Source: a virus
Lineage: Duplodnaviria > Heunggongvirae > Uroviricota > Caudoviricetes
Virus record (IMG/VR): IMGVR_UViG_2541047944_000005
Coordinates: 1 to 39,595 of that record
Reading direction: 5' to 3' (one strand)
Length of the DNA stretch: 39,595 nt
Part shown: one piece after another, positions 1 to 39,595 of the stretch
Layout: each line of letters starts with the position of its first letter
Position numbering within the stretch: position 1 is the stretch's first letter
Program-made: the position numbers and the translations under genes
The notes under the pieces: model-generated
What the model was told of the DNA's origin: nothing
Database searches by the model: none
The model's input: the letters and a program-made list of their open reading frames with translations, nothing else

Positions 1-993
1 CTAATCGATGGACAGTTTATGGACACTTTCAGCCAGCGGATTAAAGTTGATTGCGTCCTGTAAAAAGTCCGGTGAAAAATGCGCATAAGTCATCGTTTGC
101 TGAATAGTGGCATGTCCCAGAATCCGTTGCAGGGTAACGATGTTTCCCCCGTTCATCATGAAATGCGTGGCGAACGTATGACGCATCACATGAGTAGCCT
201 GTCCTTTTGGCAAATCAGGCTTCACCTCCTGGAGGATCTCGCGAAACCGGAGATAATCGACATCGTACAGCGGCCCGGTTCGGCGGGTTTTAATCAGCGA
301 GAGCACGGCATCAGACACCGGAACCGAACGAGACTTCCCGTTCTTGGTGTTGAAGAACGTCACGCGATTACCGACGATATGCTCCCCGCGTAATTCCGCC
401 GCCTCACCCCACCGAGCTCCCGTAGAAAGACACAGAATGGCGACACGACGCGCATCACCTTCGAGTCGCTCAAGAAGCCGATCAATCTCATCATCAGAAA
501 GAAAGGCCATTTCTGTGTTCTGAACTTTCAGTTTGCGTATACCGCGTACAGGGTTCGCGTTGTGAAAAACCTCCGTCTCAATCAATACTGAGAACATCGT
601 TGACAAAACGCACAAGTCACGATTAATGCTGGACGGCATTAATCCGGCCTGTAATTTCTCTGACCGATATTCAAGCATAAATTTTCGCGTCATCTGGCTG
701 GCGCGTGGATCTCCCATTTCACGTATCACCTTTTCCAGCCTGACCCTGTAGGAATCTCCGTAAGGCTGATTACGTCCGTCAAGCATCCACCAGTCCTCTA
801 TCAGTTCAGATAACCGCCGCTGATCAGCTGGTTTTGCCTGCCACGGCTTGTCATGAAAATTCTGTAAAACATACCTCTCAAACTCCTGGGCCTTCGATTT
901 CAGGGTGAAAGTTTTTCGAATCCGCTTACCCTCAGCACCCTGTGGTCTTACATCAACCTTATAACGTCCGTCTTTGAGTTGCTTAATCGACAT
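1..993 (-). CDS. int: tyrosine integrase, P2 Int family
   Basis: 330 aa from ATG 991-993 with GGAGGGG RBS (track ORF 1-1008 starts 5 codons earlier at TTG). C-terminal HVMRHTFATHFMMNGGNIVTLQRILGH...YAHF tyrosine-recombinase pattern; colinear with P2 Int as recalled. Confidence 0.9.
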   Translation of the reverse strand: MSIKQLKDGRYKVDVRPQGAEGKRIRKTFTLKSKAQEFERYVLQNFHDKPWQAKPADQRRLSELIEDWWMLDGRNQPYGDSYRVRLEKVIREMGDPRASQMTRKFMLEYRSEKLQAGLMPSSINRDLCVLSTMFSVLIETEVFHNANPVRGIRKLKVQNTEMAFLSDDEIDRLLERLEGDARRVAILCLSTGARWGEAAELRGEHIVGNRVTFFNTKNGKSRSVPVSDAVLSLIKTRRTGPLYDVDYLRFREILQEVKPDLPKGQATHVMRHTFATHFMMNGGNIVTLQRILGHATIQQTMTYAHFSPDFLQDAINFNPLAESVHKLSID

Positions 994-1062
994 GATTAGC
1001 CCCTCCAACGGATAAATTAATCAGGCACTCCTTGCGAAATGCAATTCGCTCAATGTGTAGCG

Positions 1063-1404
1063 TCAGCCAGCATTGCGGCCTGATCGGGGTGATTTTTGGA
1101 TAGCGTCGGTTGAAGCCTGATCGCCCTCCGACTGAGAAGAGCCATCAAGAGAGAGAGCCGGGGCTATTTGCCCGGCGGCAGGTAGCGTTTTATCCTTTAA
1201 TAACCACAACATATACTTTTCGAATCGATCTACCTGCAAAACAGTCTCAACGATTTTTGCTCTGGCGCTTTTTTGCCCTGATTCATAGTTCCTTATGGCT
1301 GCTAAAGATAGTCCTGTGATATCAGCAAACTGCTTTTGTGTTAGCCCCTCTGCCTTACGTATTTGACGCAACTTTTCCGCATAGTCTATTGACAAGATAA
1401 CCAT
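1063..1404 (-). CDS. immunity repressor, P2 C-like (XRE-type HTH)
   Basis: 113 aa from ATG 1402-1404 with AGAGG RBS; HTH LTQKQFADITGLSLAAIRNYESGQ; sits between int and the divergent early operon as in P2. Upstream 38 codons of track ORF judged non-coding. Confidence 0.75.
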   Translation of the reverse strand: MVILSIDYAEKLRQIRKAEGLTQKQFADITGLSLAAIRNYESGQKSARAKIVETVLQVDRFEKYMLWLLKDKTLPAAGQIAPALSLDGSSQSEGDQASTDAIQKSPRSGRNAG

Positions 1405-1450
1405 TTGAGTATTAACCTCTCGCACAAAGATAACCGTACGATTATCTTTA

Positions 1451-1477
1451 CAAACCAAAACAAACCAAAACAAACCA
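1451..1477. repeat. tandem 10-bp direct repeats CAAACCAAAA (2.7 copies), candidate operator in the immunity switch
   Basis: caaaccaaaa caaaccaaaa caaacca read at 1451-1477 between repressor start and first early gene; TTGACA at 1389-1394 with TATTAA-like hexamer about 16 bp downstream could be the rightward early promoter. Confidence 0.45.
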
Positions 1478-1518
1478 TCACAAAGCGCAACAAGCGCACC
1501 AACGCAAGAGGATAACAA

Positions 1519-2040
1519 ATGCGGGACTTCATTGCCGATAAAGAGTTATCTGACCACCAACCACTTCAGGAAAGTGACACACTCAGCGGATCCATTGATG
1601 CCGCCAACGACGACGAACACGAAGAAAACAAGAAAAAGCGTTCCTACAAAAAAGGAGCGACTTTACGGCTGGATGGTCCGATCGCCGGGCTTTGCTCTCT
1701 GGAAAAAGGCGCGGCATATATTGGGCTAACAAAATCTGCACTGCGCGTAGCCATTCATCGCGGTCAAATGCCGGGACACAAGACGCGCACAAACCCGGAA
1801 GATGAAAACTCAGACGGAGTATGGTGGTTTAACGCCAAAGAGTGGGACAAGTTGGCTGATGAGCTACCAGAGCACGAGCCCCCAGAATGGCACAACTGGA
1901 AAAGTTACTGGACGTATGACCGCCAGAAAAGGAAGTTCTCTCCAGCTAATAAAGAAGACTGCCAGACCATTAACGGTAAGCGAGTTTATACAGGCAGAAG
2001 CTCAAAACTGAACCAACTCAGAAACAACAGAGGCAACTAA
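1519..2040 (+). CDS. early-operon HTH protein at the cox/apl position (putative excisionase/regulator)
   Basis: 173 aa, ATG 1519 after AGAGGA RBS; first gene divergent from repressor; possible HTH LEKGAAYIGLTKSALRVAIHRGQMP. Longer than P2 Cox, so function is inferred from position only. Confidence 0.5.
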   Translation: MRDFIADKELSDHQPLQESDTLSGSIDAANDDEHEENKKKRSYKKGATLRLDGPIAGLCSLEKGAAYIGLTKSALRVAIHRGQMPGHKTRTNPEDENSDGVWWFNAKEWDKLADELPEHEPPEWHNWKSYWTYDRQKRKFSPANKEDCQTINGKRVYTGRSSKLNQLRNNRGN

Positions 2041-2044
2041 TCGT

Positions 2045-2467
2045 ATGAAAACAAACACGTCAGATTTCACAATAACTATTTCAAAAAATGACCAAGCATT
2101 AATTGATAACCTGAAATACCTTGCGGAAAAACATAATAACGGACGAATTGCAATTAATTTACGACACATCACAGGAGTAACAATTGTAACCAGTTACTGG
2201 CATCTATATCTAATCGCTAAATCAGTACTGGAAAACAAAGATTCTGTTGTCAATGGAAGAGATATAGATACTCTTCCTGCACAAATCAAACCGATAGCCT
2301 ATCAATTGCGTAATCGTTTTAAAAATGAAGGTGGGATTATATTTGACTTTCCCGCAGCTGTAGCCGTGAGCTTCTCTCGGGAGGATATACTTCACTCATT
2401 TCGTTTTGCTCTATCAGGTGACGAGACATTATGGCAGCTAGAAGATGCCGGGAGCAGCCCGGCATAA
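2045..2467 (+). CDS. hypothetical protein (AT-rich moron)
   Basis: 140-aa ORF with GAGG upstream; markedly AT-rich versus flanking phage genes; no recognisable motif. Confidence 0.45.
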   Translation: MKTNTSDFTITISKNDQALIDNLKYLAEKHNNGRIAINLRHITGVTIVTSYWHLYLIAKSVLENKDSVVNGRDIDTLPAQIKPIAYQLRNRFKNEGGIIFDFPAAVAVSFSREDILHSFRFALSGDETLWQLEDAGSSPA

Positions 2468-2473
2468 ATCAAA

Positions 2474-2665
2474 TTAAAAATCAACCAGTTGCGTGACAGG
2501 TGGGTATTTACGCTGAATTTTGTCAGTTACTAACGCCAGTAATATATGAATCTCTGCGTTTAATGCGTCTTTATCACCCGTCGTTTTTACCCTAGGAGGG
2601 TTAATGTTATCCAGAGCAGCACTAAGGTCACTCAACAAATTAACAACTTTTTTATCTTCTGACAT
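2474..2665 (-). CDS. hypothetical small protein (63 aa), convergent with preceding gene
   Basis: ORF with AGAGG RBS 5 nt before ATG on minus strand; AT-rich; no recognisable motif. Confidence 0.45.
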   Translation of the reverse strand: MSEDKKVVNLLSDLSAALDNINPPRVKTTGDKDALNAEIHILLALVTDKIQRKYPPVTQLVDF

Positions 2666-2800
2666 GAAAACCTCTAAACAATTTAATTAAACATAAGCCA
2701 GGACCTGAACCGGCCAGTCCAAGTCCTAGACACACAAAAAATACCACAAATCAATACAAGGTGACACGAGTACACCTTACCGAAGGTACAGAGTTTTAAT

Positions 2801-3151
2801 ATGAAACTACAGCGCAATTCTTCACAGCCGCGCTTCCGCAACGGTGCGGAACGCCACGCTAACCGTTTCGCTACCAGTGCATCACGTAGCAACTCTCGCT
2901 ACAGCCTGAGCGAAACACACGCAACGCCGGATGGCTACCCAGTAAAACAAATCGGCGAGCATACCTGGCTGATTGAGAAAGCTGGAATTGTGGTCCACAA
3001 ATGCCCACGCAATCCGTTTACCGGAAACCGCATTTTTGCATTGAGCTGTGGCGACAATCAGTTTGGGCAGGATTTCACATTATACGAAGCACTTCGCACG
3101 GTTGATCGTCTGCTTCGCGGGCAAAGTTTTATTAAACAGGCTGATTTATAA
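2801..3151 (+). CDS. hypothetical early protein
   Basis: 116-aa ORF starting a new rightward gene string; no motif recognised. Confidence 0.45.
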   Translation: MKLQRNSSQPRFRNGAERHANRFATSASRSNSRYSLSETHATPDGYPVKQIGEHTWLIEKAGIVVHKCPRNPFTGNRIFALSCGDNQFGQDFTLYEALRTVDRLLRGQSFIKQADL

Positions 3152-3161
3152 CGGGTGCTTT

Positions 3162-3449
3162 ATGACCAAAGACCATGCACAAGGTGTATTTATCCGTTTT
3201 ATTGATTTTCGCGATGAACTGTTATTACGTGCATCCGCTATTGACGGAGTGACTCCGGCGGGTAAAAACGGAGCCGACGAAGCCACTTACGTTTATCTGA
3301 ACGGCACGCGACTGCTTGTGGAACTTCCGTACCAGACCGTACGAGAAATCATTAGCGAAGCTGAAAAGGCACGCCAAGTTAATGGCGATGAACCCTATAT
3401 CGAAATTATTTGTATGGATTCAGAAGCTGAAATTAAGAAAGCAGATTAA
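3162..3449 (+). CDS. hypothetical early protein
   Basis: 95 aa from ATG 3162 (MTKDHAQGVF...); track ORF 3048-3449 overlaps the previous gene, so the internal start was chosen. Confidence 0.45.
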   Translation: MTKDHAQGVFIRFIDFRDELLLRASAIDGVTPAGKNGADEATYVYLNGTRLLVELPYQTVREIISEAEKARQVNGDEPYIEIICMDSEAEIKKAD

Positions 3450-3457
3450 AGGGCGTT

Positions 3458-3703
3458 GTGATGGGCAAAGAATATAAAACTCTCATTAACAAAGCACTTG
3501 AGCGTTTTTATTTTCGCTTAAGCGCATCAGGCGCTCATGCTGAACGTGCAGCCCGTGACTCATTGACCAGGGCAATCCGGAGTTTGTATGACGTCGCTTT
3601 TTACGCTGATGATCTGGATGCACTTAACGAACTTTCCGAGCTGATCTGTGCCGCAGAATGCGGGGAACATATTGAACCGTATAAGCTGGGGAATATTGCA
3701 TGA
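3458..3703 (+). CDS. hypothetical early protein (81 aa)
   Basis: ORF tightly packed after the previous gene; stop overlaps next ATG (ATGA). Confidence 0.4.
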   Translation: MMGKEYKTLINKALERFYFRLSASGAHAERAARDSLTRAIRSLYDVAFYADDLDALNELSELICAAECGEHIEPYKLGNIA

Positions 3704-3813
3704 GTATATTTATCTCATGGCTTGTTCTGATTATTTCGGTGGCCTGCGCCATTGGGATTATGCGAATTATTCATTCAGTAAAAAAGATTGAACGCTTTTT
3801 CACTGGCGAATAA
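3700..3813 (+). CDS. possible small hydrophobic membrane peptide (37 aa)
   Basis: Hand-translated MSIFISWLVLIISVACAIGIMRIIHSVKKIERFFTGE; start overlaps previous stop; below the ORF-track size cutoff. Confidence 0.3.
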   Translation: MSIFISWLVLIISVACAIGIMRIIHSVKKIERFFTGE

Positions 3814-3899
3814 CAGAGCAAATAAAACCACAGGTTAGATAAGAAAATGTAAAAACAATCCGCATTCGCGGAGGTATTCGCACACGCCAAGGAGGCGCA

Positions 3900-4103
3900 A
3901 TGGCAATTAAGCGATTTACCGTCGTTCGTTTCACTTCCAGAGGACGTGAATACGAAGTTGACGAACGGCTGATTAAAACGCTCGACCGTCACCGTTCGCA
4001 ACCTGACGCGCATCACATTTATCTCACTGACGACACTTACTTCTGCGCCACCAACGTGGTGCAGGTGAATCTTATCAGACAGGTACAGGAGTCACGCAGA
4101 TGA
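3900..4103 (+). CDS. hypothetical protein (67 aa)
   Basis: Strong RBS AAGGAGG 5 nt upstream of ATG 3900. Confidence 0.5.
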   Translation: MAIKRFTVVRFTSRGREYEVDERLIKTLDRHRSQPDAHHIYLTDDTYFCATNVVQVNLIRQVQESRR

Positions 4104-4345
4104 CCATTCTGGACTACATCGCCGCCAATCCGGGTTGTAGCGGTGGAGAAATCGCCGCAGCACTGAATACCCCAACCACAGCCATTAATGCGGAGTTACG
4201 CCGACTCTGGCGCAGCGGTTCAGTCATAAGAAAAGAGCGCAAAACAGGCGGTCGCTTTTCTTACCAGATAAACCCGATGCCGTTCGGGTGCGGCAATCCA
4301 CTTACCAACACGTTTAACCAGCTACTGAAGGAAGCCAGAGCATGA
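4100..4345 (+). CDS. small DNA-binding protein, probable winged-helix
   Basis: 81 aa; segment GCSGGEIAAALNTPTTAINAELRRLWRSGSVIRKER resembles a winged-HTH recognition region; start overlaps upstream stop. Confidence 0.45.
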   Translation: MTILDYIAANPGCSGGEIAAALNTPTTAINAELRRLWRSGSVIRKERKTGGRFSYQINPMPFGCGNPLTNTFNQLLKEARA

Positions 4346-4641
4346 GCGCCATCAACCACCAGGAATTACGCGAACTGGCGACTGACCTGCAACGAATGGC
4401 AACGCCTCAAAAATTACTGGCGTTTCGCGCAATGCTCTCGCCGTCTGCTGTGCTGGCACTGCTGGATGAGCTGGAGCACGCCAGAACCATGGCTCCAGCC
4501 ATTCGCCTGACGCTCCATCATGAAATCGCTGATTTCTGCGCACCACTGGGTTCGCCTGGTGAACCAGAAACGCCGGAAGCAATACAGCAAGAGCTGCTGC
4601 AACGCATTGACAAGGTTTTCGATTTTTTCCTTAACCAGTAA
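4342..4641 (+). CDS. hypothetical early protein (99 aa)
   Basis: ORF translationally coupled to the preceding gene; no motif recognised. Confidence 0.45.
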   Translation: MSAINHQELRELATDLQRMATPQKLLAFRAMLSPSAVLALLDELEHARTMAPAIRLTLHHEIADFCAPLGSPGEPETPEAIQQELLQRIDKVFDFFLNQ

Positions 4642-4651
4642 GGGCCGCAAC

Positions 4652-4855
4652 ATGAACAACAAGACATGGTTTCGCGCATACATGTGGGCGCTGGTATGCG
4701 TCCTCATTTCTCTCATCCTGTATGCAGGACTACTCCCCCGAATGATTTCATCTGACAGTTCCTTCCTGGTATTGCTGGGCATTTTCATTGCCCTGCTGTA
4801 CCCGGCAGGCGTTGTTCGCTTTTTCAGTAAATACATTGAGGAAATCAAACCATGA
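4652..4855 (+). CDS. small two-helix membrane protein (67 aa), partner of the SPFH gene
   Basis: MNNKTWFRAYMWALVCVLISLILYAGLL...LVLLGIFIALLYPAGVV has two hydrophobic segments; stop overlaps the ATG of the SPFH gene. Confidence 0.5.
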   Translation: MNNKTWFRAYMWALVCVLISLILYAGLLPRMISSDSSFLVLLGIFIALLYPAGVVRFFSKYIEEIKP

Positions 4856-5676
4856 AAAAACTCTTTCCGGTTATCCCGCTTTTTGCCGCCATCTTCCTGG
4901 TTGGTTGCGATCGCGTTGAGCCAGGTAATGTGGGCATCAAAGTCAACAAACTGGGCGACGACAAAGGCGTCGGCGAAGTGGTTGGCGTTGGCCGCTACTG
5001 GACTGGCTGGAATACCGAGGTTTACATCTTCCCGACCTTCAAACAAATGAAGACCTACGATGAGCCGTTCAGCTTCCAGATGAGTGACGGCACAACCATC
5101 GGCTATCACATCGGTGTGGCCTACAAGGTTGATCCATCCAAAGTTACTACAGTGTTTCAGACCTACCGCAAAGGCGTGGATGACATTACCGACACTGACC
5201 TGCGCCAGAAGATCGCCGATGCACTCAACCGACTGGCCAGCAAAATGACCACCGACAAATTTATCGACGGAGGGAAATCTGAACTACTGGATGCAGCTCT
5301 TAAAGACATTCAGGAGGAAATGACACCCATCGGTATTCAGGTAATGAGCCTCTCATATGTGGGTAAGCCGGAGTACCCGTCAACCGTTATCGACAGCATT
5401 AATGCCAAAGTCACGGCAAACCAGAAAACCCTGCAACGCGAACAGGAAGTCAAGCAACGTGAAGCAGAAGCCAACATGTTGCGCGCAGAAGCTGCCGGAC
5501 AGGCTGATGCCATTCGCACAAAAGCCCAGGCTGAAGCCGACGCCATTCGTTTACGCGGTGAAGCTCTGCGCCAGAATCCCGGCGTTATGGAGCTGGAAGC
5601 AATCAACAAATGGAACGGCACGCTGCCGCAATACATGACCAGCAACACCGCTGTTCCGTTTGTTCCGGTGAAGTAA
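4852..5676 (+). CDS. SPFH/band-7 (stomatin-prohibitin-flotillin-HflK/C) family lipoprotein
   Basis: 274 aa; signal peptide with lipobox LVGC near the N-terminus; SPFH-like core followed by Ala/Glu/Arg-rich coiled-coil tail (QREQEVKQREAEANMLRAEAAGQADAIR...). Confidence 0.7.
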   Translation: MKKLFPVIPLFAAIFLVGCDRVEPGNVGIKVNKLGDDKGVGEVVGVGRYWTGWNTEVYIFPTFKQMKTYDEPFSFQMSDGTTIGYHIGVAYKVDPSKVTTVFQTYRKGVDDITDTDLRQKIADALNRLASKMTTDKFIDGGKSELLDAALKDIQEEMTPIGIQVMSLSYVGKPEYPSTVIDSINAKVTANQKTLQREQEVKQREAEANMLRAEAAGQADAIRTKAQAEADAIRLRGEALRQNPGVMELEAINKWNGTLPQYMTSNTAVPFVPVK

Positions 5677-5682
5677 TTAAAC

Positions 5683-5728
5683 CCGGCCAGTGAAAATCGC
5701 TGGCCGGAGCAGTATCAGGATTTTTTTA
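5683..5728 (+). terminator. hairpin plus downstream T-run after the SPFH gene (weak intrinsic terminator)
   Basis: ccggccag...ctggccgg stem 5683-5707; T7 run at 5722-5728 is not immediately adjacent, so the call is weak. Confidence 0.35.
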
Positions 5729-6044
5729 GTATGCCGTTCTCACAAAAAAACCACTTGCCATGCCGCAATCAGTCAGGTTACATTTCCGCTGCACCTCACA
5801 AAACGAGTGCCGGGATTGGAACCCCGCTGACTATGCACGCGCACAACCGCGCCAGCGGTTTTTTTGTGCGTACCGTATCGCCACGTCTTTTTCGCGTCAG
5901 AATTATGGTGGGGCGTATGGGGCCGACTTCGGTCGGGCCGGATTCGTGCGTAGCCGGTAGTTCCAACCCTGTACGTCTCACCACCCCGAGCTTGGAACCT
6001 CTGGATGGTGAGTTTTTAAAACTTACTACGTACGAGGCCACCCC

Positions 6045-6275
6045 ATGGCAAACCGCAAACAGCACCGCGCTATCGCGGAGCGTCGTCACATCCAGACTGA
6101 AATCAACCGCAGACTTTTCCGCGCATTCCGCGTCGCGCATATCATGCACATCAATATGCTGCATGAACGCAGTCACGCACTATCGAACAGCTATTCCGCC
6201 TCTGTTTTCAGCTATCTGGCAGATGATCTGCGCGAGCTTCAAAAGCTCATCCAGCAGCAAAACAAACTCCATTAA
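6045..6275 (+). CDS. possible small basic protein (76 aa)
   Basis: ORF with GAGG 7 nt upstream of ATG; Arg/His-rich N-terminus; may instead be non-coding. Confidence 0.25.
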   Translation: MANRKQHRAIAERRHIQTEINRRLFRAFRVAHIMHINMLHERSHALSNSYSASVFSYLADDLRELQKLIQQQNKLH

Positions 6276-6347
6276 TTCCTGTTCCGGGCCTTTCCTGCAC
6301 CTTGCGGCGGGAGGCCTTCGCACATCTGTAACAAGAGGATTGCCGCA

Positions 6348-6713
6348 ATGATTCTCGCCAACGACTTTCTTGAATATCTGCTCAACACAGAACGTGATCT
6401 TGCCGCTCGCGTGCGTGATCGTTATGACATGTACCTGAAATCCCTGCCTGTACCGCAGCTCGCTGACGGAAAGATTGTTATTGATGGTCGCTACATGATT
6501 GACAGCCACGAGGGAAATTACAGGCTTTACCGCATTGAAGGTGGCACCCCGTCCGTTATTGGCATTTACCAGCGCCCATCCTCTGCAATCGTCGATGTGA
6601 TTGCCGACAGCATCCGCATCACACATCGCCATGCCGACACAGAAGACACCGTGCTGGAAATTCAGCGGCTGGCTGCCGTTTGCCGTGACACCCTCAACGG
6701 CATGACGAAGTAA
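6348..6713 (+). CDS. hypothetical protein immediately upstream of replication gene A
   Basis: 121 aa, AAGAGGA RBS; same position as the small orfs preceding A in P2. Confidence 0.5.
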   Translation: MILANDFLEYLLNTERDLAARVRDRYDMYLKSLPVPQLADGKIVIDGRYMIDSHEGNYRLYRIEGGTPSVIGIYQRPSSAIVDVIADSIRITHRHADTEDTVLEIQRLAAVCRDTLNGMTK

Positions 6714-6719
6714 ATCACT

Positions 6720-9542
6720 ATGACGGCAGAGTACATCAGGGACTGGCAACAACCGCGCCACGCAGTGGGGCGTGAAGGAACGGGGATCCCCGCTCCTGAA
6801 TCCGCACTTTCCTCCTGGCTGGATGCCTACCGGGTAGAGAACGAGCGCCGCCAGGAAATGGCTGATGCGGCGTTCTCCGCCACGCCACTGGGCAACCTGA
6901 TTAATAAAAGCCTGGACGCGCAGGAAAAACAGGACAAAACCATCACACTGGCAGGAGACGCCAGAAAACAGGCACGCGGTGCGGTGGATGAAGCCATGGC
7001 CTCGCTGCGCCTGCTGCCGTCCTATCTGCGCGATCCGCTTATTCGCCACCTCTCCTTCCTGCGCAAAAAACAGGAAGCCGATCGCCGGAAAGGCAAAAAG
7101 AGCTGGCAGGCGGAACGCTATGCACGCGGAACCCTGCGCAAAATATTGGAACGCCTGGCCCGCACTGACGGACGCTGGCTGACTCCGGGTTATCGCTCCC
7201 TTGCCGGACGTGAACGTCTGGACGATTTACTTTACCTGCCGCAGCTCAACAAACACCAGATACAGACACTGGCCGTCATGACGGCGGCAATGTTCAGCAG
7301 CACCTTCGAAAAACTCTGCGATGGCTTTGGCGCGACCGATGGCGAGCTGACCATGGATATAACGCTGAAGGCGTATCAGCTGCTGGCTCGCATGGCGTTA
7401 CATCTGCACACAGTGCCTCCGCATTATGACGCACTGACAACAGACAAAGACCGGAGGAACGAACCGGACACAGAACTGCTGCCGGGTGCAATCCTTCGCC
7501 TGACCTGTGCGGACTGGTGGAAACGCAAATTGTGGCTTTTACGTTGCGAATGGAGAGAGGAACAACTCCGCGCTGCCTGTCTGGTTTCCAGAAAAACATC
7601 CCCCTATCTGAGTCAGGATGCATTAAGTGAATTTCGCGCACAGCGCGAGAAAACACGCGATTTCCTGAAAAGTTTCATGCTGGAAAATGAAGACGGGTTC
7701 ACGATTGATCTCGAGACGGTGTATTACGCAGGTGTCAGTAACCCGGTCCACCGTAAAGCAGAAATGATGGCCACCATGAAAGGGCTGGAACTTCTGGCCG
7801 AAGCCCGTGGCGACAAAGCGGTGTTTCTGACTGTCACCTGCCCGTCAAAATACCACGCCACAACGGAGAACGGTCATCCGAATCCCAAATGGAACGGGGC
7901 CACAATGCGCGACTCCAGCGATTACCTGGTTAACACGTTTTTTGCGGCGGTCCGCAAAAAACTGAACCGCGACGGCCTGCGCTGGTATGGCATCCGCACG
8001 GTGGAGCCTCACCATGACGGCACTGTGCACTGGCATATGATGGTCTTTGCACATCCGGACGAGATTGAAACCATCGTGTCCCACGTCTGCGATATTGCCA
8101 TTCAGGAGGACCGCCACGAGCTGGGCGATGACATAACTCCGCGTTTTAAGGCGGAGTATGTCGACGGCTCAAAAGGCACACCAACCAGCTACATCGCCAC
8201 CTACATCGGAAAGAACCTGGACAGCCGCGCCGTGGATGGCATCGACCCGAAAACGGGCAAGCCACGCGTTGACCACGAAACCGGAAAATCAATGGCCGAG
8301 AGCGTGGAGCGCGCCATCGGCTGGGCGCGCCTTCACCGGGTCCGTCAGTTCCAGTTCTTTGGCATCCCCTCCCGTCAGGTGTGGCGTGAACTGCGCCGCC
8401 TTGCCAGCCAGATGGCACGCAATCCGGAAGGCCCGCAACGGCTGAAAGATGATGCAATGGATGCGGTACTCGCTGCCGCCGATGCCGGGTGTTTTGCCAC
8501 CTACATTGAAAAACAGGGCGGCGTACTTGTTCCACGCAAAGACTACCTGATTCGCACCGCCTACGACCTCGCAGATGAGCTGAATGATTACGGCGAACAG
8601 AGCGTACAGATTTACGGGATCTGGTCACCACTCATCGGGGAATCCTCCCGTGTGTGCACGCATCCGGATAACTGGAAACTGGTAAGACGTAAACCGGAAA
8701 CGGAAGACAGCGCCCGCGAAAATGGTTTTGACCTTCAGGGCGGCCCTGCCGCCCCTTGGACTCGTGGCAATAACTGTCCCCGTGTACAGGAAACGGACAA
8801 CAACGGGACAGAACAGCCGGAAGAACGACCAGCACCGTGGCCGCAGCTCCCTGACGGCGTTGAAGTGAACGAATGGATGCGCTCACTGAAACGGCACGAA
8901 CGCCGGGCGCTGATGCGTTCGCTTCGTGACAAACAGGCAAAAAACAGCAGTGATGAAATGCAGAGCTGGACACAGAGCCGCAAACAGCAGCGGCCTTTGC
9001 CTGATAACCACGAATTACTCGCTAAAGAATGGCGGGAATCTGCCGAATCTCTCGGCCTGCATATCGGTGAACAGCAGATGCAGCACCTGTTACGGGGCGG
9101 CAGCCTGTACGTTGACGGTAGCATCATTGCACCGCAGGGATTTGAAATTGTACGCAAACCGGATACCCGCCCGGACAGCCGAATCACGCAGTTCTGGCAG
9201 CGCCTGAGCCGTAATCACGGCGTAAGCAGCACAGAGATCCGCCATAACCCGGTCGCCAGCTATCTGGAACAACTGGGGGCATCAGACCCCGAAGCCGCCG
9301 CACGTCTGGCATCCACACTTCAGCAGGACCAGAACACCATGAAAACCCCCGTTACCGTGCTTTCTGACATGCTGCGCGCCATCCGTGACGCAGAGCACGC
9401 ACAGAGAATCAGTGAAACCACTGAACGCGCCCACCGCAAAGCAGACCTGCTGCGGGGTAGCCTGACCAGTGGAAACAAAAAACAGACAGAAACGGGACTC
9501 ACAAATCCCGTAAATGAGCAAAAAACGCGCCGCGATATATGA
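6720..9542 (+). CDS. A: rolling-circle replication initiator, P2 gpA family
   Basis: 940 aa; HUH-type motif HDGTVHWHMMVFAH and downstream Tyr-containing segment typical of P2 A/186 RepA; lies between early operon and cargo as in P2. Confidence 0.85.
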   Translation: MTAEYIRDWQQPRHAVGREGTGIPAPESALSSWLDAYRVENERRQEMADAAFSATPLGNLINKSLDAQEKQDKTITLAGDARKQARGAVDEAMASLRLLPSYLRDPLIRHLSFLRKKQEADRRKGKKSWQAERYARGTLRKILERLARTDGRWLTPGYRSLAGRERLDDLLYLPQLNKHQIQTLAVMTAAMFSSTFEKLCDGFGATDGELTMDITLKAYQLLARMALHLHTVPPHYDALTTDKDRRNEPDTELLPGAILRLTCADWWKRKLWLLRCEWREEQLRAACLVSRKTSPYLSQDALSEFRAQREKTRDFLKSFMLENEDGFTIDLETVYYAGVSNPVHRKAEMMATMKGLELLAEARGDKAVFLTVTCPSKYHATTENGHPNPKWNGATMRDSSDYLVNTFFAAVRKKLNRDGLRWYGIRTVEPHHDGTVHWHMMVFAHPDEIETIVSHVCDIAIQEDRHELGDDITPRFKAEYVDGSKGTPTSYIATYIGKNLDSRAVDGIDPKTGKPRVDHETGKSMAESVERAIGWARLHRVRQFQFFGIPSRQVWRELRRLASQMARNPEGPQRLKDDAMDAVLAAADAGCFATYIEKQGGVLVPRKDYLIRTAYDLADELNDYGEQSVQIYGIWSPLIGESSRVCTHPDNWKLVRRKPETEDSARENGFDLQGGPAAPWTRGNNCPRVQETDNNGTEQPEERPAPWPQLPDGVEVNEWMRSLKRHERRALMRSLRDKQAKNSSDEMQSWTQSRKQQRPLPDNHELLAKEWRESAESLGLHIGEQQMQHLLRGGSLYVDGSIIAPQGFEIVRKPDTRPDSRITQFWQRLSRNHGVSSTEIRHNPVASYLEQLGASDPEAAARLASTLQQDQNTMKTPVTVLSDMLRAIRDAEHAQRISETTERAHRKADLLRGSLTSGNKKQTETGLTNPVNEQKTRRDI

Positions 9543-9618
9543 AGCGCGCACAAAACAGGCAAAAGCGGGATTTAAAAATCCTGTAACCGATTAATTAATC
9601 AACATAAGGAAAAGCTAC

Positions 9619-10578
9619 ATGAAAATTTGTATCGACGACGGCTCCACCAACATCAAGCTGGCATGGACTGAGAACGGCGAACGCCGCAACGCCATCAGCC
9701 CGAACAGCTTCAAGTCGGAATGGTCTGCGCCGTTCGGTGGCACGCAGCCCGCGAACTACATGCTTGATGGCGTGCGCTATGGTTTTGATCCGGTCAGCGA
9801 TCGCTTTGTCCAGACGACCGACACGCAATACCAGTACAGCGATGTGAATGTAATCGCCATTCACCACGCGCTGGTCAAATCAGGCATCACACCACAGGAA
9901 GTGGATGTGGTTGTCACCCTGCCACTGAGCGAATATTTCGACACAAACGCACAGCCGGACATGGCCAACATCAACCGCAAAAAAGCGAACGTCATGCGCC
10001 CGGTGGAGTACCAGAACGGCGAAGCATTCACTATCCGTAACGTACGGGTTATGCCTGAATCCATTCCGGCTGGCTTTAAGGCACTGGCTGACATGAGTCC
10101 GTTTGAATCCCTGCTGATTGTGGATTTAGGCGGAACCACACTGGATGTGGCAAAGGTTCAGGGGCAACTGGCAGGTATCAGCCAGGTGTTTTGCGATCCA
10201 CACGTAGGCGTTTCCCTGATGGCCGATGCCGTACTGTCGGTGATGGCCACTAACGGTATGCGTACCAGTCACCACATCGCCAATACCATTATCGAACATC
10301 GCCATGATGAAGCCTGGTTGCGCCAGCACATCCACAATGACGCGCATTACGCCAGCCTGATGGCGGTTATTCGTGAAAAGGAAGAAACACTGAAACAACG
10401 CGTGATCCGCGCGCTGGCGGGTTTTTCGGGTTACGGGCGGGTGATGGTTGTCGGTGGCGGGGCGGAGATTGTGGCACCCGCTATCCGCGAAGCCTGCGGA
10501 GTTAATGCGACTTTCATCGCGGACGGGGTGCCACAGTTTGCTCTGGTTAATGGGCTGTACGCAATGGACAAGGAGTAA
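9619..10578 (+). CDS. parM: ParM/StbA-like actin-family segregation ATPase
   Basis: 319 aa; N-terminus MKICIDDGSTNIKLAW...SPNSF...YSDVNVIAIHHAL...MPESIPAG...LLIVDLGGTTLDV...MVVGGGAEI matches plasmid R1 ParM motif by motif as recalled; AAGGA RBS. Confidence 0.85.
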   Translation: MKICIDDGSTNIKLAWTENGERRNAISPNSFKSEWSAPFGGTQPANYMLDGVRYGFDPVSDRFVQTTDTQYQYSDVNVIAIHHALVKSGITPQEVDVVVTLPLSEYFDTNAQPDMANINRKKANVMRPVEYQNGEAFTIRNVRVMPESIPAGFKALADMSPFESLLIVDLGGTTLDVAKVQGQLAGISQVFCDPHVGVSLMADAVLSVMATNGMRTSHHIANTIIEHRHDEAWLRQHIHNDAHYASLMAVIREKEETLKQRVIRALAGFSGYGRVMVVGGGAEIVAPAIREACGVNATFIADGVPQFALVNGLYAMDKE

Positions 10579-10582
10579 ACCA

Positions 10583-10894
10583 ATGACGACACCAACCAGA
10601 CGGATAAGTTTCTATCTGAAGCCCGCCGCCGTCAAGAACGAAGGCGAAGCATGCGCCTGGCTGGACAGCCTTACACCAGAAGCCCGCAAAAGTGGTCAAC
10701 GCGTGGCTTTTCTGGCCGGACTGGCACTTATGAAAATTAATCCGGCAGAGGCTTACCGACTGGCTGCATGGGCTGACGATGAAGCGTTATCCCTGACACA
10801 AACCAGGACAGAACGCCCCGTGTCACAGCCAGTACCAACCGCACAGATAACCAGTCAGATGGCCGGAAATATCCGGGCATTATTTCCCGAATAA
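10583..10894 (+). CDS. parR: ParR-like adaptor protein
   Basis: 103 aa from ATG 10583 after AAGGAG; RRISFYLKPAAV...AWLDSL...RVAFLAGLALMKINP...NIRALFPE parallels R1 ParR (RRTIAFKLNP...DTLDSI...AALTAGLALYRQDP...LRSLFPKE) as recalled. Confidence 0.7.
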   Translation: MTTPTRRISFYLKPAAVKNEGEACAWLDSLTPEARKSGQRVAFLAGLALMKINPAEAYRLAAWADDEALSLTQTRTERPVSQPVPTAQITSQMAGNIRALFPE

Positions 10895-10957
10895 CACAAC
10901 ATCAGGGCGCATCCGCCCTGATGACTTTAATCCGGGAACATAAACAAAGGGGACACA

Positions 10958-11293
10958 ATGCAACACATTGACAGAGAAAAAGCGCAGCGACTGATTGAGC
11001 GAATGGAAGCGCTGGCGAAAGAAGAAAATGTCAACATCCAAAAAATAGCTGAATGTGGCCGGATAGTTCTTCGTCGTGAAAAAGACATCAAACAACTGAT
11101 GTCTGGCGAAACCAGCAAAACATGGACTTCAGGCGAGAAGACGATTTATTGCAGCTTCTGCAATAAATCCCAGTACGAAGTCACAAAGCTGATTGCCGGA
11201 CCGTCTGTTTACATCTGCAATGAGTGCGTTGATTTGTGCAATGAATTTATCAGGAGAGAAGTGACAGACCATGAAGAAAAAACGCATGAATGA
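10958..11293 (+). CDS. small protein with C-terminal ClpX-type C4 zinc-binding domain
   Basis: 111 aa; residues [38 protein letters not shown] are near-identical to the E. coli ClpX N-terminal zinc-binding domain ([37 protein letters not shown]) as recalled; no AAA+ module follows. Confidence 0.7.
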
Positions 11294-11459
11294 CGAATTT
11301 GACGGCTTTTAATTTTATCGGGGCGCACTGTCGCCATGCATGGAGAAAAACAATAAAAAAGATGAATAACTGCTCATGTCAGACGCGCTGCGGGCAAGTC
11401 TGGCACCCTGCCCTGTCTCCGCAAAGGCTGTTGTCTTAACACGACAGAGTATGCCAGCA

Positions 11460-11867
11460 TTAAATATAATCTTCTTCGTAGTCGCTGATTAATTCATTGC
11501 CATAATCAGACAGCAATTTCAAAGCAAAGGTAACTTCCTCAAGGGTAGCTATCCCCATTGCTGAAAACACCGTTAATTTAACCAGCAGCAGGGAGTTTGA
11601 AAGTTCGGAAGAGTTCATCATTAAAAATATTGATGCAGCCTGAAAAGCTGTGCGTTTATTCCCATCATGAAAGGCATGAGCCTTGGCTATACCAATCAAA
11701 TACATAGCAGCCAGAGCATGAATATCATCAACCCCTTCATAGTAGTGTAGTGTCCTGACGCGATTTAAAGCACCTTCAAGTAGCCCGTCATTGGCATTTC
11801 CGCTCTGGGGTAAAGTTTCAGCATGGATACGTTCTACTTGTTCTTTTGACAAAAACACTATGTCCAT
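11460..11867 (-). CDS. doc: Doc (death-on-curing) Fic-family toxin
   Basis: 135 aa; Fic motif HAFHDGNKRTA; start overlaps stop of the upstream antitoxin gene; AT-rich. Confidence 0.85.
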   Translation of the reverse strand: MDIVFLSKEQVERIHAETLPQSGNANDGLLEGALNRVRTLHYYEGVDDIHALAAMYLIGIAKAHAFHDGNKRTAFQAASIFLMMNSSELSNSLLLVKLTVFSAMGIATLEEVTFALKLLSDYGNELISDYEEDYI

Positions 11868-12223
11868 CAGTTATCCTCAAGCTTTTTAATGATATCCGCA
11901 TGTTTTTCTCTTGTACGCTTCATTGCATCTTCAAAAGACAATCCTTTTTTTCTCTGTGCGACAAGAGCTGGATGACGTTTTTCCAGATCTCTCACTGCAT
12001 TTATTAAGAGTGGTTGCTTCATTTTGTTTATTTGATCCCGCAGTTTTTTGGTTTTGCCAAGGACAGCCCGTATTTCAGGACTAAGATCAGAACCAGCAAG
12101 AACAACATCCTTCCCTCCCTGCGCCGTGATAACGACACTGCCACCGGAAGAAAGGTAATCCAGAATTTCACTCAGGTTCTCACGAAATTCATCATCAGTT
12201 ACAGTTTTCATATTCATTTCCAT
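11867..12223 (-). CDS. phd: Phd/YefM-family antitoxin
   Basis: 118 aa; N-terminal region EFRENLSEILDYLSSGGSVVITAQGGKDVVL resembles Phd/YefM; start may be the third ATG (12211). Longer than P1 Phd. Confidence 0.65.
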   Translation of the reverse strand: MEMNMKTVTDDEFRENLSEILDYLSSGGSVVITAQGGKDVVLAGSDLSPEIRAVLGKTKKLRDQINKMKQPLLINAVRDLEKRHPALVAQRKKGLSFEDAMKRTREKHADIIKKLEDN

Positions 12224-12823
12224 TATGCACGCCCATAACGTAAGTATAACTACTTGTTGGGCAGTAATAACACCGCCATATTTTCATTTTATACACCGCA
12301 CAATAGTGCACAAATTTGCACAATTTTTTTGAACGACTTTTTACCCTTCCGGCCCGCATGGCGGCTGGATCCGTCAAGGATCCGTGCGTGCACAAAAAAA
12401 CGCGTTTTTTTCTGCGCGCAGGTGACGGGGGAACAGCCCGCGTTTCAGGGGGTAAATAGCATTCCCTGAACGATGTCGCAGCGACACAACAGAATGGCTG
12501 TATCGCTCACGCTGAGCGTGAAAAAGACGTAAGGGGTTCTGATTTAATGGGATGAAAGGTAAGGCCGTCAAAATCGCACTGAGGCGGCGAGAACATGCAG
12601 TCAGCGCGGTGGGATTGTGTAAGAGTCTGGCCGTCGATGATGGCAATAAGTCGGAAGACGTCGTGAAATTATCTGATTGATACGGGAGCTGGAGAGTCGG
12701 GGCATAAATTTTTTATGCCCCGGCGAAGCAGCAGACAAGCGAAGCGCGTCAGTGATGCGGCACCTTGCCGACCACACTTCATAAGTGCAAAATACGAGCA
12801 AAGAAATCAATGGAGGCTGTCTT

Positions 12824-13348
12824 ATGGTCATTAATTACAAGCAGTTAAGAGAAAAACGGGAGCAGGTAAAGGAGAGCTTTCGCCGCAATGAAGATCTGAC
12901 CCCGCTTGTACGCCTTGCCCAGGGCATTGTTGATGATTATGAAATCTCGCTGGAGCTGCCATCACAGACCTGGACAGATAGCGACGGTAATCGCCAGCAT
13001 TACGTTTCATGCGGACTGGAAGCAGCCGAAGGATTTCGCAGAATGCCTTTATCCCAGATCCCTGCCGCTACCCCCAAAGCACGGGGCAGCAATGATGAGC
13101 GAAAACTGACTTTTAGTATTGAAACGGTGGTTGACGACACACCTGGCGAAGTCGCGTTCGTGCACACTCCTCTTTCGATCGCAATGTATAACGATGAAAT
13201 ACAGGTTCGCGTTAATAATAATATCGTGCCACTTAAAGAAGGTAATTCACCATACACCACCGTTTGTGAAGCCATTCAATATTACGTTCTCTCTGAAATT
13301 GATAATCTCAAGCCTGACGGCACCCAGAAAATGGTTCAACTCTGGTAA
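12824..13348 (+). CDS. hypothetical protein (174 aa), orphan cargo gene next to portal
   Basis: ATG 12824 after GGAGG RBS; followed by a clean intrinsic terminator; no motif recognised. Confidence 0.55.
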   Translation: MVINYKQLREKREQVKESFRRNEDLTPLVRLAQGIVDDYEISLELPSQTWTDSDGNRQHYVSCGLEAAEGFRRMPLSQIPAATPKARGSNDERKLTFSIETVVDDTPGEVAFVHTPLSIAMYNDEIQVRVNNNIVPLKEGNSPYTTVCEAIQYYVLSEIDNLKPDGTQKMVQLW

Positions 13349-13362
13349 AAAGAACAGCCCCA

Positions 13363-18120
<4,758 letters not shown>

Positions 18121-18274
18121 TGCTCCCCCTGAGTAATTACAGGAAGATTACCCGCGCGCGAAACCGTTCTCCTTAACCCCCTGTTCTGGCCGTTTTCTTA
18201 CAACAAAAGCCCTTTGTATCAGCCTGTTACGCTTTGCCATCATGACTGAAGAACCAGTCAGAGGGGCAAAAACT

Positions 18275-19111
18275 ATGGCTAATGAAAAAAAGACATCCCG
18301 CAAAAAGTTTCGCGTGGCTGTCTCCGGATCAACTGTTGATGGTCGCGAAATCAGTCCGGTGCATCTGCGTGAAGCCGCCGAGAACTTCAACCCGGATGTT
18401 TACGCCGCCCGCGTGAACGTTGAGCACTATCTCTCGCCATGCCCGTCAAGCGAATTTTCCGCAATGGGCGATGTCACCGCACTGAGTACGGAAGATATTA
18501 CGGAAGGCCCGCTGGCCGGACGTACTGCGCTGTATGCAGAAATCGAACCGACCGAGCGCATGAAGCAGCTTGTCGCTGACGGCAAGAAAATCTATTCCAG
18601 TATCGAACTGCACCCGCAGTTCTCCGTTAACGGGCGCGCCTATCTGGTCGGGCTGGCGATGACCGACACCCCGGCAAGCCTGGGCACTGAGCGCCTGAAA
18701 TTCACGGCACAGCAACGTCAGGCGGTGATGACGTTCAACAGTATCCAGGGTGAAGCACCGCTTATCTCCGAAGCCATCGAGTCTGAAATCATCGAAATGG
18801 CAGAACAACGCCAGGAAGAAGGCACCCAGTGGTTTAACCGCGTAATGGGGATTATTGGCCGTGGCCGCAAAGCGGATGACGCCAGTTTTTCCCGTATTCA
18901 GGAAGCGGTGGAAGGCGTCGCAACGTCACAGGCCGACATTATCGACCGTTTTAATGTGCTGGAAACCCGCCATCAGCAGGACCGCCAGAAAATCACGTCA
19001 CTGACCACAGAGCTGGCAGCACTGAAGGAAAAACTGCGCACGCAGGACGGCGATCCGCAGAACCGCTTCCCCGCAACGGGCGCAGTCTCCGACCAGTTGG
19101 CTGACTTCTGA
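18275..19111 (+). CDS. O: capsid scaffolding protein, P2 gpO family
   Basis: Start MANEKKTSRKKFRVAVSGSTVDGREISP parallels P2 O N-terminus (MAKKVSKFFRIGVEGDTCDGRVIS) as recalled; GAGGGG RBS; divergent from P. Confidence 0.8.
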   Translation: MANEKKTSRKKFRVAVSGSTVDGREISPVHLREAAENFNPDVYAARVNVEHYLSPCPSSEFSAMGDVTALSTEDITEGPLAGRTALYAEIEPTERMKQLVADGKKIYSSIELHPQFSVNGRAYLVGLAMTDTPASLGTERLKFTAQQRQAVMTFNSIQGEAPLISEAIESEIIEMAEQRQEEGTQWFNRVMGIIGRGRKADDASFSRIQEAVEGVATSQADIIDRFNVLETRHQQDRQKITSLTTELAALKEKLRTQDGDPQNRFPATGAVSDQLADF

Positions 19112-19134
19112 TAAGACAAAGGAGCAAATTTTTT

Positions 19135-20187
19135 ATGAATCTGGTGATGTCAGATATTACCCGCAACAAGCTGGGTTGCTATATGGCGCAGCAGGCGTCG
19201 CTTAACAATATCCCGGTATCTGCACTGGTATCGCGATTTACCGTGGAACCCGCGGTGCAGCAGCGTTTTGAAAACGCCTCAAAGGAAAGTACCGAATTTA
19301 CGAAAAGAATTAACGTGATCGGCGTGACCGACCAGAAAGGCGAAAAAATCCTCCCGGATACCACCGGGCCGATTGCGCGCACGAATACCAGTTATGACGG
19401 CACAAAACGCCGTAACCCGAATAACGTGGTTGATCTGAAAAACCGCAAATACCAGTGCGAACAGGTGAACTACGACACGTTTATTTCGTATCCGCAGCTT
19501 GATGCCTGGTCGGCACACCCTGATTTTCAGTCCCGCATCAGCGCACAGATTGCCCGACAGGTGGCGCTTGACCGCATCATGATCGGTTTCAACGGCACGT
19601 CTCACGCGGATGAGTCCAACTTCAGCACCAACAAGCTGCTTCAGGACGTTAACGTGGGCTGGCTGGAGCACATCAGAACCGACGCCAGCGAACGCGTTAT
19701 GAATGACGTGACGCTGACCTCCCGCAACATGGACAACACCGTGGCGCACGCGGGTAAGTATGCGAACGCTGATGCACTGGTACAGGACGCGCGTTCATCC
19801 CTGCTGGATGAATGGCACAAGGAAGCTGACGACCTCGTGGTGATTATGGGGCGCAACCTGTTTAACTCGCTGCGTCTGCCCGTGCTGAACAGCATCAGCG
19901 GCCAGAATCCCAATGCGGAATTACTCGCCGGGCAGCTCATCCTGTCATCGCGCACCATTGGCGGGCTGGGCGTGTTCCTTGCGCCGTTCTTCCCGGATGC
20001 AGCGATGCTGATCACCTCGTTCAACAACCTGTCGATTTACTGGCAGAAAGGTTCAATGCGTCGCCTGATGAAAGACGAGCCGGAATACAACCGCATCGCC
20101 ACCTACCAGTCCATCAATGACGCTTATGTCGTTGAAGACTATGGCAAGTGCGCGATGGTTACTGGCCTGAAGTTCGCCGACAGCTAA
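19135..20187 (+). CDS. N: major capsid protein, P2 gpN family
   Basis: 350 aa after AAGGAG RBS; segments FTVEP, GEKI, YVVEDY shared with P2 N as recalled. Confidence 0.85.
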   Translation: MNLVMSDITRNKLGCYMAQQASLNNIPVSALVSRFTVEPAVQQRFENASKESTEFTKRINVIGVTDQKGEKILPDTTGPIARTNTSYDGTKRRNPNNVVDLKNRKYQCEQVNYDTFISYPQLDAWSAHPDFQSRISAQIARQVALDRIMIGFNGTSHADESNFSTNKLLQDVNVGWLEHIRTDASERVMNDVTLTSRNMDNTVAHAGKYANADALVQDARSSLLDEWHKEADDLVVIMGRNLFNSLRLPVLNSISGQNPNAELLAGQLILSSRTIGGLGVFLAPFFPDAAMLITSFNNLSIYWQKGSMRRLMKDEPEYNRIATYQSINDAYVVEDYGKCAMVTGLKFADS

Positions 20188-20232
20188 TCAACTCACGGCG
20201 GGCATCATGCCCGCCTGTAACGGAGAGAAAAA

Positions 20233-21033
20233 ATGATTACTCCTGCACAGCAACACTGGCAGAACGTGATGGCACAGCGCGCAGGCCGGGCGAATGAAGG
20301 CGTGGACCACGCCGCGCGTACCGCGCATGAAGAGGTGCTGTATCGTCTGCGTCTGGCACAGGCCCGGCTTAAGGGCGTACAGGCCAGAAGCGCGAAAGCC
20401 GCCATCAAAAAAGAGTTGTTGCCGGATTTTTCCGGCTGGATTGAGGGAACGCTGGAGGCTGACGGCGGGCAGCAGGATGAAGTGATTGCCACGCTGATGG
20501 TGTGGGCGATTGACTGCGGCGATCTTCCGCTGGCGTTGCGTATTGGTGCGTATGTGGTCCGTCATAACCTCATTATGCCGGATAACTTTGGCCGTACTGC
20601 TGCCACAGTGCTGACCGAAGAAATCTGCAACCCGGTACTGACGCAGGCCGGGGCGGATGTCGACGCGGATTTGTCCGCCTTTATCGAACCACTGGACACC
20701 CTCCGGAAGATTGTCACCGACCAGGACATGCCGGACGAAGTACGCGCCAAATTATGCAAGGCGTGCGCCTTTGCCCGTCGTGGTCTGACCGATGCAGACA
20801 ACATGGCCTTATCACTGAAGCTGCTGCGCGAAGCGATGCACCTGAACCCGAACGCAGGTGTGAAACGCGAGATTGCAACCCTTTCCCGCGCCCTGAAAAA
20901 AGCCGATTCCGCAGCCGAACCAGAAGACGCCAGCGCACAGCAGGCGCAGGACGAAAGCAGCAAAAGTAAAAAGACAACGCGGAAGCCTGCAACACGAAAA
21001 ACCACCGCGACGCAGAAGGCGAAGCGCGGTTAA
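20233..21033 (+). CDS. M: terminase small (endonuclease) subunit, P2 gpM family
   Basis: 266 aa, GGAGAG RBS; position after N; basic Lys/Arg-rich C-terminal tail. Confidence 0.75.
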   Translation: MITPAQQHWQNVMAQRAGRANEGVDHAARTAHEEVLYRLRLAQARLKGVQARSAKAAIKKELLPDFSGWIEGTLEADGGQQDEVIATLMVWAIDCGDLPLALRIGAYVVRHNLIMPDNFGRTAATVLTEEICNPVLTQAGADVDADLSAFIEPLDTLRKIVTDQDMPDEVRAKLCKACAFARRGLTDADNMALSLKLLREAMHLNPNAGVKREIATLSRALKKADSAAEPEDASAQQAQDESSKSKKTTRKPATRKTTATQKAKRG

Positions 21034-21135
21034 CGACTGACCCCGTCAGCGGGCGGCGTGCGCGGTGTTCCGGTTTGACTCCGTGACTGTTTACACCGCG
21101 CACCCACCGCCCGATTTTTTTCAGGAGTGAACCCC

Positions 21136-21630
21136 ATGACTATGGTTGCCAGAACTGAACCCAGACCCGCAGAGGACGACATCACCGATACCGATGATGG
21201 CGATACCCGCATTTCAGCGGGTGCATTCTGGCCGGATATTGTACTGCGCGAGCTGCGTCTGGCGGTACGACTGCCGAGCCGCGTGACCACCTCCCGCCTG
21301 CTGCATACTGCCACCGGGGCTGTGGCACACGTTACCCGCGAGCTGGAAGCATGGCAGCAGGAACAGCAGGCAGCTGGCCATCAGACGCTGGCCGATGTTC
21401 CGGCACCCGTAATTAACGGAGAAAGCGTCAATCTCTGGCACTGGCGCAATGCTGTTTATACCGCCACGCGCGCCCTGATTCTGGAGCGTTATCGTGATGC
21501 AGACACAACGGACAAGGGCGACCGCCGGGCGGACGCTCTGGATATACAGACATCGGATTTGTGGCGTGATGTGAGCTGGGCCATCTCTGACATTCTGTGC
21601 CGCCCGCGAATCTTTGCGGAGTTGTGCTGA
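21136..21630 (+). CDS. L: head completion/stabilisation protein, P2 gpL family
   Basis: About 164 aa from ATG 21136 after AGGAG; position between M and X. Confidence 0.7.
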   Translation: MTMVARTEPRPAEDDITDTDDGDTRISAGAFWPDIVLRELRLAVRLPSRVTTSRLLHTATGAVAHVTRELEAWQQEQQAAGHQTLADVPAPVINGESVNLWHWRNAVYTATRALILERYRDADTTDKGDRRADALDIQTSDLWRDVSWAISDILCRPRIFAELC

Positions 21631-21830
21631 TGAAAGTGAAGGCACTGGAAGGCGACACCGTGGATTCGCTCTGTTTCCGGTACTACGGCACGACGCAGGG
21701 CGTCACCGAAAAGGTGCTGGATGCCAACCCCGGACTCTGTCAGCAGGTATTTCTGGACGCCGGGCAGGACGTGGAGATGCCGGAGCCGGAGAAGAAGAAA
21801 CGAGAAATGATTCAGTTGTGGGGGGAGTAG
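21630..21830 (+). CDS. X: tail protein X (LysM-like), P2 gpX family
   Basis: 66 aa MKVKALEGDTVDSLCFRYYGT...; start overlaps L stop (ATGA). Confidence 0.7.
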   Translation: MKVKALEGDTVDSLCFRYYGTTQGVTEKVLDANPGLCQQVFLDAGQDVEMPEPEKKKREMIQLWGE

Positions 21831-21832
21831 CA

Positions 21833-22156
21833 GTGAGCACCATTCAAACAGGGATCACAGAGCAGGTTATTGCGTGGCTCTTTGACCACCTGCCAACGGT
21901 GTATGCAGTAGGCGCGGCAGTCAGCATTTCCGCGCTGATGAGTCTTTATGACGGACGAACACTGGTTCAGACCGTAACGGGATCGCTGGCGTGCGGCGTT
22001 CTTGCCATGGCCGTGGCCGGGTCGTTGCGCTTCTTCGGGTTTCCTGAAGATGCTGTGACGTTTATCGGCGCATCAATCGGTTTTATGGGGGCAGAGAAAG
22101 CACGCGACAAGGTTATTGCGGCCTTTAATCGCAGGGTGAAGGAGAAGGACGAATGA
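21833..22156 (+). CDS. putative holin
   Basis: About 107 aa from GTG 21833 after GGGGGGAG; two hydrophobic segments; immediately upstream of the endolysin. Confidence 0.5.
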   Translation: MSTIQTGITEQVIAWLFDHLPTVYAVGAAVSISALMSLYDGRTLVQTVTGSLACGVLAMAVAGSLRFFGFPEDAVTFIGASIGFMGAEKARDKVIAAFNRRVKEKDE

Positions 22157-22545
22157 GCAACACATTTAAATTCAGCAGCCGGAGCGAAAATAATTTGCAG
22201 GGCGTAAATCATGATCTGGTGAAAGTGACCCGGCGGGCACTGGAAATCTCGGAAGTGGATTTTGGTATCACCGAAGGGTTGCGCAGCCGTTACCGCCAGA
22301 AGCAACTGGTGGCCACGGGTAAGAGCCAGACCATGAACAGCCGCCACCTTACGGGTCATGCCGTGGATGTTGTGGCTTATATCGGCAGCCAGGTGTCATG
22401 GGAATGGCCGCTGTACGAAAAAATCGCAACCGCATTCAGACAGGCCAGCCGGGAACTGAATATTCCGGTGGAATGGGGCGGCGACTGGAAGACCCTGAAA
22501 GACGGACCGCATTTTCAGTTACCACACGGAGCCTATCCGGCATGA
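22153..22545 (+). CDS. endolysin, peptidase M15 (T5-type L-Ala-D-Glu endopeptidase) family
   Basis: 130 aa; RRALEIS..DFGITEGLRS...SRHLTGHAVDVVAYI...GGDW...H pattern parallels phage T5 endolysin as recalled; not the P2 K lysozyme type. Confidence 0.75.
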   Translation: MSNTFKFSSRSENNLQGVNHDLVKVTRRALEISEVDFGITEGLRSRYRQKQLVATGKSQTMNSRHLTGHAVDVVAYIGSQVSWEWPLYEKIATAFRQASRELNIPVEWGGDWKTLKDGPHFQLPHGAYPA

Positions 22546-22949
22546 AGCTCTGGCCCACGCTTGGCATCGCTTTCCTTCTGATTGCCGGATGGGGAACATC
22601 CATGCGTCTGTCGTGGTCGCTGGGCCGGGAGAACGCCAGAAACGAAGCGCAGGCCAGCACCCTGAAAAGTACCGCCGACACCCTGAATATCATCAGCGCC
22701 GGGGTACAGGATATGCAGCAGGTGCTGGCGCAACTCCGCGTGGAAAATCAGCAACGCAATCAGGACGGAGAGGTAAGACGTGAACAGCTACGCAACGATA
22801 TTGCAAAAGATGAATGCGCCCACGCTTTGCCTGACGCTCGTTTTACTGACAGGCTGCGCAGGCACGCAGAACGCGCCACTGCCAGCGCCGTCAGTCCGGC
22901 TTATACCGCAGACGCTGACCATACCGGTAACGCCTCCCCCCTTCCCTGA
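22542..22949 (+). CDS. Rz-like i-spanin (LysB position)
   Basis: 135 aa from ATG 22542 overlapping endolysin stop; N-terminal TM MKLWPTLGIAFLLIAGW then coiled-coil-like region. Confidence 0.55.
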   Translation: MKLWPTLGIAFLLIAGWGTSMRLSWSLGRENARNEAQASTLKSTADTLNIISAGVQDMQQVLAQLRVENQQRNQDGEVRREQLRNDIAKDECAHALPDARFTDRLRRHAERATASAVSPAYTADADHTGNASPLP

Positions 22950-23100
22950 CACTCCCACATGGGGAAATCTCGGTATATGGGGCGACCGCCTTCTGGATGC
23001 ACTGGAAACCTGTAACGCGGATAAACGGGCCATTGAATTACTGGAACAGCGCAGGCTGCAACGACTGAACAACGAGGATAACAACCATGCTGAAAACTGA
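22810..23100 (+). CDS. Rz1-like o-spanin lipoprotein (LysC position), out-of-frame overlap with Rz
   Basis: Lipobox LLTGCAG after start MNAPTLCLTLV; Pro-rich; begins inside the Rz gene in a different frame and extends past it. Confidence 0.5.
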   Translation: MNAPTLCLTLVLLTGCAGTQNAPLPAPSVRLIPQTLTIPVTPPPFPDTPTWGNLGIWGDRLLDALETCNADKRAIELLEQRRLQRLNNEDNNHAEN

Positions 23101-23554
23101 TTCCCTGCGTGAAGCCATGACCCGTTCATGCCGATGGTGTCAGGCCAACCCGGAAAAATTCACCATTTTCGTGGAGAGCGGCAACATTGAAACGACCGGA
23201 GAAACCCCATCGTTTGTTTACCGCTATCAGATGGTGATGTTTGTCATGGATTACGCCGGGGAGCTGGACGACCTCACGCTGCCGCTGCTGGCGTGGTTAT
23301 CCGAAAATCAGCCACAGTTGTTGCTCAACCCTGAGCGTAATCAGGACATCAAATTCTCCGCCGTTATCAATGACGATGACAGCGCCGATCTCCTGTTTAC
23401 GCTCCCCCTGCGGGAACGCGTTCGCATCACGCGCAGCAGTCAGGGCACACCGCAGGCAGAACACCTGCCGGAGCCAAAACCCCGCCTGCCATCTTCCGAA
23501 GGCGACTGGTCGCATGTATTCCAGGATGTGACGTGGGGTGAAAGCGATGGATAA
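23087..23554 (+). CDS. R: tail completion protein, P2 gpR family
   Basis: 155 aa, same size and position as P2 R. Confidence 0.7.
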   Translation: MLKTDSLREAMTRSCRWCQANPEKFTIFVESGNIETTGETPSFVYRYQMVMFVMDYAGELDDLTLPLLAWLSENQPQLLLNPERNQDIKFSAVINDDDSADLLFTLPLRERVRITRSSQGTPQAEHLPEPKPRLPSSEGDWSHVFQDVTWGESDG

Positions 23555-24182
23555 GGCATTCACCCGCGTGGATGAAACCTTTGAGGCCATCCGCGACAGC
23601 CTGAATCAGCAGGCCATCAATAACATCGCCAGAAAGCTGGCACAGGATTTACGCCGCGCCCAGCAGGCGCGTATCCGGTCACAGAAAGCGCCGGACGGGA
23701 CCGCGTGGACACCACGCAGACGCCGCGTAACCCGGATACAGGAACGCATTCGCTTTATCTGGAATAACGAAGCACGCACGCTGAAAAACTGGCGTCACGA
23801 CACGGGGAAATACGGGCGAACCATTACCGGGTGGGATGAGGATAAAAACAATATCCGCACGTTTTACCGGGATGACATCGACCGTTTTCTGGAAATACGC
23901 ACCCGGCGCATCAACCAGGACAGCACAAAGCGCGTCCCCATGTTCGTAAAACTGCGCACCGCCCGCTACCTGAAAGCCCGTGCAGATGCTTCCGGTGTGA
24001 CGGTGGGTTACAGCGGCGTGGCCGCACGTATTGCCCGCGTTCATCAGTTCGGTGAGCGCGATCAGGTTGCGCCGGGCATTTTCACCGATTACCCGGTACG
24101 TGAGCTGCTGGGTATCAGCCAGGCAGATGAGCGCCTGATTTATAACACGGTGCTGGGCCGGATTGCGGAGGCTGTACGGTGA
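23547..24182 (+). CDS. S: tail completion/virion morphogenesis protein, P2 gpS family
   Basis: About 211 aa from ATG 23547 (track ORF starts at GTG 23538); position after R. Confidence 0.7.
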   Translation: MDKAFTRVDETFEAIRDSLNQQAINNIARKLAQDLRRAQQARIRSQKAPDGTAWTPRRRRVTRIQERIRFIWNNEARTLKNWRHDTGKYGRTITGWDEDKNNIRTFYRDDIDRFLEIRTRRINQDSTKRVPMFVKLRTARYLKARADASGVTVGYSGVAARIARVHQFGERDQVAPGIFTDYPVRELLGISQADERLIYNTVLGRIAEAVR

Positions 24183-24760
24183 GCGCAGAACTCATGCGAC
24201 TGCTGAGCAATATCATCCGCACCGGGATCATCTCTGAAGTTGATGAGAAGTCCTGGCGCGTGCGCGTTCGCAGCGGCGAACTGGAAACAGGCTGGCTGCG
24301 CTGGAACACCACGCGCGCGGGAGCCTTCAATGTGTGGCTGCCGCCATCACCAGGCGAACAGGTGGTAATTGCCTGCATTGGCGGCAACCCGGAAACCGCC
24401 ATGATAATTGGCAGCCTGTGGAGTGATGCCAGTCCGGCCCCCGGCAAAAGCCTGAAAGAAATCGTGATCAGCGCGCCGGACGGCGCGGTGTTCCGCTACG
24501 ACGCGGACGCAGGCGCACTGAGCGCCAGCGGCATGAAAACGGCCACTTTACAGACATCCGTCAGCGTGAAACTGGACACGCCCGTCGTGGAATGCACAAA
24601 CCTTCTGAGAACGGCGACGCTTGACGTCACAAAAGGGGGAAAGATGAGCGGCAATATCACGCACAGCGGCGGCGACTTCACCTCAAACGGCATCACAGTG
24701 CATACGCATAAGCACGGTGGCGTTAAAGGTGGCAGCGATTCGACAGGAGGCCCGCAGTGA
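24179..24760 (+). CDS. V: baseplate spike protein, P2 gpV family
   Basis: 193 aa; RTGIISEVDEKSWRVRV...PSPGEQVVIACIGG...DTPVVECTNLL...HTHKHGG closely parallels P2 V as recalled; start GTG 24179 or ATG 24194. Confidence 0.85.
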   Translation: MSAELMRLLSNIIRTGIISEVDEKSWRVRVRSGELETGWLRWNTTRAGAFNVWLPPSPGEQVVIACIGGNPETAMIIGSLWSDASPAPGKSLKEIVISAPDGAVFRYDADAGALSASGMKTATLQTSVSVKLDTPVVECTNLLRTATLDVTKGGKMSGNITHSGGDFTSNGITVHTHKHGGVKGGSDSTGGPQ

Positions 24761-25107
24761 CAACCCGCTACACAGGAATGAACCCGGACGGGACGGGAAA
24801 CCTGAACGATATGGAGCACCTGAAACAGTCAGTCAGGGACATCCTGACCACCCCGCTGGCAAGCCGGGTTATGCGACGGGAATATGGCAGCCTTGTGCCC
24901 GATTTAATTGACGAACCCATGAATAACACCACACGTCTGCAATGCATGAGTGCTGCCGTGATTGCGCTGACACGATGGGAACCCCGCATTGCCCTGGATG
25001 CCATCGACGTTGTCTGGAAGGCAGGAGGCCGCGCCAGGGTGACGCTGTCGGGCACTGTCATGCAGACCATGCAGAATGTTGAATTAACCATCACGCTGAG
25101 GGAGTAA
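24757..25107 (+). CDS. W: baseplate wedge protein, P2 gpW family
   Basis: 116 aa; GTG start overlapping V stop, AGGAGG RBS 6 nt upstream. Confidence 0.8.
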   Translation: MTTRYTGMNPDGTGNLNDMEHLKQSVRDILTTPLASRVMRREYGSLVPDLIDEPMNNTTRLQCMSAAVIALTRWEPRIALDAIDVVWKAGGRARVTLSGTVMQTMQNVELTITLRE

Positions 25108-25110
25108 ATC

Positions 25111-26007
25111 ATGCCCGCCGTTGACCTTTCCCAGTTACCGGAACCCGCCATCATCGCGGAGCCTGACTTTGAAGCAATTCTGGCTGACACAAAGGCCATG
25201 ATGATTGCGGCTTATCCCGCCGAACAGCGTGAAGCCGTTTCCGCCGCGCTGGAGCTGGAATCGGAACCCCTTAACGTTATCGCTCAAACCATGTCGTTTC
25301 GTGAAATGCTGTTACGCCAGCGGGTTAACGAGGGCGCACGCGCCTGCATGTTAAGCCACGGTTCAGGGACAAACCTGGACAACCTCGCGGGCAATATGAA
25401 CACAAAGCGCCTGGTTATCACTCCGGCAACGGATACCACCGACGCGGTGATGGAGAGCGACACCTCGCTGAGATTGCGGGCGCAACGGGCGTATGACGGC
25501 CTGAGTGTTGCTGGCCCGTCAGGTGCATACGAGTATTTTGCACGCAGCGCCAGCGGTCTGGTGCGTGATGCGCGGGCCATCAGCCCGTCTCCGGCCTGTG
25601 TGACGGTTTCCATCCTGTCCACTGAAGGCGACGGCACAGCAACGGAGGCGTTGCTTAATACCGTTCGCGCTGTTCTGAATGCAGAGGATACCCGCCCGGT
25701 GGCCGACCGCCTGACCGTACAGAGCGCCAGAATCGTGACATGGCGGCTGAATGCAAAACTGTACTTTTACCCCGGCCCGGAATCCGAACCTATTCTGGCC
25801 GCGGCTGAATCGTCGTTCAGGAAGTGGCTGGCTGAGCAGGGGCTTATCGGTCAGGACGTGGCGTTGTCCGCCATTGCTGCCGCACTGCATGTGCACGGTG
25901 TGCAACGCGTGGAGATAATCGAACCCACACAGAATATGGCCATCAGCGACATACAGGCGGCGCGCTGTGAGTCATTCACCATCAGCGAAGGTGGACGCAA
26001 TGAGTAA
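25111..26007 (+). CDS. J: baseplate assembly protein, P2 gpJ family
   Basis: 298 aa; GAGGGA RBS; position and size as P2 J. Confidence 0.85.
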   Translation: MPAVDLSQLPEPAIIAEPDFEAILADTKAMMIAAYPAEQREAVSAALELESEPLNVIAQTMSFREMLLRQRVNEGARACMLSHGSGTNLDNLAGNMNTKRLVITPATDTTDAVMESDTSLRLRAQRAYDGLSVAGPSGAYEYFARSASGLVRDARAISPSPACVTVSILSTEGDGTATEALLNTVRAVLNAEDTRPVADRLTVQSARIVTWRLNAKLYFYPGPESEPILAAAESSFRKWLAEQGLIGQDVALSAIAAALHVHGVQRVEIIEPTQNMAISDIQAARCESFTISEGGRNE

Positions 26008-26608
26008 TTCGTTGTTACCACCATCAGCCAGCAATTTCATGCGTTGTGCCGAAGCCGTCGGAACACGCATTACAGACATTCCGGTAGACCTCAACACGCT
26101 GTGGTCGCCGGACACCTGCCCGGTGCATCTGCTGCCTTATCTCGCCTGGGCGTTTTCCGTTGACCGCTGGGATCGCAACTGGCCGGAAGAGACAAAACGA
26201 CAGGTGATTCGTGATGCATGGCTGATACACCGACACAAAGGGACCATCAGCGCACTGCGAAGAGCCGTGGAGCCTCTCGGCTACCTGATTGAAGTAAAGG
26301 AGTGGTGGCAACTCAACGAGGAGCCGGGAACATTTCGCATTGTTGTCGGAGTACTTGATCAGGGCATCACCGATGAAATGTATCAGGAACTTGAGCGCCT
26401 TATTGCGGATGCAAAACCAGTAAGTCGCCATCTGACGGGGCTGGCGATCAGCCTGAGTGTGAACGGAAAGATTTTCGTTGGTACGGGATGCTATCACGGC
26501 GATGCCCTGACGGTTTATCCCTACACCCCGGAGTCCATTATTGTCGAAGGGGATTATTTCCCTGCCCCAGCCATTCATTTAATTGATAATCTGAGAGTAA
26601 ACGCATGA
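26000..26608 (+). CDS. I: baseplate/tail protein, P2 gpI family
   Basis: 202 aa from ATG 26000 overlapping J end in another frame. Confidence 0.75.
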   Translation: MSNSLLPPSASNFMRCAEAVGTRITDIPVDLNTLWSPDTCPVHLLPYLAWAFSVDRWDRNWPEETKRQVIRDAWLIHRHKGTISALRRAVEPLGYLIEVKEWWQLNEEPGTFRIVVGVLDQGITDEMYQELERLIADAKPVSRHLTGLAISLSVNGKIFVGTGCYHGDALTVYPYTPESIIVEGDYFPAPAIHLIDNLRVNA

Positions 26609-28203
26609 CAGTGAAATACTACGCCATTCTGACTAATCAGGGCGCGGCACGACTGGCTAACGCGACGATGCTCGGCAGTAAGCTGAATCTGACGCAAATG
26701 GCCGTTGGTGATGCAAATGGTGTGTTACCAACCCCAGACCCTGCACAAACAAAACTGATTAACCAGAAACGCATTGCACCGCTGAATCTTCTGAGTGTTG
26801 ACCCTAACAATCAGAGCCAGATTATTGCGGAGCAAATCATCCCTGAAAACGAGGGAGGATTCTGGATCCGTGAGATTGGTCTTTATGATGATGAAGGTGT
26901 ACTCATTGCGGTGGCAAACTGCCCGGAAACGTACAAACCGCAGTTGCAGGAAGGCAGTGGACGCACCCAGACTATCCGCATGATTCTGGTTGTCACGAAC
27001 ACCGAAGCCATCACGCTGAAAATCGACCCGTCTGTGGTTCTGGCAACCCGCAAATATGTGGATGATAAAATATCAGAGCACGAACAGTCACGACGTCACC
27101 AGGACGCCTCGCTGACCGTAAAAGGTTTTACTCAGTTAAGCAGTGCAATTAACAGTGAATCAGAAACACTGGCCGCAACACCGAAAGCGGTTAAGGCTGC
27201 ATATGACCTGGCTAACGAGAAATATACCGCCCAGAACGCCACCACTACACAAAAAGGGATTGTTCAGCTCAGTAGCGCCACGAACAGCACGTCTGAAACA
27301 CTGGCAGCGACACCAAAAGCTGTTAAGGCGGTAATGGATGAAACGAACAAGAAAGCACCATTAAACAGCCCGGCACTGACCGGAACGCCAACAACACCAA
27401 CAGCGCCACAGGGGACTAATAGTACCCAGATCGCAAGCACGGCTTTCGTTATGGACGCGATTGCCGCACTTGTAGATTCGTCACCTGATGCACTGAACAC
27501 GCTGAACGAACTGGCTGCGGCGCTGGGCAATGACCCGAATTTTGCGACCACCATGACTAACGCGCTTGCGGGTAAGCAACCGAAGGATGCCACCCTGACG
27601 GCGCTGGCGGAGCTTGCTACATCAGCAGATAAACTCCCATATTTTACAGGGGCAGATCGTGCCGCGTTAACCGCGTTGACAAGTGTTGGACGTGCCATTC
27701 TTGGTAAAACCAGCACTCAGGGAGTTCTTGATTACCTTGGTTTGGGGGAAGGCTCTGCACTGCCCGTTGGTGTACCTGTTCCGTGGCCGTCAGCAACACT
27801 GCCAGAGGGATGGCTGAAATGTAACGGCGCAGCATTTTCTTCTGAAATGTACCCCAAACTGGCAAAGGCTTACCCCACCAATAAATTACCGGATTTACGG
27901 GGTGAGTTTATTCGTGGCTGGGATGACGGACGAGGTATTGATGCAGGACGAGAGATACTTTCATTTCAGGAAGGCACTATCGTCTCCGGTTTTGATGATA
28001 ATGATACTGGGGATATCAGTTCACTCAGCTCAACACAATACGGATTTGGTGACACTTTAAGCTCTAATCAATGGGGGGCCATAAATGGCAAAAAGTGGAT
28101 ATTTGATGCATCCAGTAAAGGTGCACAAAAATATGACTGGTGGGCTTATGTATCAGCTCGTCCGCGTAATATTGCATTTAATTACATCGTAAGAGCGGCA
28201 TAG
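26605..28203 (+). CDS. H: tail fibre protein H with exchangeable C-terminal tip (currently cassette A)
   Basis: 532 aa; N-terminal region resembles P2 H (..LGLYDD.G.LIAVAN..E.YKP...EGSG..Q); STSETLAATPKAVKA repeats; C-terminal tail-collar-like segment GEGSALPVGVPVPWPSAT...PDLRGEFIRGWDDGRGID; ends RPRNIAFNYIVRAA. Confidence 0.85.
   Translation: MTVKYYAILTNQGAARLANATMLGSKLNLTQMAVGDANGVLPTPDPAQTKLINQKRIAPLNLLSVDPNNQSQIIAEQIIPENEGGFWIREIGLYDDEGVLIAVANCPETYKPQLQEGSGRTQTIRMILVVTNTEAITLKIDPSVVLATRKYVDDKISEHEQSRRHQDASLTVKGFTQLSSAINSESETLAATPKAVKAAYDLANEKYTAQNATTTQKGIVQLSSATNSTSETLAATPKAVKAVMDETNKKAPLNSPALTGTPTTPTAPQGTNSTQIASTAFVMDAIAALVDSSPDALNTLNELAAALGNDPNFATTMTNALAGKQPKDATLTALAELATSADKLPYFTGADRAALTALTSVGRAILGKTSTQGVLDYLGLGEGSALPVGVPVPWPSATLPEGWLKCNGAAFSSEMYPKLAKAYPTNKLPDLRGEFIRGWDDGRGIDAGREILSFQEGTIVSGFDDNDTGDISSLSSTQYGFGDTLSSNQWGAINGKKWIFDASSKGAQKYDWWAYVSARPRNIAFNYIVRAA
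27725..27750 (+). other. invertase crossover site 1 (hix/gix-like), inside H
   Basis: TTCTTGATTACC-TT-GGTTTGGGGGAA; left half matches the hixL half-site TTCTTGAAAACC as recalled; sits exactly where sequence conserved among the three cassettes begins. Confidence 0.55.
27739..27938 (+). repeat. about 200-bp conserved segment, copy A (in H)
   Basis: ggtttgggggaaggctctgcactgcccgttggtgtacc... recurs at 28211-28410 (direct) and 29621-29820 (inverted). Confidence 0.8.
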
Positions 28204-28222
28204 AAACGTTGGTTTGGGGGAA
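28197..28222 (+). other. invertase crossover site 2 (direct orientation relative to site 1)
   Basis: GGCATAGAAACG-TT-GGTTTGGGGGAA spanning the H stop codon; inner half identical to site 1. Confidence 0.45.
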
Positions 28223-28690
28223 GGCTCTGCACTGCCCGTTGGTGTACCCGTTCCGTGGCCCTCAGCCACACCGCCAGCAGGGTGGCTGAAATGTAACGGC
28301 GCAGCATTTTCTTCTGAAATGTACCCCAAACTGGCAAAAGCCTACCCCGCGAATAAATTACCGGATTTACGCGGAGAATTTATCCGTGGCTGGGATGATG
28401 GGCGAGGAATTGATGCGGCACGCGCTTTATTGAGCATTCAAAACGGGATGTTGGAAAAACACCGCCATATTGTTGTAGCTAACGATGGATATGACACAAA
28501 AGATGAATGGGAGTTGGCTACGATTTTCAAAAAAACATATACACAAGGCAGGGGGCTTGATGCCACAAATACAGGAGGGAGTTTGATTCCATCACCAACG
28601 CTTCATTCACGAGGAAGTATTGGTAACACAGGTGGTAGTGAAACCCGCCCCCGCAATATTGCATTTAACTATATCGTGAGGGCGGCTTAG
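28211..28690 (+). other. alternative tail-fibre C-terminal cassette B (no own start codon)
   Basis: Encodes GLGEGSALPVGVPVPWPSATPPAGWLKCNGAAF...RPRNIAFNYIVRAA in the H codon phase relative to the crossover centre; begins with conserved segment copy B (about 90% identical to A); distinct central 80 aa. Confidence 0.7.
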
Positions 28691-28696
28691 TTATAT

Positions 28697-29314
28697 TCAA
28701 CTGGCTGCTGCCAGAGGCATTTCCGGCCAGTTGATATCCGGTGCAGTGCTGATGTCAGTCGCATTAAGCACATCTATGAAATCAAGCACGGCGTTTAGTT
28801 TTTCCGTCTCCTGGGGCGTCAATCGGCGTCCGGCTCGTAGTTTGAGATTTATAAGCTCAACAGATGCCATTGCCTGTTCCTCAAGTTGCTGACGATGCGC
28901 TCCGGCAGCTTCCAGTTCTGCTGCGTGCTGTCGTCCCGCATCTGTCACCCAGGTCTCACCATCCCAGACATCATAGATAGTAGCTGGCTGTTTCACCGTC
29001 GTATCAGGAGGGTAATCTCCCGGTTGTGTGATTTGCACAGCGTTACCATTCTCTGTGCTGTAAACCGTTTCGCCTCTGTGGTCTGGAACATATTTCCAGA
29101 TGTTCTGGTCGGTATCACGACAGACAGCGAAGCCGGGGCGTTTTTCTGGTGGCGCGTCAATGCATGAGTGAGCCGGAATTCCAACACCATAAGCGAGATA
29201 CTCAACAGTGGCAGAGAGATATTCACGGTTTTCAGCATCGTAGTTATAAACGGTAATATCGCCTGCAGTTATAGCGATACCATTCTGATCAAGTACTGCA
29301 GCAGCATTATTCAT
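28697..29314 (-). CDS. tail fibre assembly chaperone (Tfa; Mu U / P2 G-like)
   Basis: 205 aa; C-terminus DISTAPDINWPEMP resembles the Mu U ending (NPDWPELP) as recalled; follows cassette C on the minus strand with stop/start overlap. Confidence 0.75.
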   Translation of the reverse strand: MNNAAAVLDQNGIAITAGDITVYNYDAENREYLSATVEYLAYGVGIPAHSCIDAPPEKRPGFAVCRDTDQNIWKYVPDHRGETVYSTENGNAVQITQPGDYPPDTTVKQPATIYDVWDGETWVTDAGRQHAAELEAAGAHRQQLEEQAMASVELINLKLRAGRRLTPQETEKLNAVLDFIDVLNATDISTAPDINWPEMPLAAAS

Positions 29315-29820
29315 TAAGTAGCCCTTACAATATAGTTAAACGCAATATTACGGGGGCGGTTTTCCGTTCCTGTATTCCCTCCATTGGCACCTAATCTATA
29401 AACACCACGAGTGCCAATAGCACGTAGTGAAGATGGAACTTTTACACCTGACTCATCTGTTTTAACAATCCCGCCATCACCGTATGTAGCCAGTATACCA
29501 GGGTTTGTTCCTGCACGGGCGCTATTTGCGGCAAGCCCTTCACCAGTCCATAACTCCATATAGTGAATATGATCTATAACCGAATGTGATTGTGCATTAA
29601 GCAAGGAACGCCCTGAATCAATTCCCCGCCCGTCATCCCAGCCACGAATAAACTCACCCCGTAAATCCGGTAATTTATTCGTGGGGTAAGCCTTTGCCAG
29701 TTTGGGGTACATTTCAGAAGAAAATGCTGCGCCGTTACATTTCAGCCATCCCTCTGGCAGTGTTGCTGACGGCCACGGAACAGGCACACCAACGGGCAGT
29801 GCAGAGCCTTCCCCCAAACC
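29314..29820 (-). other. alternative tail-fibre C-terminal cassette C (inverted orientation)
   Basis: Minus strand encodes GLGEGSALPVGVPVPWPSATLPEGWLKCNGAAF...RPRNIAFNYIVRAT; begins with inverted conserved segment copy C (29621-29820), nearly identical to copy A. Confidence 0.7.
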
Positions 29821-29834
29821 AACGTTTTCGTTTT
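29809..29834 (-). other. invertase crossover site 3 (inverted relative to sites 1 and 2)
   Basis: Reverse complement reads AAAACGAAAACG-TT-GGTTTGGGGGAA; lies between cassette C and the invertase gene. Confidence 0.5.
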
Positions 29835-29888
29835 TATCCCTACCTATACCAACTCTGTATTTTTCACGAAACAAAGAGGATGTTTTTT

Positions 29889-30488
29889 ATGCAAATTGGC
29901 TATATTCGTGTGTCAACAAATGACCAGAACACGGATTTACAACGCAATGCACTGAACTGCGCAGGATGTGAACTGATTTTTGAAGATAAAATCAGCGGAA
30001 CGAAATCAGCCAGACCGGGATTGAAAAAACTGCTCAGAACGCTATCAGAAGGAGATACGTTGGTTGTCTGGAAGCTGGACAGACTGGGCAGAAGTATGAA
30101 ACACCTGATCACGCTTATTGAGGAATTGCGGGAAAAAGGTGTTAATTTCCGTAGTCTGACGGACAGCATTGACACATCAACACCCATGGGGCGTTTCTTT
30201 TTTCACGTCATGGGGGCTTTAGCCGAAATGGAACGTGAATTAATTGTAGAGCGTACACTGGCCGGGCTGGCAGCAGCACGCGCACAAGGACGCATTGGCG
30301 GACGTCGCCCGAAGTTGACAAAAGAACAACACGAGCAAATAGCGAGGCTGATTAAAAACGGTCATGACAGGAAACAACTGGCGATCATTTACGACATCGG
30401 CATATCGACGATTTATCGTTATCACCCTGTAGGCGATATACAGGCTGAAGAAACAACCAGGCAGACTCAGGAAAATAAAAACCGCTAA
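29889..30488 (+). CDS. serine recombinase DNA invertase, Hin/Gin/Pin/Cin family
   Basis: 199 aa MQIGYIRVSTNDQNTDLQRNAL...TLVVWKLDRLGRS...SLTDSIDTSTPMGRFFFHVMGALAEMERELIVERTLAGLAAARAQGR near-colinear with Hin/Gin as recalled; C-terminal HTH. Upstream part of track ORF 29694-30488 is antisense to cassette C. Confidence 0.9.
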   Translation: MQIGYIRVSTNDQNTDLQRNALNCAGCELIFEDKISGTKSARPGLKKLLRTLSEGDTLVVWKLDRLGRSMKHLITLIEELREKGVNFRSLTDSIDTSTPMGRFFFHVMGALAEMERELIVERTLAGLAAARAQGRIGGRRPKLTKEQHEQIARLIKNGHDRKQLAIIYDIGISTIYRYHPVGDIQAEETTRQTQENKNR

Positions 30489-30506
30489 TCTGACCATTAG
30501 CGGTTT
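30477..30506. terminator. hairpin between convergent invertase and U genes
   Basis: aaaaccgctaat-ctgacc-attagcggtttt perfect 12-bp stem. Confidence 0.4.
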
Positions 30507-30514
30507 TGCGTTAA

Positions 30515-31009
30515 TCAAAACAGTCCTTTAACGGAGCTGGCCGCGCTGTTAAGGGATGATGTGACCTTATCTTTGAAGCCGGACAGCATATCACTGAACG
30601 ATGAGGATTGCAGGCGCTCTCGCAAATCCTCATCACAGCGTTCAAGGGTCAGTGAAAATTCTATCTTTTTCGCCTTACCGTAGCGATCAAACTCGGAGCG
30701 GGTCGTATTCGTTCCGGTCAGGACATACATGCCGTAAATCTGCCCGACACCATCAATCAGAGGCCAGGGGCGTCCTGTATATGCCTGCGTGGTCAGCAAC
30801 GAAAGCGACACTTCGCCACCTGTAATTTCAGGATAAAGCACACCAGAAAGAACGATGCGATCATCGCCTGCCCCGATATACTGCCAGCTTGCTGAACGGT
30901 TAACGCGTTCATTTTTCACATGCCGCCAGCTTTTGTTTTGCTGTAACTGCTGATGCGGCAGCGTGCGCAGCTCAAAAACAAACATGCCGTAGATCATCAT
31001 CATGGCCAT
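30515..31009 (-). CDS. U: tail protein, P2 gpU family
   Basis: 164 aa; N-terminus MF.VFEL.T.P......W.H and size match P2 U as recalled; immediately downstream of tape measure on the minus strand. Confidence 0.7.
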   Translation of the reverse strand: MAMMMIYGMFVFELRTLPHQQLQQNKSWRHVKNERVNRSASWQYIGAGDDRIVLSGVLYPEITGGEVSLSLLTTQAYTGRPWPLIDGVGQIYGMYVLTGTNTTRSEFDRYGKAKKIEFSLTLERCDEDLRERLQSSSFSDMLSGFKDKVTSSLNSAASSVKGLF

Positions 31010-31015
31010 GACTCC

Positions 31016-33832
31016 TCAATCTTTATCGTAAAAACTGCCACGCCCGGCACGGGCGCGCCGTTCCGTTTCTGCCCTGACCATTTCACCGACCAGTTTCGCC
31101 AGTTCGCGGGGATTCTGCGTAACAACGTTATGCAGATGAACATGAATTTCACCGCCAAATCCGGAGACAGCAGGCTCCCGGTTACGGGAAGCTGCAGGAA
31201 CTGATGCCACTGGCGATCGTATGGCCTCCGCCACCGAGCGGGAGCTGGCCGCAACAACAGGGACCAGCGCCGGAGGCAGCGGAGCCGGGACTACGGGTGT
31301 GATATTAATTGCGGGGGCAGGCTTACTGACCTGCGCAATCTTCCGCTCCTGCCACTCCCCACGAACAGCCAGTGCGCGGGGCAGGTTCTTAAAGACAATA
31401 TCGCCGGGGCCAATGCGTTTTTTCGTCTCATCAACCAGCTTACCTGTGTTATCAGCAATTTTGCTGAGTCTGCGTAGCGTCCCGGTATTGCTGTCTGTGA
31501 GCGGTTTGTTGTCTTTGGGTTTATCACCTCCGGTGCCATTGCCATTTTCCACAGGCTTCGGCGGATTGATTTTCGCAAGGTCCCCCTGAAGCAAGGCAAC
31601 CTTGTCCTGAAGAATGGCCGCACGCTGTGCGTCTTCGATTTTCTTGCGCGCCTTTTCCGCTTCATCCGGAAGGACGCCAAGTTTTTCAAGTATCCACGCC
31701 AGCGTATCCAGTAGCATTTTTGCAGGTGTCAGAACAAGCTGTAACGCACCGCCAAGAACGTTACCGAATATCTCGCCAGCACTGGTACATTTATCCAGCG
31801 TTTCCTTGCTGGACTCCATCGGTGACAGCAGCGATTTAAACCAGTTAAACACCTGGCTGATCCCGCTTCCGATTGCGTCAAAAACAGGACCAAACCGTTC
31901 AAAGGTTTCGCGCAACGGGGTCAGCCTTTCCATAATCCCGCTGAACACCCCGGCAAAAAATGCCCTGATGGGATCCCAGTATTTCCAGATAAGAACGGCA
32001 GCTCCGGTAAGCGCAGCCACGATAAGACCAACCGGACTGAACAGCGCCCCGATAGCGCCTCCCAGTAAAGAAACGGAACCCGTCACCATTCCCCATAGTG
32101 CTGGCAGGACCCTGACAGCATTCATTGATCCGGTCAGGAGAGAAAAACCAAGACGCAGTTTTGCCAGCGGACCAGCAAGCACACCAATAGCCAGCGACAA
32201 CGAGCCAACCGTTGCAGTCATTGCCAGCAACGCACCGCCTGCTATCAGTAGCTGGCGCGTCAGTGCCGGATGGGCCTGCGCCAGCGCCGTCACCCTTGAT
32301 ACCACCCGCGTGAGCCACTGCGTGACAGAACGCAGCGGACCGTCAATCAGATCTGCAATGCGGATGCGCAACCCTTCCCATGCACTGCCGAGTGATTTCA
32401 GATCGCCGTCAAGGTTGTTGGCCATAACCTTTGCTGTGCGTTCAGCCTCACCGCGCGCGCCTTCAAGTTCTTTTCTCAGTTTGGGTAAGGAACCGTCACC
32501 CGCTGCATCAACGAGCGCCATAAACGATGTGAAAGCCTCTTCTCCGGCAATGTCCTTAAAGAACGATACCCGGTCAACTTCCCCGTATTTGCGGGTGGCT
32601 TTATAAAGGTCGGCCAGCACATCCTCCATCGGGCGCATTTTGCCCCCGGCATCCGAGACAGACACGCCCAGCTCTTTCAGCGCCTCTGCTGCCGCCTTTG
32701 GCGGTGATGCCAGACGAGCCAGGCTGGCACGCATTGCCGTCCCGGCATCACTTCCCCTGATACCCATATTCGCCAGCACGCCCGCCATCGCTGCGGCCTG
32801 CTCCAGCGATATTCCCAGCTTGCCCGCCACCGGACCTGCATATTTCATGGTTTCGCCCAGTGCGCGAAGGTCAGTGTTGGTACGGGTAAACGCTGCGGTG
32901 AGTGTGTCACCGACCCGGTCCATCTGGTCAGCAGAAAGGCCGAACTGCGTCAGGATATTTGAGCCAATATCTGCCGTCTCGCCGAGATCCATACCGCCAG
33001 CCGTTGCCATGCTCAGCACGCCGGGAAGCGCAGCCTGAATGGCCTGCGGAGTGAAGCCAGCCATTGCAAGAAATGCCTGCCCACTGGCGGCATCGCCTGC
33101 GGTGAACTGCGTTTCAGAGCCAAGTTTTAACGCCTGCTCACGCAACGCCTTAAACTGCGGGCTGTTCTGGTCGATTCGCGTCAGTGCCTGAACGCGGGAC
33201 ATCTCTTTCCCGAACCCGATCGCAGGCTGCAAAAAACGCCCGGCAGCATAGCCGCCAGCCGCTGCCGCACCAATTGCCAGCGCACCACCTGTTTTCAGTT
33301 TTCCCGCGGTTTCCTGCGCGCGCGAATACCGCTCACGCGCCCGCGTTACACGCGCAAGCGCCTGCCGTTCGCGTTCAAGCTGGTTGTTGTACTGTTCGGT
33401 GCGTCTGATGGCCTGCTGGATGGTGTTATCGCTGCCTGTCAGGGAAATGCCGTGGCGTTTCAGCTCTCCGCCAAGCTCCCGCATTTTCTGAATTTCCCGT
33501 GTGCGCGATTCATTCAGGCGTTCAAGCCGGGTGCTTAACTGCTGCATCAGCTTTTGTTGTTTTTCGCTGAGCACTGTACCCGTGCGTTGTAACTGATTAA
33601 GGGCGTTAAGCTGGCGTCGTGCTTTCACGATGCCAGCATCCGCTTTACTGACAGCGTCACGGGCGCGCTCAAATGAACGCGCCTGACGCTCGAGATTTTT
33701 GATCGCCCCCTGCGTTCGCTGGATGGAGTCACCAAACTGCCCCATCAGGCGGCGGGCGTTTTCGGCAGGCCGGGTCAGCCTGTCAACGGCGCTGAAAGCG
33801 ACCCGGATATCAAGAGTCTTCATTATCTGCAT
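31016..33832 (-). CDS. T: tail tape measure protein, P2 gpT family
   Basis: 938 aa; long coiled-coil N-terminal third, Gly/Ala-rich hydrophobic middle, position between E/E' and U. Confidence 0.8.
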   Translation of the reverse strand: MQIMKTLDIRVAFSAVDRLTRPAENARRLMGQFGDSIQRTQGAIKNLERQARSFERARDAVSKADAGIVKARRQLNALNQLQRTGTVLSEKQQKLMQQLSTRLERLNESRTREIQKMRELGGELKRHGISLTGSDNTIQQAIRRTEQYNNQLERERQALARVTRARERYSRAQETAGKLKTGGALAIGAAAAGGYAAGRFLQPAIGFGKEMSRVQALTRIDQNSPQFKALREQALKLGSETQFTAGDAASGQAFLAMAGFTPQAIQAALPGVLSMATAGGMDLGETADIGSNILTQFGLSADQMDRVGDTLTAAFTRTNTDLRALGETMKYAGPVAGKLGISLEQAAAMAGVLANMGIRGSDAGTAMRASLARLASPPKAAAEALKELGVSVSDAGGKMRPMEDVLADLYKATRKYGEVDRVSFFKDIAGEEAFTSFMALVDAAGDGSLPKLRKELEGARGEAERTAKVMANNLDGDLKSLGSAWEGLRIRIADLIDGPLRSVTQWLTRVVSRVTALAQAHPALTRQLLIAGGALLAMTATVGSLSLAIGVLAGPLAKLRLGFSLLTGSMNAVRVLPALWGMVTGSVSLLGGAIGALFSPVGLIVAALTGAAVLIWKYWDPIRAFFAGVFSGIMERLTPLRETFERFGPVFDAIGSGISQVFNWFKSLLSPMESSKETLDKCTSAGEIFGNVLGGALQLVLTPAKMLLDTLAWILEKLGVLPDEAEKARKKIEDAQRAAILQDKVALLQGDLAKINPPKPVENGNGTGGDKPKDNKPLTDSNTGTLRRLSKIADNTGKLVDETKKRIGPGDIVFKNLPRALAVRGEWQERKIAQVSKPAPAINITPVVPAPLPPALVPVVAASSRSVAEAIRSPVASVPAASRNREPAVSGFGGEIHVHLHNVVTQNPRELAKLVGEMVRAETERRARAGRGSFYDKD

Positions 33833-34078
33833 TCCCGCTGCGAAGTGCCGCCCGCTCGCGCCAGCTAACCACTTCGCCGGGCGTCATCATGAAGATTTCG
33901 GCGGGCGACCAGTTAAAAATGGCGGCAATATCCGCCACCAGATCTTCGATGTGCTCAAAGCACACCAGGGTGATTACGCTGCCGTCTCCTGCACGCTCTT
34001 CGCGCCAGAGTCTGGCTCGCTCATAAAATTTACAGCCACAGCGCACAACTGAATAAAATCGCGTGACGACATTTTTTT
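33810..34078 (-). CDS. tail chaperone E' extension (reached by -1 frameshift from E)
   Basis: Second frame is open from about the slippery run to 33810, overlapping the T start; the shift direction matches a -1 slip. Shift site assigned to the T7 run 34072-34078 (A7 on coding strand). Confidence 0.45.
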
Positions 34079-34348
34079 AATCATCACTTCATCCAGTCGT
34101 GGCGAGGTCACGCGAGGCAACAGCGTAAACATGGTATCCGCTTTCAGATTCAGCACATCAGACAGCGACAGACCACGCAGGGATCCAGCCTGCTCAATAG
34201 CCCCGGTGATCTCCACATACGTGATTTTTTCGCCACCACGCTCAATTGGTCGGGTCAGTTTTACGCCACGTTCGACAGCCATATCCTCACCTGCCGTCAC
34301 ATCATCCGCCACGGTGTTATTCCGGGTTTCAGTATCGATGTCTTTCAT
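33974..34348 (-). CDS. E: tail assembly chaperone, P2 gpE family
   Basis: 124 aa between tube gene FII and tape measure; contains the A7 slippery run. Confidence 0.65.
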   Translation of the reverse strand: MKDIDTETRNNTVADDVTAGEDMAVERGVKLTRPIERGGEKITYVEITGAIEQAGSLRGLSLSDVLNLKADTMFTLLPRVTSPRLDEVMIKKMSSRDFIQLCAVAVNFMSEPDSGAKSVQETAA

Positions 34349-34403
34349 CAGTTGTCTCCTTTTCAGTCAGAGGCGACGCACTGCGCCGCCTGCATATTAC
34401 TTA

Positions 34404-34916
34404 TCAGCCAAGCCCAAGCGCGGAACGGATACGGTCAGGCACAATGTCCTTGCCGTCCTTCCGGTAGATGTGGTTCAACAGGTCGATTTCCCACAGCGGG
34501 CGATCGTTAACGCTCAGCTTGTAGTAGGTGTTTTTGACAGCGTAAGTGTGTGATGTGGCTTCGCCCTGTTTGGCTTCCCCCATATCAATTTCCGTCACAC
34601 GCCCGCGCATCTCGATTTCATACAGATCGCTTTCTGCATCGGTGTAGTATTCACCCGCAAAACGCAGCAGCGTGCCGTCAATCGTGCCGCCATATTTAAG
34701 GAACAGCGCACGAACAGCTCCCCCCATGACAAAACTCGCATCAAGCGCGGAGTCGTCCAGACCGAGATCAATACTTACCGCCCCCATCATGCCACCACCA
34801 CGATAGCTGTCGGTTTTGCGCGTCAGTTTGGGCGGCGTGACGGATGTCACTTTACCCACTTCGTTTTCACCATCCACAAACAACGTAAAAAAGCGAAGAT
34901 GTTTTGGTACAGCCAT
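34404..34916 (-). CDS. FII: tail tube protein, P2 gpFII family
   Basis: 170 aa; size and position after sheath gene match P2 FII. Confidence 0.8.
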   Translation of the reverse strand: MAVPKHLRFFTLFVDGENEVGKVTSVTPPKLTRKTDSYRGGGMMGAVSIDLGLDDSALDASFVMGGAVRALFLKYGGTIDGTLLRFAGEYYTDAESDLYEIEMRGRVTEIDMGEAKQGEATSHTYAVKNTYYKLSVNDRPLWEIDLLNHIYRKDGKDIVPDRIRSALGLG

Positions 34917-36100
34917 CAGGCACCTCCCAGCACCGCAAATGCGGGACCAAAGAATTCATCAGTAAACGTCTGGTAAAGCTCCATGTCTTCCAGCGGGGGA
35001 ACAGGCGTATATTTGTAGCGAATACGCACACGTCCCTGACGTAAATTCGTGGTGCCGTTATCCACCACGTCATACCAGCACTCCGCACCAATCAGTTTCC
35101 CGGCAGTAACCAGCGAATCCAGTTTTGCCCTGATGGCGCTGATAACATCCTTCACGTTCGCAGGTGTCAGTGGACTGTCGATGGTTTCAAACTGCGCTTC
35201 CGCAATTGAATCAGCCAGCACCTGTGCGGTTCGGGTATACACCTCAAAGATGTAGGCGTTCGTTTCCGGTGTGCGGTTGCCCCAGAAGCGGAACCCGTTG
35301 CGACGAATAATGGTCGTGATTTCTTTGTTGTTGAGGCTGTTGGCATCGCTGTCTTCGGCCTGCAACGACCAGAACACATGCCTGGACATTCCCAGCACAT
35401 TTTTAACCGGAACGTTGGACAGCGATTTGTGCCAGCCCTGCTCATGGTCAATGTACGCACGAAGGCCGCACGCATAGGCAGGCGCGGGGAACGTTTCGTT
35501 TTTGCCACTTTTCGGGTTGTAGGCGATGAAGTCCGGCCATAAGAGCATCACCTCACGTTCGTTGAATTTCTGGCGGTAGGTAATCGCCTCAGCCATCGTG
35601 TTACAGCCGTGACATGAGGCATACACAAACGCGCGCAGTTTACCTGCAATCACGCACAGGGATTTTGTTACAGCCTCCGTGTCCAGCTCCGGCGCGGCCA
35701 GAATACGCGGACGGTATCCGATGCTTTCATCCTGCTCTGCAACAAGCAGCGCATACATCCCCGTATAGCTGCCGTCATCCTCAGAACCACCGATAACCAG
35801 TTGATCCTGCGTCTTTCCGTCTTCTTCTTTGTGTTCAGCCACGCGAACGACGATCACCTTTGTGCTCACCTGGTCTGCGATGGCCTTAAGCGCACGATAA
35901 AGCGTCCCCGTTGTCCCGCATTTTCCCAGCACGTCATTGACGCGGGTCAGCAGTGTGGGCTTATTCAGCGGGAACAGCTTCGCGTCCGCATCATCCGCCG
36001 TTGCCACGATACCGATAACGCTGGAATCAACATCGTTAATCGCTGTTACCAGGTCGGTATTTTCCGTAACACGGGCACCATGAAAACGAGTTTCACTCAT
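34916..36100 (-). CDS. FI: contractile tail sheath protein, P2 gpFI family
   Basis: 394 aa; segments LRAFVYASCHG, EQGWHKSLSNV, FRFWGNRT, YTPVPPLE parallel P2 FI as recalled. Confidence 0.85.
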   Translation of the reverse strand: MSETRFHGARVTENTDLVTAINDVDSSVIGIVATADDADAKLFPLNKPTLLTRVNDVLGKCGTTGTLYRALKAIADQVSTKVIVVRVAEHKEEDGKTQDQLVIGGSEDDGSYTGMYALLVAEQDESIGYRPRILAAPELDTEAVTKSLCVIAGKLRAFVYASCHGCNTMAEAITYRQKFNEREVMLLWPDFIAYNPKSGKNETFPAPAYACGLRAYIDHEQGWHKSLSNVPVKNVLGMSRHVFWSLQAEDSDANSLNNKEITTIIRRNGFRFWGNRTPETNAYIFEVYTRTAQVLADSIAEAQFETIDSPLTPANVKDVISAIRAKLDSLVTAGKLIGAECWYDVVDNGTTNLRQGRVRIRYKYTPVPPLEDMELYQTFTDEFFGPAFAVLGGA

Positions 36101-36257
36101 AGCTTCAGCCCCTTGTATCCGTTAAATGATTCGGCAACAATCATCACCCACCACGCGCGTAATCTCACCCCTGCGCCGTTCTCCCGACCCAGCGACAACA
36201 AAAAGCAGTAACCCCCTCCGCACGCACATGCGACCATGCCGCACAGGGAGGGAACAG

Positions 36258-37367
36258 ATGACCGACACCACCATGCAATTGCTCAGTCAGAGCACAGACC
36301 CCGTGAAAATGCCGGATTTTGATATTCTCGCGGAGGGTAAAACGCTGTCAGGCGTGGCAGAGCGCCTGATGAGCCTGTCACTGACCGACAACCGGGGATT
36401 TGAGGCGGACCAGCTCACCATCACGCTGGATGATGCGGATGGTCAGTTGCAGCTACCGCCACGGGGCGCGCGCCTGACGGTTCTCATTGGCTGGAAAGGA
36501 GAACCGCTGACAGAAAAAGGCACTTACATTGTTGATGAAATCGCTCACGAAGGACCGCCGGACAGGCTGACTGTTTCAGCCAGAAGCGCAGATTTTCGGG
36601 ATGAATTTAACGTTAAACGTGAGGTGTCCTGGCATGATGTGACCGTTGAGCGTGTGGTATCCGCCATCGCTCATCGGTATGGTCTGAAACCACAAATCAG
36701 CGAAATGCTGATGGATATCGAAATCGACCACGCCGACCAGACCGAAGAAAGCGACATGTCCTTCCTTACGCGCATGGCGGAAATGCTGGGCGCAATCACC
36801 ACGGTAAAAAGCGGCAATCTGTTATTCATCATGCCAGGTGGTGGCGTGAACGCACAGGGCCAGCCGTTGCCCTCGTTCGCCATTACACGCAGCAGCGGCG
36901 ATCGCCATCAGTTCCGTATTGCTGACCGCGAGGCGTATACGGGGGTACGCGCCTACTGGCTTGATCTTAATTACGGGAAAAAGAAAAAAGTCAGCGTGAA
37001 ACGCCGCAAACCACCAAAACCCCAAAAGGAGAAAAGCAGCAGCCGTGAAGGAGATTATATGGAAGGCGCGGAAGGCAATGTGTTTGTGTTACGCAAGACC
37101 TATCAGAACGAACAGGCAGCAAGACGCGCAGCGGCGGCAAAGTGGCAGCAACTACAACGCGGAGCCGCATCATTCTCCATCACGCTGGCGCGTGGACGTG
37201 CAGAACTCTACCCCGAAATGCATGGTACGGTAACAGGATTTAAAAGCGAGATTGATAATCAGGACTGGATCATTGCAAAAGCCGAGCACACCATTGATAA
37301 CAGCGGCTTTACCACGCAGCTTGAGCTTGAAGCAAAAATCCCGGAATGGATAGCAGAAACAGAGTGA
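36258..37367 (+). CDS. D: tail protein D (late control gene D family)
   Basis: 369 aa from ATG 36258 after GGGAGGG RBS (track ORF starts earlier); size and position before ogr as P2 D. Confidence 0.75.
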   Translation: MTDTTMQLLSQSTDPVKMPDFDILAEGKTLSGVAERLMSLSLTDNRGFEADQLTITLDDADGQLQLPPRGARLTVLIGWKGEPLTEKGTYIVDEIAHEGPPDRLTVSARSADFRDEFNVKREVSWHDVTVERVVSAIAHRYGLKPQISEMLMDIEIDHADQTEESDMSFLTRMAEMLGAITTVKSGNLLFIMPGGGVNAQGQPLPSFAITRSSGDRHQFRIADREAYTGVRAYWLDLNYGKKKKVSVKRRKPPKPQKEKSSSREGDYMEGAEGNVFVLRKTYQNEQAARRAAAAKWQQLQRGAASFSITLARGRAELYPEMHGTVTGFKSEIDNQDWIIAKAEHTIDNSGFTTQLELEAKIPEWIAETE

Positions 37368-37409
37368 GCAACTTAGAATAGCGGCAGCACCACGTTAAGG
37401 GAGGTCGCT

Positions 37410-37670
37410 ATGTTCCGTTGTCCGCTTTGTGGCGCATCTGCCCGTATCCGCACCAGTCGTTCGGAAAATGATTCAAACACCGTACGGAAAAAATATTACC
37501 AGTGTAACAACCTGGAATGCGGCATAAGTTTCTCAACACTGGAAGCTTTCCATAAATTCACATCGAAACACGCCCCCGGCGTTCACTCTTCAGAAGGTAT
37601 CCCGTGGCATGAGTTGCCAGCTTCACACAGGGGAAACAATCAGATGAGTTTGCCTTTATCTCAGAATTAA
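37410..37670 (+). CDS. ogr: Ogr/Delta-family zinc-finger late transcription activator
   Basis: MFRCPLCGASARIRTSR...YYQCNNLECGISF matches the P2 Ogr Cys4 motif as recalled (MFHCPLCQHAAHARTSR...YHQCQNVNCSATF); AAGGGAGG RBS. Confidence 0.8.
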   Translation: MFRCPLCGASARIRTSRSENDSNTVRKKYYQCNNLECGISFSTLEAFHKFTSKHAPGVHSSEGIPWHELPASHRGNNQMSLPLSQN

Positions 37671-37861
37671 CAGGCAGAATTGCCGGAGTAACAAAAAAGC
37701 GATAGATTACGCGCGGGTGCCTTTCGGCTGATGGTCGGAGGGAATACCCGAAGGCCGGATGTGGAAAGGCCCCGGAAAACATCTCTGTTTAACCGAGGCC
37801 CTAACATATCTACCTTAAGCAAGTGATAGGTTAGCGCCTCTCCAACAAAGGAGCAAGCGCT

Positions 37862-38002
37862 ATGTCGCAAAAATCGCTTACGGCCATCACGTTCTGCGTG
37901 ACGGTAATCCTCATAATCTGGATGCTGCACGGTTCGCTGTGTGAAATACGGATGAGCTTCTGGGGAGCGGAGTTTGCGGCGTTCTTACAGTGTAAGCAGT
38001 AA
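37862..38002 (+). CDS. Hok/Gef-family type I toxin peptide
   Basis: Hand-translated 46 aa MSQKSLTAITFCVTVILIIWMLHGSLCEIRMSFWGAEFAAFLQCKQ: TM helix, SLCEIR and AAF motifs as in Hok/Gef; GC-rich fold-back-prone leader 37700-37860. Confidence 0.65.
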   Translation: MSQKSLTAITFCVTVILIIWMLHGSLCEIRMSFWGAEFAAFLQCKQ

Positions 38003-38088
38003 GGAAACCGCGACGGGGGAGCAATCCCCCGTCAATCGGTTGCCAGGGTAAGGTCGATAAGGCACCCTATCTCACAGACATGAACAAC

Positions 38089-38122
38089 AAACCCGCAGCG
38101 TAAAAACTGCGGGTTTTCTTTT
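38089..38122 (+). terminator. intrinsic terminator after the hok-like gene
   Basis: aacccgcag-cgtaaaaa-ctgcgggtt followed by TTCTTTTT. Confidence 0.55.
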
Positions 38123-38153
38123 TGGTTCCCTCACTCATGAGGACACCAAAAAC

Positions 38154-38184
38154 AAAGCCCACAGCATAGAATGCTGTGGGCTTT
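38154..38184. terminator. bidirectional intrinsic terminator, probable serS terminator
   Basis: aaagcccacagcat-agaa-tgctgtgggcttt flanked by A-run upstream and T-run downstream. Confidence 0.5.
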
Positions 38185-38302
38185 TTGCATTCAAAGATGG
38201 ACGTTATATGGACACTTAAAAATAAAATCCATTTATTTTCAAATAATTAAACTTCTACTTAAAGCGCCCGCAGGCGCTTTTTAGATTCAGAAAAATTGGG
38301 TA

Positions 38303-39595
<1,293 letters not shown>

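Follow-up and report, generated by a model that had tools for sequence, protein, structure and literature searches.

The early operon of a P88-like prophage of the P2 family carries an optional cassette of two overlapping genes, which encode a small membrane protein with two hydrophobic segments and an SPFH/band-7 protein with a predicted lipid anchor. The pair is not new as sequence, and its gene family is already catalogued; new here are the linkage of the small gene directly upstream of the SPFH gene, the in-frame fusions of the two, a partner that is not NfeD and the dN/dS of the SPFH gene. We propose, with even confidence for and against, that the products assemble early in lytic growth into an SPFH ring or cage that is attached to the inner membrane, faces the periplasm and would act on a conserved host component.

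Organization of the gene pair

The DNA analysed, referred to below as the window, is the whole 39,595-nucleotide stretch of IMG/VR record IMGVR_UViG_2541047944_000005. Both open reading frames were found exactly where an earlier sequence-only reading of the window had placed them (Table 1), and the coupling of the SPFH gene to a two-helix membrane protein proposed in that reading is visible in the ORFs and in the sequence itself. A Shine-Dalgarno-like AAGGG precedes the start of the small ORF by 7 nt, while a GAGGAA (4838-4843) lies 8 nt before the ATG of the SPFH gene, within the end of the small gene, whose TGA occupies positions 4853-4855. In other phage contexts, the junction shows the same 4-nt overlap, a 3-nt gap or a 17-nt overlap.

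Table 1. Features of the gene pair and its surroundings, in window coordinates.
Feature	Position	Strand	Remarks
Small membrane-protein gene	4652-4855	+	ATG 4652 to TGA 4855, 67 aa
SPFH/band-7 lipoprotein gene	4852-5676	+	ATG 4852 to TAA 5676, 274 aa
Coupling junction	4838-4855	+	ATGA at 4852-4855 common to both genes
Predicted lipoprotein signal peptide, lipobox and Asp20	4852-4911	+	residues 1-18, L16-V17-G18-C19, read from sequence
Optional cassette	~4655-5740	+	~1.08 kb, relative to P88-like prophages without the pair
11-bp GC-rich hairpin	5683-5707 (element 5683-5727)	+	fold energy -21.8 kcal/mol, z-score -4.9

The minus strand of this region encodes an integrase and an HTH repressor, while Cox, the gene pair and gpA follow each other on the plus strand, with closely packed ORFs from 3458 to 5676. 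The early-operon position claimed from the sequence alone is thus upheld, and in the P88-like prophage the pair is part of the repressor-controlled lytic operon. A crude promoter scan found no promoter-like site directly upstream of the pair, which, together with the position between Cox and gpA, supports early lytic expression, a timing that we infer from this layout.

An optional cassette with its own 3' hairpin

The pair is present in ~145 of the ~1,050 E. coli genomes that carry both flanks, and ~86% of prophages with the P88-like backbone do without it. The places matched by a query made of the flanks only span ~1,110-1,131 bp at empty sites versus ~2,195 bp at occupied ones. At empty sites an Ead/Ea22-like gene is followed almost at once by the isrK/C4 region, and the empty site is clean, as seen at one such locus (L306) and in junction alignments. 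The cassette edge coincides with the start of the small gene, inside the early operon. Since the site is empty in the majority of E. coli prophages that share these flanks, the pair lies outside the P2 core, as had been suggested, and is an accessory pair rather than a core structural component. Among phage records with nucleotide-level matches, P88 is the sole member of the Peduoviridae.

A GC-rich hairpin begins 6 nt past the stop codon of the SPFH gene and is missing from the empty site, and hence belongs to the cassette. It was not called by a terminator scan and no T-run adjoins its stem, the run of seven T at 5721-5727 lying 13 nt away. The hairpin is not a canonical intrinsic terminator and may serve as an RNA 3'-end or stability element or as a weak terminator.

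The SPFH protein is related to cage-forming proteins

The larger product had been read as an SPFH/band-7 lipoprotein, an assignment now supported by profile searches, an AF2 model and Foldseek matches. The SPFH profile hit on which it depended was obtained with Pfam Band_7 (PF01145): at E 1.7e-30, the score of 106.8 bits exceeds the cut-off of 23.6 bits, and the match links residues 21-207 to positions 2-176 of the 176-position profile. The protein also matches PHROG 200, labelled 'lipoprotein' (E 7e-112). The AF2 monomer model (pLDDT 70.8, below 50 at the C-terminus) comprises strands within residues 19-93, helices and a 65-residue helix at 177-241. The predicted layout is therefore an SPFH domain (~19-175), the long helix, a short helix (244-252) and a conserved C-terminal tail, KWNG..LP....PF..VK, which includes invariant residues.

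The top Foldseek matches of the model were HflC/HflK (7vhq), erlin, prohibitin, stomatin and QmcA-YbbJ, the last at rank 31; the probability was 1.00 for HflK/C, erlin, prohibitin, stomatin, flotillin and QmcA, and the best matches are full-length cage-forming SPFH proteins. By analogy with HflK/C, prohibitin and erlin, the phage protein most likely oligomerises into a ring or cage. Its nearest sequence relatives in PDB and NCBIfam are HflK and HflC. Yet it scores only 24.3 bits against a cut-off of 134.4 for HflC (TIGR01932) and 23.5 against 159.4 for HflK (TIGR01933) and, judged by these profiles, is not an equivalog of either.

Like E. coli HflK/HflC, which form the FtsH cage, the phage protein has an SPFH domain, a long wall helix and a C-terminal tail, and it is predicted to share their inner-membrane anchoring with a periplasmic SPFH part. 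It differs from them in sequence (15-20% identity), in its predicted lipid anchor, where HflK/C use an N-terminal helix, and in being encoded by one gene, phage-borne and optional, whereas HflK and HflC form a hetero-oligomer. No second SPFH gene was found in the cassette or in the annotated parts of the window. Prohibitin and erlin, which are among its best full-length structural matches, lie on the non-cytoplasmic side of their membranes and corral membrane proteases or degradation machinery, but they are eukaryotic, helix-anchored and hetero-oligomeric and share 14-18% identity with it.

Membrane anchoring

The N-terminus of the SPFH protein consists of MKK, a 12-residue hydrophobic stretch, LFPVIPLFAAIF, and L-V-G-C, and it fits the lipobox pattern applied, [LVI][ASTVI][GAS]C. 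The lipobox noted by the earlier reading is thus present, with Cys19 encoded at 4906-4908 and Asp20 at +2. It is retained in at least 112 of 145 family representatives, and C19 and D20 are both kept in at least 90% of the 26 homologues of the enterobacterial clade, whereas other clades mostly have Ser, Thr or Gly at +2. DNA similarity to the alleles of other phage types begins only past the segment coding for the signal peptide and lipobox. In E. coli, Asp at +2 acts as an inner-membrane retention signal by Lol avoidance, although some +3 residues lessen this retention; Asp20 is followed by Arg, which counts against firm inner-membrane retention. Some family members carry an uncleaved N-terminal helix instead of the lipobox, or are fused behind the two-helix partner, and in these the SPFH part would therefore be anchored in the inner membrane and held outside. 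We consequently predict that the protein is lipid-modified at Cys19 and sits on the periplasmic face of the inner membrane.

This predicted location bears on the idea of a lysogenic-conversion lipoprotein, made in the lysogen and altering the host surface or the interaction of the host with an animal. PM0222 of Pasteurella multocida, an HflK/C-like protein encoded by a prophage, is reported to be carried on outer-membrane vesicles, to be a TLR1/2 agonist and to contribute to virulence; this precedent may concern a relative of the phage protein. An optional cassette with its own end hairpin is loosely moron-like, and pathogenic E. coli, Stx phages and plasmids commonly carry it. Yet Asp at +2 speaks against outer-membrane or vesicle targeting, lytic phages carry the pair too, and no promoter-like site precedes the small gene, which opens the cassette within the early operon, so that such a role, modelled on PM0222, appears very improbable.

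A two-helix partner that is not NfeD

The small protein matches PHROG 1130, a family of 'membrane protein' label filed under 'moron, auxiliary metabolic gene and host takeover' (E 1e-21 in a profile search). Its hydrophobic segments span approximately residues 9-28 and 38-57, and it stops 10 residues past the second. Based on the positive-inside rule and on the fused homologues, it is predicted to be a two-pass inner-membrane protein with its N-terminus inside and a basic, cytoplasmic C-terminus. The turn between the two segments, LLPRMISSDSS, would then be periplasmic and contains Pro29 and Ser33, the sole invariant columns among 20 diverse homologues. A single-sequence search retrieved close relatives only, a profile search 29 unnamed proteins, and comparison of the profile with PDB gave no relative.

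The earlier reading had called for a profile check for NfeD-like domains, and this check does not bear out an NfeD-like partner: none of the 20 diverse members gave a significant match to any Pfam family or a match to NfeD, and the protein is devoid of the NfeD OB-fold domain (PF01957). SPFH genes are, as a rule, found in operons with NfeD genes, a rule also given in a reference cited by the PM0222 paper. QmcA-YbbJ, YqiK-YqiJ, FloT-YuaF and Pyrococcus PH1511-PH1510 resemble the phage pair in the tight linkage of an SPFH gene to a small membrane-protein gene and in the existence of fused forms. Unlike these systems, the phage pair has a two-helix hairpin lacking the OB-fold domain as partner; moreover, QmcA and YqiK face the cytoplasm, whereas the phage SPFH protein should face the periplasm.

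A membrane protein next to a lipoprotein with a long helix superficially resembles Rz/Rz1, and two of the 20 small-protein homologues gave very weak matches to holin families (E 0.044). A lysis function of the pair, as spanin or as holin/antiholin regulator, is nevertheless rejected as hardly credible because a complete late cassette of holin, endolysin and both Rz-like spanins lies elsewhere (~21.6-23.1 kb of the window) and because a lipoprotein with Asp at +2 would not reach the outer membrane, the required site of an o-spanin. In addition, the pair sits in the early operon, and the SPFH fold is unrelated to spanins.

Distribution, linkage and natural fusions

Of 50,697 phage records, 384 contain an SPFH homologue, and many of these 384 belong to strictly lytic groups; the pair matches PHROG 1130 and PHROG 200 as adjoining, co-oriented genes. 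According to an HMM-based scan, the small protein is encoded directly upstream of the SPFH gene in 99 of 102 loci, an IS1 insertion accounting for two of the three exceptions. After dereplication at 80% identity, the partner was found in 17 of 23 clusters (14 by HMM, 3 by eye), and almost every clade with an SPFH identity of ~45% or more has it immediately upstream; in the most distant clades (PaP4, phiEa104, phiCbK) it is not recognisable. The pair occurs in P2-like, lambdoid/Stx, HK97-like, P1-like and SSU5-like phages as well as in N4-like phages, Vequintavirinae, jumbo phages and phages of Pseudomonas and Burkholderia. The family thus includes lytic and temperate phages, and its genes are always among early or accessory genes.

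An in-frame N-terminal extension of at least 45 residues was present on the SPFH protein in 21 of 145 distant representatives. Twelve of these extensions match the small-protein HMM and most of the others show the motif by eye, while one or two (e.g., P0263) are unlike the small protein. The model of one natural fusion (P0001), built to see how the partner docks on the SPFH domain, is of low confidence (pLDDT 64.8, pTM 0.40) and displays three N-terminal helices only. The unit to be studied comprises two genes, not one, with a partner that is not NfeD and is naturally fused to the SPFH protein in some lineages.

P2-family phages decide between lysis and lysogeny through C and Cox and are not known to use a CII/FtsH step. 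This is relevant to the lambda-based rationale of the sequence-only reading, worked out here as an HflK/C mimic that would tune FtsH and set the lysis-lysogeny decision through the stability of a CII-like regulator. HflK/HflC are indeed among the closest sequence and structure relatives of the phage protein, the predicted membrane face is the same and many carriers are temperate. On the other hand, phages that are strictly lytic, among them N4-like phages, Vequintavirinae and a jumbo phage, have this pair as well; such groups make no lysogeny decision, so that setting it cannot be the general function of the pair. The score of ~24 bits is also far below the HflC and HflK cut-offs (134 and 159), the pair lies in the lytic operon and ~86% of same-backbone prophages manage without the cassette. 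The lambda-style rationale thus does not hold, and a dedicated lysogeny-decision role is unlikely, a good deal more so than the exclusion role discussed below. An FtsH/lysogeny link for phage SPFH genes has already been raised in print, and the objection from lytic phages has also been made in a paper.

Selection and the question of superinfection exclusion

Both genes are real and evolve under purifying selection. The dN/dS of the small gene is ~0.2-0.45, and that of the mature SPFH protein 0.008-0.09, with 0.008 at a dS of ~1 against the P1-like allele and 0.02-0.09 against other alleles. With values around 0.01, the SPFH protein is constrained to a degree that few other accessory genes are likely to reach. 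Such low values argue for a conserved target, or for a protein densely constrained by its structure, and against an arms race.

Superinfection exclusion, which the earlier reading raised as speculation, or envelope shielding would have the pair form a periplasmic barrier on the inner membrane while the first phage replicates. Such a barrier would prevent outside damage or keep a second phage from injecting its genome. Exclusion precedents are T4 Imm/Sp and Ltp, a lipoprotein of phage TP-J34, and several phage envelope exclusion proteins are lipoproteins. T4 Imm/Sp, T5 Llp, Cor and TP-J34 Ltp are, like the pair, phage-encoded, non-essential, envelope-located and often early, but they are without the SPFH fold or a conserved two-helix partner, and we know of no exclusion protein with an SPFH fold. 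The predicted envelope location and the early-gene position of the pair, and the category under which PHROG 1130 is filed, are compatible with exclusion, and its occurrence in lytic phages suits an Imm/Sp-type role. In the N4-like phage 3HA13, a member of the Pfam family GP17 ('superinfection exclusion') is encoded immediately upstream, and in a Vi01-like genome table an SPFH protein adjoins a 'superinfection exclusion protein'. However, a GP17-like neighbour was found in only one of 306 loci, which dismisses a conserved link to this type of exclusion gene, and the dN/dS of the SPFH gene (0.01-0.09) bears no sign of an arms race. Being located in a repressed lytic operon, the pair would not protect lysogens either. 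Among the PADLOC 2.0 defence models, the SPFH protein has no match and the small protein a lone one at E 0.021, which dismisses a known anti-phage defence system. We consequently regard exclusion as doubtful.

A putative SPFH cage with a possible role in host takeover

We favour instead the early periplasmic ring or cage, which could operate as follows. Once the early lytic operon is transcribed, both products would reach the inner membrane. The 67-residue protein would insert as a helical hairpin whose two termini stay cytoplasmic and would expose the turn with its invariant Pro and Ser at the periplasmic surface. The SPFH protein would be exported and lipidated at Cys19, and Asp at +2 would retain it at the periplasmic surface of the inner membrane. 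There its long helix and conserved C-terminal tail would most likely mediate oligomerisation, and the resulting ring or cage would enclose a patch of membrane that contains the small partner. The assembly would then act on a conserved host inner-membrane component in a way that favours productive infection. The low dN/dS of the SPFH gene and the occurrence of the family in both lytic and temperate phages speak for such a host-directed role; among putative clients, FtsH is the leading candidate, albeit a tentative one.

On a broader scale, the phage proteins might constitute a distinct SPFH class, i.e., a homo-oligomeric, lipid-anchored periplasmic cage in which a two-helix partner replaces NfeD and which captures or insulates a host inner-membrane machine (e.g., FtsH) early in infection by lytic and temperate phages. 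We consider this generalisation possible but not probable; were it true, the class would be a general host-takeover device and not a lysogeny regulator or a defence gene. Capture of FtsH or of another inner-membrane machine would represent a new mechanism of host takeover and provide a simple homo-oligomeric model for client selection by SPFH cages, whereas a mere membrane stabiliser or exclusion factor would make the pair an ordinary accessory gene set. Natural isogenic E. coli backgrounds with and without the cassette are available and offer a cheap experimental handle.

Relatives in existing records

Phage SPFH genes have appeared in genome papers since 2006 and continue to be described as unexplained, and a search of the full-text literature found no functional study of the PHROG 200/1130 family. 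P88 gp11/gp12 share 94% nucleotide identity with the pair over its whole length and have the same neighbours; these genes, phiP27 L05, SSU5_061/062 and phiE125 gp44/gp43 are the same genes, with no difference of substance. Catalogue entries of the P88 type describe neither function nor partnership and bear labels only ('membrane protein', 'lipoprotein', 'SPFH domain protein' and, wrongly, 'serine protease'), and the small gene is unannotated in the phiP27, RCS47 and Pastis records. The 'serine protease' label, found in many records, is rejected, as Pfam and NCBIfam give SPFH-type matches only; in PHROGs, the coiled-coil region of the SPFH protein has one marginal match (E 5e-4) to a family labelled 'protease'. 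We presume that the label stems from the NfeD/ClpP-class neighbours of archaeal stomatins.

Gene pair in the early operon

The sequence-only reading had described an SPFH lipoprotein coupled to a small membrane protein at 4652-5676, and every structural detail of that description proved correct, since the open reading frames, their overlap, the lipobox and the Pfam and PHROG matches all agree. The small protein carries two hydrophobic stretches (residues ~9-28 and 38-57) separated by a short polar turn, with basic residues at both ends. The start codon of the SPFH gene and the stop codon of the small gene overlap in the sequence ATGA, with GAGGAA placed 8 nt before that start. Read from the sequence, the SPFH protein begins (MKKLFPVIPLFAAIFLVGC-D) with a textbook signal peptide of the lipoprotein type: lipobox LVGC contains Cys19, followed by Asp at position +2. 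The SPFH protein matches Pfam Band_7/SPFH (E 1.7e-30; 106.8 bits, cut-off 23.6 bits) and PHROG family 200 'lipoprotein' (E 7e-112), while the small protein matches PHROG family 1130 'membrane protein' (E 1e-21). As sequences, both are known, being members of PF01145, PHROG 200 and PHROG 1130 and near-identical to annotated genes of phage P88.

Coordinates of the gene pair and of other features in the window
Feature	Position	Strand	Detail
Hydrophobic ORF	3700-3813		37 aa: MSIFISWLVLIISVACAIGIMRIIHSVKKIERFFTGE; overlaps preceding gene's stop
Small gene	4652-4855	+	ATG to TGA; 67 aa: MNNKTWFRAYMWALVCVLISLILYAGLLPRMISSDSSFLVLLGIFIALLYPAGVVRFFSKYIEEIKP
SPFH gene	4852-5676	+	ATG to TAA; 274 aa
Hairpin	5683-5707		within cassette; -21.8 kcal/mol, z -4.9
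Promoter-like site	5755-5784
isrK Hfq-binding sRNA	5791-5865		Rfam, 59.4 bits; directly after cassette
Terminator-like site	5845-5867
C4 antisense RNA	5901-5988		Rfam, 79.8 bits; downstream of cassette
'Derepression protein' ORF	6045-6275		76 aa
ParM-type actin-like partition protein	9619-10578		immediately after gpA
ClpX-type zinc-finger protein	10958-11293		little beyond ParM-type gene

The window belongs to the P88-like P2-family phages (Peduoviridae, Xuanwuvirus), and P88 itself is 94% identical in nucleotides across the pair and the sequence at its borders; its annotation names the two genes gp11 ('membrane protein') and gp12 ('lipoprotein'). Left of the pair, the minus strand encodes an integrase and an HTH repressor, and the plus strand Cox. 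Plus-strand ORFs are tightly stacked from 3458 to 5676 and gpA starts at 6720; because the pair sits between Cox and gpA in this stack, its proposed place inside the early lytic operon is borne out. Immediately before the pair, a simple scan detected nothing resembling a promoter. The phage has a complete set of late lysis genes (holin, endolysin, two Rz-like spanins) at ~21.6-23.1 kb; the pair is therefore not its lysis machinery, and a lysis role, excluded in practice by this separate cassette, is scarcely credible. The pair might also encode a lysogenic-conversion lipoprotein, as claimed for PM0222 of P. multocida, but this is very improbable in view of where the pair lies in the operon and of Asp in the +2 position.

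An optional cassette carrying a widespread gene

A query joining 4100-4641 to 5690-6290, and so consisting of flank sequence alone, was covered at ≥80% in 1,052 of 5,426 complete E. coli genomes. Among the matches listed, most flank places span ~1,110-1,131 bp, meaning that the flanks abut, and a few span ~2,195 bp and include an 'SPFH domain-containing protein'. With the full-length pair present in 145 E. coli genomes, the cassette occupies roughly one in seven prophages of the P88-like backbone, a figure that is only approximate because it combines two separate searches. These counts and the empty sites agree with the earlier view that the pair is accessory and not part of the P2 core. Alignment with an empty-site locus (L306) delimits the cassette to about 4655-5740 of the window. 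The strong hairpin in it is not a canonical terminator, since its T-run begins 13 nt past the stem.

The SPFH gene is far from restricted to P88-like phages. Megablast with the part coding for the mature protein found 87-92% identity in phiP27 and Stx2 phages, P1-like phage-plasmids and the HK97-like Fraca, and ~75-78% in an N4-like Erwinia phage and SSU5-like elements. A copy occurs in 740 of the 5,426 E. coli genomes, plasmids accounting for nearly half of the places. Homologues were detected by tblastn in 384 of 50,697 phage records, including strictly lytic phages (N4-like Schitoviridae, Vequintavirinae, Bruynoghevirus, Ounavirinae, phiCbK-like) as well as crAss-like, Lak and jumbo phages, and an exhaustive profile-free search returned 2,873 cluster representatives at E <1e-3 (218 at E <1e-30). 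The gene is listed in papers published between 2006 and 2026, which term its role unclear; some repeat the idea of an HflK/C-like influence on lysogeny, and one points out the lytic carriers. These carriers and the P2-type switch, which is C/Cox, weaken the lysogeny rationale of the sequence-only reading and leave a dedicated lysogeny-decision role quite improbable.

Many public records (e.g., phiP27, Stx2 phages, RCS47, Pastis) label the protein 'serine protease' or 'transposase fusion protein'. Neither label is supported, all matches being SPFH-type save a marginal PHROG 'protease' match (E 5e-4).

A conserved small partner, sometimes fused

In each of the first six contexts examined, translating the DNA that immediately precedes the SPFH gene revealed a two-helix ORF of 60-75 aa, present though unannotated in phiP27, RCS47 and Pastis. 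In 99 of 102 loci, an HMM built from nine such proteins matched directly before the SPFH gene; in two of the three remaining loci an IS1 separates the genes. This IS1 lies exactly between the members of an otherwise invariant pair in Shigella flexneri (L088, 2233-3001) and E. coli (L089). An alignment of 20 diverse small proteins retains only Pro29 and Ser33 as invariant, at the predicted periplasmic end of the first transmembrane helix. Sampling three more clades gave 291 usable loci, which dereplicated at 80% SPFH identity into 23 clusters: 14 were HMM-positive throughout, three more (including phiE125 gp44) showed by eye a two-helix ORF with the same motif, and in five to six of the most distant no partner was recognisable. 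PHROG 1130 also matches the genes annotated upstream in SSU5, an N4-like coliphage, a jumbo Enterobacter phage and a Pseudomonas phage; in a Vequintavirinae phage the matching gene lies one ORF further upstream.

N-terminal extensions of at least 45 residues occur in 21 of 145 full-length family representatives, most of them consisting of two helices with P-x3-S, a basic linker and a lipoprotein-like signal peptide ahead of the SPFH domain. The small-protein HMM recognises twelve of the extensions (E <0.01) and most others resemble the small protein by eye, one or two (e.g., P0263) showing no resemblance. Such natural fusions are an argument for joint action of the two products, and they fix the predicted topology, with the linker cytoplasmic and the SPFH part outside. 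Since the fused forms retain the lipobox, signal peptidase II may split them back into two products. An NfeD-like identity, for which a profile check had been suggested, was ruled out for the small protein: none of 20 members matched any Pfam family significantly. A profile search found no relative in the PDB, and only 29 unnamed proteins in a large protein database.

In the P1-like allele of RCS47 (L003, ~2400-2470), the end of the small ORF and the start of the SPFH gene share 17 nt spanning an A7 run. An in-frame fusion through this run, P0001 (8 member sequences), is a slippage or sequencing variant mimicking the natural fusions of distant lineages.

Constraint on the mature SPFH protein

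The mature SPFH protein is 96.5% (phiP27) and 98% (RCS47) identical to the window copy, whereas the partners share 25% and 51% and the signal peptides 33-44%. DNA similarity to both alleles starts just past the lipobox. The recombination boundary lies at the lipobox, with the small gene and signal peptide freely exchanged or divergent. Over window 4906-5673, comparison with L003, L002 and L001 gives the mature SPFH protein a dN/dS of 0.008-0.05. Between window and RCS47, dS is ~1.0, synonymous sites being near saturation, and dN 0.008 (dN/dS 0.008), so the similarity does not merely reflect recent transfer. Other comparisons gave dN/dS of 0.02-0.09 for the mature SPFH protein and ~0.2-0.45 for the small gene within the P88 type, all with the window as shared reference and with few substitutions; by this measure the small gene is genuine but less tightly constrained. 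For an optional phage gene, constraint of the kind seen on the SPFH protein is in keeping with many self-contacts or with a conserved host target, and does not suggest a protein caught in an arms race. In the literature searched, no description appears to exist of the conserved partnership, the fusions or this extreme constraint.

The widespread SSU5/Cyrano-type allele (P0107 and P0112; ~225 contigs) has Tyr in place of the lipobox Cys (IIGYD versus LTGCD). Its product would consequently not be lipidated, the signal peptide being kept as an anchor or the protein secreted.

Fold and proposed mode of action

HflK/C, prohibitin and erlin all face away from the cytoplasm and corral membrane proteases or degradation machinery; SPFH cages of solved structure have a wall built from the long helix and a cap built from the C-terminus. 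In the AF2 monomer (pLDDT 70.8), the SPFH domain (residues ~19-175) is followed by a helix of 65 residues (177-241), then by a short helix and a tail modelled at low confidence. Despite that confidence, the tail shows high sequence conservation: 26 sequences share W254, N255, G256, P259, P269, F270 and K274 without exception. A Foldseek search of the PDB retrieved full-length cage-forming SPFH proteins, each with probability 1.00, ranked as HflC/HflK (7vhq), erlin, prohibitin, stomatin, QmcA-YbbJ, flotillin and vault. HflK and HflC also rank first by sequence, albeit weakly (PDB, E 6e-4; NCBIfam, 24 bits where the cut-offs are 134 and 159). Modelling a natural fusion as well gave a structure too uncertain for partner placement.

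We propose that firing of the early operon would yield both proteins together, the small protein inserting as a membrane hairpin and the SPFH protein, once lipidated, being held on the periplasmic face of the inner membrane. SPFH copies would form a ring or cage over a membrane patch containing the partner and act on a target that is probably a conserved host inner-membrane component. We give this general picture about an even chance. FtsH, the obvious candidate target given the relatives and the matching topology, is put forward more tentatively, as a possible but rather doubtful client. As a system the pair resembles both SPFH-NfeD operons and HflK/C; unlike them, it has a predicted lipid anchor, one subunit type and a minimal non-NfeD partner.

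Superinfection exclusion would suit the location and timing of the pair, and the gene just upstream of it in N4-like phage vB_EcoP_3HA13 (L103, 580-894) matches PF17420 'Superinfection exclusion gene product 17'. However, this neighbour is absent beside the pair in all other fetched loci, PADLOC was negative and the constraint pattern speaks against exclusion; we consider this role unlikely.

Other features of the window

Within this P2-family early region, the features at 5755-6275 look like an antirepressor module under sRNA control, similar to immI of P1/P7. The 37-aa ORF of the early operon, for which no family match was found, is the positional counterpart of P88 gp07 'membrane protein'. 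The ParM-type and ClpX-type zinc-finger genes are unusual cargo for a P2-like prophage, yet both are also present in P88.

Follow-up and report, generated by a model that had tools for sequence, protein, structure and literature searches.

What function resides in positions 5729-6044 of this phage DNA, an interval flanked by an SPFH/Band-7 lipoprotein gene (4852-5676) and an open reading frame of 76 aa (6045-6275)? The interval lies in a stretch of 39,595 nucleotides, called the window here, which is the whole of the DNA that was analyzed. A sequence-only reading had noted that the interval is dense in complementary segments and had proposed that it specifies a small RNA or serves as a replication or regulatory site. 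We assign the window to the P88-like prophages (genus Xuanwuvirus, family Peduoviridae, P2-like). Specifically, Escherichia phage P88 matches region 5650-6750 with 94.8% identity, and P88 and the window share a gene order that begins with int, C, and cox and later includes the gap, a "derepression protein" gene, a hypothetical protein gene, the replication endonuclease gene, and ParM. The order of the epsilon-like gene, orf121, and A is likewise kept in relatives other than P88. Three additional carriers that we examined are all P88-like prophages, and their repressor/Cox regions differ.

A scan of the entire window against Rfam at gathering thresholds, as the sequence-only reading had suggested, returns exactly two matches, isrK and C4. 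Both are on the + strand, and both lie inside 5729-6044. A tRNA/tmRNA scan found none. On this basis, we read the stretch as two linked small-RNA genes, one of the isrK type and one of the C4 type, together with their cis targets, all on the + strand. The small-RNA half of the earlier proposal is thus upheld by the Rfam matches, and by the covariation described below, with the amendment that one RNA becomes two linked RNAs plus cis targets; the replication-site half is not. The elements of the two RNAs are the following.

5755-5784, + strand: predicted sigma-70-like promoter (TTGCCA, 18-nt spacer, TACATT; 9/12 match), with a start predicted near 5791
5791-5865, + strand: IsrK/SeqA-type leader RNA (Rfam RF01394, isrK; 59.4 bits against a gathering score of 50)
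5791-5810, + strand: isrK hairpin 1 (Rfam RF01394)
5811-5826, + strand: isrK hairpin 2, with target a1 in its loop
about 5846-5859, then T7 to 5865, + strand: intrinsic terminator found by the terminator scan, forming the 3' end of the isrK match
5901-5988, + strand: C4/CI-type antisense RNA (Rfam RF01695; 79.8 bits against 45; E-value 3e-14; full-length, model positions 1-87)
5906-5922 with 5967-5983, + strand: C4 closing stem, 17 bp
5923-5936, + strand: C4 inner UUCG hairpin (Rfam consensus)
5937-5941 with 5954-5958, + strand: C4 inner hairpin 2, CCGG (Rfam consensus)

The structural elements that had been picked out by eye are all present, at coordinates that shift by at most 1-2 nt. The terminator-like sequence followed by T7 corresponds to CCGCGCCAGCGG at 5847-5858 and T7 at 5859-5865, in agreement with the terminator scan. 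The hairpin with a UUCG tetraloop is CCGAC/UUCG/GUCGG, and the CCGG...CCGG repeat forms the second inner hairpin of C4. The GTTCCAA and TTGGAAC segments, placed earlier at 5962-5997, lie at 5960-5966 and 5992-5998, where the inverted repeat I12 confirms them. These two segments are complementary, as had been noted; they are more than a local hairpin, being an antisense loop and its target, called a' and a2 below.

Regarding the leader RNA, the isrK match has an E-value of 2e-10 in the whole window, and its hairpins are 83-98% paired across the aligned modules. The isrK segment alone is no more stable than shuffled sequences (z = -0.84). A second Rfam model, c4-a1b1 (RF03163), stays below threshold here (15.8 versus 46.7 bits). 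The P1 leader behaves in the reverse manner, scoring 51.0 bits with c4-a1b1 and 35.1 bits, below threshold, with isrK. The P1 scores indicate that both models describe the same leader. We therefore file the leader under isrK: the two models cover the same region, and c4-a1b1 falls below threshold in the window even though a1 and b1 covary.

The promoter scan performs at chance level, with one promoter found versus 0.8 expected. Both hexamers are invariant in six P88-like relatives, and this positional conservation suggests promoter activity at 5755-5784. The element is the positional equivalent of the hexamers located 5' of P4 seqA and of PisrK in Gifsy-1. In P4, TTGCCT-17-TATAGT can be recognized by eye, with the -10 hexamer 6 nt before the first hairpin, the same distance as in the window; we take these P4 hexamers upstream of seqA to be PLE. 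There is no LexA box at the module promoter. Neither of the window's two CTGT-N8-ACAG matches (8774 and 15066) is AT-rich, and thus, with no LexA box near the module, we find no link to the SOS response.

The C4 segment folds as its family does: the minimum-energy structure is the family consensus, at -43 kcal/mol, with z = -3.0 on the + strand versus -0.5 on the - strand. The closing stem is 100% paired in 69 sequences, and seven of its pairs are changed on both sides. Neither inner hairpin varies in the sample, in part because the search pattern kept both constant. Transferring the offsets of the C4 RNA annotated in P1 predicts a mature C4-like RNA at 5907-5985. By homology, this RNA would be excised from a longer precursor by RNase P and would act in trans as an immunity factor.

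In the window, two segments exposed by the C4 fold have complementary sites both upstream, in the leader, and downstream, ahead of the 76-aa gene.

5943-5953, + strand: b' specificity loop, UUCGUGCGUAG, complementary to b1 and b2
5960-5966, + strand: a' specificity segment at the C4 junction, GUUCCAA, complementary to a1 and a2 (inverted repeats I5 and I12)
5816-5822, + strand: a1 target, UUGGAAC, in the loop of isrK hairpin 2
5831-5839, + strand: b1 target, CUAUGCACG
5992-5998, + strand: a2 target, UUGGAAC, part of the seqC equivalent
6026-6036, + strand: b2 target, CUACGUACGAG, overlapping the GAGG Shine-Dalgarno sequence at 6034-6037

The Shine-Dalgarno sequence that b2 overlaps lies 7 nt 5' of the ATG at 6045. 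The b' loop would form 9 bp with b1 (-13.2 kcal/mol) and 11 bp, including two G·U pairs, with b2 (-15.6 kcal/mol), while a' would form 7 bp with each of a1 and a2 (about -8.9 kcal/mol). The offset of a2 from the C4 3' end matches that of the a2 site annotated in P1. Thus, one seqB is complementary to an upstream seqA and a downstream seqC on the same transcript, which is the defining arrangement of P4-type modules. Elsewhere in the window, the b' loop has 12 matches with up to two mismatches versus 10.7 expected, that is, no further targets beyond chance.

Covariation among relatives, an analysis that the sequence-only reading had also proposed, shows that stems and loop-target pairings strongly covary. 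A scan of viral contigs with the constant portion of the C4 hairpins gave at least 120 stretches, to which we added annotated relatives. The sample comprises at least 126 related modules, at least 69 distinct module sequences, and at least 26 distinct b'/a' combinations. Among the modules listed, about 15 b' types and nine a' types are modularly recombined, and the window's own combination is found in no other module. In all 26 types, the upstream and downstream targets match the loops (b1 usually over 9 nt, b2 over 8-12 nt, and a1 and a2 over 7-8 nt), and all three sites, namely loop, upstream target, and downstream target, change together. When the C4 stems, b'-b2, and a'-a2 are scored jointly, 92.9% of cells are paired versus 40-45% in slid controls, with 20 pairs changed on both sides. 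For the second set, consisting of the isrK hairpins, a1-a', and b1-b', 92.5% of cells are paired versus 35-47% in slid controls, again with 20 pairs changed on both sides, and the covariation score is 0.42 versus 0.11 in shuffles. None of 500 shuffles reaches the observed values for either structure. Many of the aligned sequences are closely related, so the covariation cells are not independent events. Duplex energies follow the same specificity. Specifically, the mean seqB:seqC duplex is -23.5 kcal/mol for cognate pairs versus -12.4 kcal/mol for fully non-cognate pairs, and the window's own duplex is -24.5 kcal/mol versus -14.7 kcal/mol for the best of the targets of the other 25 types. A local hairpin that folding predicts between a2 and b2, at 6006-6028, gains no support from covariation (77.5% paired versus 75.2% in shuffles), and we do not retain it.

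Could the same patterns arise from something other than an antisense RNA? Repeated motifs that change in concert are also expected of a DNA-level element, such as an origin or protein-binding iterons co-evolving with their protein; indeed, the 7-mers and 9-mers occur three times, twice as direct and once as inverted copies, and they adjoin a replication gene. The departures from Watson-Crick pairing nonetheless have a strand. Specifically, 66 cells are G·U on the + strand, five are A·C, and 20 are other mismatches. This bias toward + strand wobble is sensible only for RNA; it favors pairing between + strand RNAs over DNA binding sites that co-evolve. No repeats exist other than the RNA target sites, whose mismatches take the form of strand-specific wobbles, so the replication-site proposal loses its support. 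In addition, the significant fold exists on the + strand only, composition is flat with no AT-rich region or skew change, and P2-type phages carry their origin inside gene A. We give the DNA-level reading next to no credence. A simpler RNA explanation does without any trans-acting RNA: the region, which is intergenic, would only terminate the upstream early/SPFH transcript and supply the epsilon-like gene with a structured 5' UTR. An intrinsic terminator is indeed present, but a terminator of this kind leaves unexplained both the three-way covariation among sites up to 200 nt apart in 26 types and the agreement with the C4/CI RNAs that are processed in P1 and P4, and we judge this explanation improbable.

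Existing annotation favors yet another answer. RefSeq and GenBank call the stretch protein-coding, either as an "ash family protein" (PGAP, RefSeq) or, in P88, as the minus-strand ORF gp13. The + strand ORF 5731-6351 scores 33.7 bits with Pfam Phage_ASH (PF10554), above the cut-off of 26, and the ash frame lacks a stop in 68 of 69 modules. Long ORFs do exist on both strands, as the sequence-only reading had said, and they lack a coding signature. In the ash frame, variable columns are distributed 25/23/20 over the three codon positions, with no third-position excess, compared with 33/30/52 in the epsilon-like neighbor, whose third-position enrichment marks the 76-aa ORF as a real gene. The variable sites change so as to keep RNA pairing and not amino acids. 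The probability that the ash frame is open across the epsilon overlap by chance is 0.11. No Shine-Dalgarno sequence lies 5' of 5731 or 5905, and in P1 the same AUG yields only 14 codons. Moreover, P4 genetics identifies the immunity factor as an RNA. We thus reject Phage_ASH as a protein under purifying selection: the HMM threshold is passed, but codon periodicity is absent and RNA pairing is what is followed. A protein-coding function for the stretch appears very improbable. Most likely, the Pfam/PGAP Ash family is the conceptual translation of an RNA locus, although a short translated leader, like orf45 in Gifsy-1, may exist.

The genes that such a module would govern lie immediately downstream.

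6045-6275, + strand: epsilon-like "derepression protein" gene, 76 aa, first of the downstream genes, presumed to be repressed directly at translation
6348-6713, + strand: orf121, 121 aa, presumed to be co-regulated by polarity
6720-9542, + strand: replication endonuclease A, 940 aa (Pfam Phage_GPA, 427 bits), presumed to be co-regulated by polarity

The 76-aa protein is a probable homolog of the P4 epsilon derepression protein. Its score with Pfam PF25738, 25.4 bits, is just under the cut-off of 27, and most of its homologs carry a precomputed PF25738 match. BLASTP aligns it to P4 epsilon with 27% identity over 66 aa (E-value 1e-6; 27-29% identity in the overall range), and hhalign gives a probability of 90.7% for the same comparison. 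Searches of NCBIfam and of PDB sequences with the protein returned no match. Toward its C terminus, the protein has a conserved segment, AGQxxPAL. P4 epsilon binds the P2 C repressor and thereby inactivates it. Its resemblance to P4 epsilon suggests that the 76-aa protein may likewise have anti-repressor activity. Clusters of the epsilon-like protein do not track the C-repressor type of the prophage (AMI 0.10-0.18, in a small sample that is affected by linkage). If it is an anti-repressor, the epsilon-like protein would not be specialized for a single repressor type. The RNA specificity type is also unrelated to C type (AMI about 0), which indicates that the RNA module behaves as an independently reassorting immunity determinant. 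Co-transcription of the epsilon-like gene with orf121 and A, and polarity over the latter two, are presumed from P4 and P1. The product of orf121 has no detectable similarity to that of P4 orf151.

We consider it likely that 5729-6044 is an IsrK-C4 antisense-RNA immunity module of a P88-like P2-family prophage, arranged as seqA-CI-seqC in P4 and as immI in P1, and that it works by repression. Our analysis backs its family membership, its fold, its complementarities, the three-way covariation, and the strand specificity. Its most likely function, by analogy, is immunity exerted by RNA, with both translation and read-through of the epsilon-like/A operon being blocked. We propose the following scheme, in which we infer promoter activity, processing, translational block, Rho-dependent polarity, and anti-repressor activity. 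The promoter at 5755-5784 would transcribe rightward, and most transcripts would end at the intrinsic terminator (5846-5865), yielding an RNA of ~75 nt of the IsrK/SeqA type that bears a1 and b1. The fraction that reads through would contain the C4/CI-like RNA, which would be processed out by RNase P and 3' trimming at about 5907-5985. The b' loop and the a' segment would then pair with a2 and b2 on read-through mRNA and mask the Shine-Dalgarno sequence of the epsilon-like gene. The untranslated mRNA would terminate early, and the epsilon-like gene, orf121, and A would be off. Silencing would hold in the lysogen and would extend to any superinfecting phage that shares the RNA type. Both the leader and the short IsrK RNA carry a1 and b1, which would compete for these b' and a' elements and could act either as a lock in cis or as a decoy in trans; as a decoy, the short RNA could switch the operon on, as IsrK does in Gifsy-1. 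The processing and termination steps have precedent in P1 and P4, in which C4/CI RNA is cut by RNase P and termination is Rho dependent (in part through work cited in PMC4825925 and PMC3632133).

The Gifsy-1 precedent raises the question of which RNA is the principal actor. There, the published model makes the short IsrK an activator, and no clear repressor role was found for the C4-like STnc1160 (PMC4825925). Transferred to the window, this precedent would mean that seqA and C4 form a cis lock on the read-through RNA, that the short IsrK in trans activates translation and induction, and that the C4-like RNA is not the main repressor. In the Gifsy-1 experiments, the read-through RNA is translationally locked, and short IsrK supplied in trans unlocks it and induces the prophage (PMC4825925). 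The window offers features in keeping with such a lock. When 5791-6060 is folded, the minimum-energy structure has a1/b1 paired in cis with a'/b' (-106 kcal/mol, z = -3.6). A competing helix, in which 5977-5983 from the 3' strand of the C4 closing stem joins 6006-6012, is 99.4% paired; five of its seven pairs are changed on both sides, and these changes come mostly from five P4-like rows. Furthermore, an ORF resembling the translated orf45 of Gifsy-1 begins with a conserved AUG at the 5' end of C4 (5905). Against this emphasis, the C4 closing stem is 100% paired with its seven covarying pairs, indicating that a folded, processed RNA is under selection, and b2 sits on the Shine-Dalgarno sequence in every specificity type. 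In P1 and P4, furthermore, genetics has identified the immunity factor as the processed C4/CI RNA. We therefore regard IsrK activation in place of C4 repression as rather unlikely to be the principal mode here. Repression by C4 and activation by IsrK are not mutually exclusive, and the two accounts differ in emphasis.

The repressive immunity module that we favor has close relatives. An IsrK-C4 immunity system, in which IsrK is seqA and C4 is CI RNA, has been described (Hershko-Shalev 2016, PMC4825925; Barquist 2013, PMC3632133), and it has been published under that name for P4, P1, P7, N15, and some lambdoid prophages (PMC3632133, PMC4825925). The closest layout is that of the P4 immunity region, which runs PLE, seqA, CI RNA/seqB, seqC, and then kil/eta, epsilon, orf151, and alpha. 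P4 gives isrK and C4 matches of its own, of 60.8 bits over seqA plus the terminator and of 74.9 bits over CI RNA, in the same order and orientation as in the window. As in the window, a terminator follows seqA, a' and b' are complementary to seqA and seqC, seqC lies on the ribosome-binding site of the next ORF, and an epsilon homolog and a replication gene lie downstream. The differences are equally specific. The window is a complete P2-like phage, whereas P4 is a satellite; its epsilon-like gene comes directly after seqC, with kil/eta absent; its replication gene encodes a GPA nickase and not the alpha primase-helicase; and the upstream neighbor is the Cox-side early operon, whereas in P4 it is orf88/vis. 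Finally, the loop and target sequences are wholly different, and thus P4 and the window's module should be heteroimmune.

The immI region of P1 and P7 has the order P51, a1 b1, c4, a2 b2, icd, and ant1/2, followed by kilA-repL. The P1 record annotates a1, b1, a 77-nt C4 RNA, a2, b2, icd, and ant1/2, and its C4 scores 68.8 bits with Rfam. The order and the similar spacing of a1, b1, C4, a2, and b2 are shared with the window, as is the location of b2 about 10 nt before the first ORF. In P1, an anti-repressor operon comes next and lytic replication genes follow, an order that the window, with its putative anti-repressor gene, shares. In the window, by contrast, the first ORF is epsilon-like instead of Icd, and an Ant1/2 homolog is absent; in addition, the leader passes the isrK model and fails c4-a1b1, the reverse of P1. 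In Salmonella, Gifsy-1 is arranged as isrK, orf45/STnc1160, anrP, and isrJ (PMC4825925). Gifsy-1 IsrK has its own promoter and a leaky terminator, and the read-through mRNA holds both an anti-repressor gene and a C4-like RNA that is processed. Hfq binding and the existence of a short and a read-through isoform are known for Gifsy-1 IsrK (PMC4825925). As in the window, complementarity links IsrK to the region downstream, and alternative structures exist. Unlike the window, Gifsy-1 is lambdoid, encodes an unrelated anti-repressor, and has the AntQ antiterminator as its output. In N15, as cited in PMC3632133, a small processed RNA controls an anti-repressor in the anti-immunity region (CA RNA, antA). 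Lambdoid and Stx IsrK-C4 modules, for their part, regulate Rha/Ant on a different backbone, whereas the window's module precedes an epsilon-like gene.

The RNA families, the mechanism, and exchangeable specificities are thus already known, the last having been established for P1 versus P7 and for P4 versus phiR73. The mechanism is that of P1, P4, N15, and Gifsy-1, and conceptually the window adds little. The module is unannotated in this phage group, and our literature search found no paper describing it in P2-like or Xuanwuvirus phages. Going further, we entertain, tentatively, the possibility that the P4-style cassette of Xuanwuvirus (promoter, seqA, CI RNA, seqC, epsilon homolog, and replication gene) is a second, freely reassorting immunity layer, independent of C/Cox, that gates a self-encoded, broad-spectrum derepressor of P2-type repressors. 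If this is true, the inducibility of P88 by mitomycin C (PMC5285337), unlike classical P2, could be explained. In that case, modules of P4 satellites and of helper-type phages could also share a recent common origin, and mutual derepression or immunization may occur. P88-like prophages are predicted to have two independent immunity determinants, which would have consequences for superinfection, prophage induction, and the cross-talk of these prophages with P4-like satellites in pathogenic E. coli. Separately, the 26 natural, modularly recombined loop/target sets constitute a panel of orthogonal antisense pairs.

The module is widespread. Of 5426 complete E. coli genomes, 1172 have megablast matches to the 316-bp stretch, for the most part with 80-90% identity. 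None of the E. coli records that were sampled labels the stretch an RNA; they carry it as "ash family protein" or "hypothetical protein," or leave it without annotation. Homologous modules with 67-73% identity precede Rha/antirepressor genes in many Stx2-converting and other lambdoid phages, including mEp460 and the cdtI phage, and also in the L008-type loci; in the latter, replication genes come next. P4-like satellites (L018-type loci) also carry the module. Relatives are present in pathogenic E. coli, namely ST131 and O157.

Two elements lie on or beside the isrK and C4 RNAs of the module:
5977-5983 with 6006-6012: alternative helix, pairing the 3' strand of C4's closing stem with the conserved GGUGAG downstream of a2, a C4 target site
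5731-6351, plus strand: the 'Ash' reading frame, notably from the AUG at 5905

Pairing in the alternative helix reaches 99.4%, and the P88-like and P4-like rows differ by compensatory changes. This helix and the folded C4 RNA are mutually exclusive, and its formation would display a2 in a loop.

The 'Ash' frame is stop-free in 68 of the 69 related modules. Its AUG at 5905, the C4 5' end, is conserved and opens 148 codons ending in a TGA that overlaps the orf121 ATG (ATGA at 6348-6351). The frame shows no coding periodicity, and its P1 equivalent stops after 14 codons. The 'Ash' frame is probably a by-product. It may hold a translated leader akin to Gifsy-1 orf45. The family itself (Pfam PF10554; 'ash family protein' in PGAP) looks like a translated RNA locus.

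Two further features concern these same RNAs:
L001 (phage P88) 5033-5221, window about 5795-5983, minus strand: P88 gp13, annotated 'hypothetical protein'
35453-35463, plus strand: GTACGCACGAA, matching the complement of b', the C4 specificity loop, at 10 of 11 positions

The gp13 annotation sits squarely over isrK and C4, on the opposite strand; this ORF call is almost certainly spurious. The GTACGCACGAA match is probably meaningless, because near-matches to the b' complement total 12 over the whole window versus 10.7 expected, which is chance level.

The module's neighbors are as follows:
4852-5728: SPFH/Band-7 lipoprotein gene, with a hairpin after it at 5683-5707
P88 8856-10131, and downstream of 9542 in the window: ParM and a partition protein, directly after gene A

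The hairpin's T-run comes only at 5721-5728. Gene and hairpin are missing from several P88-like relatives (L004-L006), in which a 99-aa gene adjoins the module directly; the pair is a moron-like insertion that sits immediately 5' of the module promoter. P88-like phages carry the genes for ParM and the partition protein directly 3' of gene A, which suggests a capacity for plasmid-like maintenance. In this they resemble P4 and P1, both of which combine such maintenance with C4-type RNA immunity.

HTH repressors with a common motif are encoded at:
1063-1518, minus strand, in the window
1170-1451 in P88
965-1285 in the P88-like relative L004

The C-terminal motif, A/V-G-Q-I/V-x-P-A-L, is conserved across HTH repressors of differing P88-like immunity types, and at least 16 repressor clusters occur together with only about six clusters of the epsilon-like protein, the presumed anti-repressor. 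This motif is a candidate for the shared target of a broad-spectrum anti-repressor.

The module also precedes Rha-domain genes:
L008 (a viral-contig locus) 4334-6042: isrK-C4 module and Rha-domain gene, with 23 similar loci among the viral-contig matches listed

In these loci, the Rha-domain gene comes after the module, and DnaC-like and DnaB-like genes come next. Directly upstream lies a second ORF, which matches both Phage_ASH and Rha, suggesting that such loci carry two tandem modules.

Follow-up and report, generated by a model that had tools for sequence, protein, structure and literature searches.

Segregation genes in integrated prophages

A precedent for the locus treated here is the integrated Corynebacterium prophage CGP3, whose actin-like protein AlpC and adaptor AlpA are reported to transport the viral DNA and to make its replication efficient (PMC4446434, PMC5539076). 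Given these proteins, it is unsafe to start, as did the original prediction for our locus, from the premise that an integrated phage needs no partition system. Among coliphages, Rousset et al. (2022; PMC9122126) already noted the partition system and listed the combination of StbA, Plasmid_stab_B and zf-C4_ClpX. For the last of these domains the reference point is the host unfoldase ClpX, in which a hydrophobic patch with F16 and I46 is the docking surface for lambda O, SspB, RssB and trigger factor (PMC7804408, PMC7226468).

The stretch of DNA analysed here, 39,595 nucleotides in length (hereafter the window), carries an integrated E. coli prophage of the P2-like, P88 type, an integrated P2-like phage having been predicted: gene A, portal gene Q and, on the right flank, host serS are all located (Table 1), and the phage encodes an integrase. 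On its left the module is bounded by gene A, which near-identical records annotate as a replication endonuclease and whose last 67 bases contain the first of two repeats.

Table 1. Positions of the module and of other features discussed, numbered along the window
Feature	Position	Strand	Basis and remarks
Replication gene A	6720..9542	+	940 aa, rolling-circle initiator; Pfam Phage_GPA, E 4e-128
Repeat 1 of parC-like site	9476..9513	.	palindrome CGGGActcacaaaTCCCG at 9493-9510; inside gene A 3' end
Repeat 2 of parC-like site	9549..9586	.	palindrome CGGGATTTaaAAATCCTG at 9566-9583; 33 bp upstream of parM start
parM, actin-fold segregation ATPase	9619..10578	+	319 aa; Pfam StbA_N 1.8e-82, ParM C-terminal domain 1.3e-68
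parR, adaptor	10583..10894	+	103 aa; Pfam Plasmid_stab_B (ParR/StbB family) 1.9e-25
Hairpin, 10-bp G+C-rich stem	10900..10923	.	terminator-like on minus strand
Stand-alone ClpX-type zinc-binding-domain protein	10958..11293	+	111 aa; Pfam zf-C4_ClpX residues 64-99, 8.5e-18
doc, Fic-fold toxin of Phd/Doc pair	11460..11867	-	Pfam Fic 3.5e-11; NCBIfam DOC_P1 2.3e-14
phd, antitoxin	11867..12223	-	118 aa; Pfam PhdYeFM_antitox 7.8e-07
Conserved non-coding block	12298..12760	.	right edge of variable slot; common to window and P88
Portal gene Q	13363-14409		
Ogr, small zinc finger	37410-37670		prophage gene in window
Hok/Gef gene	37862-38002		prophage gene in window
Host serS	38303-39595		right flank

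The parMR cassette beside gene A

The profile searches that had been proposed return significant matches for ParM, ParR and the ClpX zinc-binding protein alike, so that the assignments of a ParM-like actin ATPase and a ParR-like adaptor, first made by eye, hold. ParM aligns end to end with R1 ParM (PDB 1mwk, E 9e-93), and its motifs IDDGSTNIK, DLGGTTLD and GGGAE are all intact. ParR keeps its N-terminal segment RRISFYLKP and its C-terminal Asn-x4-Phe-Pro tail down to 33% identity, while the linker between them varies; the tail is invariant among phage ParRs, and its Asn persists, within a similar tail, in the ParRs of plasmid pCMY-136 and phage D6. Taking R1 ParR as the model, we read the N-terminal segment as the predicted DNA-binding part and the tail as the predicted ParM contact, and a pattern in which both ends are kept and the linker is free fits a functional protein. 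Judged by substitution patterns, purifying selection on parM is very strong and exceeds that on gene A: dN/dS against relatives is 0-0.11 for parM vs 0.08-0.23 for gpA, and the comparison with P88 parM yields 16 synonymous and no non-synonymous differences.

Upstream of parM, two iteron-like 11-mers had been reported. Two repeats do exist, but the second, AAATCCTGTAA, lies at 9576-9586 and not at 9584-9594, and the feature proper is a direct repeat of 38 nt (two copies, 79% identical and 73 bp apart) that carries one palindrome per copy, with the consensus GGGAyT-N4-AATCCC. Further window matches to the 11-mer fall in tail-fibre coding repeats and are irrelevant. A search for the pattern CGGGA-N6-10-TCCYG gives six strand matches, spread over four positions, where 0.8 would be expected, a count of six never being reached in shuffles. 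The paired palindromes are kept in six P88-like loci; in these the half-sites of repeat 1 are invariant, with two variable positions among the bases between, and at repeat 2 most relatives have AATCCCGTAA instead. Analogous paired sites stand upstream of parM in all three diverged loci that we compared, from Plesiomonas (locus L011, the pair 72 bp apart), Serratia and Enterobacter. By its components, then, the combination of parM, parR and two palindromes is a complete actin-type (type II) DNA-segregation cassette.

The original prediction placed this cassette within the variable cargo carried between genes A and Q. Its distribution is of another kind. Of the 5426 complete E. coli genomes, 1307 contain parMR, and its ParM is 98-100% identical in protein across intact P88-like phage records, the best plasmid ParM being only ~52% identical to it. 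Diverged P2-like prophages from Plesiomonas, Serratia and Enterobacter have the same order gpA-parM-parR (ParM identity 63%, 58% and 54%, respectively), with different cargo 3' of parR in each. The variable slot begins only after the hairpin that follows parR, whose P88 copy is identical and which closes the conserved parMR block; alignment of the window with P88 and P884B11 sets the right edge of the slot at ~12297. There the conserved non-coding block begins, its left end (12298-12341) being common to P884B11 too, while the DNA to the left of it differs. An Rfam search of this block gives no match; it is probably a candidate packaging (cos) region, and the P2 hotspot adjoins cos according to Rousset et al. 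(2022; PMC9122126). One P88-like contig (L104) lacks parMR wholly, so the pair is not indispensable for prophage existence. By its overall distribution, parMR is a core module that defines the P88-like lineage among P2-like phages.

A ClpX-type zinc-binding protein in the variable slot

The first gene beyond the hairpin encodes a two-helix N-terminal hairpin (residues 6-48), a disordered linker (53-59) and a zinc-binding domain (~62-102) that is 78-79% identical to that of E. coli ClpX and aligns with its structures 1ovx and 2ds5 (E 7e-20). The idea of a ClpX zinc-binding mimic thus survives as regards the domain itself, but not as regards its place in the last 40 residues, a 9-residue tail coming after it. 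The Cys4 spacing (C65-x2-C68-x18-C87-x2-C90) is conserved on alignment, as had been anticipated, being invariant across the family and the same as in ClpX. Structure prediction of the protein alone, likewise suggested beforehand, gives the ClpX zinc-binding fold: the AlphaFold model (mean pLDDT 79) superposes in Foldseek on 2ds5-2ds8 at 0.5-0.8 Å rmsd and 78% identity. The family conserves the CVDLCNxxIR helix, which packs the dimer in the ClpX domain, and an invariant F67, with Ile, Val or Phe at position 97; the present protein also keeps an 11-residue strand of the ClpX domain and positions matching ClpX F16 and I46. Against K-12 clpX the gene shows 31 synonymous differences over ~58 codons, so many that dS is saturated and not estimable, and despite this saturation the core domain remains ~79% identical in protein.

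The protein is a full-length match to phrog_6797, a family for whose members we found no functional data. Its N-terminal domain has only 12 matches among 1.8 billion representative proteins, and the hairpin is conserved over three phage lineages at 44-54% overall identity.

The supposed trio does not hold together as a unit. The zinc-finger gene occurs in ~115 of the 1307 parMR-bearing complete E. coli genomes, ~90% of parMR phages being without it. Among 80 IMG/VR loci that carry the gene, ~45 have it after parR and ~32 in Ea22-type runs of phage-plasmids, and in four it belongs to P2-like phages without parMR, one of which keeps only a parR pseudogene; even there, with parM deleted and parR no longer functional as a gene, the zinc-finger gene is intact. 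It is present, too, in D6-like and 108-kb phage-plasmids, and in pEc1079_2, a D6-like plasmid, ~20 kb separates it from parMR. Usually an overlapping partner follows, either P88 gene 20 or, in phage-plasmids, a different conserved gene. From this pattern, the zinc-finger gene is hotspot cargo in its own right and belongs with the small early genes of the "ea/Ea22" class. Genes of that class shuffle among temperate coliphages.

In the present lineage doc, itself hotspot cargo, takes the place of P88 gene 20 in the alignment of the window with P88. Its translation shows the motif HAFHDGNKR. The companion phd scores 29.2 bits, slightly below the Pfam cut-off of 29.8, and its product is longer than the Pfam Phd/YefM model; a near-identical record labels it a Phd/YefM family antitoxin.

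Possible roles of the two parts

We tentatively favour a joint reading in which a core parMR segregation cassette acts on phage circles and a separate cargo protein competes for ClpX ligands. ParR dimers would bind both palindromes at the A/parM junction, and ParR-capped ParM filaments would push or position copies of the phage genome. With no terminator separating it from gene A and no promoter detected for the cassette itself, parMR is probably co-expressed with the early replication operon; neither a plus-strand terminator nor a promoter-like site was found in the A-parM interval, and a consensus scan of this gap gave no sigma-70 promoter at the scan threshold. The targets of ParMR would be extrachromosomal phage circles that have arisen by infection or excision and are undergoing rolling-circle replication, and ParMR would keep monomer circles separate and distributed in the manner of AlpA/AlpC; in this reading it would not maintain a stable plasmid lysogen.

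It is on this last point that a facultative phage-plasmid would differ, parMR then permitting, with the aid of the hok and phd/doc addiction modules that the prophage does carry, a low-copy plasmid state whenever the phage is not integrated. Plasmid maintenance is suggested by Rousset et al. (2022; PMC9122126), and persistence as a plasmid was one of the options in the original prediction. A circular 34.5-kb "plasmid" record, pZ1323PEC0009-2, comprises an entire P88-like genome, and outside this group a related ParM, or a member of the zinc-finger family, is found in no phages but phage-plasmids (D6, D6-like plasmids and the 108-kb elements). We nevertheless consider this rather unlikely. The phage has an integrase, 1453 of 1455 parMR copies in complete E. 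coli genomes are chromosomal, and many strains have, in integrated form, the same phage variant as the circular record (99.8-99.9% identical), while the circular contig itself can be an excised, replicating form from spontaneous induction. In P2, lytic replication by the rolling-circle mode depends on gene A, a gene that lysogens keep repressed, which also speaks against a plasmid state; no plasmid-type replication control was seen in the phage.

As for the cargo protein, competition for ClpX ligands would have it act as a free dimer, vying with the ClpX N-domain for adaptor tails and N-domain-dependent substrates, so that ClpXP substrate choice would shift and basal degradation stay unblocked. 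The 111-aa protein may interfere with ClpXP substrate choice in this way, and the decoy or dominant-negative role first proposed for it is compatible with all observations. The beneficiary might be a stabilised phage or host protein, sigma-S or Phd, or else the effect might be exclusion of ClpX-dependent phages, for example Mu. Counting against such competition, a pure decoy would leave the conservation of the N-terminal hairpin unexplained, and the overlapping partner gene could mean a two-gene system of another kind; that two divergent zinc-finger alleles adjoin related phd/doc cassettes hints at a more specific link.

The hairpin would find a use in a plug-in adaptor, whose zinc-binding domain either pairs with the ClpX N-domain in mixed dimers or docks onto ClpX while the hairpin holds a target to be delivered to, or shielded from, ClpXP. 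The ClpX domain is reportedly a dimerisation module (Wojtyra et al. 2003), and its dimer-packing helix is conserved here; conservation of the hairpin in three lineages suggests a binding partner of its own, and the flexible linker of the AlphaFold model recalls known tethering adaptors. Mixed dimers, however, must compete with stable homodimers, and an N-terminal domain confined to this one family offers no clue to a ligand, and we hold this reading to be improbable.

There is perhaps a slight chance that the zinc ribbon serves a role outside ClpXP, for example as a small DNA- or RNA-polymerase-binding regulator like Ogr/Delta. P2-like phages commonly encode small regulators with a C4 zinc finger, the window's own Ogr being one, and phrog_6797 is functionally blank. 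Yet identity to the host ClpX domain, surface residues included, has been retained across synonymous saturation, and it is hard not to see ClpX-specific surfaces as what is selected.

A toxin-antitoxin tuner, in which the protein would control ClpXP turnover of Phd (whether encoded next to it or by a rival P1-like plasmid) and so set or cancel Doc activation, strikes us as very doubtful. P1 Phd is reportedly a ClpXP substrate (Lehnherr and Yarmolinsky 1995). The zinc-finger gene adjoins phd/doc in the window, and in complete E. coli genomes the present phd/doc allele occurs only beside it (18 genomes); a distant P2-like phage has a 37%-identical zinc-finger allele beside a 58%-identical doc cassette in another arrangement, and pEc1079_2 has both genes. 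Against this, ~85% of zinc-finger loci have no phd/doc nearby (it is present in 18 of ~115 genomes and 4 of 80 IMG/VR loci), the same phd/doc stands without the zinc-finger gene in L104 and L109, as do more distant doc relatives in L110-L116, and in so small a slot any two cargo genes become neighbours.

That the zinc-finger protein is a third partition component or a ParMR regulator is highly improbable and largely refuted by the gene's distribution as set out above, together with an E. albertii locus that has the second ParR allele and no zinc-finger gene, even though in P88-like phages the gene, if present, is always immediately 3' of parR and second alleles of both occur together in L102, with a remnant in L100.

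The cassette that we tentatively place on phage circles can thus be set beside two known systems. R1 parC has ten iterons, compared with two predicted sites here; the doubt voiced originally about a ten-repeat centromere of the R1 type was justified, only two palindromes being conserved, and these could perhaps be an operator only. The pairing of an actin-like protein with an adaptor in an integrated prophage is, on the other hand, shared with CGP3 AlpAC.

The P88-like prophage and its parMR module

The element is an integrated P2-like prophage, since the window begins within the integrase gene int and ends with ogr, a Hok/Gef-family toxin gene and the host serS. Phage P88 and other Xuanwuvirus (Peduoviridae) genomes match the region at 97% identity. 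A repeat search of the window found no att repeats, because the window begins inside int and ends at serS. The ogr-Hok/Gef order recurs in the P88-like prophage CB6837 at a different integration site, and the toxin gene is thus phage-borne. With parMR and phd/doc, this prophage therefore carries three plasmid-type maintenance modules.

Features of the window discussed in the text
Feature	Coordinates	Strand	Description
gene A	6720-9542		replication gene; Phage_GPA, E 4e-128; 3' end inside the stretch 9480-11293 of the original prediction
38-nt direct repeat, first copy	9476-9513
38-nt direct repeat, second copy	9549-9586
parM	9619-10578	+	319 aa; Pfam StbA_N, 1.8e-82; ParM C-terminal domain, 1.3e-68
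parR	10583-10894	+	103 aa; Plasmid_stab_B (ParR/StbB), 1.9e-25, residues 6-76
hairpin	10900-10923
variable slot	~10958-12297		contains zinc-finger gene, doc and phd
zinc-finger gene	10958-11293	+	111 aa; zf-C4_ClpX, residues 64-99, 8.5e-18
remnant ORF	11290-11439		49 codons, after the zinc-finger gene
doc	11460-11867	-	Fic motif HxFxD(A/G)NKR present as HAFHDGNKR; DOC_P1, 2.3e-14
phd	11867-12223	-	PhdYeFM, 7.8e-07, slightly below the Pfam cut-off
conserved non-coding block	12298-12760		~460 bp; common to P88, left end common to P884B11; right edge of the slot
ORF	12785-13348	+	187 aa; phrog_5091 (function unknown); between the conserved block and portal gene Q
Hok/Gef-family toxin gene	37862-38002	+	46 aa; Pfam, 3.7e-07; after ogr, before host serS

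The ParM- and ParR-like identities of the original prediction are borne out by Pfam profile matches to both families and by an end-to-end alignment of ParM with R1 ParM (1mwk; E 9e-93), in which the phosphate and adenosine motifs of the nucleotide-binding site are intact (IDDGSTNIK, DLGGTTLD, GGGAE). The parR start codon lies 5 bp past the parM stop. In ParR, an N-terminal RRISFYLKP segment is kept down to 33% identity, with a variable linker, and a C-terminal Asn-x4-Phe-Pro tail (N-x4-FP), a candidate ParM contact, is invariant in phage ParRs of 33-35% identity; in plasmid and D6 ParRs the tail Asn is likewise invariant and the rest of the tail is similar.

In an E. albertii prophage a ParM of 99.7% identity is paired with a ParR of 53% identity, the ParR N-terminal segment and the upstream palindromes being the same. 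This second ParR allele (53-55% identical to that of the window; L004, the E. albertii locus, 5965-6279; L102, 3615-3929; L100, 3640-3927) has the N-terminal segment and C-terminal tail of the window ParR, and it adjoins a ParM of 99% identity, with the same palindromes upstream. At L100 only a pseudogene remnant of the allele is left, after a phd/doc insertion took out parM.

Of 5426 complete E. coli genomes, 1307 contain the parMR DNA, in 1455 places of which 1453 are chromosomal. About a quarter of complete E. coli genomes have, in the chromosome, an actin-type segregation cassette that is phage-borne. ParM is at least 98% identical across intact P88-like phage records. Outside the P88-like phages, this ParM family is present in the phage collection only in the phage-plasmid D6 (47.8% identity). 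None of more than 5000 plasmid ParMs falls between 60% and 99% identity, so the cassette is no recent capture. ParM relatives of 63%, 58% and 54% identity reside in P2-like prophages of Plesiomonas, Serratia and Enterobacter, respectively, where they adjoin gene A (with two small genes between A and parM in Enterobacter) and are followed by ParR. These diverged loci were reached by protein search and contig look-ups; a scan of genome contigs with ParM returned near-identical relatives only. What follows parR differs in each, being a 226-aa protein of unknown function in Plesiomonas, HicAB in Serratia and a KAP NTPase in Enterobacter. Against close relatives, the dN/dS of parM is 0-0.11, that of gpA 0.08-0.23 and that of parR 0.14-0.44, and parM differs from its P88 counterpart by 16 synonymous and no non-synonymous changes.

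The original prediction treated parMR as variable cargo of the region between genes A and Q. The pair is instead core to the phage lineage, constant in P88-like phages and kept beside gene A across genera. Conservation, synteny and constraint all argue that the segregation machine works and that this phage lineage has long needed it. The pair has already been annotated and was noted by Rousset et al. (2022), who proposed a role in plasmid maintenance and whose table includes "StbA + Plasmid_stab_B + zf-C4_ClpX" loci.

Two catalogued records deserve separate mention. L104 (IMGVR_UViG_2778261421_000003, 3145-6992), a P88-like locus with a 96%-identical gpA, has no parM, parR or zinc-finger gene and carries the same phd/doc some 270 bp from gene A, so parMR can be lost in at least one catalogued prophage. 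L005, a record titled Vagococcus sp. WN89Y (a Firmicute), holds a 98%-identical P88-like gpA-parM-parR locus on a 226-kb contig; the assembly looks like enterobacterial contamination or mislabelling.

The two repeats that the original prediction described upstream of parM are real and form part of the 38-nt direct repeat, whose copies lie 73 bp apart; one position was misplaced, AAATCCTGTAA sitting at 9576-9586. Each copy holds a palindrome of the form CGGGA-N8-TCCYG, the half-sites of which are invariant in six P88-like loci, with two intervening bases varying (consensus GGGAyT-N4-AATCCC). The Plesiomonas relative has the same layout, with GCGGGA...CCCG twice at 72 bp spacing, and the Serratia and Enterobacter relatives have paired inverted sites, each of its own sequence. 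These paired sites fit a candidate ParR binding site co-evolving with ParR. No iteron array was found upstream of parM, and the two palindromic sites are far smaller than one; the absence of a ten-repeat R1-type centromere had been read correctly. A consensus scan, at its threshold, gave no sigma-70 promoter-like match at the site between A and parM. Rfam returned no match across 9300-13500. The 11-mer has 10 matches in the window against 1 expected; further centromere copies were rejected, the other matches being tail-fibre coding repeats and other coding DNA without a palindromic partner.

The variable slot and its cargo

Near-identity between the window and P88 extends through the hairpin and the zinc-finger gene; past that gene P88 carries a 113-aa gene and the window phd/doc on the opposite strand. 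In P884B11 the zinc-finger position is taken by an Ead/Ea22-like gene, and the sequence joins the shared non-coding block at the same point. These comparisons place a variable slot at about 10958-12297, with the zinc-finger gene inside it. It is this stretch, differing between near-identical phages, that behaves as hotspot cargo, its interchangeable occupants being the zinc-finger gene, phd/doc, P88 gene 20 and Ea22-like genes. The conserved block at its right edge, in which Rfam found no match, is probably the cos/packaging region.

Within the slot, phd and doc abut at 11867 and have the features of a Phd/Doc type II toxin-antitoxin pair. PADLOC returned no match for ParM, ParR, the zinc-finger protein, Phd or the 187-aa ORF product, and only weak, partial Fic-domain matches for Doc. 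The 187-aa ORF, for which Pfam gave no match, is absent from P88 and present in a few IMG/VR relatives (L046, L058), and marks a second small variable slot.

The zinc-finger gene occurs in about 115 of the 1307 parMR genomes; only 18 of these 115 or so also have this phd/doc. Its family (phrog_6797, function unknown) is narrow. Of 80 IMG/VR loci, some 45 come from P88-like phages and have the gene directly after parR, and some 32 are phage-plasmid contexts in which it follows an Ead/Ea22 gene in a run of small "ea" genes. The latter arrangement is also that of D6, the D6-like plasmids pEc1079_2 (parMR 20 kb from the zinc-finger gene) and pEF-4, and the 108-kb phage PhiR41_1. A further four come from P2-like phages that lack parMR; at L100, one of these four, the parR remnant has an internal stop and the zinc-finger gene is intact. 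The "trio" of the original prediction is therefore a neighbourhood and not a system, since the zinc-finger gene occurs apart from parMR and vice versa.

The zinc-finger gene is almost always followed by a gene with an overlapping start (ATGA), as in P88 (L007, 5308-5646) and the phage-plasmid loci L002 (7135-7914) and L022 (6300-6830). In P88-like phages this partner is the 113-aa protein of P88 gene 20; phage-plasmids have another protein in its place, conserved over about 130 aa at the N terminus. These partners are unrelated to each other and unannotated, and neither has an informative Pfam match. In the window, only the 49-codon remnant ORF follows.

A free-standing ClpX-type zinc-binding domain

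The original prediction rightly recognized a ClpX zinc-binding domain in the 111-aa protein, on the strength of the profile match and of 78-79% identity to the E. coli domain of solved structure, and erred in placing it as the last 40 residues. The C-x2-C-x18-C-x2-C site (C65, C68, C87, C90) is invariant across the family, so that the Cys4 spacing is conserved on alignment as anticipated. An AlphaFold model of the protein alone (mean pLDDT 79) consists of a two-helix hairpin (6-48), a disordered linker (53-59) and the zinc-binding domain, a treble-clef fold that superposes on 2ds5-2ds8 with an rmsd of 0.5-0.8 A. The protein is not a ClpX: it has 111 aa and no AAA+ module, and it scores 49 bits with the NCBIfam ClpX equivalog against cut-offs of 359-371.

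In the docking patch, F67 (ClpX F16) is invariant and position 97 (ClpX I46) is Ile, Val or Phe; by sequence comparison the docking strand is identical to that of ClpX. Relative to K-12 clpX, synonymous sites are too diverged for estimation while the core domain remains about 79% identical in protein, and the comparison thus indicates selection on ClpX-like surfaces, not a fresh copy. For the N-terminal hairpin there is no clue to a partner: a sequence search of 1.8 billion representative proteins gave 12 hits, all within the family, and a fold search of the full protein matched the zinc-binding domain alone.

Short stand-alone ClpX-type zinc-finger ORFs that do not have the hairpin also occur in many unrelated phages of the collection, such as Pseudomonas phages of 48-57 kb and Caulobacter phage Cr30, and jumbo phages encode whole ClpX homologues.

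The hydrophobic patch of the ClpX N-domain binds lambda O, SspB, RssB and trigger factor, and the zinc-binding domain must be present for lambda O to be degraded and is bound by MuA (PMC7804408, PMC7226468). Since the docking patch residues and strand are kept and published ligand binding maps there, the simplest mechanism would be competition, with a free dimer of the zinc-finger protein soaking up ClpX N-domain ligands. Adaptor tails and N-domain-dependent substrates (SspB, RssB/sigma-S, UmuD, lambda O-like initiators, MuA) would be titrated in trans, and temperate phages and phage-plasmids might use this to protect themselves, to make their lysogens fitter or to exclude ClpX-dependent phages. 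The main alternative is a plug-in adaptor, forming mixed dimers with ClpX while the conserved hairpin holds a target. In two independent cases the gene lies beside related phd/doc cassettes, which suggests a link to Phd turnover as well; many loci, however, have one gene without the other, and the adjacency holds in only about two of four P2-like doc lineages and a minority of zinc-finger loci, so that this reading has a low probability.

As for ParMR, no plus-strand terminator or promoter-like site was found between gene A and parM, so the economical reading is that the pair would be co-expressed with the early replication operon. In P2-like phages, rolling-circle replication gives rise to monomer circles that serve as the packaging substrate too. 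A system bound by ParR and driven by ParM could keep these circles apart and spread them out or, alternatively, position the genome after infection or excision. A function of this kind in every cycle fits the scarcity of extrachromosomal copies and the strong constraint on parM better than does a rare plasmid state. That state, the less probable reading, would draw on one 34.5-kb circular record that equals a whole phage genome, on the presence of hok and phd/doc in the prophage, and on the zinc-finger family being otherwise found in phage-plasmids; the phage of the circular record is, however, integrated elsewhere, and host serS flanks the element of the window.

Taken jointly, the proposal that the zinc-finger protein reprogrammes ClpXP in trans as a free copy of its docking domain, and that ParMR acts on replicating circles, is a tentative one that we consider rather doubtful as a whole. 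The family of stand-alone ClpX-domain proteins is uncharacterised, and the mechanism proposed for it is plausible and easy to test; our literature search found no study of them, nor any of ParM function in P88. Were ClpXP redirected, sigma-S control, SOS mutagenesis proteins, toxin-antitoxin stability and Mu-type phage growth would all be touched, and the protein would provide a compact natural means to block ClpXP degradation selectively where it depends on adaptors. As an instance of a host protease's docking domain copied by a mobile element, the protein is simple and open to test. The parMR cassette, under tighter constraint (judged by parM) than the phage's own replication initiator, is a ready-made system in which to ask why an integrating phage needs a DNA-moving cytoskeleton. 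If neither idea is true, the locus is a well-annotated core module with ordinary hotspot cargo beside it.

Comparison with known systems

The nearest plasmid counterpart of parMR is R1 ParMRC (parA/stb), with which it shares a full-length ParM match, a parR of the same Pfam family directly downstream and sites just upstream of parM. The two ParMs are only about 50% identical, however, and R1 ParMRC is plasmid-borne, whereas the present system belongs to an integrative P2-like phage. R1 parC consists of ten 11-bp direct iterons and overlaps a promoter; here there are two palindromic sites, and no sigma-70 promoter was detected. The P1-like phage-plasmid D6 has both a related ParM and a member of the zinc-finger family (50% identity), about 20 kb from its par genes; unlike the phage of the window, D6 is a genuine plasmid prophage that has a plasmid replicon, and its upstream repeats (TCTCAAAT..TCTCA, three copies) are unrelated.

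The functional model adopted here is AlpC/AlpA/alpS of the integrated prophage CGP3 of Corynebacterium glutamicum, where, according to two reports (PMC4446434, PMC5539076), the actin-like AlpC and the DNA-binding adaptor AlpA work on the viral DNA and are required if phage DNA is to replicate efficiently. The likeness is in logic only, AlpC being of a different actin-like family and its host of a different phylum. As to the P2-like A-to-Q hotspot (tin/old in P2; Rousset et al. 2022), the slot of the window likewise lies beside the probable packaging site, and parMR, unlike hotspot cargo, is invariant; of the hotspot cargo genes named above, doc alone gives any defence-model match.

The zinc-finger protein has the C4 spacing, fold and hydrophobic docking patch of the E. 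coli ClpX domain. In ClpX, a host protein, that domain is fused to the AAA+ module, whereas here it is free-standing behind a lineage-specific two-helix hairpin and encoded by temperate phages. To our knowledge, no natural free-standing mimic of the ClpX docking domain has been described, and the protein, if it acts as proposed, would be the first natural example of mimicry of the recognition domain of a protease itself. The anti-adaptors IraD, IraM and IraP and adaptors like SspB redirect ClpXP by competing at the adaptor/ClpX N-domain interface (PMC7226468). They are small and shift ClpXP substrate choice, as is proposed for the zinc-finger protein; they do so, however, by binding RssB or presenting a docking peptide, and, unlike the phage protein, none of them copies the ClpX domain.

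Follow-up and report, generated by a model that had tools for sequence, protein, structure and literature searches.

The locus considered here raises the question of what is encoded by a small pair of minus-strand genes located between the replication and portal genes of a P2-like prophage, how their expression is controlled and what they do for the phage that carries them. The window, that is, the whole 39,595-nucleotide stretch of viral DNA analysed, contains two overlapping minus-strand open reading frames in an AT-rich patch of around 40% GC, as the earlier note had described; the GC fraction is 0.39-0.42 over positions 11450-12350, compared with 0.50-0.59 in the flanks. The two genes form a genuine toxin-antitoxin operon of type II, which RefSeq already annotates as Phd/Doc. 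Our reading of it, to which, taken as a whole, we assign a probability of roughly 0.6, is that of a type II Phd-Doc operon carried on a cargo cassette of around 1 kb, with its operator most likely in its own leader and with a probable role in abortive infection.

The downstream gene, doc (11460-11867, minus strand; RefSeq WP_001561009), encodes a 135-residue Doc-family toxin with a Fic fold. The protein matches the Pfam Fic family (PF02661; E 3.5e-11, 44.2 bits, cutoff 24), the NCBIfam model DOC_P1 (TIGR01550; 53.6 bits, cutoff 38.65), the Doc-like toxin group PHROG 577 (2.9e-26) and the structure of P1 Doc (3k33; E 6e-13, around 35% identity over 97 residues). A Fic-motif toxin had been proposed at this position, and the lack of the full catalytic motif on alignment had been named as the result that would speak against it; aligned to P1 Doc, the motif is complete. 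The codons at 11652-11678 (minus strand; reverse complement CAT GCC TTT CAT GAT GGG AAT AAA CGC) specify H64-A-F-H-D-G-N-K-R72, and this HAFHDGNKR segment aligns to HIFNDANKR of P1 Doc (H66-R74), with the motif residues H, F, D, N, K and R at identical positions. The segment fits the Doc consensus HXFX(D/N)(A/G)NKR (PMC13034048), with a lysine in place of the second glycine of the AMPylating Fic motif, and is invariant in eight family members plus P1. Doc is a small single-domain protein whose gene lies directly downstream of the antitoxin gene, and the same arrangement is observed in nine intact loci. Across loci the toxin is 74-89% identical, being more conserved than Phd, and this identity together with the invariance of the catalytic motif points to purifying selection on its activity. 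Phosphorylation of EF-Tu at Thr382 and growth arrest are the activities that define a toxin of the Doc family. By homology with P1 Doc, which phosphorylates EF-Tu (PMC4803016), the toxin described here, with its kinase-type motif HxFxDGNKR, would also phosphorylate EF-Tu and thereby arrest translation, and we infer that the cassette carries such an EF-Tu kinase activity.

The upstream gene encodes a Phd-like antitoxin, for which the open reading frame was called at 11867-12223 (minus strand), corresponding to 118 residues. The start at 12211, which gives a protein of 114 residues (11867-12211), is likely the true one, considering that it is the start used in RefSeq (WP_001561011) and that three of the other loci (L005, L007 and L011) do not share the upstream ATG. 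The beginning of this shorter protein, MKTVTD, is conserved and is preceded by a GGAA Shine-Dalgarno-like site. The phd stop codon and the start of doc share one base (TGATG), an overlap through which phd and doc would be translationally coupled. At 114 residues, compared with 73 for P1 Phd, the antitoxin is indeed unusually long, as had been pointed out. It scores 29.2 bits against Pfam PhdYeFM (PF02604; cutoff 29.8), a marginal miss in which the match comprises residues 5-42 of the 118-residue frame (1-38 of the 114-residue protein) and only profile positions 1-39 of 74, and 16.6 bits against TIGR01552 (cutoff 20.8); several distant long-Phd relatives pass the family threshold at 30-37 bits. 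The profile search suggested by the earlier note therefore places the toxin above the Pfam and NCBIfam cutoffs and the antitoxin marginally under both of its curated ones.

Residues 1-42 of the antitoxin (12086-12211, minus strand) are predicted to form a dimerisation and DNA-binding domain of the Phd/YefM fold. The AF2 model, of moderate confidence (pLDDT of 70 overall, around 82 in the N-domain and below 65 in the C-terminal half), displays the beta-alpha-beta-beta-alpha order of this fold (E2-5, H6-21, E25-29, E35-39, H45-63). In Foldseek the first 39 matches were antitoxin structures, almost all of them Phd/YefM (best E 1.3e-3), and the top ones were P1 Phd/YefM N-domains, with 4zlx_A giving an rmsd of 1.0 Å over 39 residues at 33% identity. 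Using hhalign against P1 Phd, only residues 9-38 were aligned.

At the opposite end of the protein, residues 91-114 (LSFEDAMKRTREKHADIIKKLEDN; 11870-11941, minus strand) constitute a near-invariant segment with a predicted helix at 93-113. The mean pairwise identity is 91% in these 24 residues, 68% in the N-domain and 49% in the middle of the protein, and distant long-Phd relatives whose linkers differ have the same, family-specific motif at their end. By PDB profile search and hhalign, which aligned the N-domain only, no homology to the Doc-binding helix of P1 Phd (residues 52-73) was detectable in the around 60 C-terminal residues, including the last 24, so that we infer the mode of neutralisation from conservation only: the C-terminal 24-residue helix is probably the Doc-neutralising segment. 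The C-terminus of P1 Phd folds on Doc (PMC4803016). In the arrangement we propose, the N-terminal Phd/YefM domain would dimerise and, by analogy, repress the promoter from which it is transcribed, a variable helical linker of around 50 residues would join this domain to the C-terminal helix, and the invariant helix would fold onto Doc and neutralise it. Together, the Phd/YefM domain, the variable linker and the near-invariant C-terminal helix of 24 residues define a rare "long Phd" lineage, which is modestly new.

Both genes belong to an exchangeable cargo cassette of around 1,007 bp (approximately 11291-12297, minus strand), in which doc is followed by 169 bp of non-coding DNA and phd is preceded by a leader of 86 bp. 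Its edges were obtained by sequence comparison with phage P88, which shares the backbone without the phd-doc cassette: homology ends at approximately 11290 on the left and restarts exactly at 12298 on the right. The whole cassette is present in 20 of the 1,106 E. coli genomes having the same backbone and missing from the remaining ~98%; in P88 and in four further genomes, this backbone holds other cargo. According to the annotation of an identical E. coli locus, the host element is a P88-like (P2-family, Xuanwuvirus) E. coli prophage, integrated beside ppa and provided with an integrase, and the slot is bordered by gpA, for the replication endonuclease, and gpQ, for the portal, and adjoins a cos site whose position is taken from a weak alignment to P2. 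This slot is the published P2 gpA-gpQ defence hotspot (PMC9122126), and the proposal that the pair is prophage cargo is supported. The phage in the window also encodes parM and stbB. An Rfam search of 11100-12900 gave nothing real, and the non-coding DNA that follows doc showed, on folding, no structure beyond that of shuffled controls.

With regard to the control of the operon, the earlier note had seen TGCACAA twice, 10 bp apart, upstream of phd and had taken it for an autoregulatory operator. Both copies are present (12307-12313 and 12317-12323), and the shorter GCACAA occurs three times with a 10-bp period (at 12298, 12308 and 12318, the block spanning 12298-12323), with a fourth TGCACAA at 12389. 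Counted singly, the heptamer shows no enrichment in the window (11 copies, with 9.6 expected); GCACAA-N4-GCACAA, the phased pair, was found twice where 0.01 would be expected by chance. This non-random phasing, the position of the repeats 87-112 bp upstream of the phd start codon, a repeat-to-phd distance that is constant in eight same-orientation loci, and the GTGCAC palindrome of the central copy together with GTGCA-N6-TGCAC inverted repeats are all consistent with an operator for Phd or Phd-Doc. The repeats, however, are part of the phage backbone, of which they form the first 26 bp common to P88: P88 and 1,103 of the 1,107 matching E. coli records contain the block, and around 1,100 E. coli genomes carry it without phd-doc, beside unrelated cargo in either orientation. 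In two further loci (L014 and L015) the repeats stay around 380 bp from the portal gene and around 1.4 kb from the phd remnant, and in the two loci where the module is inverted (L007 and L008) they are missing upstream of it. A long distance also separates them from the best -10 candidate, which lies downstream; the operators known for Phd are palindromic and near the -10 element (PMC13034048; PDB 4zm0). We therefore reject the assignment of TGCACAA as the phd-doc operator, which we now consider very improbable.

Most likely the repeats serve a phage function, either as a cos or packaging accessory or as a transcription insulator, and whatever binds them may exert a secondary regulatory influence on phd, given the fixed distance in eight loci. 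Other roles were considered and set aside. A ParR/StbB centromere finds no ParM match in the fetched stretches of L003-L005 and L010-L015, all of which except L013 keep the repeat in exact or variant form. As a rightward intrinsic terminator, the conserved GTGCA-N6-TGCAC hairpin with its T7 folds weakly (-6.1 kcal/mol, z -1.5), which makes this role possible and unconvincing. An Ogr-type TGT-N12-ACA site matches at five of six positions, by eye and in one register only, and a -35 element of a leftward promoter has no acceptable -10 at the required spacing. A literature search on cos-accessory repeats of P2 returned nothing useful. In around 20% of complete E. coli genomes, the triple repeat marks the right-hand boundary of the hotspot. 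A palindrome with 18-nt arms (12385-12420; RNA fold of -18.4 kcal/mol, z -2.6), conserved in P88, lies in the backbone between the repeats and the probable cos. As a separate observation, P2 and P4 contain a counterpart of the triple repeat with TGCAT.

The promoter and operator of phd-doc most likely reside in the cassette-borne 86-bp leader (12212-12297, minus strand) and not in the GCACAA repeats; this candidate region, delimited by sequence comparison, is conserved in eight loci from several genera. By eye, it harbors on the minus strand a candidate -10 element, TATACT (12243-12248), and a weak candidate -35 element, TTATTA (12265-12270), with a predicted transcription start at about 12236. 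It also contains a TTACG pentamer (12239-12243), found at -32/-34 in seven of nine loci, including the inverted-orientation L007, and two short palindromes, TTATG-N6-CATAA (12223-12238) and a second one at 12242-12255, neither of which is conserved across the family. A consensus promoter scan reported none on the minus strand. When a conserved palindromic operator was sought over nine upstream regions, only TTACG at -32/-34 was common with the inverted-orientation locus, which is suggestive. In the inverted-orientation copy, which lacks the repeats, a separate palindrome surrounds a -10 element and TTACG is found at -34. Characterised Phd antitoxins bind palindromes or inverted repeats and not direct repeats (PMC13034048; PDB 4zm0).

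Compared with P1 Phd-Doc (3k33, 3hs2, 4zm0), the locus shares the order of the genes, with the antitoxin first, the predicted fold of the antitoxin N-domain and a temperate phage as carrier. Besides the longer antitoxin, it differs in an extra acidic tail of around 15 residues in Doc, in the carrier, which is an integrated P2-like prophage here and a plasmid prophage in P1, and in that no palindromic double operator is evident. The same toxin family is found in Salmonella Typhimurium (STM3559/STM3558) and in the Phd-Doc of Enterococcus faecalis (9vzc, which matches Doc at E 7e-5), both of them in chromosomal, non-phage contexts unlike the one described here. Both antitoxins are taken to be of the short type; the Salmonella Phd is the classical one of 73 residues and not of the long-Phd lineage, and the hot-spot spacing F..(I/A)M of its neutralisation peptide (PMC9207808) resembles, in our own comparison, F93-x-x-A96-M97 of our antitoxin. 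In the E. faecalis Phd, of which residues 52-79 are resolved in the crystal structure, the N-domain is AbrB-like, unlike the Phd/YefM fold predicted here. The PADLOC systems PDC-S23 and PDC-M59B show weak Fic-domain similarity to Doc (E 7e-6 to 6e-4); the PDC-S23 models have 312-331 positions and match in the Fic core only, the antitoxin gave no PADLOC match, and the locus does not belong to these systems. In position the locus resembles P2 old-tin, which occupies the same cos-adjacent slot between gpA and the portal gene in the same leftward orientation and whose annotated transcript starts are around 150 bp from cos. From Old, Tin, the retrons, DprA-PRTase and the other systems of the hotspot it would differ in mechanism, its effector being an EF-Tu kinase toxin by homology.

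All 13 examined loci with an antitoxin of the long-Phd family are located between the portal gene and gpA of P2-like prophages, in six or more genera (Escherichia, Edwardsiella, Enterobacter, Klebsiella, Citrobacter and Symbiopectobacterium). The cassette is present in 20 of 5,426 complete E. coli genomes, with six loci in 185,579 species-representative genomes. No close relatives were found in 72,556 plasmids and 50,697 phage records, the sole match among the latter being the Salmonella STM3559/STM3558 locus with 30% identity to the antitoxin N-domain. Decayed copies occur at three loci (L013-L015) and pseudogenised ones in Symbiopectobacterium.

The P2 hotspot adjoins cos and is enriched in validated defence systems (PMC9122126). 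Table S5 of Rousset et al. (2022) lists WP_001561011 at this hotspot together with StbA, Plasmid_stab_B, zf-C4_ClpX and Fic; the three systems that these authors name as newly validated do not include phd-doc, and no Doc-based anti-phage system is among those validated in the hotspot study (PMC9122126). Given the restriction of the lineage to P2-like hotspots, in which defence genes are enriched, its selected role is most likely an abortive-infection-type exclusion of competing phages, with prophage retention ("death on curing") as a close second; both roles had been raised in the earlier note and are plausible. During infection, host shut-off would stop the resupply of the labile antitoxin and Doc would be freed. 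Addiction is the founding function of Phd-Doc in the plasmid prophage P1 (PMC4803016), and it is a real possibility, if an unlikely one, that the module acts here mainly in the same manner, Doc poisoning any cell from which the prophage is lost, be it through excision or as an episome partitioned by the neighbouring ParM/StbB. The parM and stbB genes of the window phage, one backbone match on a 129-kb plasmid and the suggestion of Rousset et al. that such P2-like phages may persist as plasmids (PMC9122126) are in agreement with it; the integration beside ppa with an integrase, the lack of a ParM match in the fetched stretch of most toxin-antitoxin loci (L003-L005 and L010-L013), the decay of the copies at L013-L015 and a rapid turnover of hotspot cargo that fits poorly with a self-retention module argue against it. 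The rarity of the cassette and the pseudogenised Symbiopectobacterium copies are what would be expected of a selfish or neutral hitchhiker, of no benefit to phage or host and kept only through the difficulty of losing a toxin-antitoxin pair, but its persistence over several genera, always in the same phage slot, and the purifying selection on Doc activity make this explanation improbable.

A more specific form of the abortive-infection role, which we put forward tentatively and regard as unlikely, is that long-Phd/Doc is a dedicated P2-family abortive-infection system in which the expanded antitoxin, with its linker and C-terminal helix, acts as an infection sensor. The antitoxin would then be lost, for example, by faster proteolysis or by displacement by a phage protein. 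If this were true, the system would be the first defence system with a Doc EF-Tu kinase as effector, and the diversification of the antitoxin against a near-fixed toxin would reflect an arms race with phage counter-measures.

The locus itself is ordinary: the toxin-antitoxin pair was already annotated, and the phage defence hotspot that holds it was already published. The corrected operator assignment indicates that a conserved phased repeat beside a cargo can belong to the vehicle and not to the cargo, and the triple repeat may bear on packaging in the P2 family or on the exchange of hotspot cargo. The analysis also defines a coherent small sub-lineage of Phd-Doc, with a long antitoxin and a distinct, invariant motif of putative neutralising function, found here only in P2-like hotspots of Enterobacterales. 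This sub-lineage offers a clean test case for whether translation kinases of the Doc type take part in phage exclusion.

The minus-strand ORF at 11460-11867 encodes a 135-residue protein that scores above the curated cutoffs for Fic (Pfam) and DOC_P1 (NCBIfam), matches PHROG 577 ('Doc-like toxin') and aligns with the crystal structures of P1 Doc (E 6e-13), confirming the Fic-motif Doc toxin proposed in an earlier note on this DNA. The motif, whose incompleteness would, for the earlier note, have been grounds for rejecting the toxin, proved complete on alignment: HAFHDGNKR falls on HIFNDANKR of P1 Doc, every position of the Doc-type motif HXFX(D/N)(A/G)NKR (PMC13034048) is present, and the motif is invariant across eight family members. 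The gene pair also lies in an AT-rich patch, as had been noticed, with a GC content of 0.39-0.42 against 0.50-0.59 in the surroundings.

The toxin gene shares one base (TGATG) with the phd ORF (11867-12211, minus strand). The true start of phd is most likely at 12211, considering that the RefSeq start is located there, that the ATG at 12223 is CTG or missing in three related loci (L005, L011 and L007), and that the GGAA site is conserved. The resulting antitoxin of 114 residues, compared with 73 for P1 Phd, is indeed unusually long. Pfam PhdYeFM covers only its first ~40 residues and falls just short of the cutoff (29.2 against 29.8 bits), and its match to NCBIfam phd_fam is under threshold. 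The AF2 model, obtained from 15 homologues with moderate confidence (pLDDT 70 overall, ~82 in the N-domain), displays a beta-alpha-beta-beta-alpha layout followed by three further helices. Using Foldseek against the PDB, ranks 1-39 were antitoxin structures, nearly all of them P1 Phd, YefM and close relatives, the top match being 4zlx_A (rmsd 1.0 Å over 39 residues, 33% identity). A PDB profile search and hhalign against P1 Phd aligned the N-domain only, leaving the remainder of the antitoxin unaligned.

Conservation of the antitoxin is tripartite, with mean pairwise identities in the family alignment of 68% for the N-domain, 49% for the middle (residues 43-90) and 91% for the last 24 residues (LSFEDAMKRTREKHADIIKKLEDN). 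When 1.84 billion representatives were searched exhaustively with an HMM, only 60 proteins came up at E <= 1e-3, and the relatives inspected combine a Phd half-domain, a linker of highly variable length (proteins of 107-214 residues) and a common ending, ...SF(E/Q)(E/D)A...(K/R)HA.IIK.LED(K/N). By likeness to the disordered C-terminus of P1 Phd, which binds and neutralises Doc (PMC4803016), we infer that the terminal helix may be the Doc-binding, neutralising element.

The antitoxin family is small, comprising 19 clusters at 90% identity among 5.8 billion proteins and six loci in 185,579 species-representative genomes, and a search for close relatives in 72,556 plasmids and 50,697 phage records found none. 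All 13 loci examined, drawn from Escherichia, Edwardsiella, Enterobacter, Klebsiella, Citrobacter, Symbiopectobacterium and metagenomic assemblies, are P2-like prophages in which phd-doc lies between the portal gene and gpA, in reversed orientation in two assemblies (L007 and L008). The full cassette is present in 20 of 5,426 complete E. coli genomes. The Symbiopectobacterium copies are decaying: in one (L013, 4344-4751) doc is interrupted by an in-frame stop and the portal gene is frameshifted, and in two others (L014/L015, 4001-4081) phd is reduced to its last 27 codons and doc is gone. Compared with the window, loci L003-L013 show identities of 74-89% for Doc and 52-64% for Phd, the toxin being much more conserved; in L003 the 86-bp leader and flanks are ~93% identical, yet Phd is just 64% identical.

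The 1.2 kb surrounding phd-doc matches the E. coli CB6837 chromosome at 100% identity; there, the copy belongs to a P2-family prophage annotated as inserted next to ppa/ytfQ. This prophage carries, in order, an integrase, a C-like repressor, Cox, gpA (replication endonuclease), ParM, a StbB-like partition protein, a ClpX zinc-finger-only protein and doc/phd, beyond which lie a hypothetical gene, the portal, the terminase and P2-type capsid and tail genes. The nearest named phage to the window is P88 (Xuanwuvirus, Peduoviridae). The DNA separating the integrase start from the end of the C-like repressor gene holds, at 1450-1483, two tandem copies of the decamer ACAAACCAAA, then a third as ACAAACCATC and part of a fourth (ACAA); these may form a binding array of the attP-arm or Int/IHF type.

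The gpA-gpQ region adjoining cos is a known hotspot: 1,650 gene arrangements have been described in it, defence systems accounting for many, and in about a quarter of P2-like phages it includes a partition system (Rousset et al., 2022; PMC9122126). In the window, the integrated P2-like prophage encodes, at 9619-10894 (plus strand), ParM (StbA_N and ParM C-terminal domains, E 1e-82) together with a partition protein of the Plasmid_stab_B family, and one backbone match comes from an E. coli plasmid of 129 kb (NZ_CP183151.1), which together are consistent with the published suggestion of plasmid maintenance for such phages. A second variable slot, from the probable cos site to the portal gene (12761-13362), holds an insertion of ~600 bp whose ORF (12824-13348, plus strand) encodes a 174-residue protein of PHROG 5091 (E 8e-67; no assigned function), with no match in Pfam, NCBIfam or PADLOC; a gene of equal size and position occurs in two comparison loci (L018/L019) and is missing from P88, L017 and L020. 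Adjoining the cassette, a plus-strand gene (10958-11293) encodes a 111-residue protein with scarcely anything beyond the C4 zinc finger of the ClpX N-terminus (Pfam zf-C4_ClpX 8.5e-18; PHROG 6797, no assigned function). Since P1 Phd is a ClpXP substrate, it is suggestive that a putative decoy of the ClpX N-domain adjoins a Phd-type antitoxin; against such a link, the gene belongs to the backbone (P88 gp19, L003) and is missing from L004 and L005 despite the toxin-antitoxin pair there.

Upstream of phd, TGCACAA does occur twice, at 12307 and 12317, as part of a fuller triple repeat of GCACAA at 12298, 12308 and 12318. Taken singly, the heptamer shows no enrichment across the window (11 observed, 9.6 expected), but the phased pair does (2 observed, 0.01 expected). 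The proposal that it acts as an autoregulatory operator finds no support. Nucleotide homology with P88, which has another gene in the slot and no phd-doc, restarts precisely at 12298, the first GCACAA, and continues to about 12760; P88 reads TGCACAATAGTGCACAAATTTGCACAA directly beyond the terminator of the cargo gene it carries. The interval 12270-12520 is matched by 1,107 E. coli records (1,103 covering at least 80% of the query), all listed cassette-less records align from 12293-12298 on, and the genes to the left in four sampled among them are unrelated and point either way (ead/Ea22-like genes; DUF4760 with a hypothetical gene; other hypotheticals). The exact triple repeat recurs in Edwardsiella, Enterobacter, Citrobacter and Symbiopectobacterium prophages, and in L014/L015 it lies ~380 bp from the portal gene compared with ~1.4 kb from the phd remnant. 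At the inverted modules (L007/L008) it is absent, and ATTACGT-N8-ACGTAAT surrounds a GATAAT -10 upstream of phd instead. Phd proteins characterised to date, moreover, bind inverted repeats (PDB 4zm0/4zm2; PMC13034048). Taken together, these sequence comparisons indicate that the triple repeat is a backbone element at the right-hand boundary of the exchangeable slot and not a phd-doc operator; some regulatory influence on the module is very improbable.

The real control region is probably within the 86 bp that the cassette supplies upstream of phd (12212-12297), a stretch that eight loci from several genera preserve together with the module. On the minus strand this leader contains a good candidate -10, TATACT (12243-12248; TATAAT in L005), and, across a 16-bp spacer, a weak candidate -35, TTATTA. 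Directly after the -10 lies a TTACG pentamer, which is equally far from the start codon in the inverted-orientation locus, where it also forms part of a palindrome with 7-bp arms. Both arms of a further palindrome, TTATG-N6-CATAA or TCATG-N6-CATGA (window and L003), vary together. A consensus promoter scan reported no minus-strand promoter, and we treat the promoter and palindrome features as leads only.

As for the triple repeat itself, a ParR-type centromere was discarded, since phage loci lacking a ParM hit retain it. On the plus strand, copies two and three form a short, weak hairpin (-6.1 kcal/mol, z -1.5) followed by T7, kept in distant relatives. At the equivalent place in P2 (L009 4453-4481, corresponding to P2 33452-33480), three TGCAT(T) copies spaced 10-12 bp apart lie just upstream of annotated old-tin transcript starts and ~120-140 bp from cosR, the first overlapping the inferred -35 of the annotated old-tin start. 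P4 (L021) carries three TGCAT copies ~90-130 bp from its right end, and over both phages the spacing is 10-13 bp at ~90-140 bp left of cos. The GCACAA triplet of P88-like phages may correspond to these P2 and P4 triplets. The cos site of the window is probably at about 12560-12705, which aligns with the P2 cos junction only weakly and with gaps. Between repeat and cos (12367-12420) are further backbone elements, also found in P88 with small differences: two copies of GGATCCGT 11 bp apart (12367 and 12378) and a palindrome with 18-nt arms, TGCGTGCACAAAAAAACG/CGTTTTTTTCTGCGCGCA (12385-12420; RNA fold -18.4 kcal/mol, z -2.6). The two most reasonable ideas for the triple repeat are a putative cos-accessory protein-binding site and a transcription insulator.

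The toxin-antitoxin call of the earlier note is thus correct and its observation stands, but the module was already annotated and catalogued. Table S5 of Rousset et al. (2022; PMC9122126) lists this very antitoxin, WP_001561011, alongside StbA, Plasmid_stab_B, zf-C4_ClpX and Fic. The module is not one of the three newly validated systems named in that paper and, as far as the sources show, is listed without characterisation. From family knowledge, Doc would phosphorylate EF-Tu and block translation, and the antitoxin would be labile, as P1 Phd is degraded by ClpXP, with its C-terminus binding Doc and its N-domain repressing the operon. What is new is limited to a distinct long-Phd/Doc sub-lineage, confined among the loci examined to P2-family hotspots. 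Its favoured role is phage exclusion through abortive infection, given that the lineage is seen nowhere but in a phage slot enriched for defence, with no tie to the partition genes; prophage retention by 'death on curing' is nearly as likely, and the module may also be a purely selfish element.

Follow-up and report, generated by a model that had tools for sequence, protein, structure and literature searches.

A gene of 174 codons lies between the cos region and the portal gene Q of a P2-family prophage, and the evidence assembled here shows that it is a real gene. With rather more confidence than doubt, we regard it as a moron, a self-contained accessory cassette whose product most likely acts by binding as a lysogeny-associated factor in conflicts between phages. 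The window (the whole stretch of 39,595 nucleotides that was analyzed) is an E. coli P2-family prophage whose nearest relative is phage P88 (Xuanwuvirus), and the coordinates of its features are collected in Table 1. A preliminary description of this DNA had singled out the gene from the letters alone; its observation was confirmed, and its interpretation is essentially supported. Four properties correspond to the moron definition of Hendrix/Juhala: presence or absence at a fixed site, a terminator of its own, a deviant composition, and mobility between slots.

Table 1. Features of the prophage between the replication gene and the head genes, in window coordinates.
Feature	Position	Strand	Remarks
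gpA replication gene	6720-9542		
ParM / Plasmid_stab_B partition pair	after gpA, within 9619-12223		
ClpX-type zinc-finger protein, 111 aa	within 9619-12223		
Doc(Fic)/Phd toxin-antitoxin pair	within 9619-12223	-	
Conserved non-coding cos-proximal block	12298-12752	.	alignment with P88, P884B11, PhiR44_2
cos core of P88-like phage (placed by sequence)	12298-12456	.	conservation and record ends; two candidate cut sites
Perfect 11-bp hairpin	12698-12722	.	inverted repeat
Inserted moron cassette (probable), ~650 bp	12753-13400	+	promoter-like element, RBS, ORF, bidirectional terminator, replaced last ~10 Q codons
Weak sigma-70-like promoter candidate	12765-12793	+	TTGCCG, 17 nt, CAAAAT; 8/12 matches, read from sequence
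Shine-Dalgarno GGAGG	12812-12816	+	7 nt 5' of ATG
174-aa gene	12824-13348	+	phrog_5091 member; protein identical to WP_021572633.1
Bidirectional intrinsic terminator	13349-13379	.	common to 174-aa gene and Q
Portal gene Q	13363-14409	-	Pfam Phage_portal; convergent with 174-aa gene
gpP terminase large subunit	16450-18120, remnant 14409-14582	-	split by IS21-family element
Head genes O, N, M	after gpP		

Comparison with related phages places the gene on a discrete segment. The variable cargo stops at about position 12297 and gives way to a block (12298-12752) that is common to the window, P88, P884B11, and PhiR44_2. In P88 and P884B11, this block directly abuts the end of Q and the 174-aa gene is absent, while the window and PhiR44_2 carry an extra segment between the block and Q that runs from 12753 to about 13400. 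The right edge of the segment falls within the last ~10 codons of Q. The window Q is 98% identical to that of P88 and 45% identical to that of P2, and the C-terminus encoded by these last codons differs from the P88 ending ...YALLDTQPTS; the Salmonella Q, which also stands beside a family member, ends in ...YALLEEK. The composition of the segment deviates as well, with a GC content of 46.6% compared with 53-59% for the core genes around it (Q, P, O, N, and M), and a GC3 of 47% in the 174-aa gene vs. 61% in Q. Because the segment is missing from P88 and P884B11, is accompanied by an altered end of Q, and is lower in GC, it is an inserted cassette. The hairpin formed by CGGGGCATAAA and TTTATGCCCCG, which in P88 lies ~30 nt past the Q stop codon, has been kept in the window upstream of the cassette.

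The surroundings of the cassette have several features of their own. The product of gpA is 940 aa long, and the Phage_GPA domain covers residues 179-503 only; the protein extends well beyond this domain at both termini. On the gpA side of cos, the GC content of the cargo (9619-12223) drops to 40-43% for the last three genes. Partition systems are found in about one quarter of P2-like hotspots (Rousset et al., 2022; PMC9122126). At 455 bp, the cos-proximal block is far longer than the cos-to-Q spacer of P2 and may hold more than cos; it includes small ORFs at 12316-12459 (47 aa) and 12552-12680 (42 aa), both annotated as genes in P88 (gp21 and gp22) and in other records, and an Rfam search of 12150-13450 yielded sub-threshold noise only. 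On the other side of Q, an IS21-family element of 1951 bp (14556-16506; Pfam rve and IstB_IS21) with the genes istA (14639-15661) and istB (15658-16440) breaks gpP near codon 535, and the sequences on either side, when aligned to the uninterrupted P gene of PhiR44_2, overlap by 9 nt, which is probably a target duplication. The prophage in the window is probably unable to package, with the 174-aa gene nonetheless intact, and because of the element in P, neither the expression nor the benefit of the gene can be read from this copy.

The 174-aa gene opens with an ATG at 12824 and closes with a TAA at 13346-13348. A longer in-frame alternative would begin with a GTG at 12785, but the homologues without exception start at the corresponding M(V/T/S)I(N/T)Y, and for this reason the start is assigned to 12824. 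Further upstream, the sigma-70-like element listed in Table 1 is a candidate for a promoter belonging to the cassette. A consensus promoter scan with a threshold of 9/12 matches did not pick it up. The element is invariant in 18 copies, and the Salmonella homologue has TTGTCT-17-CAAAAT at an equal distance from its own ATG, such that the window and Salmonella copies share TTGnCn-17-CAAAAT ~30 nt 5' of the start codon. No Ogr-type late-promoter motif (TGT-N12-ACA) was found ahead of the gene. Since the exact pattern is also missing upstream of P and at other positions in the window where late operons are expected to begin, this absence is uninformative.

Downstream of the gene, a 13-bp inverted repeat (13349-13361/13367-13379) precedes a TTTTTT run on the + strand, and the same hairpin read on the - strand is followed by CTTTTT. 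The stop codon of Q (13363-13365) falls inside the loop, and the stop codons of the two genes are 14 nt apart, in line with the initial claim that the gene sits directly against Q. As the hairpin serves both strands and holds the Q stop codon in its loop, the terminator is bidirectional and not private to the 174-aa gene. Of the two signals with which the gene had been credited, the GGAGG ribosome-binding site stands as described, whereas the terminator is present but shared with Q.

The protein encoded by this gene matches the HMM of phrog_5091 (PHROGs v4, function unknown) over its full length, with residues 1-168 aligned to profile positions 1-164 of 164 (E=8e-67). An exhaustive HMMER profile search against 1.84 billion representatives returned 90 family proteins at E<=1e-3, which are cluster representatives at 50% identity from Enterobacterales and almost all of which are 155-175 aa long; a word-indexed search found just 19 close clusters, from E. 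coli, Salmonella, and Trabulsiella. All ten distant relatives that were tested match phrog_5091, and Pfam assigned no domain to them, with only scattered sub-threshold matches. The family shares an N-terminal M-x-I-T-Y-x-D-I-R motif, then Y..SL.LP...W.D..G...YV..G, F.I.TV.DDSPRGG at the tip of a beta-hairpin, and VC..IK in the last helix. In the protein of the window, this conserved tip reads DDTPGE (residues 104-109), where distant relatives have DDSPRGG, and Y39, S42, L43, and W50 make up a patch. The exact protein, WP_021572633.1, is annotated as "hypothetical" in every source, and one allele occurs on at least 1000 contigs. Among 14 E. coli alleles, the more divergent ones give pN/pS values of 0.08-0.11, and the gene is under purifying selection. 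That it might be a chance ORF or a mis-annotation in an intergenic spacer, for which nothing speaks beyond its small size and missing annotation, is a negligible possibility given the PHROG match, the 90 family clusters, a pN/pS of ~0.1, and a confident AlphaFold2 (AF2) model. In view of this match and of the presence of the gene in ~7% of complete E. coli genomes, the word "orphan" in the preliminary description was too strong. Its remark that the protein has no recognizable motif was borne out, as Pfam, NCBIfam, and PADLOC (PADLOC-DB v2.0.0) returned nothing at E<=1. PADLOC likewise matched the protein to no component of a described defence system, and neither Pfam nor NCBIfam revealed homology to a conserved structural or packaging protein of P2, such that the homology by which the preliminary description could have been refuted did not turn up. 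Because phrog_5091 is a sequence cluster without functional annotation, membership tells nothing about mechanism, and a literature search found no mention of phrog_5091 or of the near-identical protein WP_001407222.

With a mass of 19.8 kDa and a pI of 4.9 (family median 5.1), the protein has no transmembrane or hydrophobic segment, the maximum 19-residue Kyte-Doolittle mean being 0.72. The AF2 model, built from a 40-sequence alignment, has a pLDDT of 87.7 and a pTM of 0.76, and it predicts an antiparallel sheet of eight strands together with two helices at the N-terminus and one at the C-terminus. Foldseek gave no match to this model at E<=1e-3 in the PDB or BFVD, a profile search against PDB sequences returned nothing, and no catalytic motif was found in the protein. 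Owing to the low pI, the lack of a transmembrane segment, and the lack of a relative in Pfam, NCBIfam, or the PDB, we infer a soluble and acidic binder-like protein, ~20 kDa in size and of the alpha+beta type. Two more specific assignments were rejected, that of a secreted toxin, as there is no signal peptide or transmembrane segment, and that of a type III secretion system (T3SS) chaperone, as no effector is encoded next to it and its fold score is low.

The narrow junction with Q also bears on the position of cos, because a 14-nt gap leaves no room for cos between the 174-aa gene and Q. A comparison of 97 distinct P88-like sequences shows an abrupt onset of homology at 12298, with the highest conservation over 12298-12456. 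A Salmonella P2-like prophage and the Enterobacter phage phiT5282H share only this cos-core part of the block, and GCACAATTTTTTTGA and the 24-mer GCGCAGGTGACGGGGGAACAGCCC (12416-12439) are invariant in both; in two loci with gene tables, the shared core lies between the variable cargo and the portal gene. Across Xuanwuvirus, the Salmonella prophage, and phiT5282H (a Novemvirus), the 24-mer and the motif GCACAATAGTGCACAAATTTGCACAATTTTTTTGA (12298-12332) are invariant or nearly so. The cohesive-end 19-mer of P2/186, allowing up to 3 mismatches, is absent from the window and from the Salmonella and Trabulsiella loci, and blastn with the P2 and 186 cos junctions gave short, chance-level matches only. 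The position of cos was therefore derived from conservation and from the ends of sequence records.

Two candidates for the cut site emerge from this approach. One is a P2-like 19-mer at 12421-12439, GGTGACGGGGGAACAGCCC, which lies inside the 24-mer and on inspection agrees with the P2 cohesive end at 13 of 19 positions. The other is the equivalent of 12342, at which the virion-derived record of P884B11 begins. Three of the sister P2-like records from the P884B11 study begin at nt 1 of the P2 cosL and a fourth at nt 20, which suggests that the record ends in that study reflect physical ends; the main text of the P88_4B11 paper (PMC6969025) contains no statement on how the genome ends were set. 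P884B11 has a 5-nt deletion inside the candidate 19-mer, and this may either reflect faulty assembly where the genome ends or speak against the 12421-12439 candidate. A search for P4-like satellites that share only the cos core gave no signal, nearly all E. coli matches to 12298-12456 being full length, and one contig without a Q anchor was rejected as a satellite because it is a rearranged prophage remnant (L083). Judging from conservation and record ends, cos is placed upstream of the 174-aa gene, inside 12298-12456. With cos upstream and no room for it before Q, the gene would be the left-most one in virion DNA, ~385-480 bp from the left end under either candidate. The preliminary description had suggested just such a location at the extreme left end, and the conserved region agrees with it, while the exact cut site has been narrowed to two candidates.

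It had also stated that P2 has no gene at this place. This holds for P2, in which cosL (1-19) is followed by tQ (160-181) and by Q from 187, and for 186, in which cos (1-19) is followed by tW (164-187) and by W from 196; in both, only a terminator lies between cos and Q/W. Yet the P2 family does provide a precedent. In phiCTX, a Pseudomonas phage of this family (Citexvirus), cosL (1-21) is followed by ctx (362-1222) on the + strand with its own -35/-10 elements and terminators, and the portal gene, a Q homologue, lies beyond these terminators on the - strand from 1417. As in the window, a non-structural + strand gene is found at the extreme left end, between cos and portal. The P2 family is thus already known to include a phage with a conversion gene between cos and the portal gene, and we found no description of one for coliphages. 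The likeness is limited to architecture, as ctx encodes a pore-forming toxin to which the 174-aa protein is unrelated, the latter has no secretion signal, and both the host and the phage genus differ.

This precedent raises the question of whether the gene could be a lysogenic-conversion factor that serves host fitness or virulence and has nothing to do with other phages, as is the case for ctx in phiCTX or stx in the Q-S slot. The cassette architecture would agree with such a role, as would the occupation by family members of the slots of ctx and, by general knowledge, of stx, and the frequent occurrence of the gene in clinical and animal E. coli isolates. We nevertheless consider this improbable. 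The protein has no signal peptide or transmembrane segment and no toxin or enzyme domain, and it therefore lacks a recognizable secretion route; in addition, its N-terminus is highly charged and there is no conserved partner gene.

The distribution of the gene shows that it is an optional part of these prophages. The P88-type cos block is present in 1150 of 5426 complete E. coli genomes, and the block together with the 174-aa gene and the Q end in 397 of them, such that the gene is missing from about two thirds of P88-type prophages. Among IMG/VR contigs with the block, 15 of 119 carry the gene and have a spacing of 1051-1052 nt between the cos block and Q, while ~96 have the short, empty spacing of ~438 nt. 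The family has entered this spacer more than once. Another P88-like prophage (L030, IMGVR_UViG_2913167280_000009) carries a divergent family member of 167 aa with its own RBS (E=8e-24 to the family HMM), and its insertion corresponds to ~12677/~12686 of the window, ~70 bp further upstream and ahead of the hairpin at 12698-12722. Since the two members sit at different points, phrog_5091 must have reached the cos-portal spacer at least twice.

Outside the P88-like phages, family members occupy a range of positions. In a Trabulsiella P2-like prophage, the family member lies directly after gpA, ahead of HicB and Phd/Fic, and in Salmonella it adjoins Q. In six lambdoid prophages or phages (from Klebsiella, Yersinia, E. 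coli, and metagenomes), it is found between the antiterminator gene Q, or the last gene of the nin region, and the holin gene. One prophage has it between the lysis genes and terS, and in Xenorhabdus it lies inside the tail module, between the tail chaperone and tape-measure genes. The hosts of the family comprise E. coli, Salmonella, Yersinia, Klebsiella, Xenorhabdus, and Trabulsiella, and no partner gene is conserved across the contexts examined. Most copies have their own downstream hairpin followed by a T stretch, and in some a clear -10 element precedes the gene. Within 50,697 phage records, members were confined to temperate P2-like or lambdoid phages, and only 2 of 72,556 plasmid records contain a member.

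The lambdoid location is that of a well-known moron, stx, which occupies the Q-S (antiterminator-holin) slot. Relatives in phrog_5091 share this slot, often with other accessory genes. In contrast to the lambdoid Q-S morons, the window copy resides in a P2-type genome and faces portal and terminase genes, and the 174-aa protein has no relation to Stx or other named cargo of the Q-S slot. Several accessory genes were seen near the lambdoid relatives. In a Yersinia enterocolitica prophage (L142), the Q-holin slot (4150-6532) contains a 411-aa ORF together with an NA37-domain protein encoded on the other strand, and a pair of Ser/Thr kinase and PP2C genes follows the lysis genes (9165-10702). In phage CharmingMan (L151), the same slot (4191-4768) holds tellurite-resistance-like and TciB-like genes.

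A further reading is that of a packaging or virion accessory, e.g., a cos-binding factor, a helper of terminase or portal, or a head-internal protein. The distribution makes this very improbable, and a structural or packaging role was rejected on these grounds. The gene is missing from the viable P88 and P884B11, the latter isolated as a plaque-forming phage (PMC6969025), from P2 and 186, and from about two thirds of P88-type prophages. Most relatives are located in the Q-holin slot or other non-head slots of unrelated phages, and the gene is oriented opposite to the head operon. Because viable relatives do without the gene and family members sit in non-head contexts, it is not regarded as a structural or packaging gene.

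A different line of evidence comes from the interval as a whole. The 174-aa gene lies between gpA (6720-9542) and Q (13363-14409), and in P2-like phages this gpA-gpQ interval has been defined as a hotspot for anti-phage cargo (Rousset et al., 2022; PMC9122126). The near-identical WP_001407222, with ~98% nucleotide identity at the locus, is listed as "hypothetical" in Table S5A of that study. In the portions of its supplementary tables that were available (PMC9122126), neither protein was found among the curated or tested systems, and a 2026 paper on P2-like diversity contained nothing informative on the cos-portal locus. The gene resembles the cargo of the P2 tin/old hotspot (TO region) in being located inside gpA-gpQ, in being optional, and in its high turnover, and the Trabulsiella homologue even sits on the gpA side of this interval. 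Unlike the 174-aa gene, tin, old, and most cargo (here ParMR, ClpX-ZnF, and Phd/Doc) lie across cos, at the right end of virion DNA.

Together, these observations favor a moron that functions in phage conflict. Recombination would have placed the cassette between cos and Q of a P88-like prophage, and the gene would then be transcribed on its own from the resident prophage. The protein may act stoichiometrically, its binding to a protein of phage or host origin being of benefit to the lysogen, and the most likely benefit would be the exclusion or handicap of competing phages. A role in conflict is suggested by the anti-phage hotspot, by the terminator that separates the gene from the Q and P genes it faces, and by the restriction of the family to temperate phages. 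In P2, Q and P belong to the late operon. Several points weigh against a role in lysogenic conflict. No homologue gives the protein a function, PADLOC has no match, the curated or tested systems in the tables covered (Rousset et al., 2022) do not include it, and the promoter candidate is weak. The lambdoid copies are co-oriented with the late operon and lie just downstream of Q, and such an orientation would suit expression late in the lytic cycle no less than expression in the lysogen. To our knowledge, few exclusion proteins are soluble products of a single gene with no enzymatic or membrane domain.

The lambdoid copies also point to counter-defence during lytic growth, in which a small acidic binder, produced together with the late genes or shortly ahead of them, would inhibit an immune sensor or effector of the host, for example one triggered by portal or terminase. 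The position just downstream of the antiterminator Q and the general look of the protein are compatible with this. The family is absent from virulent phages, however, and nearly so from plasmids, and the orientation of the gene in the window weakens this reading as well. Counter-defence is unlikely but is the main alternative to the moron acting for the lysogen.

Whichever side of such conflicts it serves, phrog_5091 could represent a new kind of effector, made of one protein with a new fold, in conflicts among phages or between phage and host, that has been repeatedly recruited to the edges of late and packaging modules. We put this forward tentatively and with more doubt than conviction. This broader reading covers defence or exclusion as well as counter-defence, a fold unlike solved or viral predicted structures, and recruitment twice independently into the P88-like cos-portal spacer and also into the lambdoid Q-holin slot. 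Should the protein have no such activity, the 174-aa gene would be one more conserved hypothetical prophage gene. The cassette itself shows that coliphages, like phiCTX, have a second insertion slot in the short spacer between cos and portal. The gpA-cos-Q interval is a proven source of anti-phage genes, and attention has so far been on the cargo of its gpA side. Ultimately, as a common and selected family that is found only in temperate phages and has no known fold relative, phrog_5091 is a cheap and well-defined candidate for phage-challenge or anti-defence screens.

Follow-up and report, generated by a model that had tools for sequence, protein, structure and literature searches.

The stretch of DNA analysed here (39,595 nt, referred to as the window) carries a module that very probably serves to switch the tail-fibre tip by multiple DNA inversion of the Min type; it is located in a P88-like (P2-related) prophage of E. 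coli. The anatomy, the open reading frames (ORFs) and the homology of this module are established (Table 1), and the design is already known, being published for a sister prophage and shared with the long-known p15B Min family of multiple-inversion systems. As a discovery it carries little weight: switches of this kind go back to the studies of p15B Min of about 1990, and precisely this three-site layout was demonstrated in 2014. Its use is in annotation, since the four ORFs labelled "phage tail protein" together make up a single switchable gene; genome pipelines miscall such cassettes as separate genes or pseudogenes.

The constant shaft part of gene H terminates at a polar 26-bp crossover site, and two further copies of the site each head one silent, promoterless tip cassette, with cassette B oriented as H, and cassette C and the sole chaperone gene inverted. 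In the mechanism that we propose, a Gin-family serine invertase, whose gene is situated just outside the segment, would recombine the site pairs that are in inverted orientation. A Fis- and enhancer-dependent invertasome is probable, and would make deletion between the direct pair of sites less likely.

Table 1. Features of the tail-fibre inversion module, in window coordinates
Feature	Position	Strand	Description
Gene H shaft, constant part	26605..27737	+	Up to crossover dinucleotide of site 1; Pfam Phage_tail_fib (E=1.6e-62), Phage_fiber_2
H with tip A fused	26605-28203	+	State found in window
Site 1 (s1)	27725-27750	+	TTCTTGATTACC TT GGTTTGGGGGAA
Tip cassette A	27738..28203	+	Fused to H in window; collar N-part, 72-aa variable insert, 14-aa conserved C-terminus; Pfam Collar
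Site 2 (s2)	28197-28222	+	GGCATAGAAACG TT GGTTTGGGGGAA; outer half holds cassette A stop codon
Tip cassette B	28210..28690	+	Silent, without own start; 77-aa variable insert; Pfam Collar
Tail-fibre assembly chaperone	28697..29314	-	Pfam Caudo_TAP (E=9.6e-26); sole copy; start overlaps cassette C stop (TAATG)
Tip cassette C	29314..29822	-	Silent; 86-aa variable insert; translationally coupled to chaperone; Pfam Collar
Site 3 (s3)	29809-29834	-	AAAACGAAAACG TT GGTTTGGGGGAA, minus-strand reading
Serine DNA invertase, Gin/Hin/Cin/Min family	29889..30488	+	199 aa, Ser9; ATG at 29889; Pfam Resolvase, HTH_7
Segment homologous to P1 cin recombinational enhancer	29907..29978	+	Gene positions 19-90; in-register alignment
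Hairpin, 12-bp stem	30478..30507	.	Between convergent invertase and gpU genes; likely two-way terminator

Crossover sites and invertase

An earlier note on this DNA had described three 26-bp sites with a central TT, the first two direct and the third inverted, and this was confirmed (s1 and s2 on the plus strand, s3 on the minus strand). The inner half-site, TT GGTTTGGGGGAA, is identical in all three, and the pattern AAACSTTGGTTTGGGGGAA, with two or fewer mismatches allowed, matched the window three times, against 0.00 matches expected from 100 shuffles. Each site consists of two imperfect 12-bp inverted half-sites and a 2-bp core, as in serine-invertase systems, and the dyad AAAC(C/G) TT GGTTT is present in 3/3 sites. 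Checked against the deposited records, the sites aligned in register with Mu gix and P1 cix; s3 is in register with Mu gixR and lies 67 nt ahead of the invertase start, the same spacing as in Mu. In all arrays examined, the stop codon of the preceding cassette sits inside the outer half-site.

The conserved 5′ segment of about 200 bp that the note had ascribed to all tips was found as a 217-nt repeat, with the segment at 27734-27950 recurring at 28206-28422 (direct, 90% identity) and at 29609-29825 (inverted, 96%). Repeats also occur at the 3′ ends of the cassettes, 28159-28203 matching 28646-28690 (82%) and, inverted, 29315-29364 (82-86%).

The adjoining Hin/Gin-family invertase proposed from the ORF list was borne out by its Pfam domains (Resolvase, E=1.7e-51; HTH_7, E=1.3e-12) and by its match to Gin, the structures 4m6f (E=3.3e-91) and 3uj3 both giving E values of about 1e-91, far stronger than the match to gamma-delta resolvase (E=1.8e-31). 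Its N-terminus is MQIGYIRVSTNDQ, in which S9 aligns with Gin, and the protein is 71% identical to Gin and 74% to Cin. Residues M114 and H106 are wild type, and the protein is thus without any known Fis-independent substitution. The segment at 29907..29978 is the putative recombinational enhancer, since it corresponds to cin positions 19-90, where the P1 record places the annotated enhancer. Synonymous-site conservation against Mu and P1 was 0.45-0.50 in this segment versus 0.29-0.30 in the rest of the gene, which is weak evidence because the counts are small (10/22 versus 31/103) and the segment lies within a conserved coding region. The segment includes GTGTCAACAAATGAC, a G-N13-C 15-mer, which we take to fit the Fis core form.

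Inversion states and alternative readings

With X defined as 27738-28209 and Y as 28210-29821, simulated inversions gave four isomers and three open H fusions (532, 537 and 546 aa). Tip A is fused to H in X Y, the state found in the window, and in X Y′, where C and the chaperone follow downstream in the same orientation; tip C, followed by the chaperone, is fused in Y′ X′ (546 aa), and tip B in Y X′ (537 aa). The large inversion comprises 2084 bp and the small inversion 1612 bp, and every isomer reaches two others by a single inversion. The path envisaged in the earlier note, in which inversion between sites 1 and 3 joins tip C and the chaperone to H and a second inversion joins tip B, was correct by simulation, and the fused frames contained no stops, all three fusions being open and in frame. 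All three tips are thus reachable as it had claimed, but the fourth isomer, X Y′, had been missed.

A P2-like prophage of enteropathogenic E. coli (EPEC) E2348/69 has three such repeats, four co-existing variants detected by PCR, three alternative C-termini, and inversions of ~2200 and ~1800 bp (Goldberg et al. 2014, Genome Med, PMC4272514). This same three-site, four-isomer design (PMC4272514) overturns the novelty that the note had implied for the layout. Like the window, the E2348/69 prophage is organised as H-tipA, tipB, reversed chaperone, reversed tipC, invertase and gpU, on a backbone with 97-98% identical flanks (98.3% over window positions 25000-27950). Sites s1 and s3 are identical in the two prophages, as is the invertase protein (100%), whose gene differs by 1 nt in 600. 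In contrast, tips A and C have unrelated variable parts in the two prophages, the chaperones are only 61% identical, and the outer half of s2 is AGCATGAAAACG in E2348/69 versus GGCATAGAAACG in the window. Two public E2348/69 assemblies differ by exactly the predicted site 1 × site 3 inversion: over 3400 bp, CP059840.2 agrees without a single mismatch with the Y′X′ isomer generated in silico from LT903847, and the crossover is bounded to repeat positions 13-49. Near-identical arrays of other strains were found in other inversion states, and over its full length the invertible segment of the window is 98.2% identical to that of a chromosomal element in E. coli A31. By analogy with the near-identical E2348/69 prophage, inversion would also occur in the window's own prophage.

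An IS21/IS100-family element (~14556-16506) interrupts the gene for the terminase large subunit ~46 codons before its end, and the window prophage may no longer make particles; the switch may therefore have no phenotype here. This would suit a defective prophage in which the switch is a fossil, without meaningful flipping and with B and C as silent relics, a reading that we consider unlikely. The invertase gene is intact and is only that single nucleotide away from the active E2348/69 copy, the three sites are perfect, all cassettes and the chaperone gene are open, and inversion works on prophage DNA, for which a viable phage is unnecessary.

Considerably less probable is that the rearrangements arise not from the invertase but from RecA homologous recombination between the 217-bp repeats, which at 90-96% identity are long enough for RecA. 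Whole variable regions have clearly been exchanged between elements through the conserved arms, and the E2348/69 crossover is bounded only to a 37-nt interval. Yet that interval contains the central dinucleotide and spans just ~17% of the repeat, the homology starts exactly at a gix/cix-like 26-bp site near a Gin-family invertase gene, and recombination at the direct pair s1/s2 would lose cassette A, whereas arrays of up to 13 direct cassettes persist.

That B and C are independent small tail proteins made from their own starts, not alternative 3′ ends of H, deserves hardly any credence: PGAP does give each cassette a separate CDS ("phage tail protein") and the ORF-finder list offers TTG starts, but these starts are not real, as the cassettes begin at the crossover site without an ATG, B begins 6 nt past the A stop, a shaftless collar domain would be without attachment to the baseplate, fused forms of the same cassettes occur in other assemblies, and the fusion junction is in frame every time.

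Relation to known inversion systems

The Min multiple-inversion system of plasmid p15B was reportedly described by Sandmeier, Iida and Arber in 1990-1992. Like the window, it combines one constant 5′ gene part with a set of alternative 3′ cassettes, each of which has a crossover site at its head, and the invertible segment is adjoined by the gene of a Din-family serine invertase. Our comparison with p15B runs via pMCR_SCKP-LL83, a segment of which was reported to be 99% identical to p15B min (PMC5786510), and via our own sequence comparison with that plasmid. It carries nine sites of the window's form, the first with an outer half equal to that of s1; its invertase is 94.7% identical to that of the window, and the common DNA is 89% identical. 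The layout of the window is likewise of the Min type, with three sites (+, +, -), three cassettes and the constant H part outside, and homology extends, indirectly through pMCR_SCKP-LL83, to sites, cassettes and invertase. These sequence comparisons place the module in the p15B Min family of multiple-inversion systems. The number of sites is far higher in p15B and P1-like plasmids, which have a P1-type backbone (the two plasmids examined had nine and twelve sites); the window, with its P2-type backbone, represents the minimal form with three sites. Arrays comprising 2 to 13 cassettes and a single chaperone gene were found in P1-like plasmids, in P2-like prophages and in remnants of tail genes on chromosomes.

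Mu Gin and P1 Cin resemble the window system in invertase family, 26-bp site architecture, invertase gene position and an enhancer-homologous segment, and the central TT is as in P1 cix. Nevertheless, the Mu G and P1 C segments are two-site, two-state systems in which each tip has its own chaperone, as against the more complex arrangement that the note had seen in the window. The Mu tips are S-type and those of the window collar-type, and P88 itself and phage 520873 have a two-state form, unlike the window. The R64 shufflon (Rci) resembles the window in that a single adhesin gene acquires different C-termini through several inversions. Its recombinase is of the tyrosine type and its sites (sfx) are unrelated; membership of this type was rejected, because the window recombinase is a serine invertase by Pfam.

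Tip structure and the single chaperone

The D10 collar of T4 gp37 consists of residues 811-881 and 1010-1026, between which D11 is inserted (PMC6957217). The tips of the window match both halves of this collar in sequence, the N-part of the cassette and the last 14 residues aligning with D10. Cassette A matched the T4 gp37 tip 2xgf (E=4.9e-15) and the phiTE short tail fibre 9cuy (E=1.3e-18) in phmmer, the C-terminal strand included. Each cassette would accordingly be a complete gp37-like collar domain, in which the conserved first 68 and last 14 residues flank a variable insert that is probably the receptor-binding part. This sequence similarity suggests that the receptor-binding part is inserted into the collar and that the chain re-enters the collar at its C-terminus; an AlphaFold monomer model was unusable (pLDDT 50). 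Given a variable receptor-binding part between the collar halves, cassette switching should change host range, and such modular tips, with conserved collar arms round a short variable insert and with the stop codon of each cassette placed within the next crossover site, could aid host-range engineering.

The inserts measure 72, 77 and 86 aa, and not the 80-100 residues estimated earlier, versus 128 aa in T4 gp37; HxH motifs of the kind found in the iron-binding needle of gp37 (D11) are present in tips B and C. All three tips end in RPRNIAFNYIVRA plus one final residue, which is A, A or T. The claim that the tips share their last 13 codons holds at the protein level (13 identical of the last 14 residues), but the DNA there is only 82-86% identical. 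Cassette C has 7562 homologues, chiefly in E. coli, Salmonella and Klebsiella.

As with T4 gp37 and its chaperone gp38, a separate fibre chaperone gene adjoins the tips, but the window chaperone is of the lambda Tfa/P2 G type. It falls within the Tfa (lambda)/P2 G/Mu U family by its Caudo_TAP domain (90.9 bits versus a cut-off of 22.1) and by its gene directly following a fibre tip. The protein is 100% identical to the E. coli A31 chaperone, and exactly this protein is present in 7239 blocks of the public assembly index. The note had held that only cassette C has a co-oriented chaperone; cassette B is co-oriented with it in no isomer, and in isomer X Y′ both C and the chaperone lie downstream of the fused tip A in its orientation. 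The chaperone gene opposes late transcription in two of the four states, that of the window included, and a search for a promoter of this gene found none.

We tentatively suggest, while thinking it somewhat more likely to be wrong than right, that the array combines one matched pair (C and the chaperone) with two tips, A and B, whose folding either does not need that chaperone or can be served by any chaperone type. If so, these short gp37-like collar tips would be receptor-binding modules that do not depend on a chaperone. Alternatively, the chaperone could be expressed whatever its orientation. Among 44 complete arrays, the chaperone class follows its upstream tip in 43, and a B-type cassette is tail-to-tail with the chaperone in 25. 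The tip in this tail-to-tail position varies, and B-type cassettes pair with chaperones that are mutually only ~60% identical. Co-transcription of B with the chaperone gene is impossible in every isomer. In IMG/VR loci, chaperone genes co-oriented with the invertase gene and those anti-oriented to it are about equally frequent.

Structure and predicted isomers of the tail-fibre switch

The repeat finder detected a 217-nt segment in triplicate, of which the second copy is direct (90% identity) and the third inverted (96%) relative to the first, and the 3′ end of each cassette formed a further, shorter repeat. A 26-bp site (s1–s3) stands at the head of every copy. The core and inner half, TT GGTTTGGGGGAA, were the same in all three sites, and the outer halves were unlike; s1 reads TTCTTGATTACC TT GGTTTGGGGGAA. 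A search with the 19-nt core pattern, allowing up to two mismatches, found three occurrences in the window versus none in 100 shuffled sequences. Domain matches agreed with the gene content proposed in an earlier note: Phage_tail_fib, fibre-repeat and Collar domains in the tail-fibre gene H, a Collar domain alone in two more ORFs, a minus-strand Caudo_TAP chaperone ORF, and a separate ORF, the invertase, with Resolvase and HTH_7 domains, whose start was corrected (Table). The three tips were said to share their last 13 codons; they do have 13 identical residues there, before a final A, A or T, but the DNA is 82–86% identical, and it is the protein that is conserved. Their variable middles measured 72, 77 and 86 residues, rather than 80–100.

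Features of the prophage and its tail-fibre switch (window coordinates)
Feature	Position	Strand
Integrase	1–1008	
SPFH/Band-7 protein	4852–5676	
ParM-like segregation ATPase	9619–10578	
Fic/Doc toxin and Phd-type antitoxin	11460–12223	
IS21/IS100-family element	14556–16506	
istA	14639–15661	
istB	15658–16440	
Site s1	27725–27750	+
217-nt segment, copy 1	27734–27950	
Invertible segment	27734–29827	
Segment X	27738–28209	
Cassette A	27738–28203	+
Site s2	28197–28222	+
217-nt segment, copy 2	28206–28422	
Segment Y	28210–29821	
Cassette B	28210–28690	+
Chaperone	28697–29314	−
Cassette C	29314–29822	−
217-nt segment, copy 3	29609–29825	
Site s3	29809–29834	−
TGT-N12-ACA dyad	29856–29873	
Invertase	29889–30488	+
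Host serS	38303–39595	

Isomers were built in silico with cuts at the central dinucleotides, covering every arrangement reachable by inversion between inverted sites. Four isomers resulted (prime, inverted segment): X Y, the state found in the window, encodes H-A (532 aa); X Y′ also encodes H-A, with C and the chaperone downstream in co-orientation; Y′ X′ encodes H-C (546 aa), with the chaperone behind it; and Y X′ encodes H-B (537 aa). From each isomer, two others can be reached by a single inversion, and the inversions measure 2084 and 1612 bp. All three tips are reachable, as the earlier note had deduced by hand, and its check on cassettes B and C found them uninterrupted when retranslated in the fused frame; every fusion was open, with the junction L-G-L-G-E-G in all cases. 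Both the observation and the mechanism of the earlier note are borne out.

The earlier note contrasted the arrangement with the two-state Mu G and P1 C segments. The layout is real, but it has already been described for a P2-like prophage, that of EPEC strain E2348/69 (Goldberg et al. 2014, PMC4272514). The three inverted repeats there are homologous in part, the two inversions (~2200 and ~1800 bp) overlap, and PCR detected four co-existing variants, which together provide three different carboxyl termini. The gene order of this prophage is exactly that of the window, the flanks are 97–98% identical, s1 and s3 are identical to those of the window, and the invertase genes differ at 1 of 600 nt, with identical proteins. 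Two public E2348/69 assemblies are in unlike states: CP059840.2 corresponds to the in-silico Y′ X′ isomer of LT903847 without a mismatch in 3400 bp. Differences between the repeats at positions 12 and 50 confine the crossover to a 37-nt interval that includes the central TT. A three-site switch of this type is, as a whole, already known.

Invertase, crossover sites and putative enhancer

The invertase matched solved Gin structures (E ~1e-91) much better than resolvases, and Ser9 is present. Substitutions at positions 114 and 106 (Gin numbering) give rise to Fis-independent invertases; the window enzyme is wild type at both. Reference sites were drawn from the Mu record (gix, TTATCCAAAACC TC GGTTTACAGGAA) and the P1 record (cixR, TTATCCAATACC TT GGTTTAAGAGAA). 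In the alignment to gix and cix that the earlier note had proposed, s3 was in register with gixR, at an equal distance to the start codon, and the same alignment revealed strong conservation over the stretch annotated in P1 as the Cin enhancer. At synonymous sites, this stretch was somewhat more conserved than the remaining invertase gene, a difference in the right direction with counts too small to decide. As judged from the sequence, the switch is likely to depend on Fis and the enhancer.

Invertasomes of the serine invertase family are established to promote inversion and to act against deletion between direct sites, which would account for the stability of the direct pair s1/s2; as many as ten direct cassettes can occur in a single array. 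Between s3 and the invertase start lies a TGT-N12-ACA dyad (TGTATTTTTCACGAAACA), which resembles in form the site bound by the P2 late activator.

Tips and the single chaperone

The N-terminal part of tip A resembled the tip of T4 gp37 (2xgf, E=4.9e-15), its last 14 residues separately matched the extreme C-terminus of gp37, and a match to the phage phiTE short tail fibre (9cuy) ran from end to end. In gp37, domain D10, which has the collar fold, comprises residues 811–881 and 1010–1026, with D11 inserted between them (Islam et al., PMC6957217). Because tip A matches both gp37 ends, and given these D10 limits, each cassette would be a single collar domain carrying a variable insert; the shared last 13 residues are the putative collar-closing strand. 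An AlphaFold2 monomer model of tip C (24-sequence alignment) had a mean pLDDT of 50, too poor to establish the fold, and sequence matches to solved structures were used. The last few nucleotides of a cassette are under a second constraint, since the outer half of the following site contains its stop codon: in the window and all related arrays (L001–L012, L207, L208), the stop occupies positions 5–7 of the next 26-bp site (e.g. GCA TAG AAACG TT GG..., 28190–28222), and therefore the 3′ end of one cassette doubles as the outer half-site that heads the cassette after it.

In the X Y and H-B states, the chaperone is oriented opposite to late transcription, and B is never co-oriented with it, because B and the chaperone, together at 28214–29314, lie on one segment in opposite orientations. 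A sigma-70 scan for a chaperone promoter gave six sites versus 6.0 expected, none of them well placed. The search for a P2 late-promoter dyad yielded one, that upstream of the invertase, with the wrong spacing for both strands; it was set aside, and the window holds five such dyads versus ~10 expected. Rfam detected no RNA families in 26000–31200. A strong hairpin stands between the chaperone and the convergent gpU operon.

Among 44 complete arrays from E. coli and IMG/VR loci, chaperone class tracked the tip directly upstream in 43: the window-type chaperone was found with a C-type tip (9/9), the class ~72% identical to it with one tip type (11/11), and classes ~60% identical with another (23/24). 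The tail-to-tail tip varied without such tracking, being B-type in 25 arrays, with chaperone classes only ~60% identical to each other, and A-type in six. The pattern fits C and its chaperone being a matched pair, beside tips that would not need that chaperone; simple physical linkage could produce the same co-variation.

The Min family and the prophage setting

The window switch belongs to the Min family, and is an ordinary, well-preserved member of this known, widespread group. The cassettes, sites, chaperone and invertase of the window recur in other P88-like prophages (four to seven cassettes), in chromosomal tail-gene remnants (D-V-W-J-I-H; two to seven) and on P1-like plasmids (up to 13). 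A segment of the P7-like plasmid pMCR_SCKP-LL83 was reported to be 99% identical to the p15B min region (PMC5786510); this plasmid has nine sites of the form seen in the window, the outer half of the first being identical to that of s1, one chaperone, and an invertase 94.7% identical to that of the window. The biggest array seen, on a 92-kb P1-like plasmid (NZ_CP196102.1), consists of the fibre gene and 12 further cassettes (10 direct, 2 inverted), with one chaperone and one invertase.

In contrast, P88 and phage 520873 have the simpler two-state switch of the Mu type, in which each tip has a chaperone, and therefore the lineage of the window swapped in a Min-type module. The invertible segment is 98.2% identical to that of a chromosomal element of E. 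coli A31, whereas its flanks follow the E2348/69 prophage. Comparison with another P88-like prophage placed one exchange breakpoint within the first 70–145 nt of the invertase gene. This gene is mosaic, with 16 of 19 differences in the first 69 nt (29889–29960 versus L010, a P88-like prophage in NZ_CM173849.1); since the differences cluster at the 5′ end, module exchange seems to move the first part of the invertase gene, where the enhancer region lies, together with the cassettes. L010 itself carries a hybrid two-state switch: one state has a collar-type tip and a Min-type chaperone, the other an unrelated gp53-like tip that brings a chaperone of its own. Site 1 of L010 has one base changed (GGTTTGGGAGAA). 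Near-identical arrays across strains held the same cassettes in changed places and orientations, and in IMG/VR loci the chaperone was co-oriented and anti-oriented to the invertase with about equal frequency.

The switch is also present, with 2–7 cassettes, in chromosomal P2-type tail clusters (L001, L002, L006, L007, L210–L219; tape measure, U, X, D, V, W, J, I and a short H) in which no head genes were visible. These clusters occupy several chromosomal positions, beside yicL, yehR, hyc, yccX or a porin/response-regulator locus, and may be either remnants of prophages or loci resembling tailocins. A search for exact copies of a 17-mer from the site in 185,579 species genomes found 95 matches, versus ~70 by chance in 596 Gb on both strands by our own estimate, and therefore says little on host range; the matches in Escherichia alone are clearly genuine, and a few from other enterobacteria may be so.

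The prophage is a P88-like (Xuanwuvirus, P2-related) E. coli element, with a backbone ~96–97% identical to phages 520873, 503458, P884B11 and P88, and is bounded by an integrase gene on one side and the host gene serS on the other. Baseplate genes V, W, J and I precede the tail-fibre region; gpU and the tape-measure gene follow, convergent from the minus strand. With its terminase gene split by an IS100-like element, the prophage is probably defective in packaging. The element (IS21/IS100 family) is inserted ~46 codons short of the 3′ end of the large-subunit gene, directly upstream of the portal gene, and interrupts P88 homology at 14555/16507 with a 9-nt overlap. Accessory genes encode a Fic/Doc toxin with a Phd-type antitoxin, an SPFH/Band-7 protein and a ParM-like segregation ATPase, the last of which is also present in P88.

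Follow-up and report, generated by a model that had tools for sequence, protein, structure and literature searches.

Given that the records of phages P2 and 186 place the tail genes FI, FII, E, E′, T, U and D in this order on the strand of the tail-fibre gene H, we asked why the prophage studied here carries FI to U on the minus strand but H and D on the plus strand, and whether this arrangement marks a single genome or a whole lineage. In the window, by which we mean the whole stretch of 39,595 nucleotides that was analysed, there is no single FI-to-D operon on the H strand; such an operon defines the gene order of P2 and 186 but not membership of the Peduoviridae.

Layout of the prophage and of its tail genes

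The open reading frame (ORF) map, the Pfam matches and a tblastn search with P2 proteins give the window the usual prophage permutation of a P2-family phage (Table 1). Judged by its sequence, the element is a P88-like prophage of the genus Xuanwuvirus, family Peduoviridae, adjoining serS. Positions 1009-26000 are 96.9% identical to P88 over 79% of their length and positions 26000-38500 match P88-type phages at 93.6% over 73%, which yields a combined similarity of roughly 0.7-0.77, and part of the sequence is uncovered in the P88 comparison because of an IS insertion and a different shufflon. The ICTV guideline for a genus is about 70% nucleotide similarity, and the window shows the high genome-wide similarity to P88 or P884B11 by which Xuanwuvirus is recognized. 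It also has the gene order of that genus as annotated in P88 and Citrobacter phage Shae_phiSM, namely the invertase (+), U, T, E′, E, FII and FI (−), and D (+). All seven homologues of the Peduoviridae tail module (FI, FII, E, T, U, D and Ogr) have a Pfam match, that of E being weak, and P2 tail proteins match the window by tblastn with E-values from 1e-12 to 1e-111.

Table 1. Features of the window, with predicted regulatory elements marked as such
Feature	Position	Strand	Evidence and remarks
int	1-1008	−	C repressor also present
Replication gene A	6720-9542	+	
Portal Q	13363-14409	−	
Terminase P	16450-18120	−	
O, N, M, L, X, lysis genes, R, S, V, W, J, I		+	
Tail fibre H	26605-28203	+	Followed by the invertible tail-fibre segment
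Serine DNA invertase (Hin/Gin/Cin type)	29889-30488	+	Pfam Resolvase and HTH_7; adjoins the block but lies outside it
Bidirectional intrinsic-terminator-like hairpin (predicted)	30478-30507		12-bp stem; A-run on one side, T-run on the other
Tail protein U	30515-31009	−	Pfam Phage_P2_GpU 1.5e-38; 46% identical to P2 U; last in the flipped operon
Tape measure T	31016-33832	−	Pfam PhageMin_Tail 3.6e-58; 33% identical to P2 T
Overlapping frame, putative E′ (frameshift extension of E)	33810-34046	−	ORF list
Tail assembly chaperone E	33974-34348	−	Pfam Phage_TAC_7, weak, below the curated cut-off
Tail tube FII	34404-34916	−	Pfam Phage_tube 2.1e-45
Tail sheath FI	34916-36100	−	Pfam Phage_sheath_1, Gp18_domIII_N, sheath_1C; 45% identical to P2 FI
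FI/D spacer	36101-36257		157 bp
−10 hexamer of the FI promoter (predicted), GATGAT	36140-36145	−	Clade consensus GAttAT; predicted start near 36133
Ogr/B-type activator dyad (predicted), TGT-N12-AGA	36180-36197	−	Centre 36188.5
−10 hexamer of the D promoter (predicted), GACCAT	36232-36237	+	Clade consensus gA.CAT; predicted start near 36244
Tail/baseplate hub protein D	36258-37367	+	Pfam Phage_GPD; 50% identical to P2 D
Ogr/Delta-family zinc-finger late activator ogr	37410-37670	+	Pfam Ogr_Delta 1e-15
Host gene serS	38303-39595	−	

Of 31 P2 proteins searched against the window by tblastn, 24 matched. The matches keep the order and strand of P2, apart from FI, FII, E, T and U: these make up one clean flipped block on the minus strand (30515-36100), with FI as the first gene of its operon. 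The E protein is 35% identical to P2 E (E = 1.6e-12 by tblastn), and the frame that overlaps its gene probably supplies E′, by analogy with E and E′ of P2 and with two small tail-protein CDSs in the same place in P88. D starts at an ATG behind a ribosome-binding-site-like GGGAGGG (36246-36252), and the surrounding sequence is kept in the closest relatives. At the left junction, the stop codon of the invertase gene (30488) lies 26 bp from that of U (30515), and between these convergent genes sits the hairpin of Table 1, which was found by a terminator scan and has a predicted RNA fold of −14.7 kcal/mol (z = −3.4). A sequence-only reading of this DNA had described FI to U as inverted relative to P2, D as split from its operon and divergent from FI across a 157-bp spacer, and the left breakpoint as adjoining the invertase gene; the P2 protein search, the P2 and 186 records and the strands of the Pfam matches bear out the inversion, and the coordinates of the spacer and of the two stop codons agree with the rest.

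Outside the tail genes, several features of the window deserve mention. The only Rfam matches above the gathering score are in the early region at 5.8-6.0 kb, where the Hfq-binding RNA isrK (5791-5865, +) is followed by a C4 antisense RNA (5901-5988); no RNA family was found in the FI-to-U region. Accessory cargo lies 3′ of the replication gene (9619-12223); it comprises a ParM-type partition ATPase (9619-10578, +) and a Phd/YefM antitoxin (11867-12223, −) paired with a Fic/Doc toxin (11460-11867, −) in a stretch of low GC content (42%). An IS21-family element (14639-16440, +), encoding an IstA with rve and HTH domains and an IstB ATPase, is inserted between Q and P on the strand opposite to them, and since it splits the P-Q late operon, this copy of the prophage may be defective. 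IS100-type elements occupy other sites in the relatives 520873 and 503458.

Tail-gene orientation among relatives and its origin

A megablast of window positions 26000-38500 for close relatives returned P88, P884B11, 500465-2, 520873, 503458, PhiR44_2 and Shae_phiSM, all of them collinear with the window on one strand at 93-96% identity within this 12.5-kb region. More distant relatives, reached through the sheath protein, have the flipped order too: Senquatrovirus SEN5, whose sheath is 55% identical and which lacks an invertase gene, Serratia phage KSP20, where D and FI are divergent, and a Klebsiella record. The sequence-only reading had left the cause of the inversion open and had itself named a shared order among close relatives as grounds for giving up its interpretation. 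The inversion relative to P2 stands, but the interpretation is upheld only in part, since P88, P884B11, Shae_phiSM and 500465-2 share the order, which is thus the norm among the window’s close relatives.

The orientation is also fixed in complete E. coli genomes. Of 5426 such genomes, 1356 have the window’s FI/D junction (positions 35700-36660) in one contiguous match, almost always at 95-100% identity, and 621 have its invertase/U junction in this form, so that about 25% carry the flipped order. The opposite orientation was sought with a synthetic query in which the 3′ end of U was joined to the region upstream of D, as in the P2 order. Although both halves of this query are present in 1411 of the E. 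coli genomes, they never occur together on one strand, and in none of these 1411 part-matching genomes does the query reach at least 80% coverage at one place. We therefore did not find both orientations among close genomes (1356 E. coli genomes with the native junction versus 0/1411 with the opposite one).

We then surveyed a wider range of hosts, drawing on contigs of one GTDB genome per species and on IMG/VR and keeping the best 80 hits of each collection. This gave 160 loci with an FI alignment, around which FII, T, U, D, ogr, I, J and the invertase gene were placed by tblastn; D could be placed in 149. A locus was called flipped when D lay divergent upstream of FI with I and J on the opposite strand beyond U. 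Among these 149 loci from the best 80 per collection, 98 are flipped, with sheaths 55-100% identical to that of the window, and 51 have the canonical P2 order, with sheaths 47.5-51% identical; the split between sheath identity and orientation has no exception among them. The hosts of the flipped loci include Salmonella, Enterobacter, Mixta, Pantoea, Erwinia, Izhakiella, Serratia, Kosakonia, Yokenella, Xenorhabdus, Citrobacter and Hafnia. A contig labelled as the Firmicute “Vagococcus sp. WN89Y” (NZ_JBQPOM010000071.1) also holds a flipped prophage, with a sheath 97% identical to the window’s, and is probably a contamination or a mislabelled assembly. Unrooted neighbour-joining trees of FI and of D each have a branch that parts all flipped from all canonical loci. 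Because P2, 186, prophages of Burkholderia, Pseudomonas, Acinetobacter and Stenotrophomonas, and the outgroup Mannheimia phage PHL101 all have the canonical orientation, this is likely the ancestral state and the flipped one derived, in a single clade infecting Enterobacterales. PHL101, a more distant member of the Peduoviridae, departs from the P2 tail-gene order in another way: within its positions 1-12306, T is found upstream of V instead of in the E/U interval, and the genes left on the H strand are FI, FII, E, U and D together.

In light of this distribution, we are confident that the flipped F unit, opposed in orientation to D and to the baseplate and tail-fibre operon, is a lineage norm, most simply traced to one ancient inversion, rather than an event specific to this genome, a product of the invertase or an error of assembly. 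The proximity of the invertase gene to the block nonetheless invites the thought that this Hin/Gin-type enzyme flipped it, recently or as a programmed switch, through secondary crossover sites at the junctions, the more so as invertases of this family can use quasi-sites. However, the crossover motif WWACSTTGGTTTGGGGGAAG occurs exactly at 27732-27751 (+), 28204-28223 (+) and 29808-29827 (−), and a window-wide scan that allowed three mismatches returned no further match (0.01 expected by chance), with no crossover-like site at either junction (30489-30514 and 36101-36257). These sites bound the tail-fibre segment (27732-29827) in inverted orientation, but not the FI-to-U block. Nor does any inverted repeat pair the two block junctions, the sole long inverted repeats of the window being those of the tail-fibre cassettes (27734-27950, 28204-28414 and 29609-29827), and on this point the repeat and motif scans agree with the sequence-only reading. 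The constancy of the orientation in E. coli speaks against a switch as well, and so does the occurrence of the invertase gene: within the best 80 hits per collection, 43 of the 50 flipped loci whose interval was fully covered, SEN5 among them, have no invertase beside the block, and the gene occupies the same slot about as often in canonical loci (5/46) as in flipped ones (7/50). Since it is about equally common in both arrangements, the invertase is a bystander in a slot next to the tail-fibre genes; as the motif positions indicate, it serves a three-site tail-fibre shufflon, and its adjacency to the block is coincidental. A flip by this enzyme is, in our judgement, very improbable. The inversions mentioned in a paper on a Xenorhabdus tailocin concern tail-fibre segments only. 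The shufflon itself (27732-29874) holds three alternative C-terminal cassettes with a Collar domain, at the 3′ end of H, at 28214-28690 (+) and at 29314-29874 (−), together with a single tail-fibre assembly gene (28697-29314, −).

It is also conceivable that the F operon was replaced by the sheath-to-U cassette of another contractile-tail element, inserted in the opposite orientation. Phage genomes are mosaic, no footprint of an inversion survives at the locus, and the family offers other gene-order variants, among them the relocated T of PHL101 and the exchange of tail operon members in Smp131, an instance of the variation described for P2-like tail operons (PMC3931495). Against such a cassette, the proteins of the block are 33-46% identical to those of P2, much like D (50%), J (54%), V (46%), N (42%) and Q (47%); most other structural proteins range from 26 to 54%, with I at 61% and the N-terminal part of H at 72%. 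We favour an inversion in place because the block is as diverged from P2 as most other structural proteins. Moreover, the FI and D trees share the split between flipped and canonical loci, with similar median identities within the clade (73.3% for FI and 73.4% for D), and since these trees agree, the block and its flanks would have evolved together. The dyad in the FI/D spacer, finally, exactly matches that in the P/O spacer of the same phage (below). We thus regard a foreign cassette as unlikely. As for chimeric junctions at about 30500 and 36100-36260, the assembly artefact that the sequence-only reading had allowed for is practically out of the question: not only are both junctions contiguous in hundreds of complete E. 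coli genomes (1356 for FI/D, 621 for invertase/U), but the order recurs in the independently sequenced isolated phages P88, Shae_phiSM, SEN5 and KSP20, and the spacer has a conserved regulatory architecture.

A single ancient inversion is the simplest reading of these data, on grounds of parsimony and of the unrooted neighbour-joining trees. Alignments of U C-termini and D N-termini, made in search of a remodelled old U/D breakpoint, show that these ends vary in every lineage.

Predicted late promoters in the FI/D spacer

For the question of how a late gene such as D keeps its regulation once outside its operon, the flipped clade is a natural test case. Late promoters of the P2 type carry the consensus TGT-N12-ACA, which is bound by activators of the Ogr/B/Delta family (PMC3931495), and activator sites are annotated in the P2 and 186 records. 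An exact search of the window for TGT-N12-ACA gave five matches, against about ten expected, and none in the late spacers; it missed the site between FI and D because the window reads AGA in place of ACA. The dyad was first seen in an alignment of 36 representative FI/D spacers of the flipped clade, where the element TTTTGTTGT-N12-(A/G)(C/G)A is strongly conserved, and was then confirmed with a longer pattern. This alignment and a position profile of 89 unique spacers both show TGT as near-invariant across the clade, with many members having the full TGT-N12-ACA. In the window, the dyad sits in TTGTTGT-N12-AGAAC, a 12-base pattern with one exact copy in the P/O spacer (18183-18206), one in the FI/D spacer (36178-36201) and none elsewhere in the window; by our own calculation, about 0.005 occurrences would be expected by chance in 2 x 39.6 kb.

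Anchored on the dyad, the profile of the 89 spacers has two conservation peaks at equal offset on either side, and the predicted −10 hexamers of Table 1 face FI and D in the window. The centre of the dyad lies at about −55.5 for both predicted starts, which are 111 bp apart. This matches the P2 record, where a single pO/pP activator site (3057-3087) lies between starts at 3016 and 3127, likewise 111 bp apart, so that one site is 55-56 bp from both start sites; the P/O spacer of the window has the same symmetry. A P2-type late promoter combines a TGT-N12-ACA-like dyad, centred at about −55, with a weak −10 hexamer downstream and lacks a good −35. This sequence architecture is present and is conserved on both sides of the dyad, although the conservation among related spacers partly reflects shared ancestry. 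A σ70 scan found no promoter in the FI/D spacer, both −10-like hexamers being weak, which fits activator-dependent promoters but does not argue for them. With a −10-like hexamer some 55 bp away from the dyad in either direction, which is the layout of pP/pO in P2, D probably has its own late promoter.

A third activator-like site, TCGTGGTCGCTGGGCCGGGAGAAC (22611-22634, +), has an N12 almost identical to that of the FI/D site and a broken TGT half-site. Situated upstream of R, within ORF 22398-22949 of the lysis region, it may act as a weak late promoter inside the operon or may be a relic. As for gene O, the mechanically called ORF starts at ATG 18242 and the predicted pO start is near 18250; a GAGGGG ribosome-binding site precedes ATG 18276 and the alignment with P2 O begins at 18287, which makes 18276 probably the real start codon of O.

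Combining the predicted elements with the history proposed above, the F transcription unit would have been inverted once in the ancestor of the clade, and as a whole, from its late promoter pF through FI, FII, E/E′ and T to U. FI to U would now be read leftward from a promoter of the P2 pF type in the FI/D spacer, and their transcript would end at the hairpin 30478-30507, in common with the convergent invertase transcript. Transcription of D would run rightward from a second promoter that shares the one Ogr-type site of the spacer, and D, though out of its operon, would probably still be under late control. That the pF activator site was co-opted after the inversion for a second, divergent D promoter, with one dyad shared in the manner of pP/pO, is a proposal whose chances we see as evenly balanced; if true, it would be a natural example of a split operon that was repaired by sharing an existing activator site. 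We know of no description of bidirectional use of the FI/D activator site in P88-like phages, and the spacer offers a compact and conserved candidate for a bidirectional, activator-dependent promoter.

Comparison with known phages

The flipped order is already known, insofar as deposited annotations of isolated phages (P88, SEN4/5 and KSP20) show it and ICTV genera have it; within the flipped clade, the window is unexceptional. The literature that we covered on P88, SEN4/5, the C. rodentium prophages, P2 hotspots and P2-like diversity (2026) makes no mention of tail-gene orientation. The predicted bidirectional FI/D late promoter is the only possibly new element here. These results caution that the gene order of P2 is not universal in the Peduoviridae, and that what looks like a “rearrangement” when P2 is the sole reference can simply be how another genus is normally arranged.

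The closest known systems are P88 and the other Xuanwuvirus phages (P884B11, 500465-2, 520873 and Shae_phiSM), with 93-97% nucleotide identity over 73-79% of the window. They share with it H, the shufflon and the invertase gene on the plus strand, U to FI on the minus strand, D on the plus strand, and the same FI/D spacer sequence. The window differs from them in the IS21-family element between Q and P and in its shufflon, which has three Collar-domain cassettes and one assembly gene where P88 has two fibre/assembly pairs. At a greater distance, SEN4/SEN5, KSP20 and prophages of Klebsiella, Enterobacter, Pantoea, Erwinia and Xenorhabdus have the flipped F unit and a D divergent from FI as well, with a spacer of about 150-190 bp that contains a TGT-N12-ACA dyad in SEN4/SEN5, KSP20 and the prophages of the same clade. 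In contrast to the Xuanwuvirus relatives, their sheaths are 55-85% identical to that of the window, most of them have no invertase gene beside U, and their accessory genes are different.

P2 and 186, finally, have the same gene set, the same internal order in the F unit, and the same logic of late activation, in which an Ogr/B zinc-finger protein is combined with a dyad at about −55. In those two phages, the H strand carries FI to U, and the F operon ends with D, which overlaps U or directly follows it, whereas in the window the F unit is flipped and D stands alone, with protein identities to P2 and 186 of 33-61% (72% for the N-terminal part of H).

Follow-up and report, generated by a model that had tools for sequence, protein, structure and literature searches.

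Gene content at the two ends of the window

The window, meaning the whole stretch of DNA analysed here, is 39,595 nucleotides long. It begins with an integrase gene, whose stop codon falls on position 1, and ends with the phage gene ogr, a short hok-like gene and the host gene serS. The first-pass annotation had reported a gene for a 46-residue Hok-like peptide after ogr and before serS, and this arrangement was confirmed. The features that define the two ends are:

1-1008, minus strand: tyrosine integrase of the P2-like prophage (Pfam Int_N, 98.6 bits; Phage_integrase, 70.2 bits)
7-28, plus strand: arm-type direct repeat GATGGAC-N5-ATGGACACTT in the int-side att arm, sharing TATGGACACTT with 38207-38217
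37410-37670, plus strand: ogr, late-gene activator with an Ogr/Delta zinc finger (Pfam PF04606, Ogr_Delta, 57.8 bits; RefSeq annotation in homologous loci)
37862-38002, plus strand: hok coding sequence, 46 amino acids (open reading frame and family profiles; pN/pS 0.11-0.46 against relatives)
38154-38184, no strand: bidirectional hairpin separating the cassette from the att arm (stem of 14 bp; -23.2 kcal/mol, z = -6.36)
38196-38217, plus strand: arm-type direct repeat GATGGAC-N5-ATGGACACTT in the ogr-side att arm, read from the sequence
38261-38280, no strand: att core AAAGCGCCCGCAGGCGCTTT (attR copy), 20 bp, corresponding to the serS terminator hairpin and marking the phage-host junction
38303-39595, minus strand: serS of the host (open reading frame; annotation in homologous loci)

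The early region of the prophage also encodes two RNAs that score above the Rfam gathering thresholds, namely the Hfq-binding RNA isrK (5791-5865, plus strand, 59.4 bits) and, directly after it, a C4 antisense RNA (5901-5988, plus strand, 79.8 bits).

The prophage ends in the serS terminator

Comparison with a prophage-free and a lysogenic genome located the right end of the prophage. In prophage-free K-12, serS and dmsA are separated by 238 bp and hok is absent. Strain WS1933D, which shares 99.6% identity with the window across 37300-38400, carries a prophage between serS and dmsA with int adjoining dmsA; its annotation places a 'phage integrase' beside dmsA, and the gene order is of the P2 type. 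The core AAAGCGCCCGCAGGCGCTTT is common to K-12 attB, WS1933D attL and the attR of the window, with host sequence outside and phage sequence inside. It is found once in the window, and the second copy is located 83 nt left of position 1 according to the comparison with WS1933D, attL having been read in this 99.6%-identical relative and not in the window's own genome. The left arm is thus outside the window, as had been stated at the outset. The junction itself had been expected within 37671-38150, which proved incorrect. The direct repeat proposed as a check does exist, as a 20-bp repeat beyond int in WS1933D, and the segment repeated is 38261-38280 rather than any part of the expected interval. 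The first-pass annotation had further noted that neither a tRNA nor a core could be seen; the former holds, since the window is devoid of tRNA genes and a tRNA was rejected as the integration target, while the latter is true only as long as the window is read without comparison. The core does fall within 37671-38302, the full region given in that annotation.

The core corresponds to the stem-loop of the serS intrinsic terminator. Integration swaps out the U tract of this terminator (38255-38290), so that the serS strand reads GCGCUUUUUUUGUCUCCC at attB and GCGCUUUAAGUAG at attR. A strong hairpin supplied by the phage (38154-38184) is located 80-100 nt further in from the serS terminator, and could serve as an insulator that halts serS read-through before it runs antisense into hok. 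The 22-nt repeats present on both att arms are putative Int arm-binding sites.

A probe spanning attR (38120-38330) was covered to at least 80% in 347 of 5426 complete E. coli genomes. The listing, sampled over the whole ranking, includes 11 genomes without the phage arm, and in 11 of 11 the similarity starts at query base 142, equal to position 38261. A K-12 junction probe was uninformative as a counter of empty sites because attL alone covers more than 80% of it. Record ON470599.1 (10300-12900), deposited as phage vB_EcoM-569R5, contains host dmsA beside an int gene whose DNA is 86.5% identical to that of the window integrase; the presence of dmsA next to int marks this record as a prophage with host flank at the serS-dmsA site.

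With a tyrosine integrase next to att and ogr at the opposite end, the window has the layout of an integrated prophage. Judged by these comparisons, it is a P2-like prophage of about 38 kb (Peduoviridae, P88-like) inserted in the serS terminator between serS and dmsA, with hok situated about 260 bp inside the prophage.

The hok cassette is widespread phage cargo

Searches with 37700-38195 as query returned the P2-like phage records P88, P884B11, 500465-2 and Chuche at 95-97% identity over 76-87% of the query. The cassette of P88 and Chuche is located between the tail gene D/ogr region and int, and similarity to these two phages stops at about 38123-38130. In complete E. coli genomes, the cassette was found in 1556 of 5426, with several sites per genome in some, and the ogr-hok-serS arrangement in 279 of the same 5426. 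Roughly 190 further phage records hold a copy, most of them from Stx-converting phages, and the copies in the listed Stx2a phages are about 82% identical. Similarity to the Stx phages covers query bases 4-368 (37703-38067), extending exactly from the -10 box of the hok promoter to the fbi element described below, and these bounds delimit a functional unit. A DNA pattern scan of viral contigs yielded the 64 unique cassettes used for the conservation counts below. According to a recent survey, Hok is found in 9.3% of Escherichia phages and is enriched in prophages. By the position of the junction and by these alignments, hok is phage cargo placed between ogr and attP and not host DNA.

Different cargo occupies the interval between hok and att in different relatives. 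Genes encoding a Com-like protein and a DNA methyltransferase (mom-type) are located 3' of hok in Chuche (locus L007, 3029-3971) and in an extrachromosomal element of E. coli E110019 (locus L009, 948-1243). In other lysogens this interval holds either an insert of roughly 970 bp with a gene for a hypothetical protein or, annotated where the match is split, a TM2-domain protein.

It should be noted that the ogr-hok-serS element is already annotated in RefSeq and in phage records and is thus already known. Phage-borne hok genes have likewise been catalogued, and a relative, hokW-sokW, has been studied experimentally. The value of the present analysis is a correct annotation, with the right end set at 38261-38280, integration into the serS terminator and hok assigned to the phage.

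The 46-residue peptide belongs to the Hok/Gef family

The open reading frame at 37862-38002 encodes the 46-residue peptide MSQKSLTAITFCVTVILIIWMLHGSLCEIRMSFWGAEFAAFLQCKQ. It matches Pfam HOK_GEF (PF01848) at 30.1 bits against a cut-off of 22 (E 3.7e-7), peptide residues 7-44 aligning to profile positions 5-42 of 42, and phrog_251 at 82.8 bits. BLASTP against R1 Hok gave 39% identity over 31 amino acids, including SLCEIR and E-AAF. Members of the Hok/Gef family were recognized as peptides of about 50 residues with a hydrophobic N-terminal half, a Cys and a Thr in the helix, a Leu-Cys-Glu motif and a later Glu, all of which are found here. The conserved residues of the window peptide are C12, T14, L26-C27-E28 and E37, the counterparts of C16, T18, L30-C31-E32 and E41 in a published Hok logo drawn from 1264 Hok peptides (bioRxiv 10.1101/2025.08.07.668861). 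The hok frame is under purifying selection, with pN/pS values of 0.11-0.46 against relatives and of 0.26 between two lineages without mok, and its 46 codons are undamaged in nearly all cassettes of the viral-contig scan. The profile matches and conserved residues identify the frame as a genuine gene for a Hok/Gef-family membrane toxin, whose toxicity at the membrane is predicted.

Under the name 'Hok/Gef family protein', the exact peptide is already public on at least 1000 contigs; it also appears as 'protein HokA' in some sources. Orthology to HokA was rejected, as the NCBIfam equivalog NF007290 scores 35.8 bits against a cut-off of 89. No defence-system model of PADLOC fits the hok locus.

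Predicted hok transcript, leader RNA and antisense RNA

The following RNA and promoter features were assigned around hok:

37680-37708, plus strand: predicted hok promoter, read from the sequence (-35 TTGCCG at 37680-37685, 17-nt spacer, -10 TAGATT at 37703-37708)
37715-38124, plus strand: predicted full-length hok mRNA, reaching from its start site into the T run of the terminator (position 1 of RF01794 aligns at 37715)
37715-37729, plus strand: tac-like 5' element, pairing in predicted folds with fbi in full-length RNA or locally with 37763-37773 in nascent or truncated RNA
37762-37821, minus strand: predicted Sok-type antisense RNA of about 60 nt, with a single-stranded 5' end, a hairpin at 37767-37801 and then UUUCC; its ends are approximate, placed from the sequence
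37828-37856, minus strand: predicted Sok promoter (-35 TTGCTC, 37856 to 37851; 17-nt spacer; -10 TAACCT, 37833 to 37828)
37840-37853, plus strand: Shine-Dalgarno hairpin, GGAG at 37850-37853 paired with CUCC at 37840-37843 in minimum free energy folds
38011-38034, plus strand: GC-rich stem-loop 3' of hok (-23.6 kcal/mol, z = -4.95)
38052-38067, plus strand: fbi-like element complementary to the mRNA 5' end (15 pairs with 37715-37729 in the minimum free energy fold)
38089-38124, plus strand: intrinsic terminator of the hok transcript (hairpin 38089-38116, -16.3 kcal/mol, followed by the T run UUUUCUUUUU)

Both promoters are predicted from their conservation and position. The hok -10 box reads TAGATT, TAAATT, TAGAAT or TACATT in 63 of the 64 unique cassettes. 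The Sok -10 box TAACCT is invariant in all 64, and in the alignment with the R1-type locus it faces AGGATA, whose reverse complement is TATCCT; the TTG of the Sok -35 box is likewise present in 64 of 64, the spacer being 17 nt in 58 cassettes and 18 nt in 6. A consensus promoter scan of 37600-38320 returned no site at a threshold of 9/12, the two proposed promoters scoring 8/12 and 7/12. The predicted antisense RNA corresponds to the Sok region of R1 in the alignment and folds with z-scores of -3.96 and -2.74.

The leader of the window matches Rfam RF01794 over the whole model (37715-37872; 43.9 bits, E 2.6e-8). The covariance-model search that had been suggested for this locus thus gave a full-length match, with a score below the gathering score of 59. 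In an R1-type control locus (L011), the match covers 182-353, beginning at the 5' end of the leader and stopping at the hok ATG, with 87.2 bits. RF01794 carries the name 'sok antitoxin' and matches the hok-coding strand, spanning the hok mRNA leader up to the ATG; the match consequently tells the strand of hok and does not identify an antisense RNA. Further Rfam matches within 38036-38286, among them a trpB motif, microRNA families and a Thr leader, fall far short of their gathering scores and were dismissed as chance matches. Most of them fall on terminator hairpins.

The predicted transcript is highly structured. Folding of 37715-38122 gave -171.9 kcal/mol (z = -7.67 versus shuffled sequences), and the local 5' hairpin, in which 37715-37729 pairs with 37763-37773, gave -34.4 kcal/mol (z = -4.64). 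The structured, GC-rich leader of the first-pass annotation is accordingly structured and only mildly GC-rich, with 53% G+C in the leader/transcript stretch, and the hok gene does have the terminator of its own that had been ascribed to it. On the fbi side, 8-9 of 9 pairs are retained in 63 of 64 unique cassettes, the changes being C-to-U with preservation of G-U pairs. Two-sided covariation of tac and fbi is impossible to see in this set, as the search pattern fixed the 5' 19 nt and hides variation there. The Shine-Dalgarno helix is 93% paired across 22 variants, with only one-sided G-U changes. The stem-loop at 38011-38034 is likely the protective 3' hairpin of a processed mRNA, by analogy with R1, where mutations in the last stem-loop of the truncated hok mRNA cause loss of function (PMC9841398).

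Covariation of the leader helices was not significant. Among 22 variants, a two-sided change was seen in a single pair, and the observed score was attained in 439 of 500 shuffles, so that the structure rests on sequence conservation and energy. Two types of leader hairpin differ by indels and align badly in this test. RNAalifold applied to 57 mRNAs and to a leader fragment returned partial and mutually differing structures, which indicate only that alternative pairings exist. The case for a hok/sok-type structure is one of homology, energy and conservation.

The upstream reading frames do not reach hok

Two open reading frames upstream of hok bear on the question of mok:

37731-37826, plus strand: 31-codon upstream open reading frame, ending 35 nt before the hok ATG and not a conserved protein
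37759-37818, plus strand: 19-codon upstream open reading frame in the mok-like frame, with TAA at 37816-37818 as its stop (frame translation)

The stops of both frames (37816-37818 and 37824-37826) precede the hok Shine-Dalgarno sequence. No upstream open reading frame of the window crosses 37850, and a mok frame overlapping hok was not found. Of the mok and sok elements that had been expected in the leader, a Sok-type promoter and hairpin as well as tac/fbi pairing are predicted to be present, while an intact mok overlapping hok is absent. The 31-codon frame has no Pfam or PHROG match, and in relatives it is between 4 and 87 codons long. At the site aligned with the R1 mok start, the window has a Shine-Dalgarno-like GAGG (37795-37798) and ATA in place of ATG, and no variant seen has a start codon at the R1 mok AUG position. 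In 22 of the 64 unique relatives, a frame of 61-87 codons starting from one of the same two ATGs reads into hok; the ATG of the 19-codon frame does so in 13 unique relatives. In the allele of WP4-S17-ESBL-03, a sense codon stands in place of the TAA at 37816-37818. The remaining 42 cassettes, including the commonest type and all 16 of the Stx-phage type, have no frame that reads into hok.

In R1, mok stops upstream of the hok Shine-Dalgarno sequence abolish Hok translation (PMC9841398). Since such stops are present in the window copy, strict R1 rules predict silence. Given that no mok frame reaches the hok Shine-Dalgarno sequence, Hok translation is probably controlled directly by the Shine-Dalgarno hairpin together with antisense-triggered decay, rather than by coupling to mok.

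Proposed mechanism and possible roles

The region is best explained as a self-contained type I toxin-antitoxin cassette of the hok/sok type that forms a working pair and that a P2-like prophage carries, as accessory cargo, at its ogr-attP end; we assign this reading a probability of about 0.8. We infer the regulatory scheme by analogy with plasmid R1 hok/sok, which provides the template of an inert full-length mRNA, 3' trimming and antisense decay (PMC9841398). The weak constitutive promoter at 37680-37708 would produce a stable full-length mRNA extending from 37715 to about 38124, which would stay untranslated because its 5' end is paired with fbi (38052-38067) and the Shine-Dalgarno sequence is buried. 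Slow 3' trimming to the 38011-38034 hairpin would remove fbi and allow refolding. As long as the promoter at 37856-37828 drives synthesis of a small and unstable antisense RNA, this RNA would pair with 37762-37821, leading to cleavage of the duplex and no Hok. Once antisense synthesis stops, through loss of the prophage or a block of transcription upon induction or infection, Hok would be made and would insert into the inner membrane, killing or lysing the cell.

Three roles can be considered for such a cassette. Prophage addiction, the killing of cells that lose the prophage, is conceivable at somewhat less than even odds. Assistance with lysis upon induction, on the model of hokW-sokW, appears rather unlikely, and exclusion of other phages is doubtful; R1 hok/sok is reported to exclude T4, according to a citation in PMC8621323.

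We tentatively hypothesize, while holding it well short of even odds, that the 46-residue Hok subfamily of P2-like and Stx2 phages has dropped mok-coupled translation and kept the tac/fbi fold-back, the GAGG box and the Sok promoter, so that Hok would be under the direct control of its Shine-Dalgarno hairpin and of decay triggered by the antisense RNA. Hok synthesis might in addition be tied to the phage late programme by transcription reading through from ogr. If true, a 46-residue Hok subfamily without mok would amount to a simplified form of the paradigm type I system. All that is new in the present analysis, and mildly so, is the apparent loss of mok coupling.

Alternative explanations

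The closed upstream frames could also mean that the cassette is a translationally silent remnant, kept by hitch-hiking with the prophage. Its mok-like frame ends at the TAA at 37816-37818 and the 31-codon frame at 37824-37826, premature mok stops cause loss of function in R1 (PMC9841398), and the 22 of 64 relatives with a 61-87-codon frame into hok mean that the window could be a nonsense variant of such a form. This is difficult to align with the 42 of 64 cassettes in which the frame is lacking, among them the most frequent type and all 16 of the Stx-phage type, or with the R1 mok AUG position, which is without a start codon in every variant seen. Promoters, fbi and Shine-Dalgarno hairpin are all conserved as well. 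The near-universal integrity of the hok frame and the purifying selection acting on it, with a pN/pS of 0.26 between mok-less lineages, favour mok-independent control over a silent remnant, which we regard as improbable.

Another explanation places Hok in the lytic cycle, where RNA reading through from ogr would have a different 5' end, escape the fold-back and give late Hok and faster lysis. No terminator-like hairpin was found between the ogr stop (37670) and hok, including 37671-37714, the first plus-strand site being the one at 38089, and transcription from ogr probably continues across the cassette as far as the 38089-38124 terminator. The hokW-sokW system of Sp5 is moreover induced together with its prophage and doubles phage release (PMC8621323). 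The argument is, however, purely inferential; the cassette's own conserved promoter and fbi speak for expression in the lysogen, and reading through from ogr would not keep the hok Shine-Dalgarno hairpin from folding, leaving this explanation quite improbable. Practically no weight can be given to the last one, in which the prophage ends right after ogr and hok is host DNA of the serS neighbourhood. It draws on general knowledge of P2, where attP follows ogr closely. The first-pass annotation had left open whether hok is phage cargo or host DNA, and only the former stands: the cassette is located between ogr and int/attP in P88 and Chuche and occurs at numerous further sites in chromosomes, similarity to the host begins at 38261 where the prophage arm is missing, and the core is repeated beyond int in WS1933D. 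A peptide unlike Hok, or a hok gene already next to serS in a prophage-free strain, had been named as observations that would count against the original proposal; the peptide aligns with Hok, and the serS-dmsA interval of prophage-free K-12 is without hok. The comparisons with K-12, the attR probe, WS1933D and the phage records together refute a host origin.

Comparison with known hok systems

The closest relatives of the cassette are found in P2-like phages (Peduoviridae; Xuanwuvirus P88, P884B11 and 500465-2; Chuche), where three annotated records call it 'MokW-like host killing' (phrog_251), 46 amino acids encoded by a 141-nt coding sequence. These phages have other integrases and att sites or extra cargo (com and a DNA methyltransferase in Chuche), whereas the phage of the window uses the serS terminator. 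The proteins WP_000078920.1 and WP_000078916.1, annotated by RefSeq in the serS lysogens WS1933D and WP4-S17-ESBL-03 and also in UTI89, represent the same element without substantive difference.

Stx2-converting phages, for example Lyz12581Vzw and Stx2a phages, encode a 46-residue Hok with about 82% DNA identity over 37703-38067 and 35 of 46 peptide residues identical. As in the window, the mok-like frame is absent. The Stx2-phage copies differ in their lambdoid context, their flanks and their terminator.

The hokW-sokW locus of Sakai prophage Sp5 is a phage-borne type I system that was found by experiment to be toxic and antisense-repressed (Takada et al. 2021, PMC8621323). Sp5 is an Stx2 prophage; HokW is made after its induction, and phage release is doubled (PMC8621323). 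HokW has 51 amino acids and starts with MKQQKAM, and its mRNA 5' end is GCGGGTGCTTGAGGCTATCTGCC (primers YO-357 and YO-351), whereas the window peptide starts with MSQKSL and the corresponding predicted mRNA 5' end is GCGGGTGCCTTTCGGCTGATGG. Orthology to HokW was rejected on account of these differences in peptide start and mRNA 5' end from the published primers. HokW represents a different subfamily, and the PHROG label 'MokW-like' should therefore not be read as orthology.

Plasmid R1 hok/sok differs from the window in requiring a 70-codon mok that overlaps hok; the window has neither a start codon at that place nor a frame reaching the hok Shine-Dalgarno sequence. R1 hok/sok is borne by a plasmid and the window cassette by a prophage. 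The two are alike in the Hok motifs and the predicted 5'-3' fold-back. The window leader matches RF01794 below the gathering score, and a predicted antisense promoter occupies the position that the R1 Sok promoter has in the alignment, with a spacer of 17 nt.
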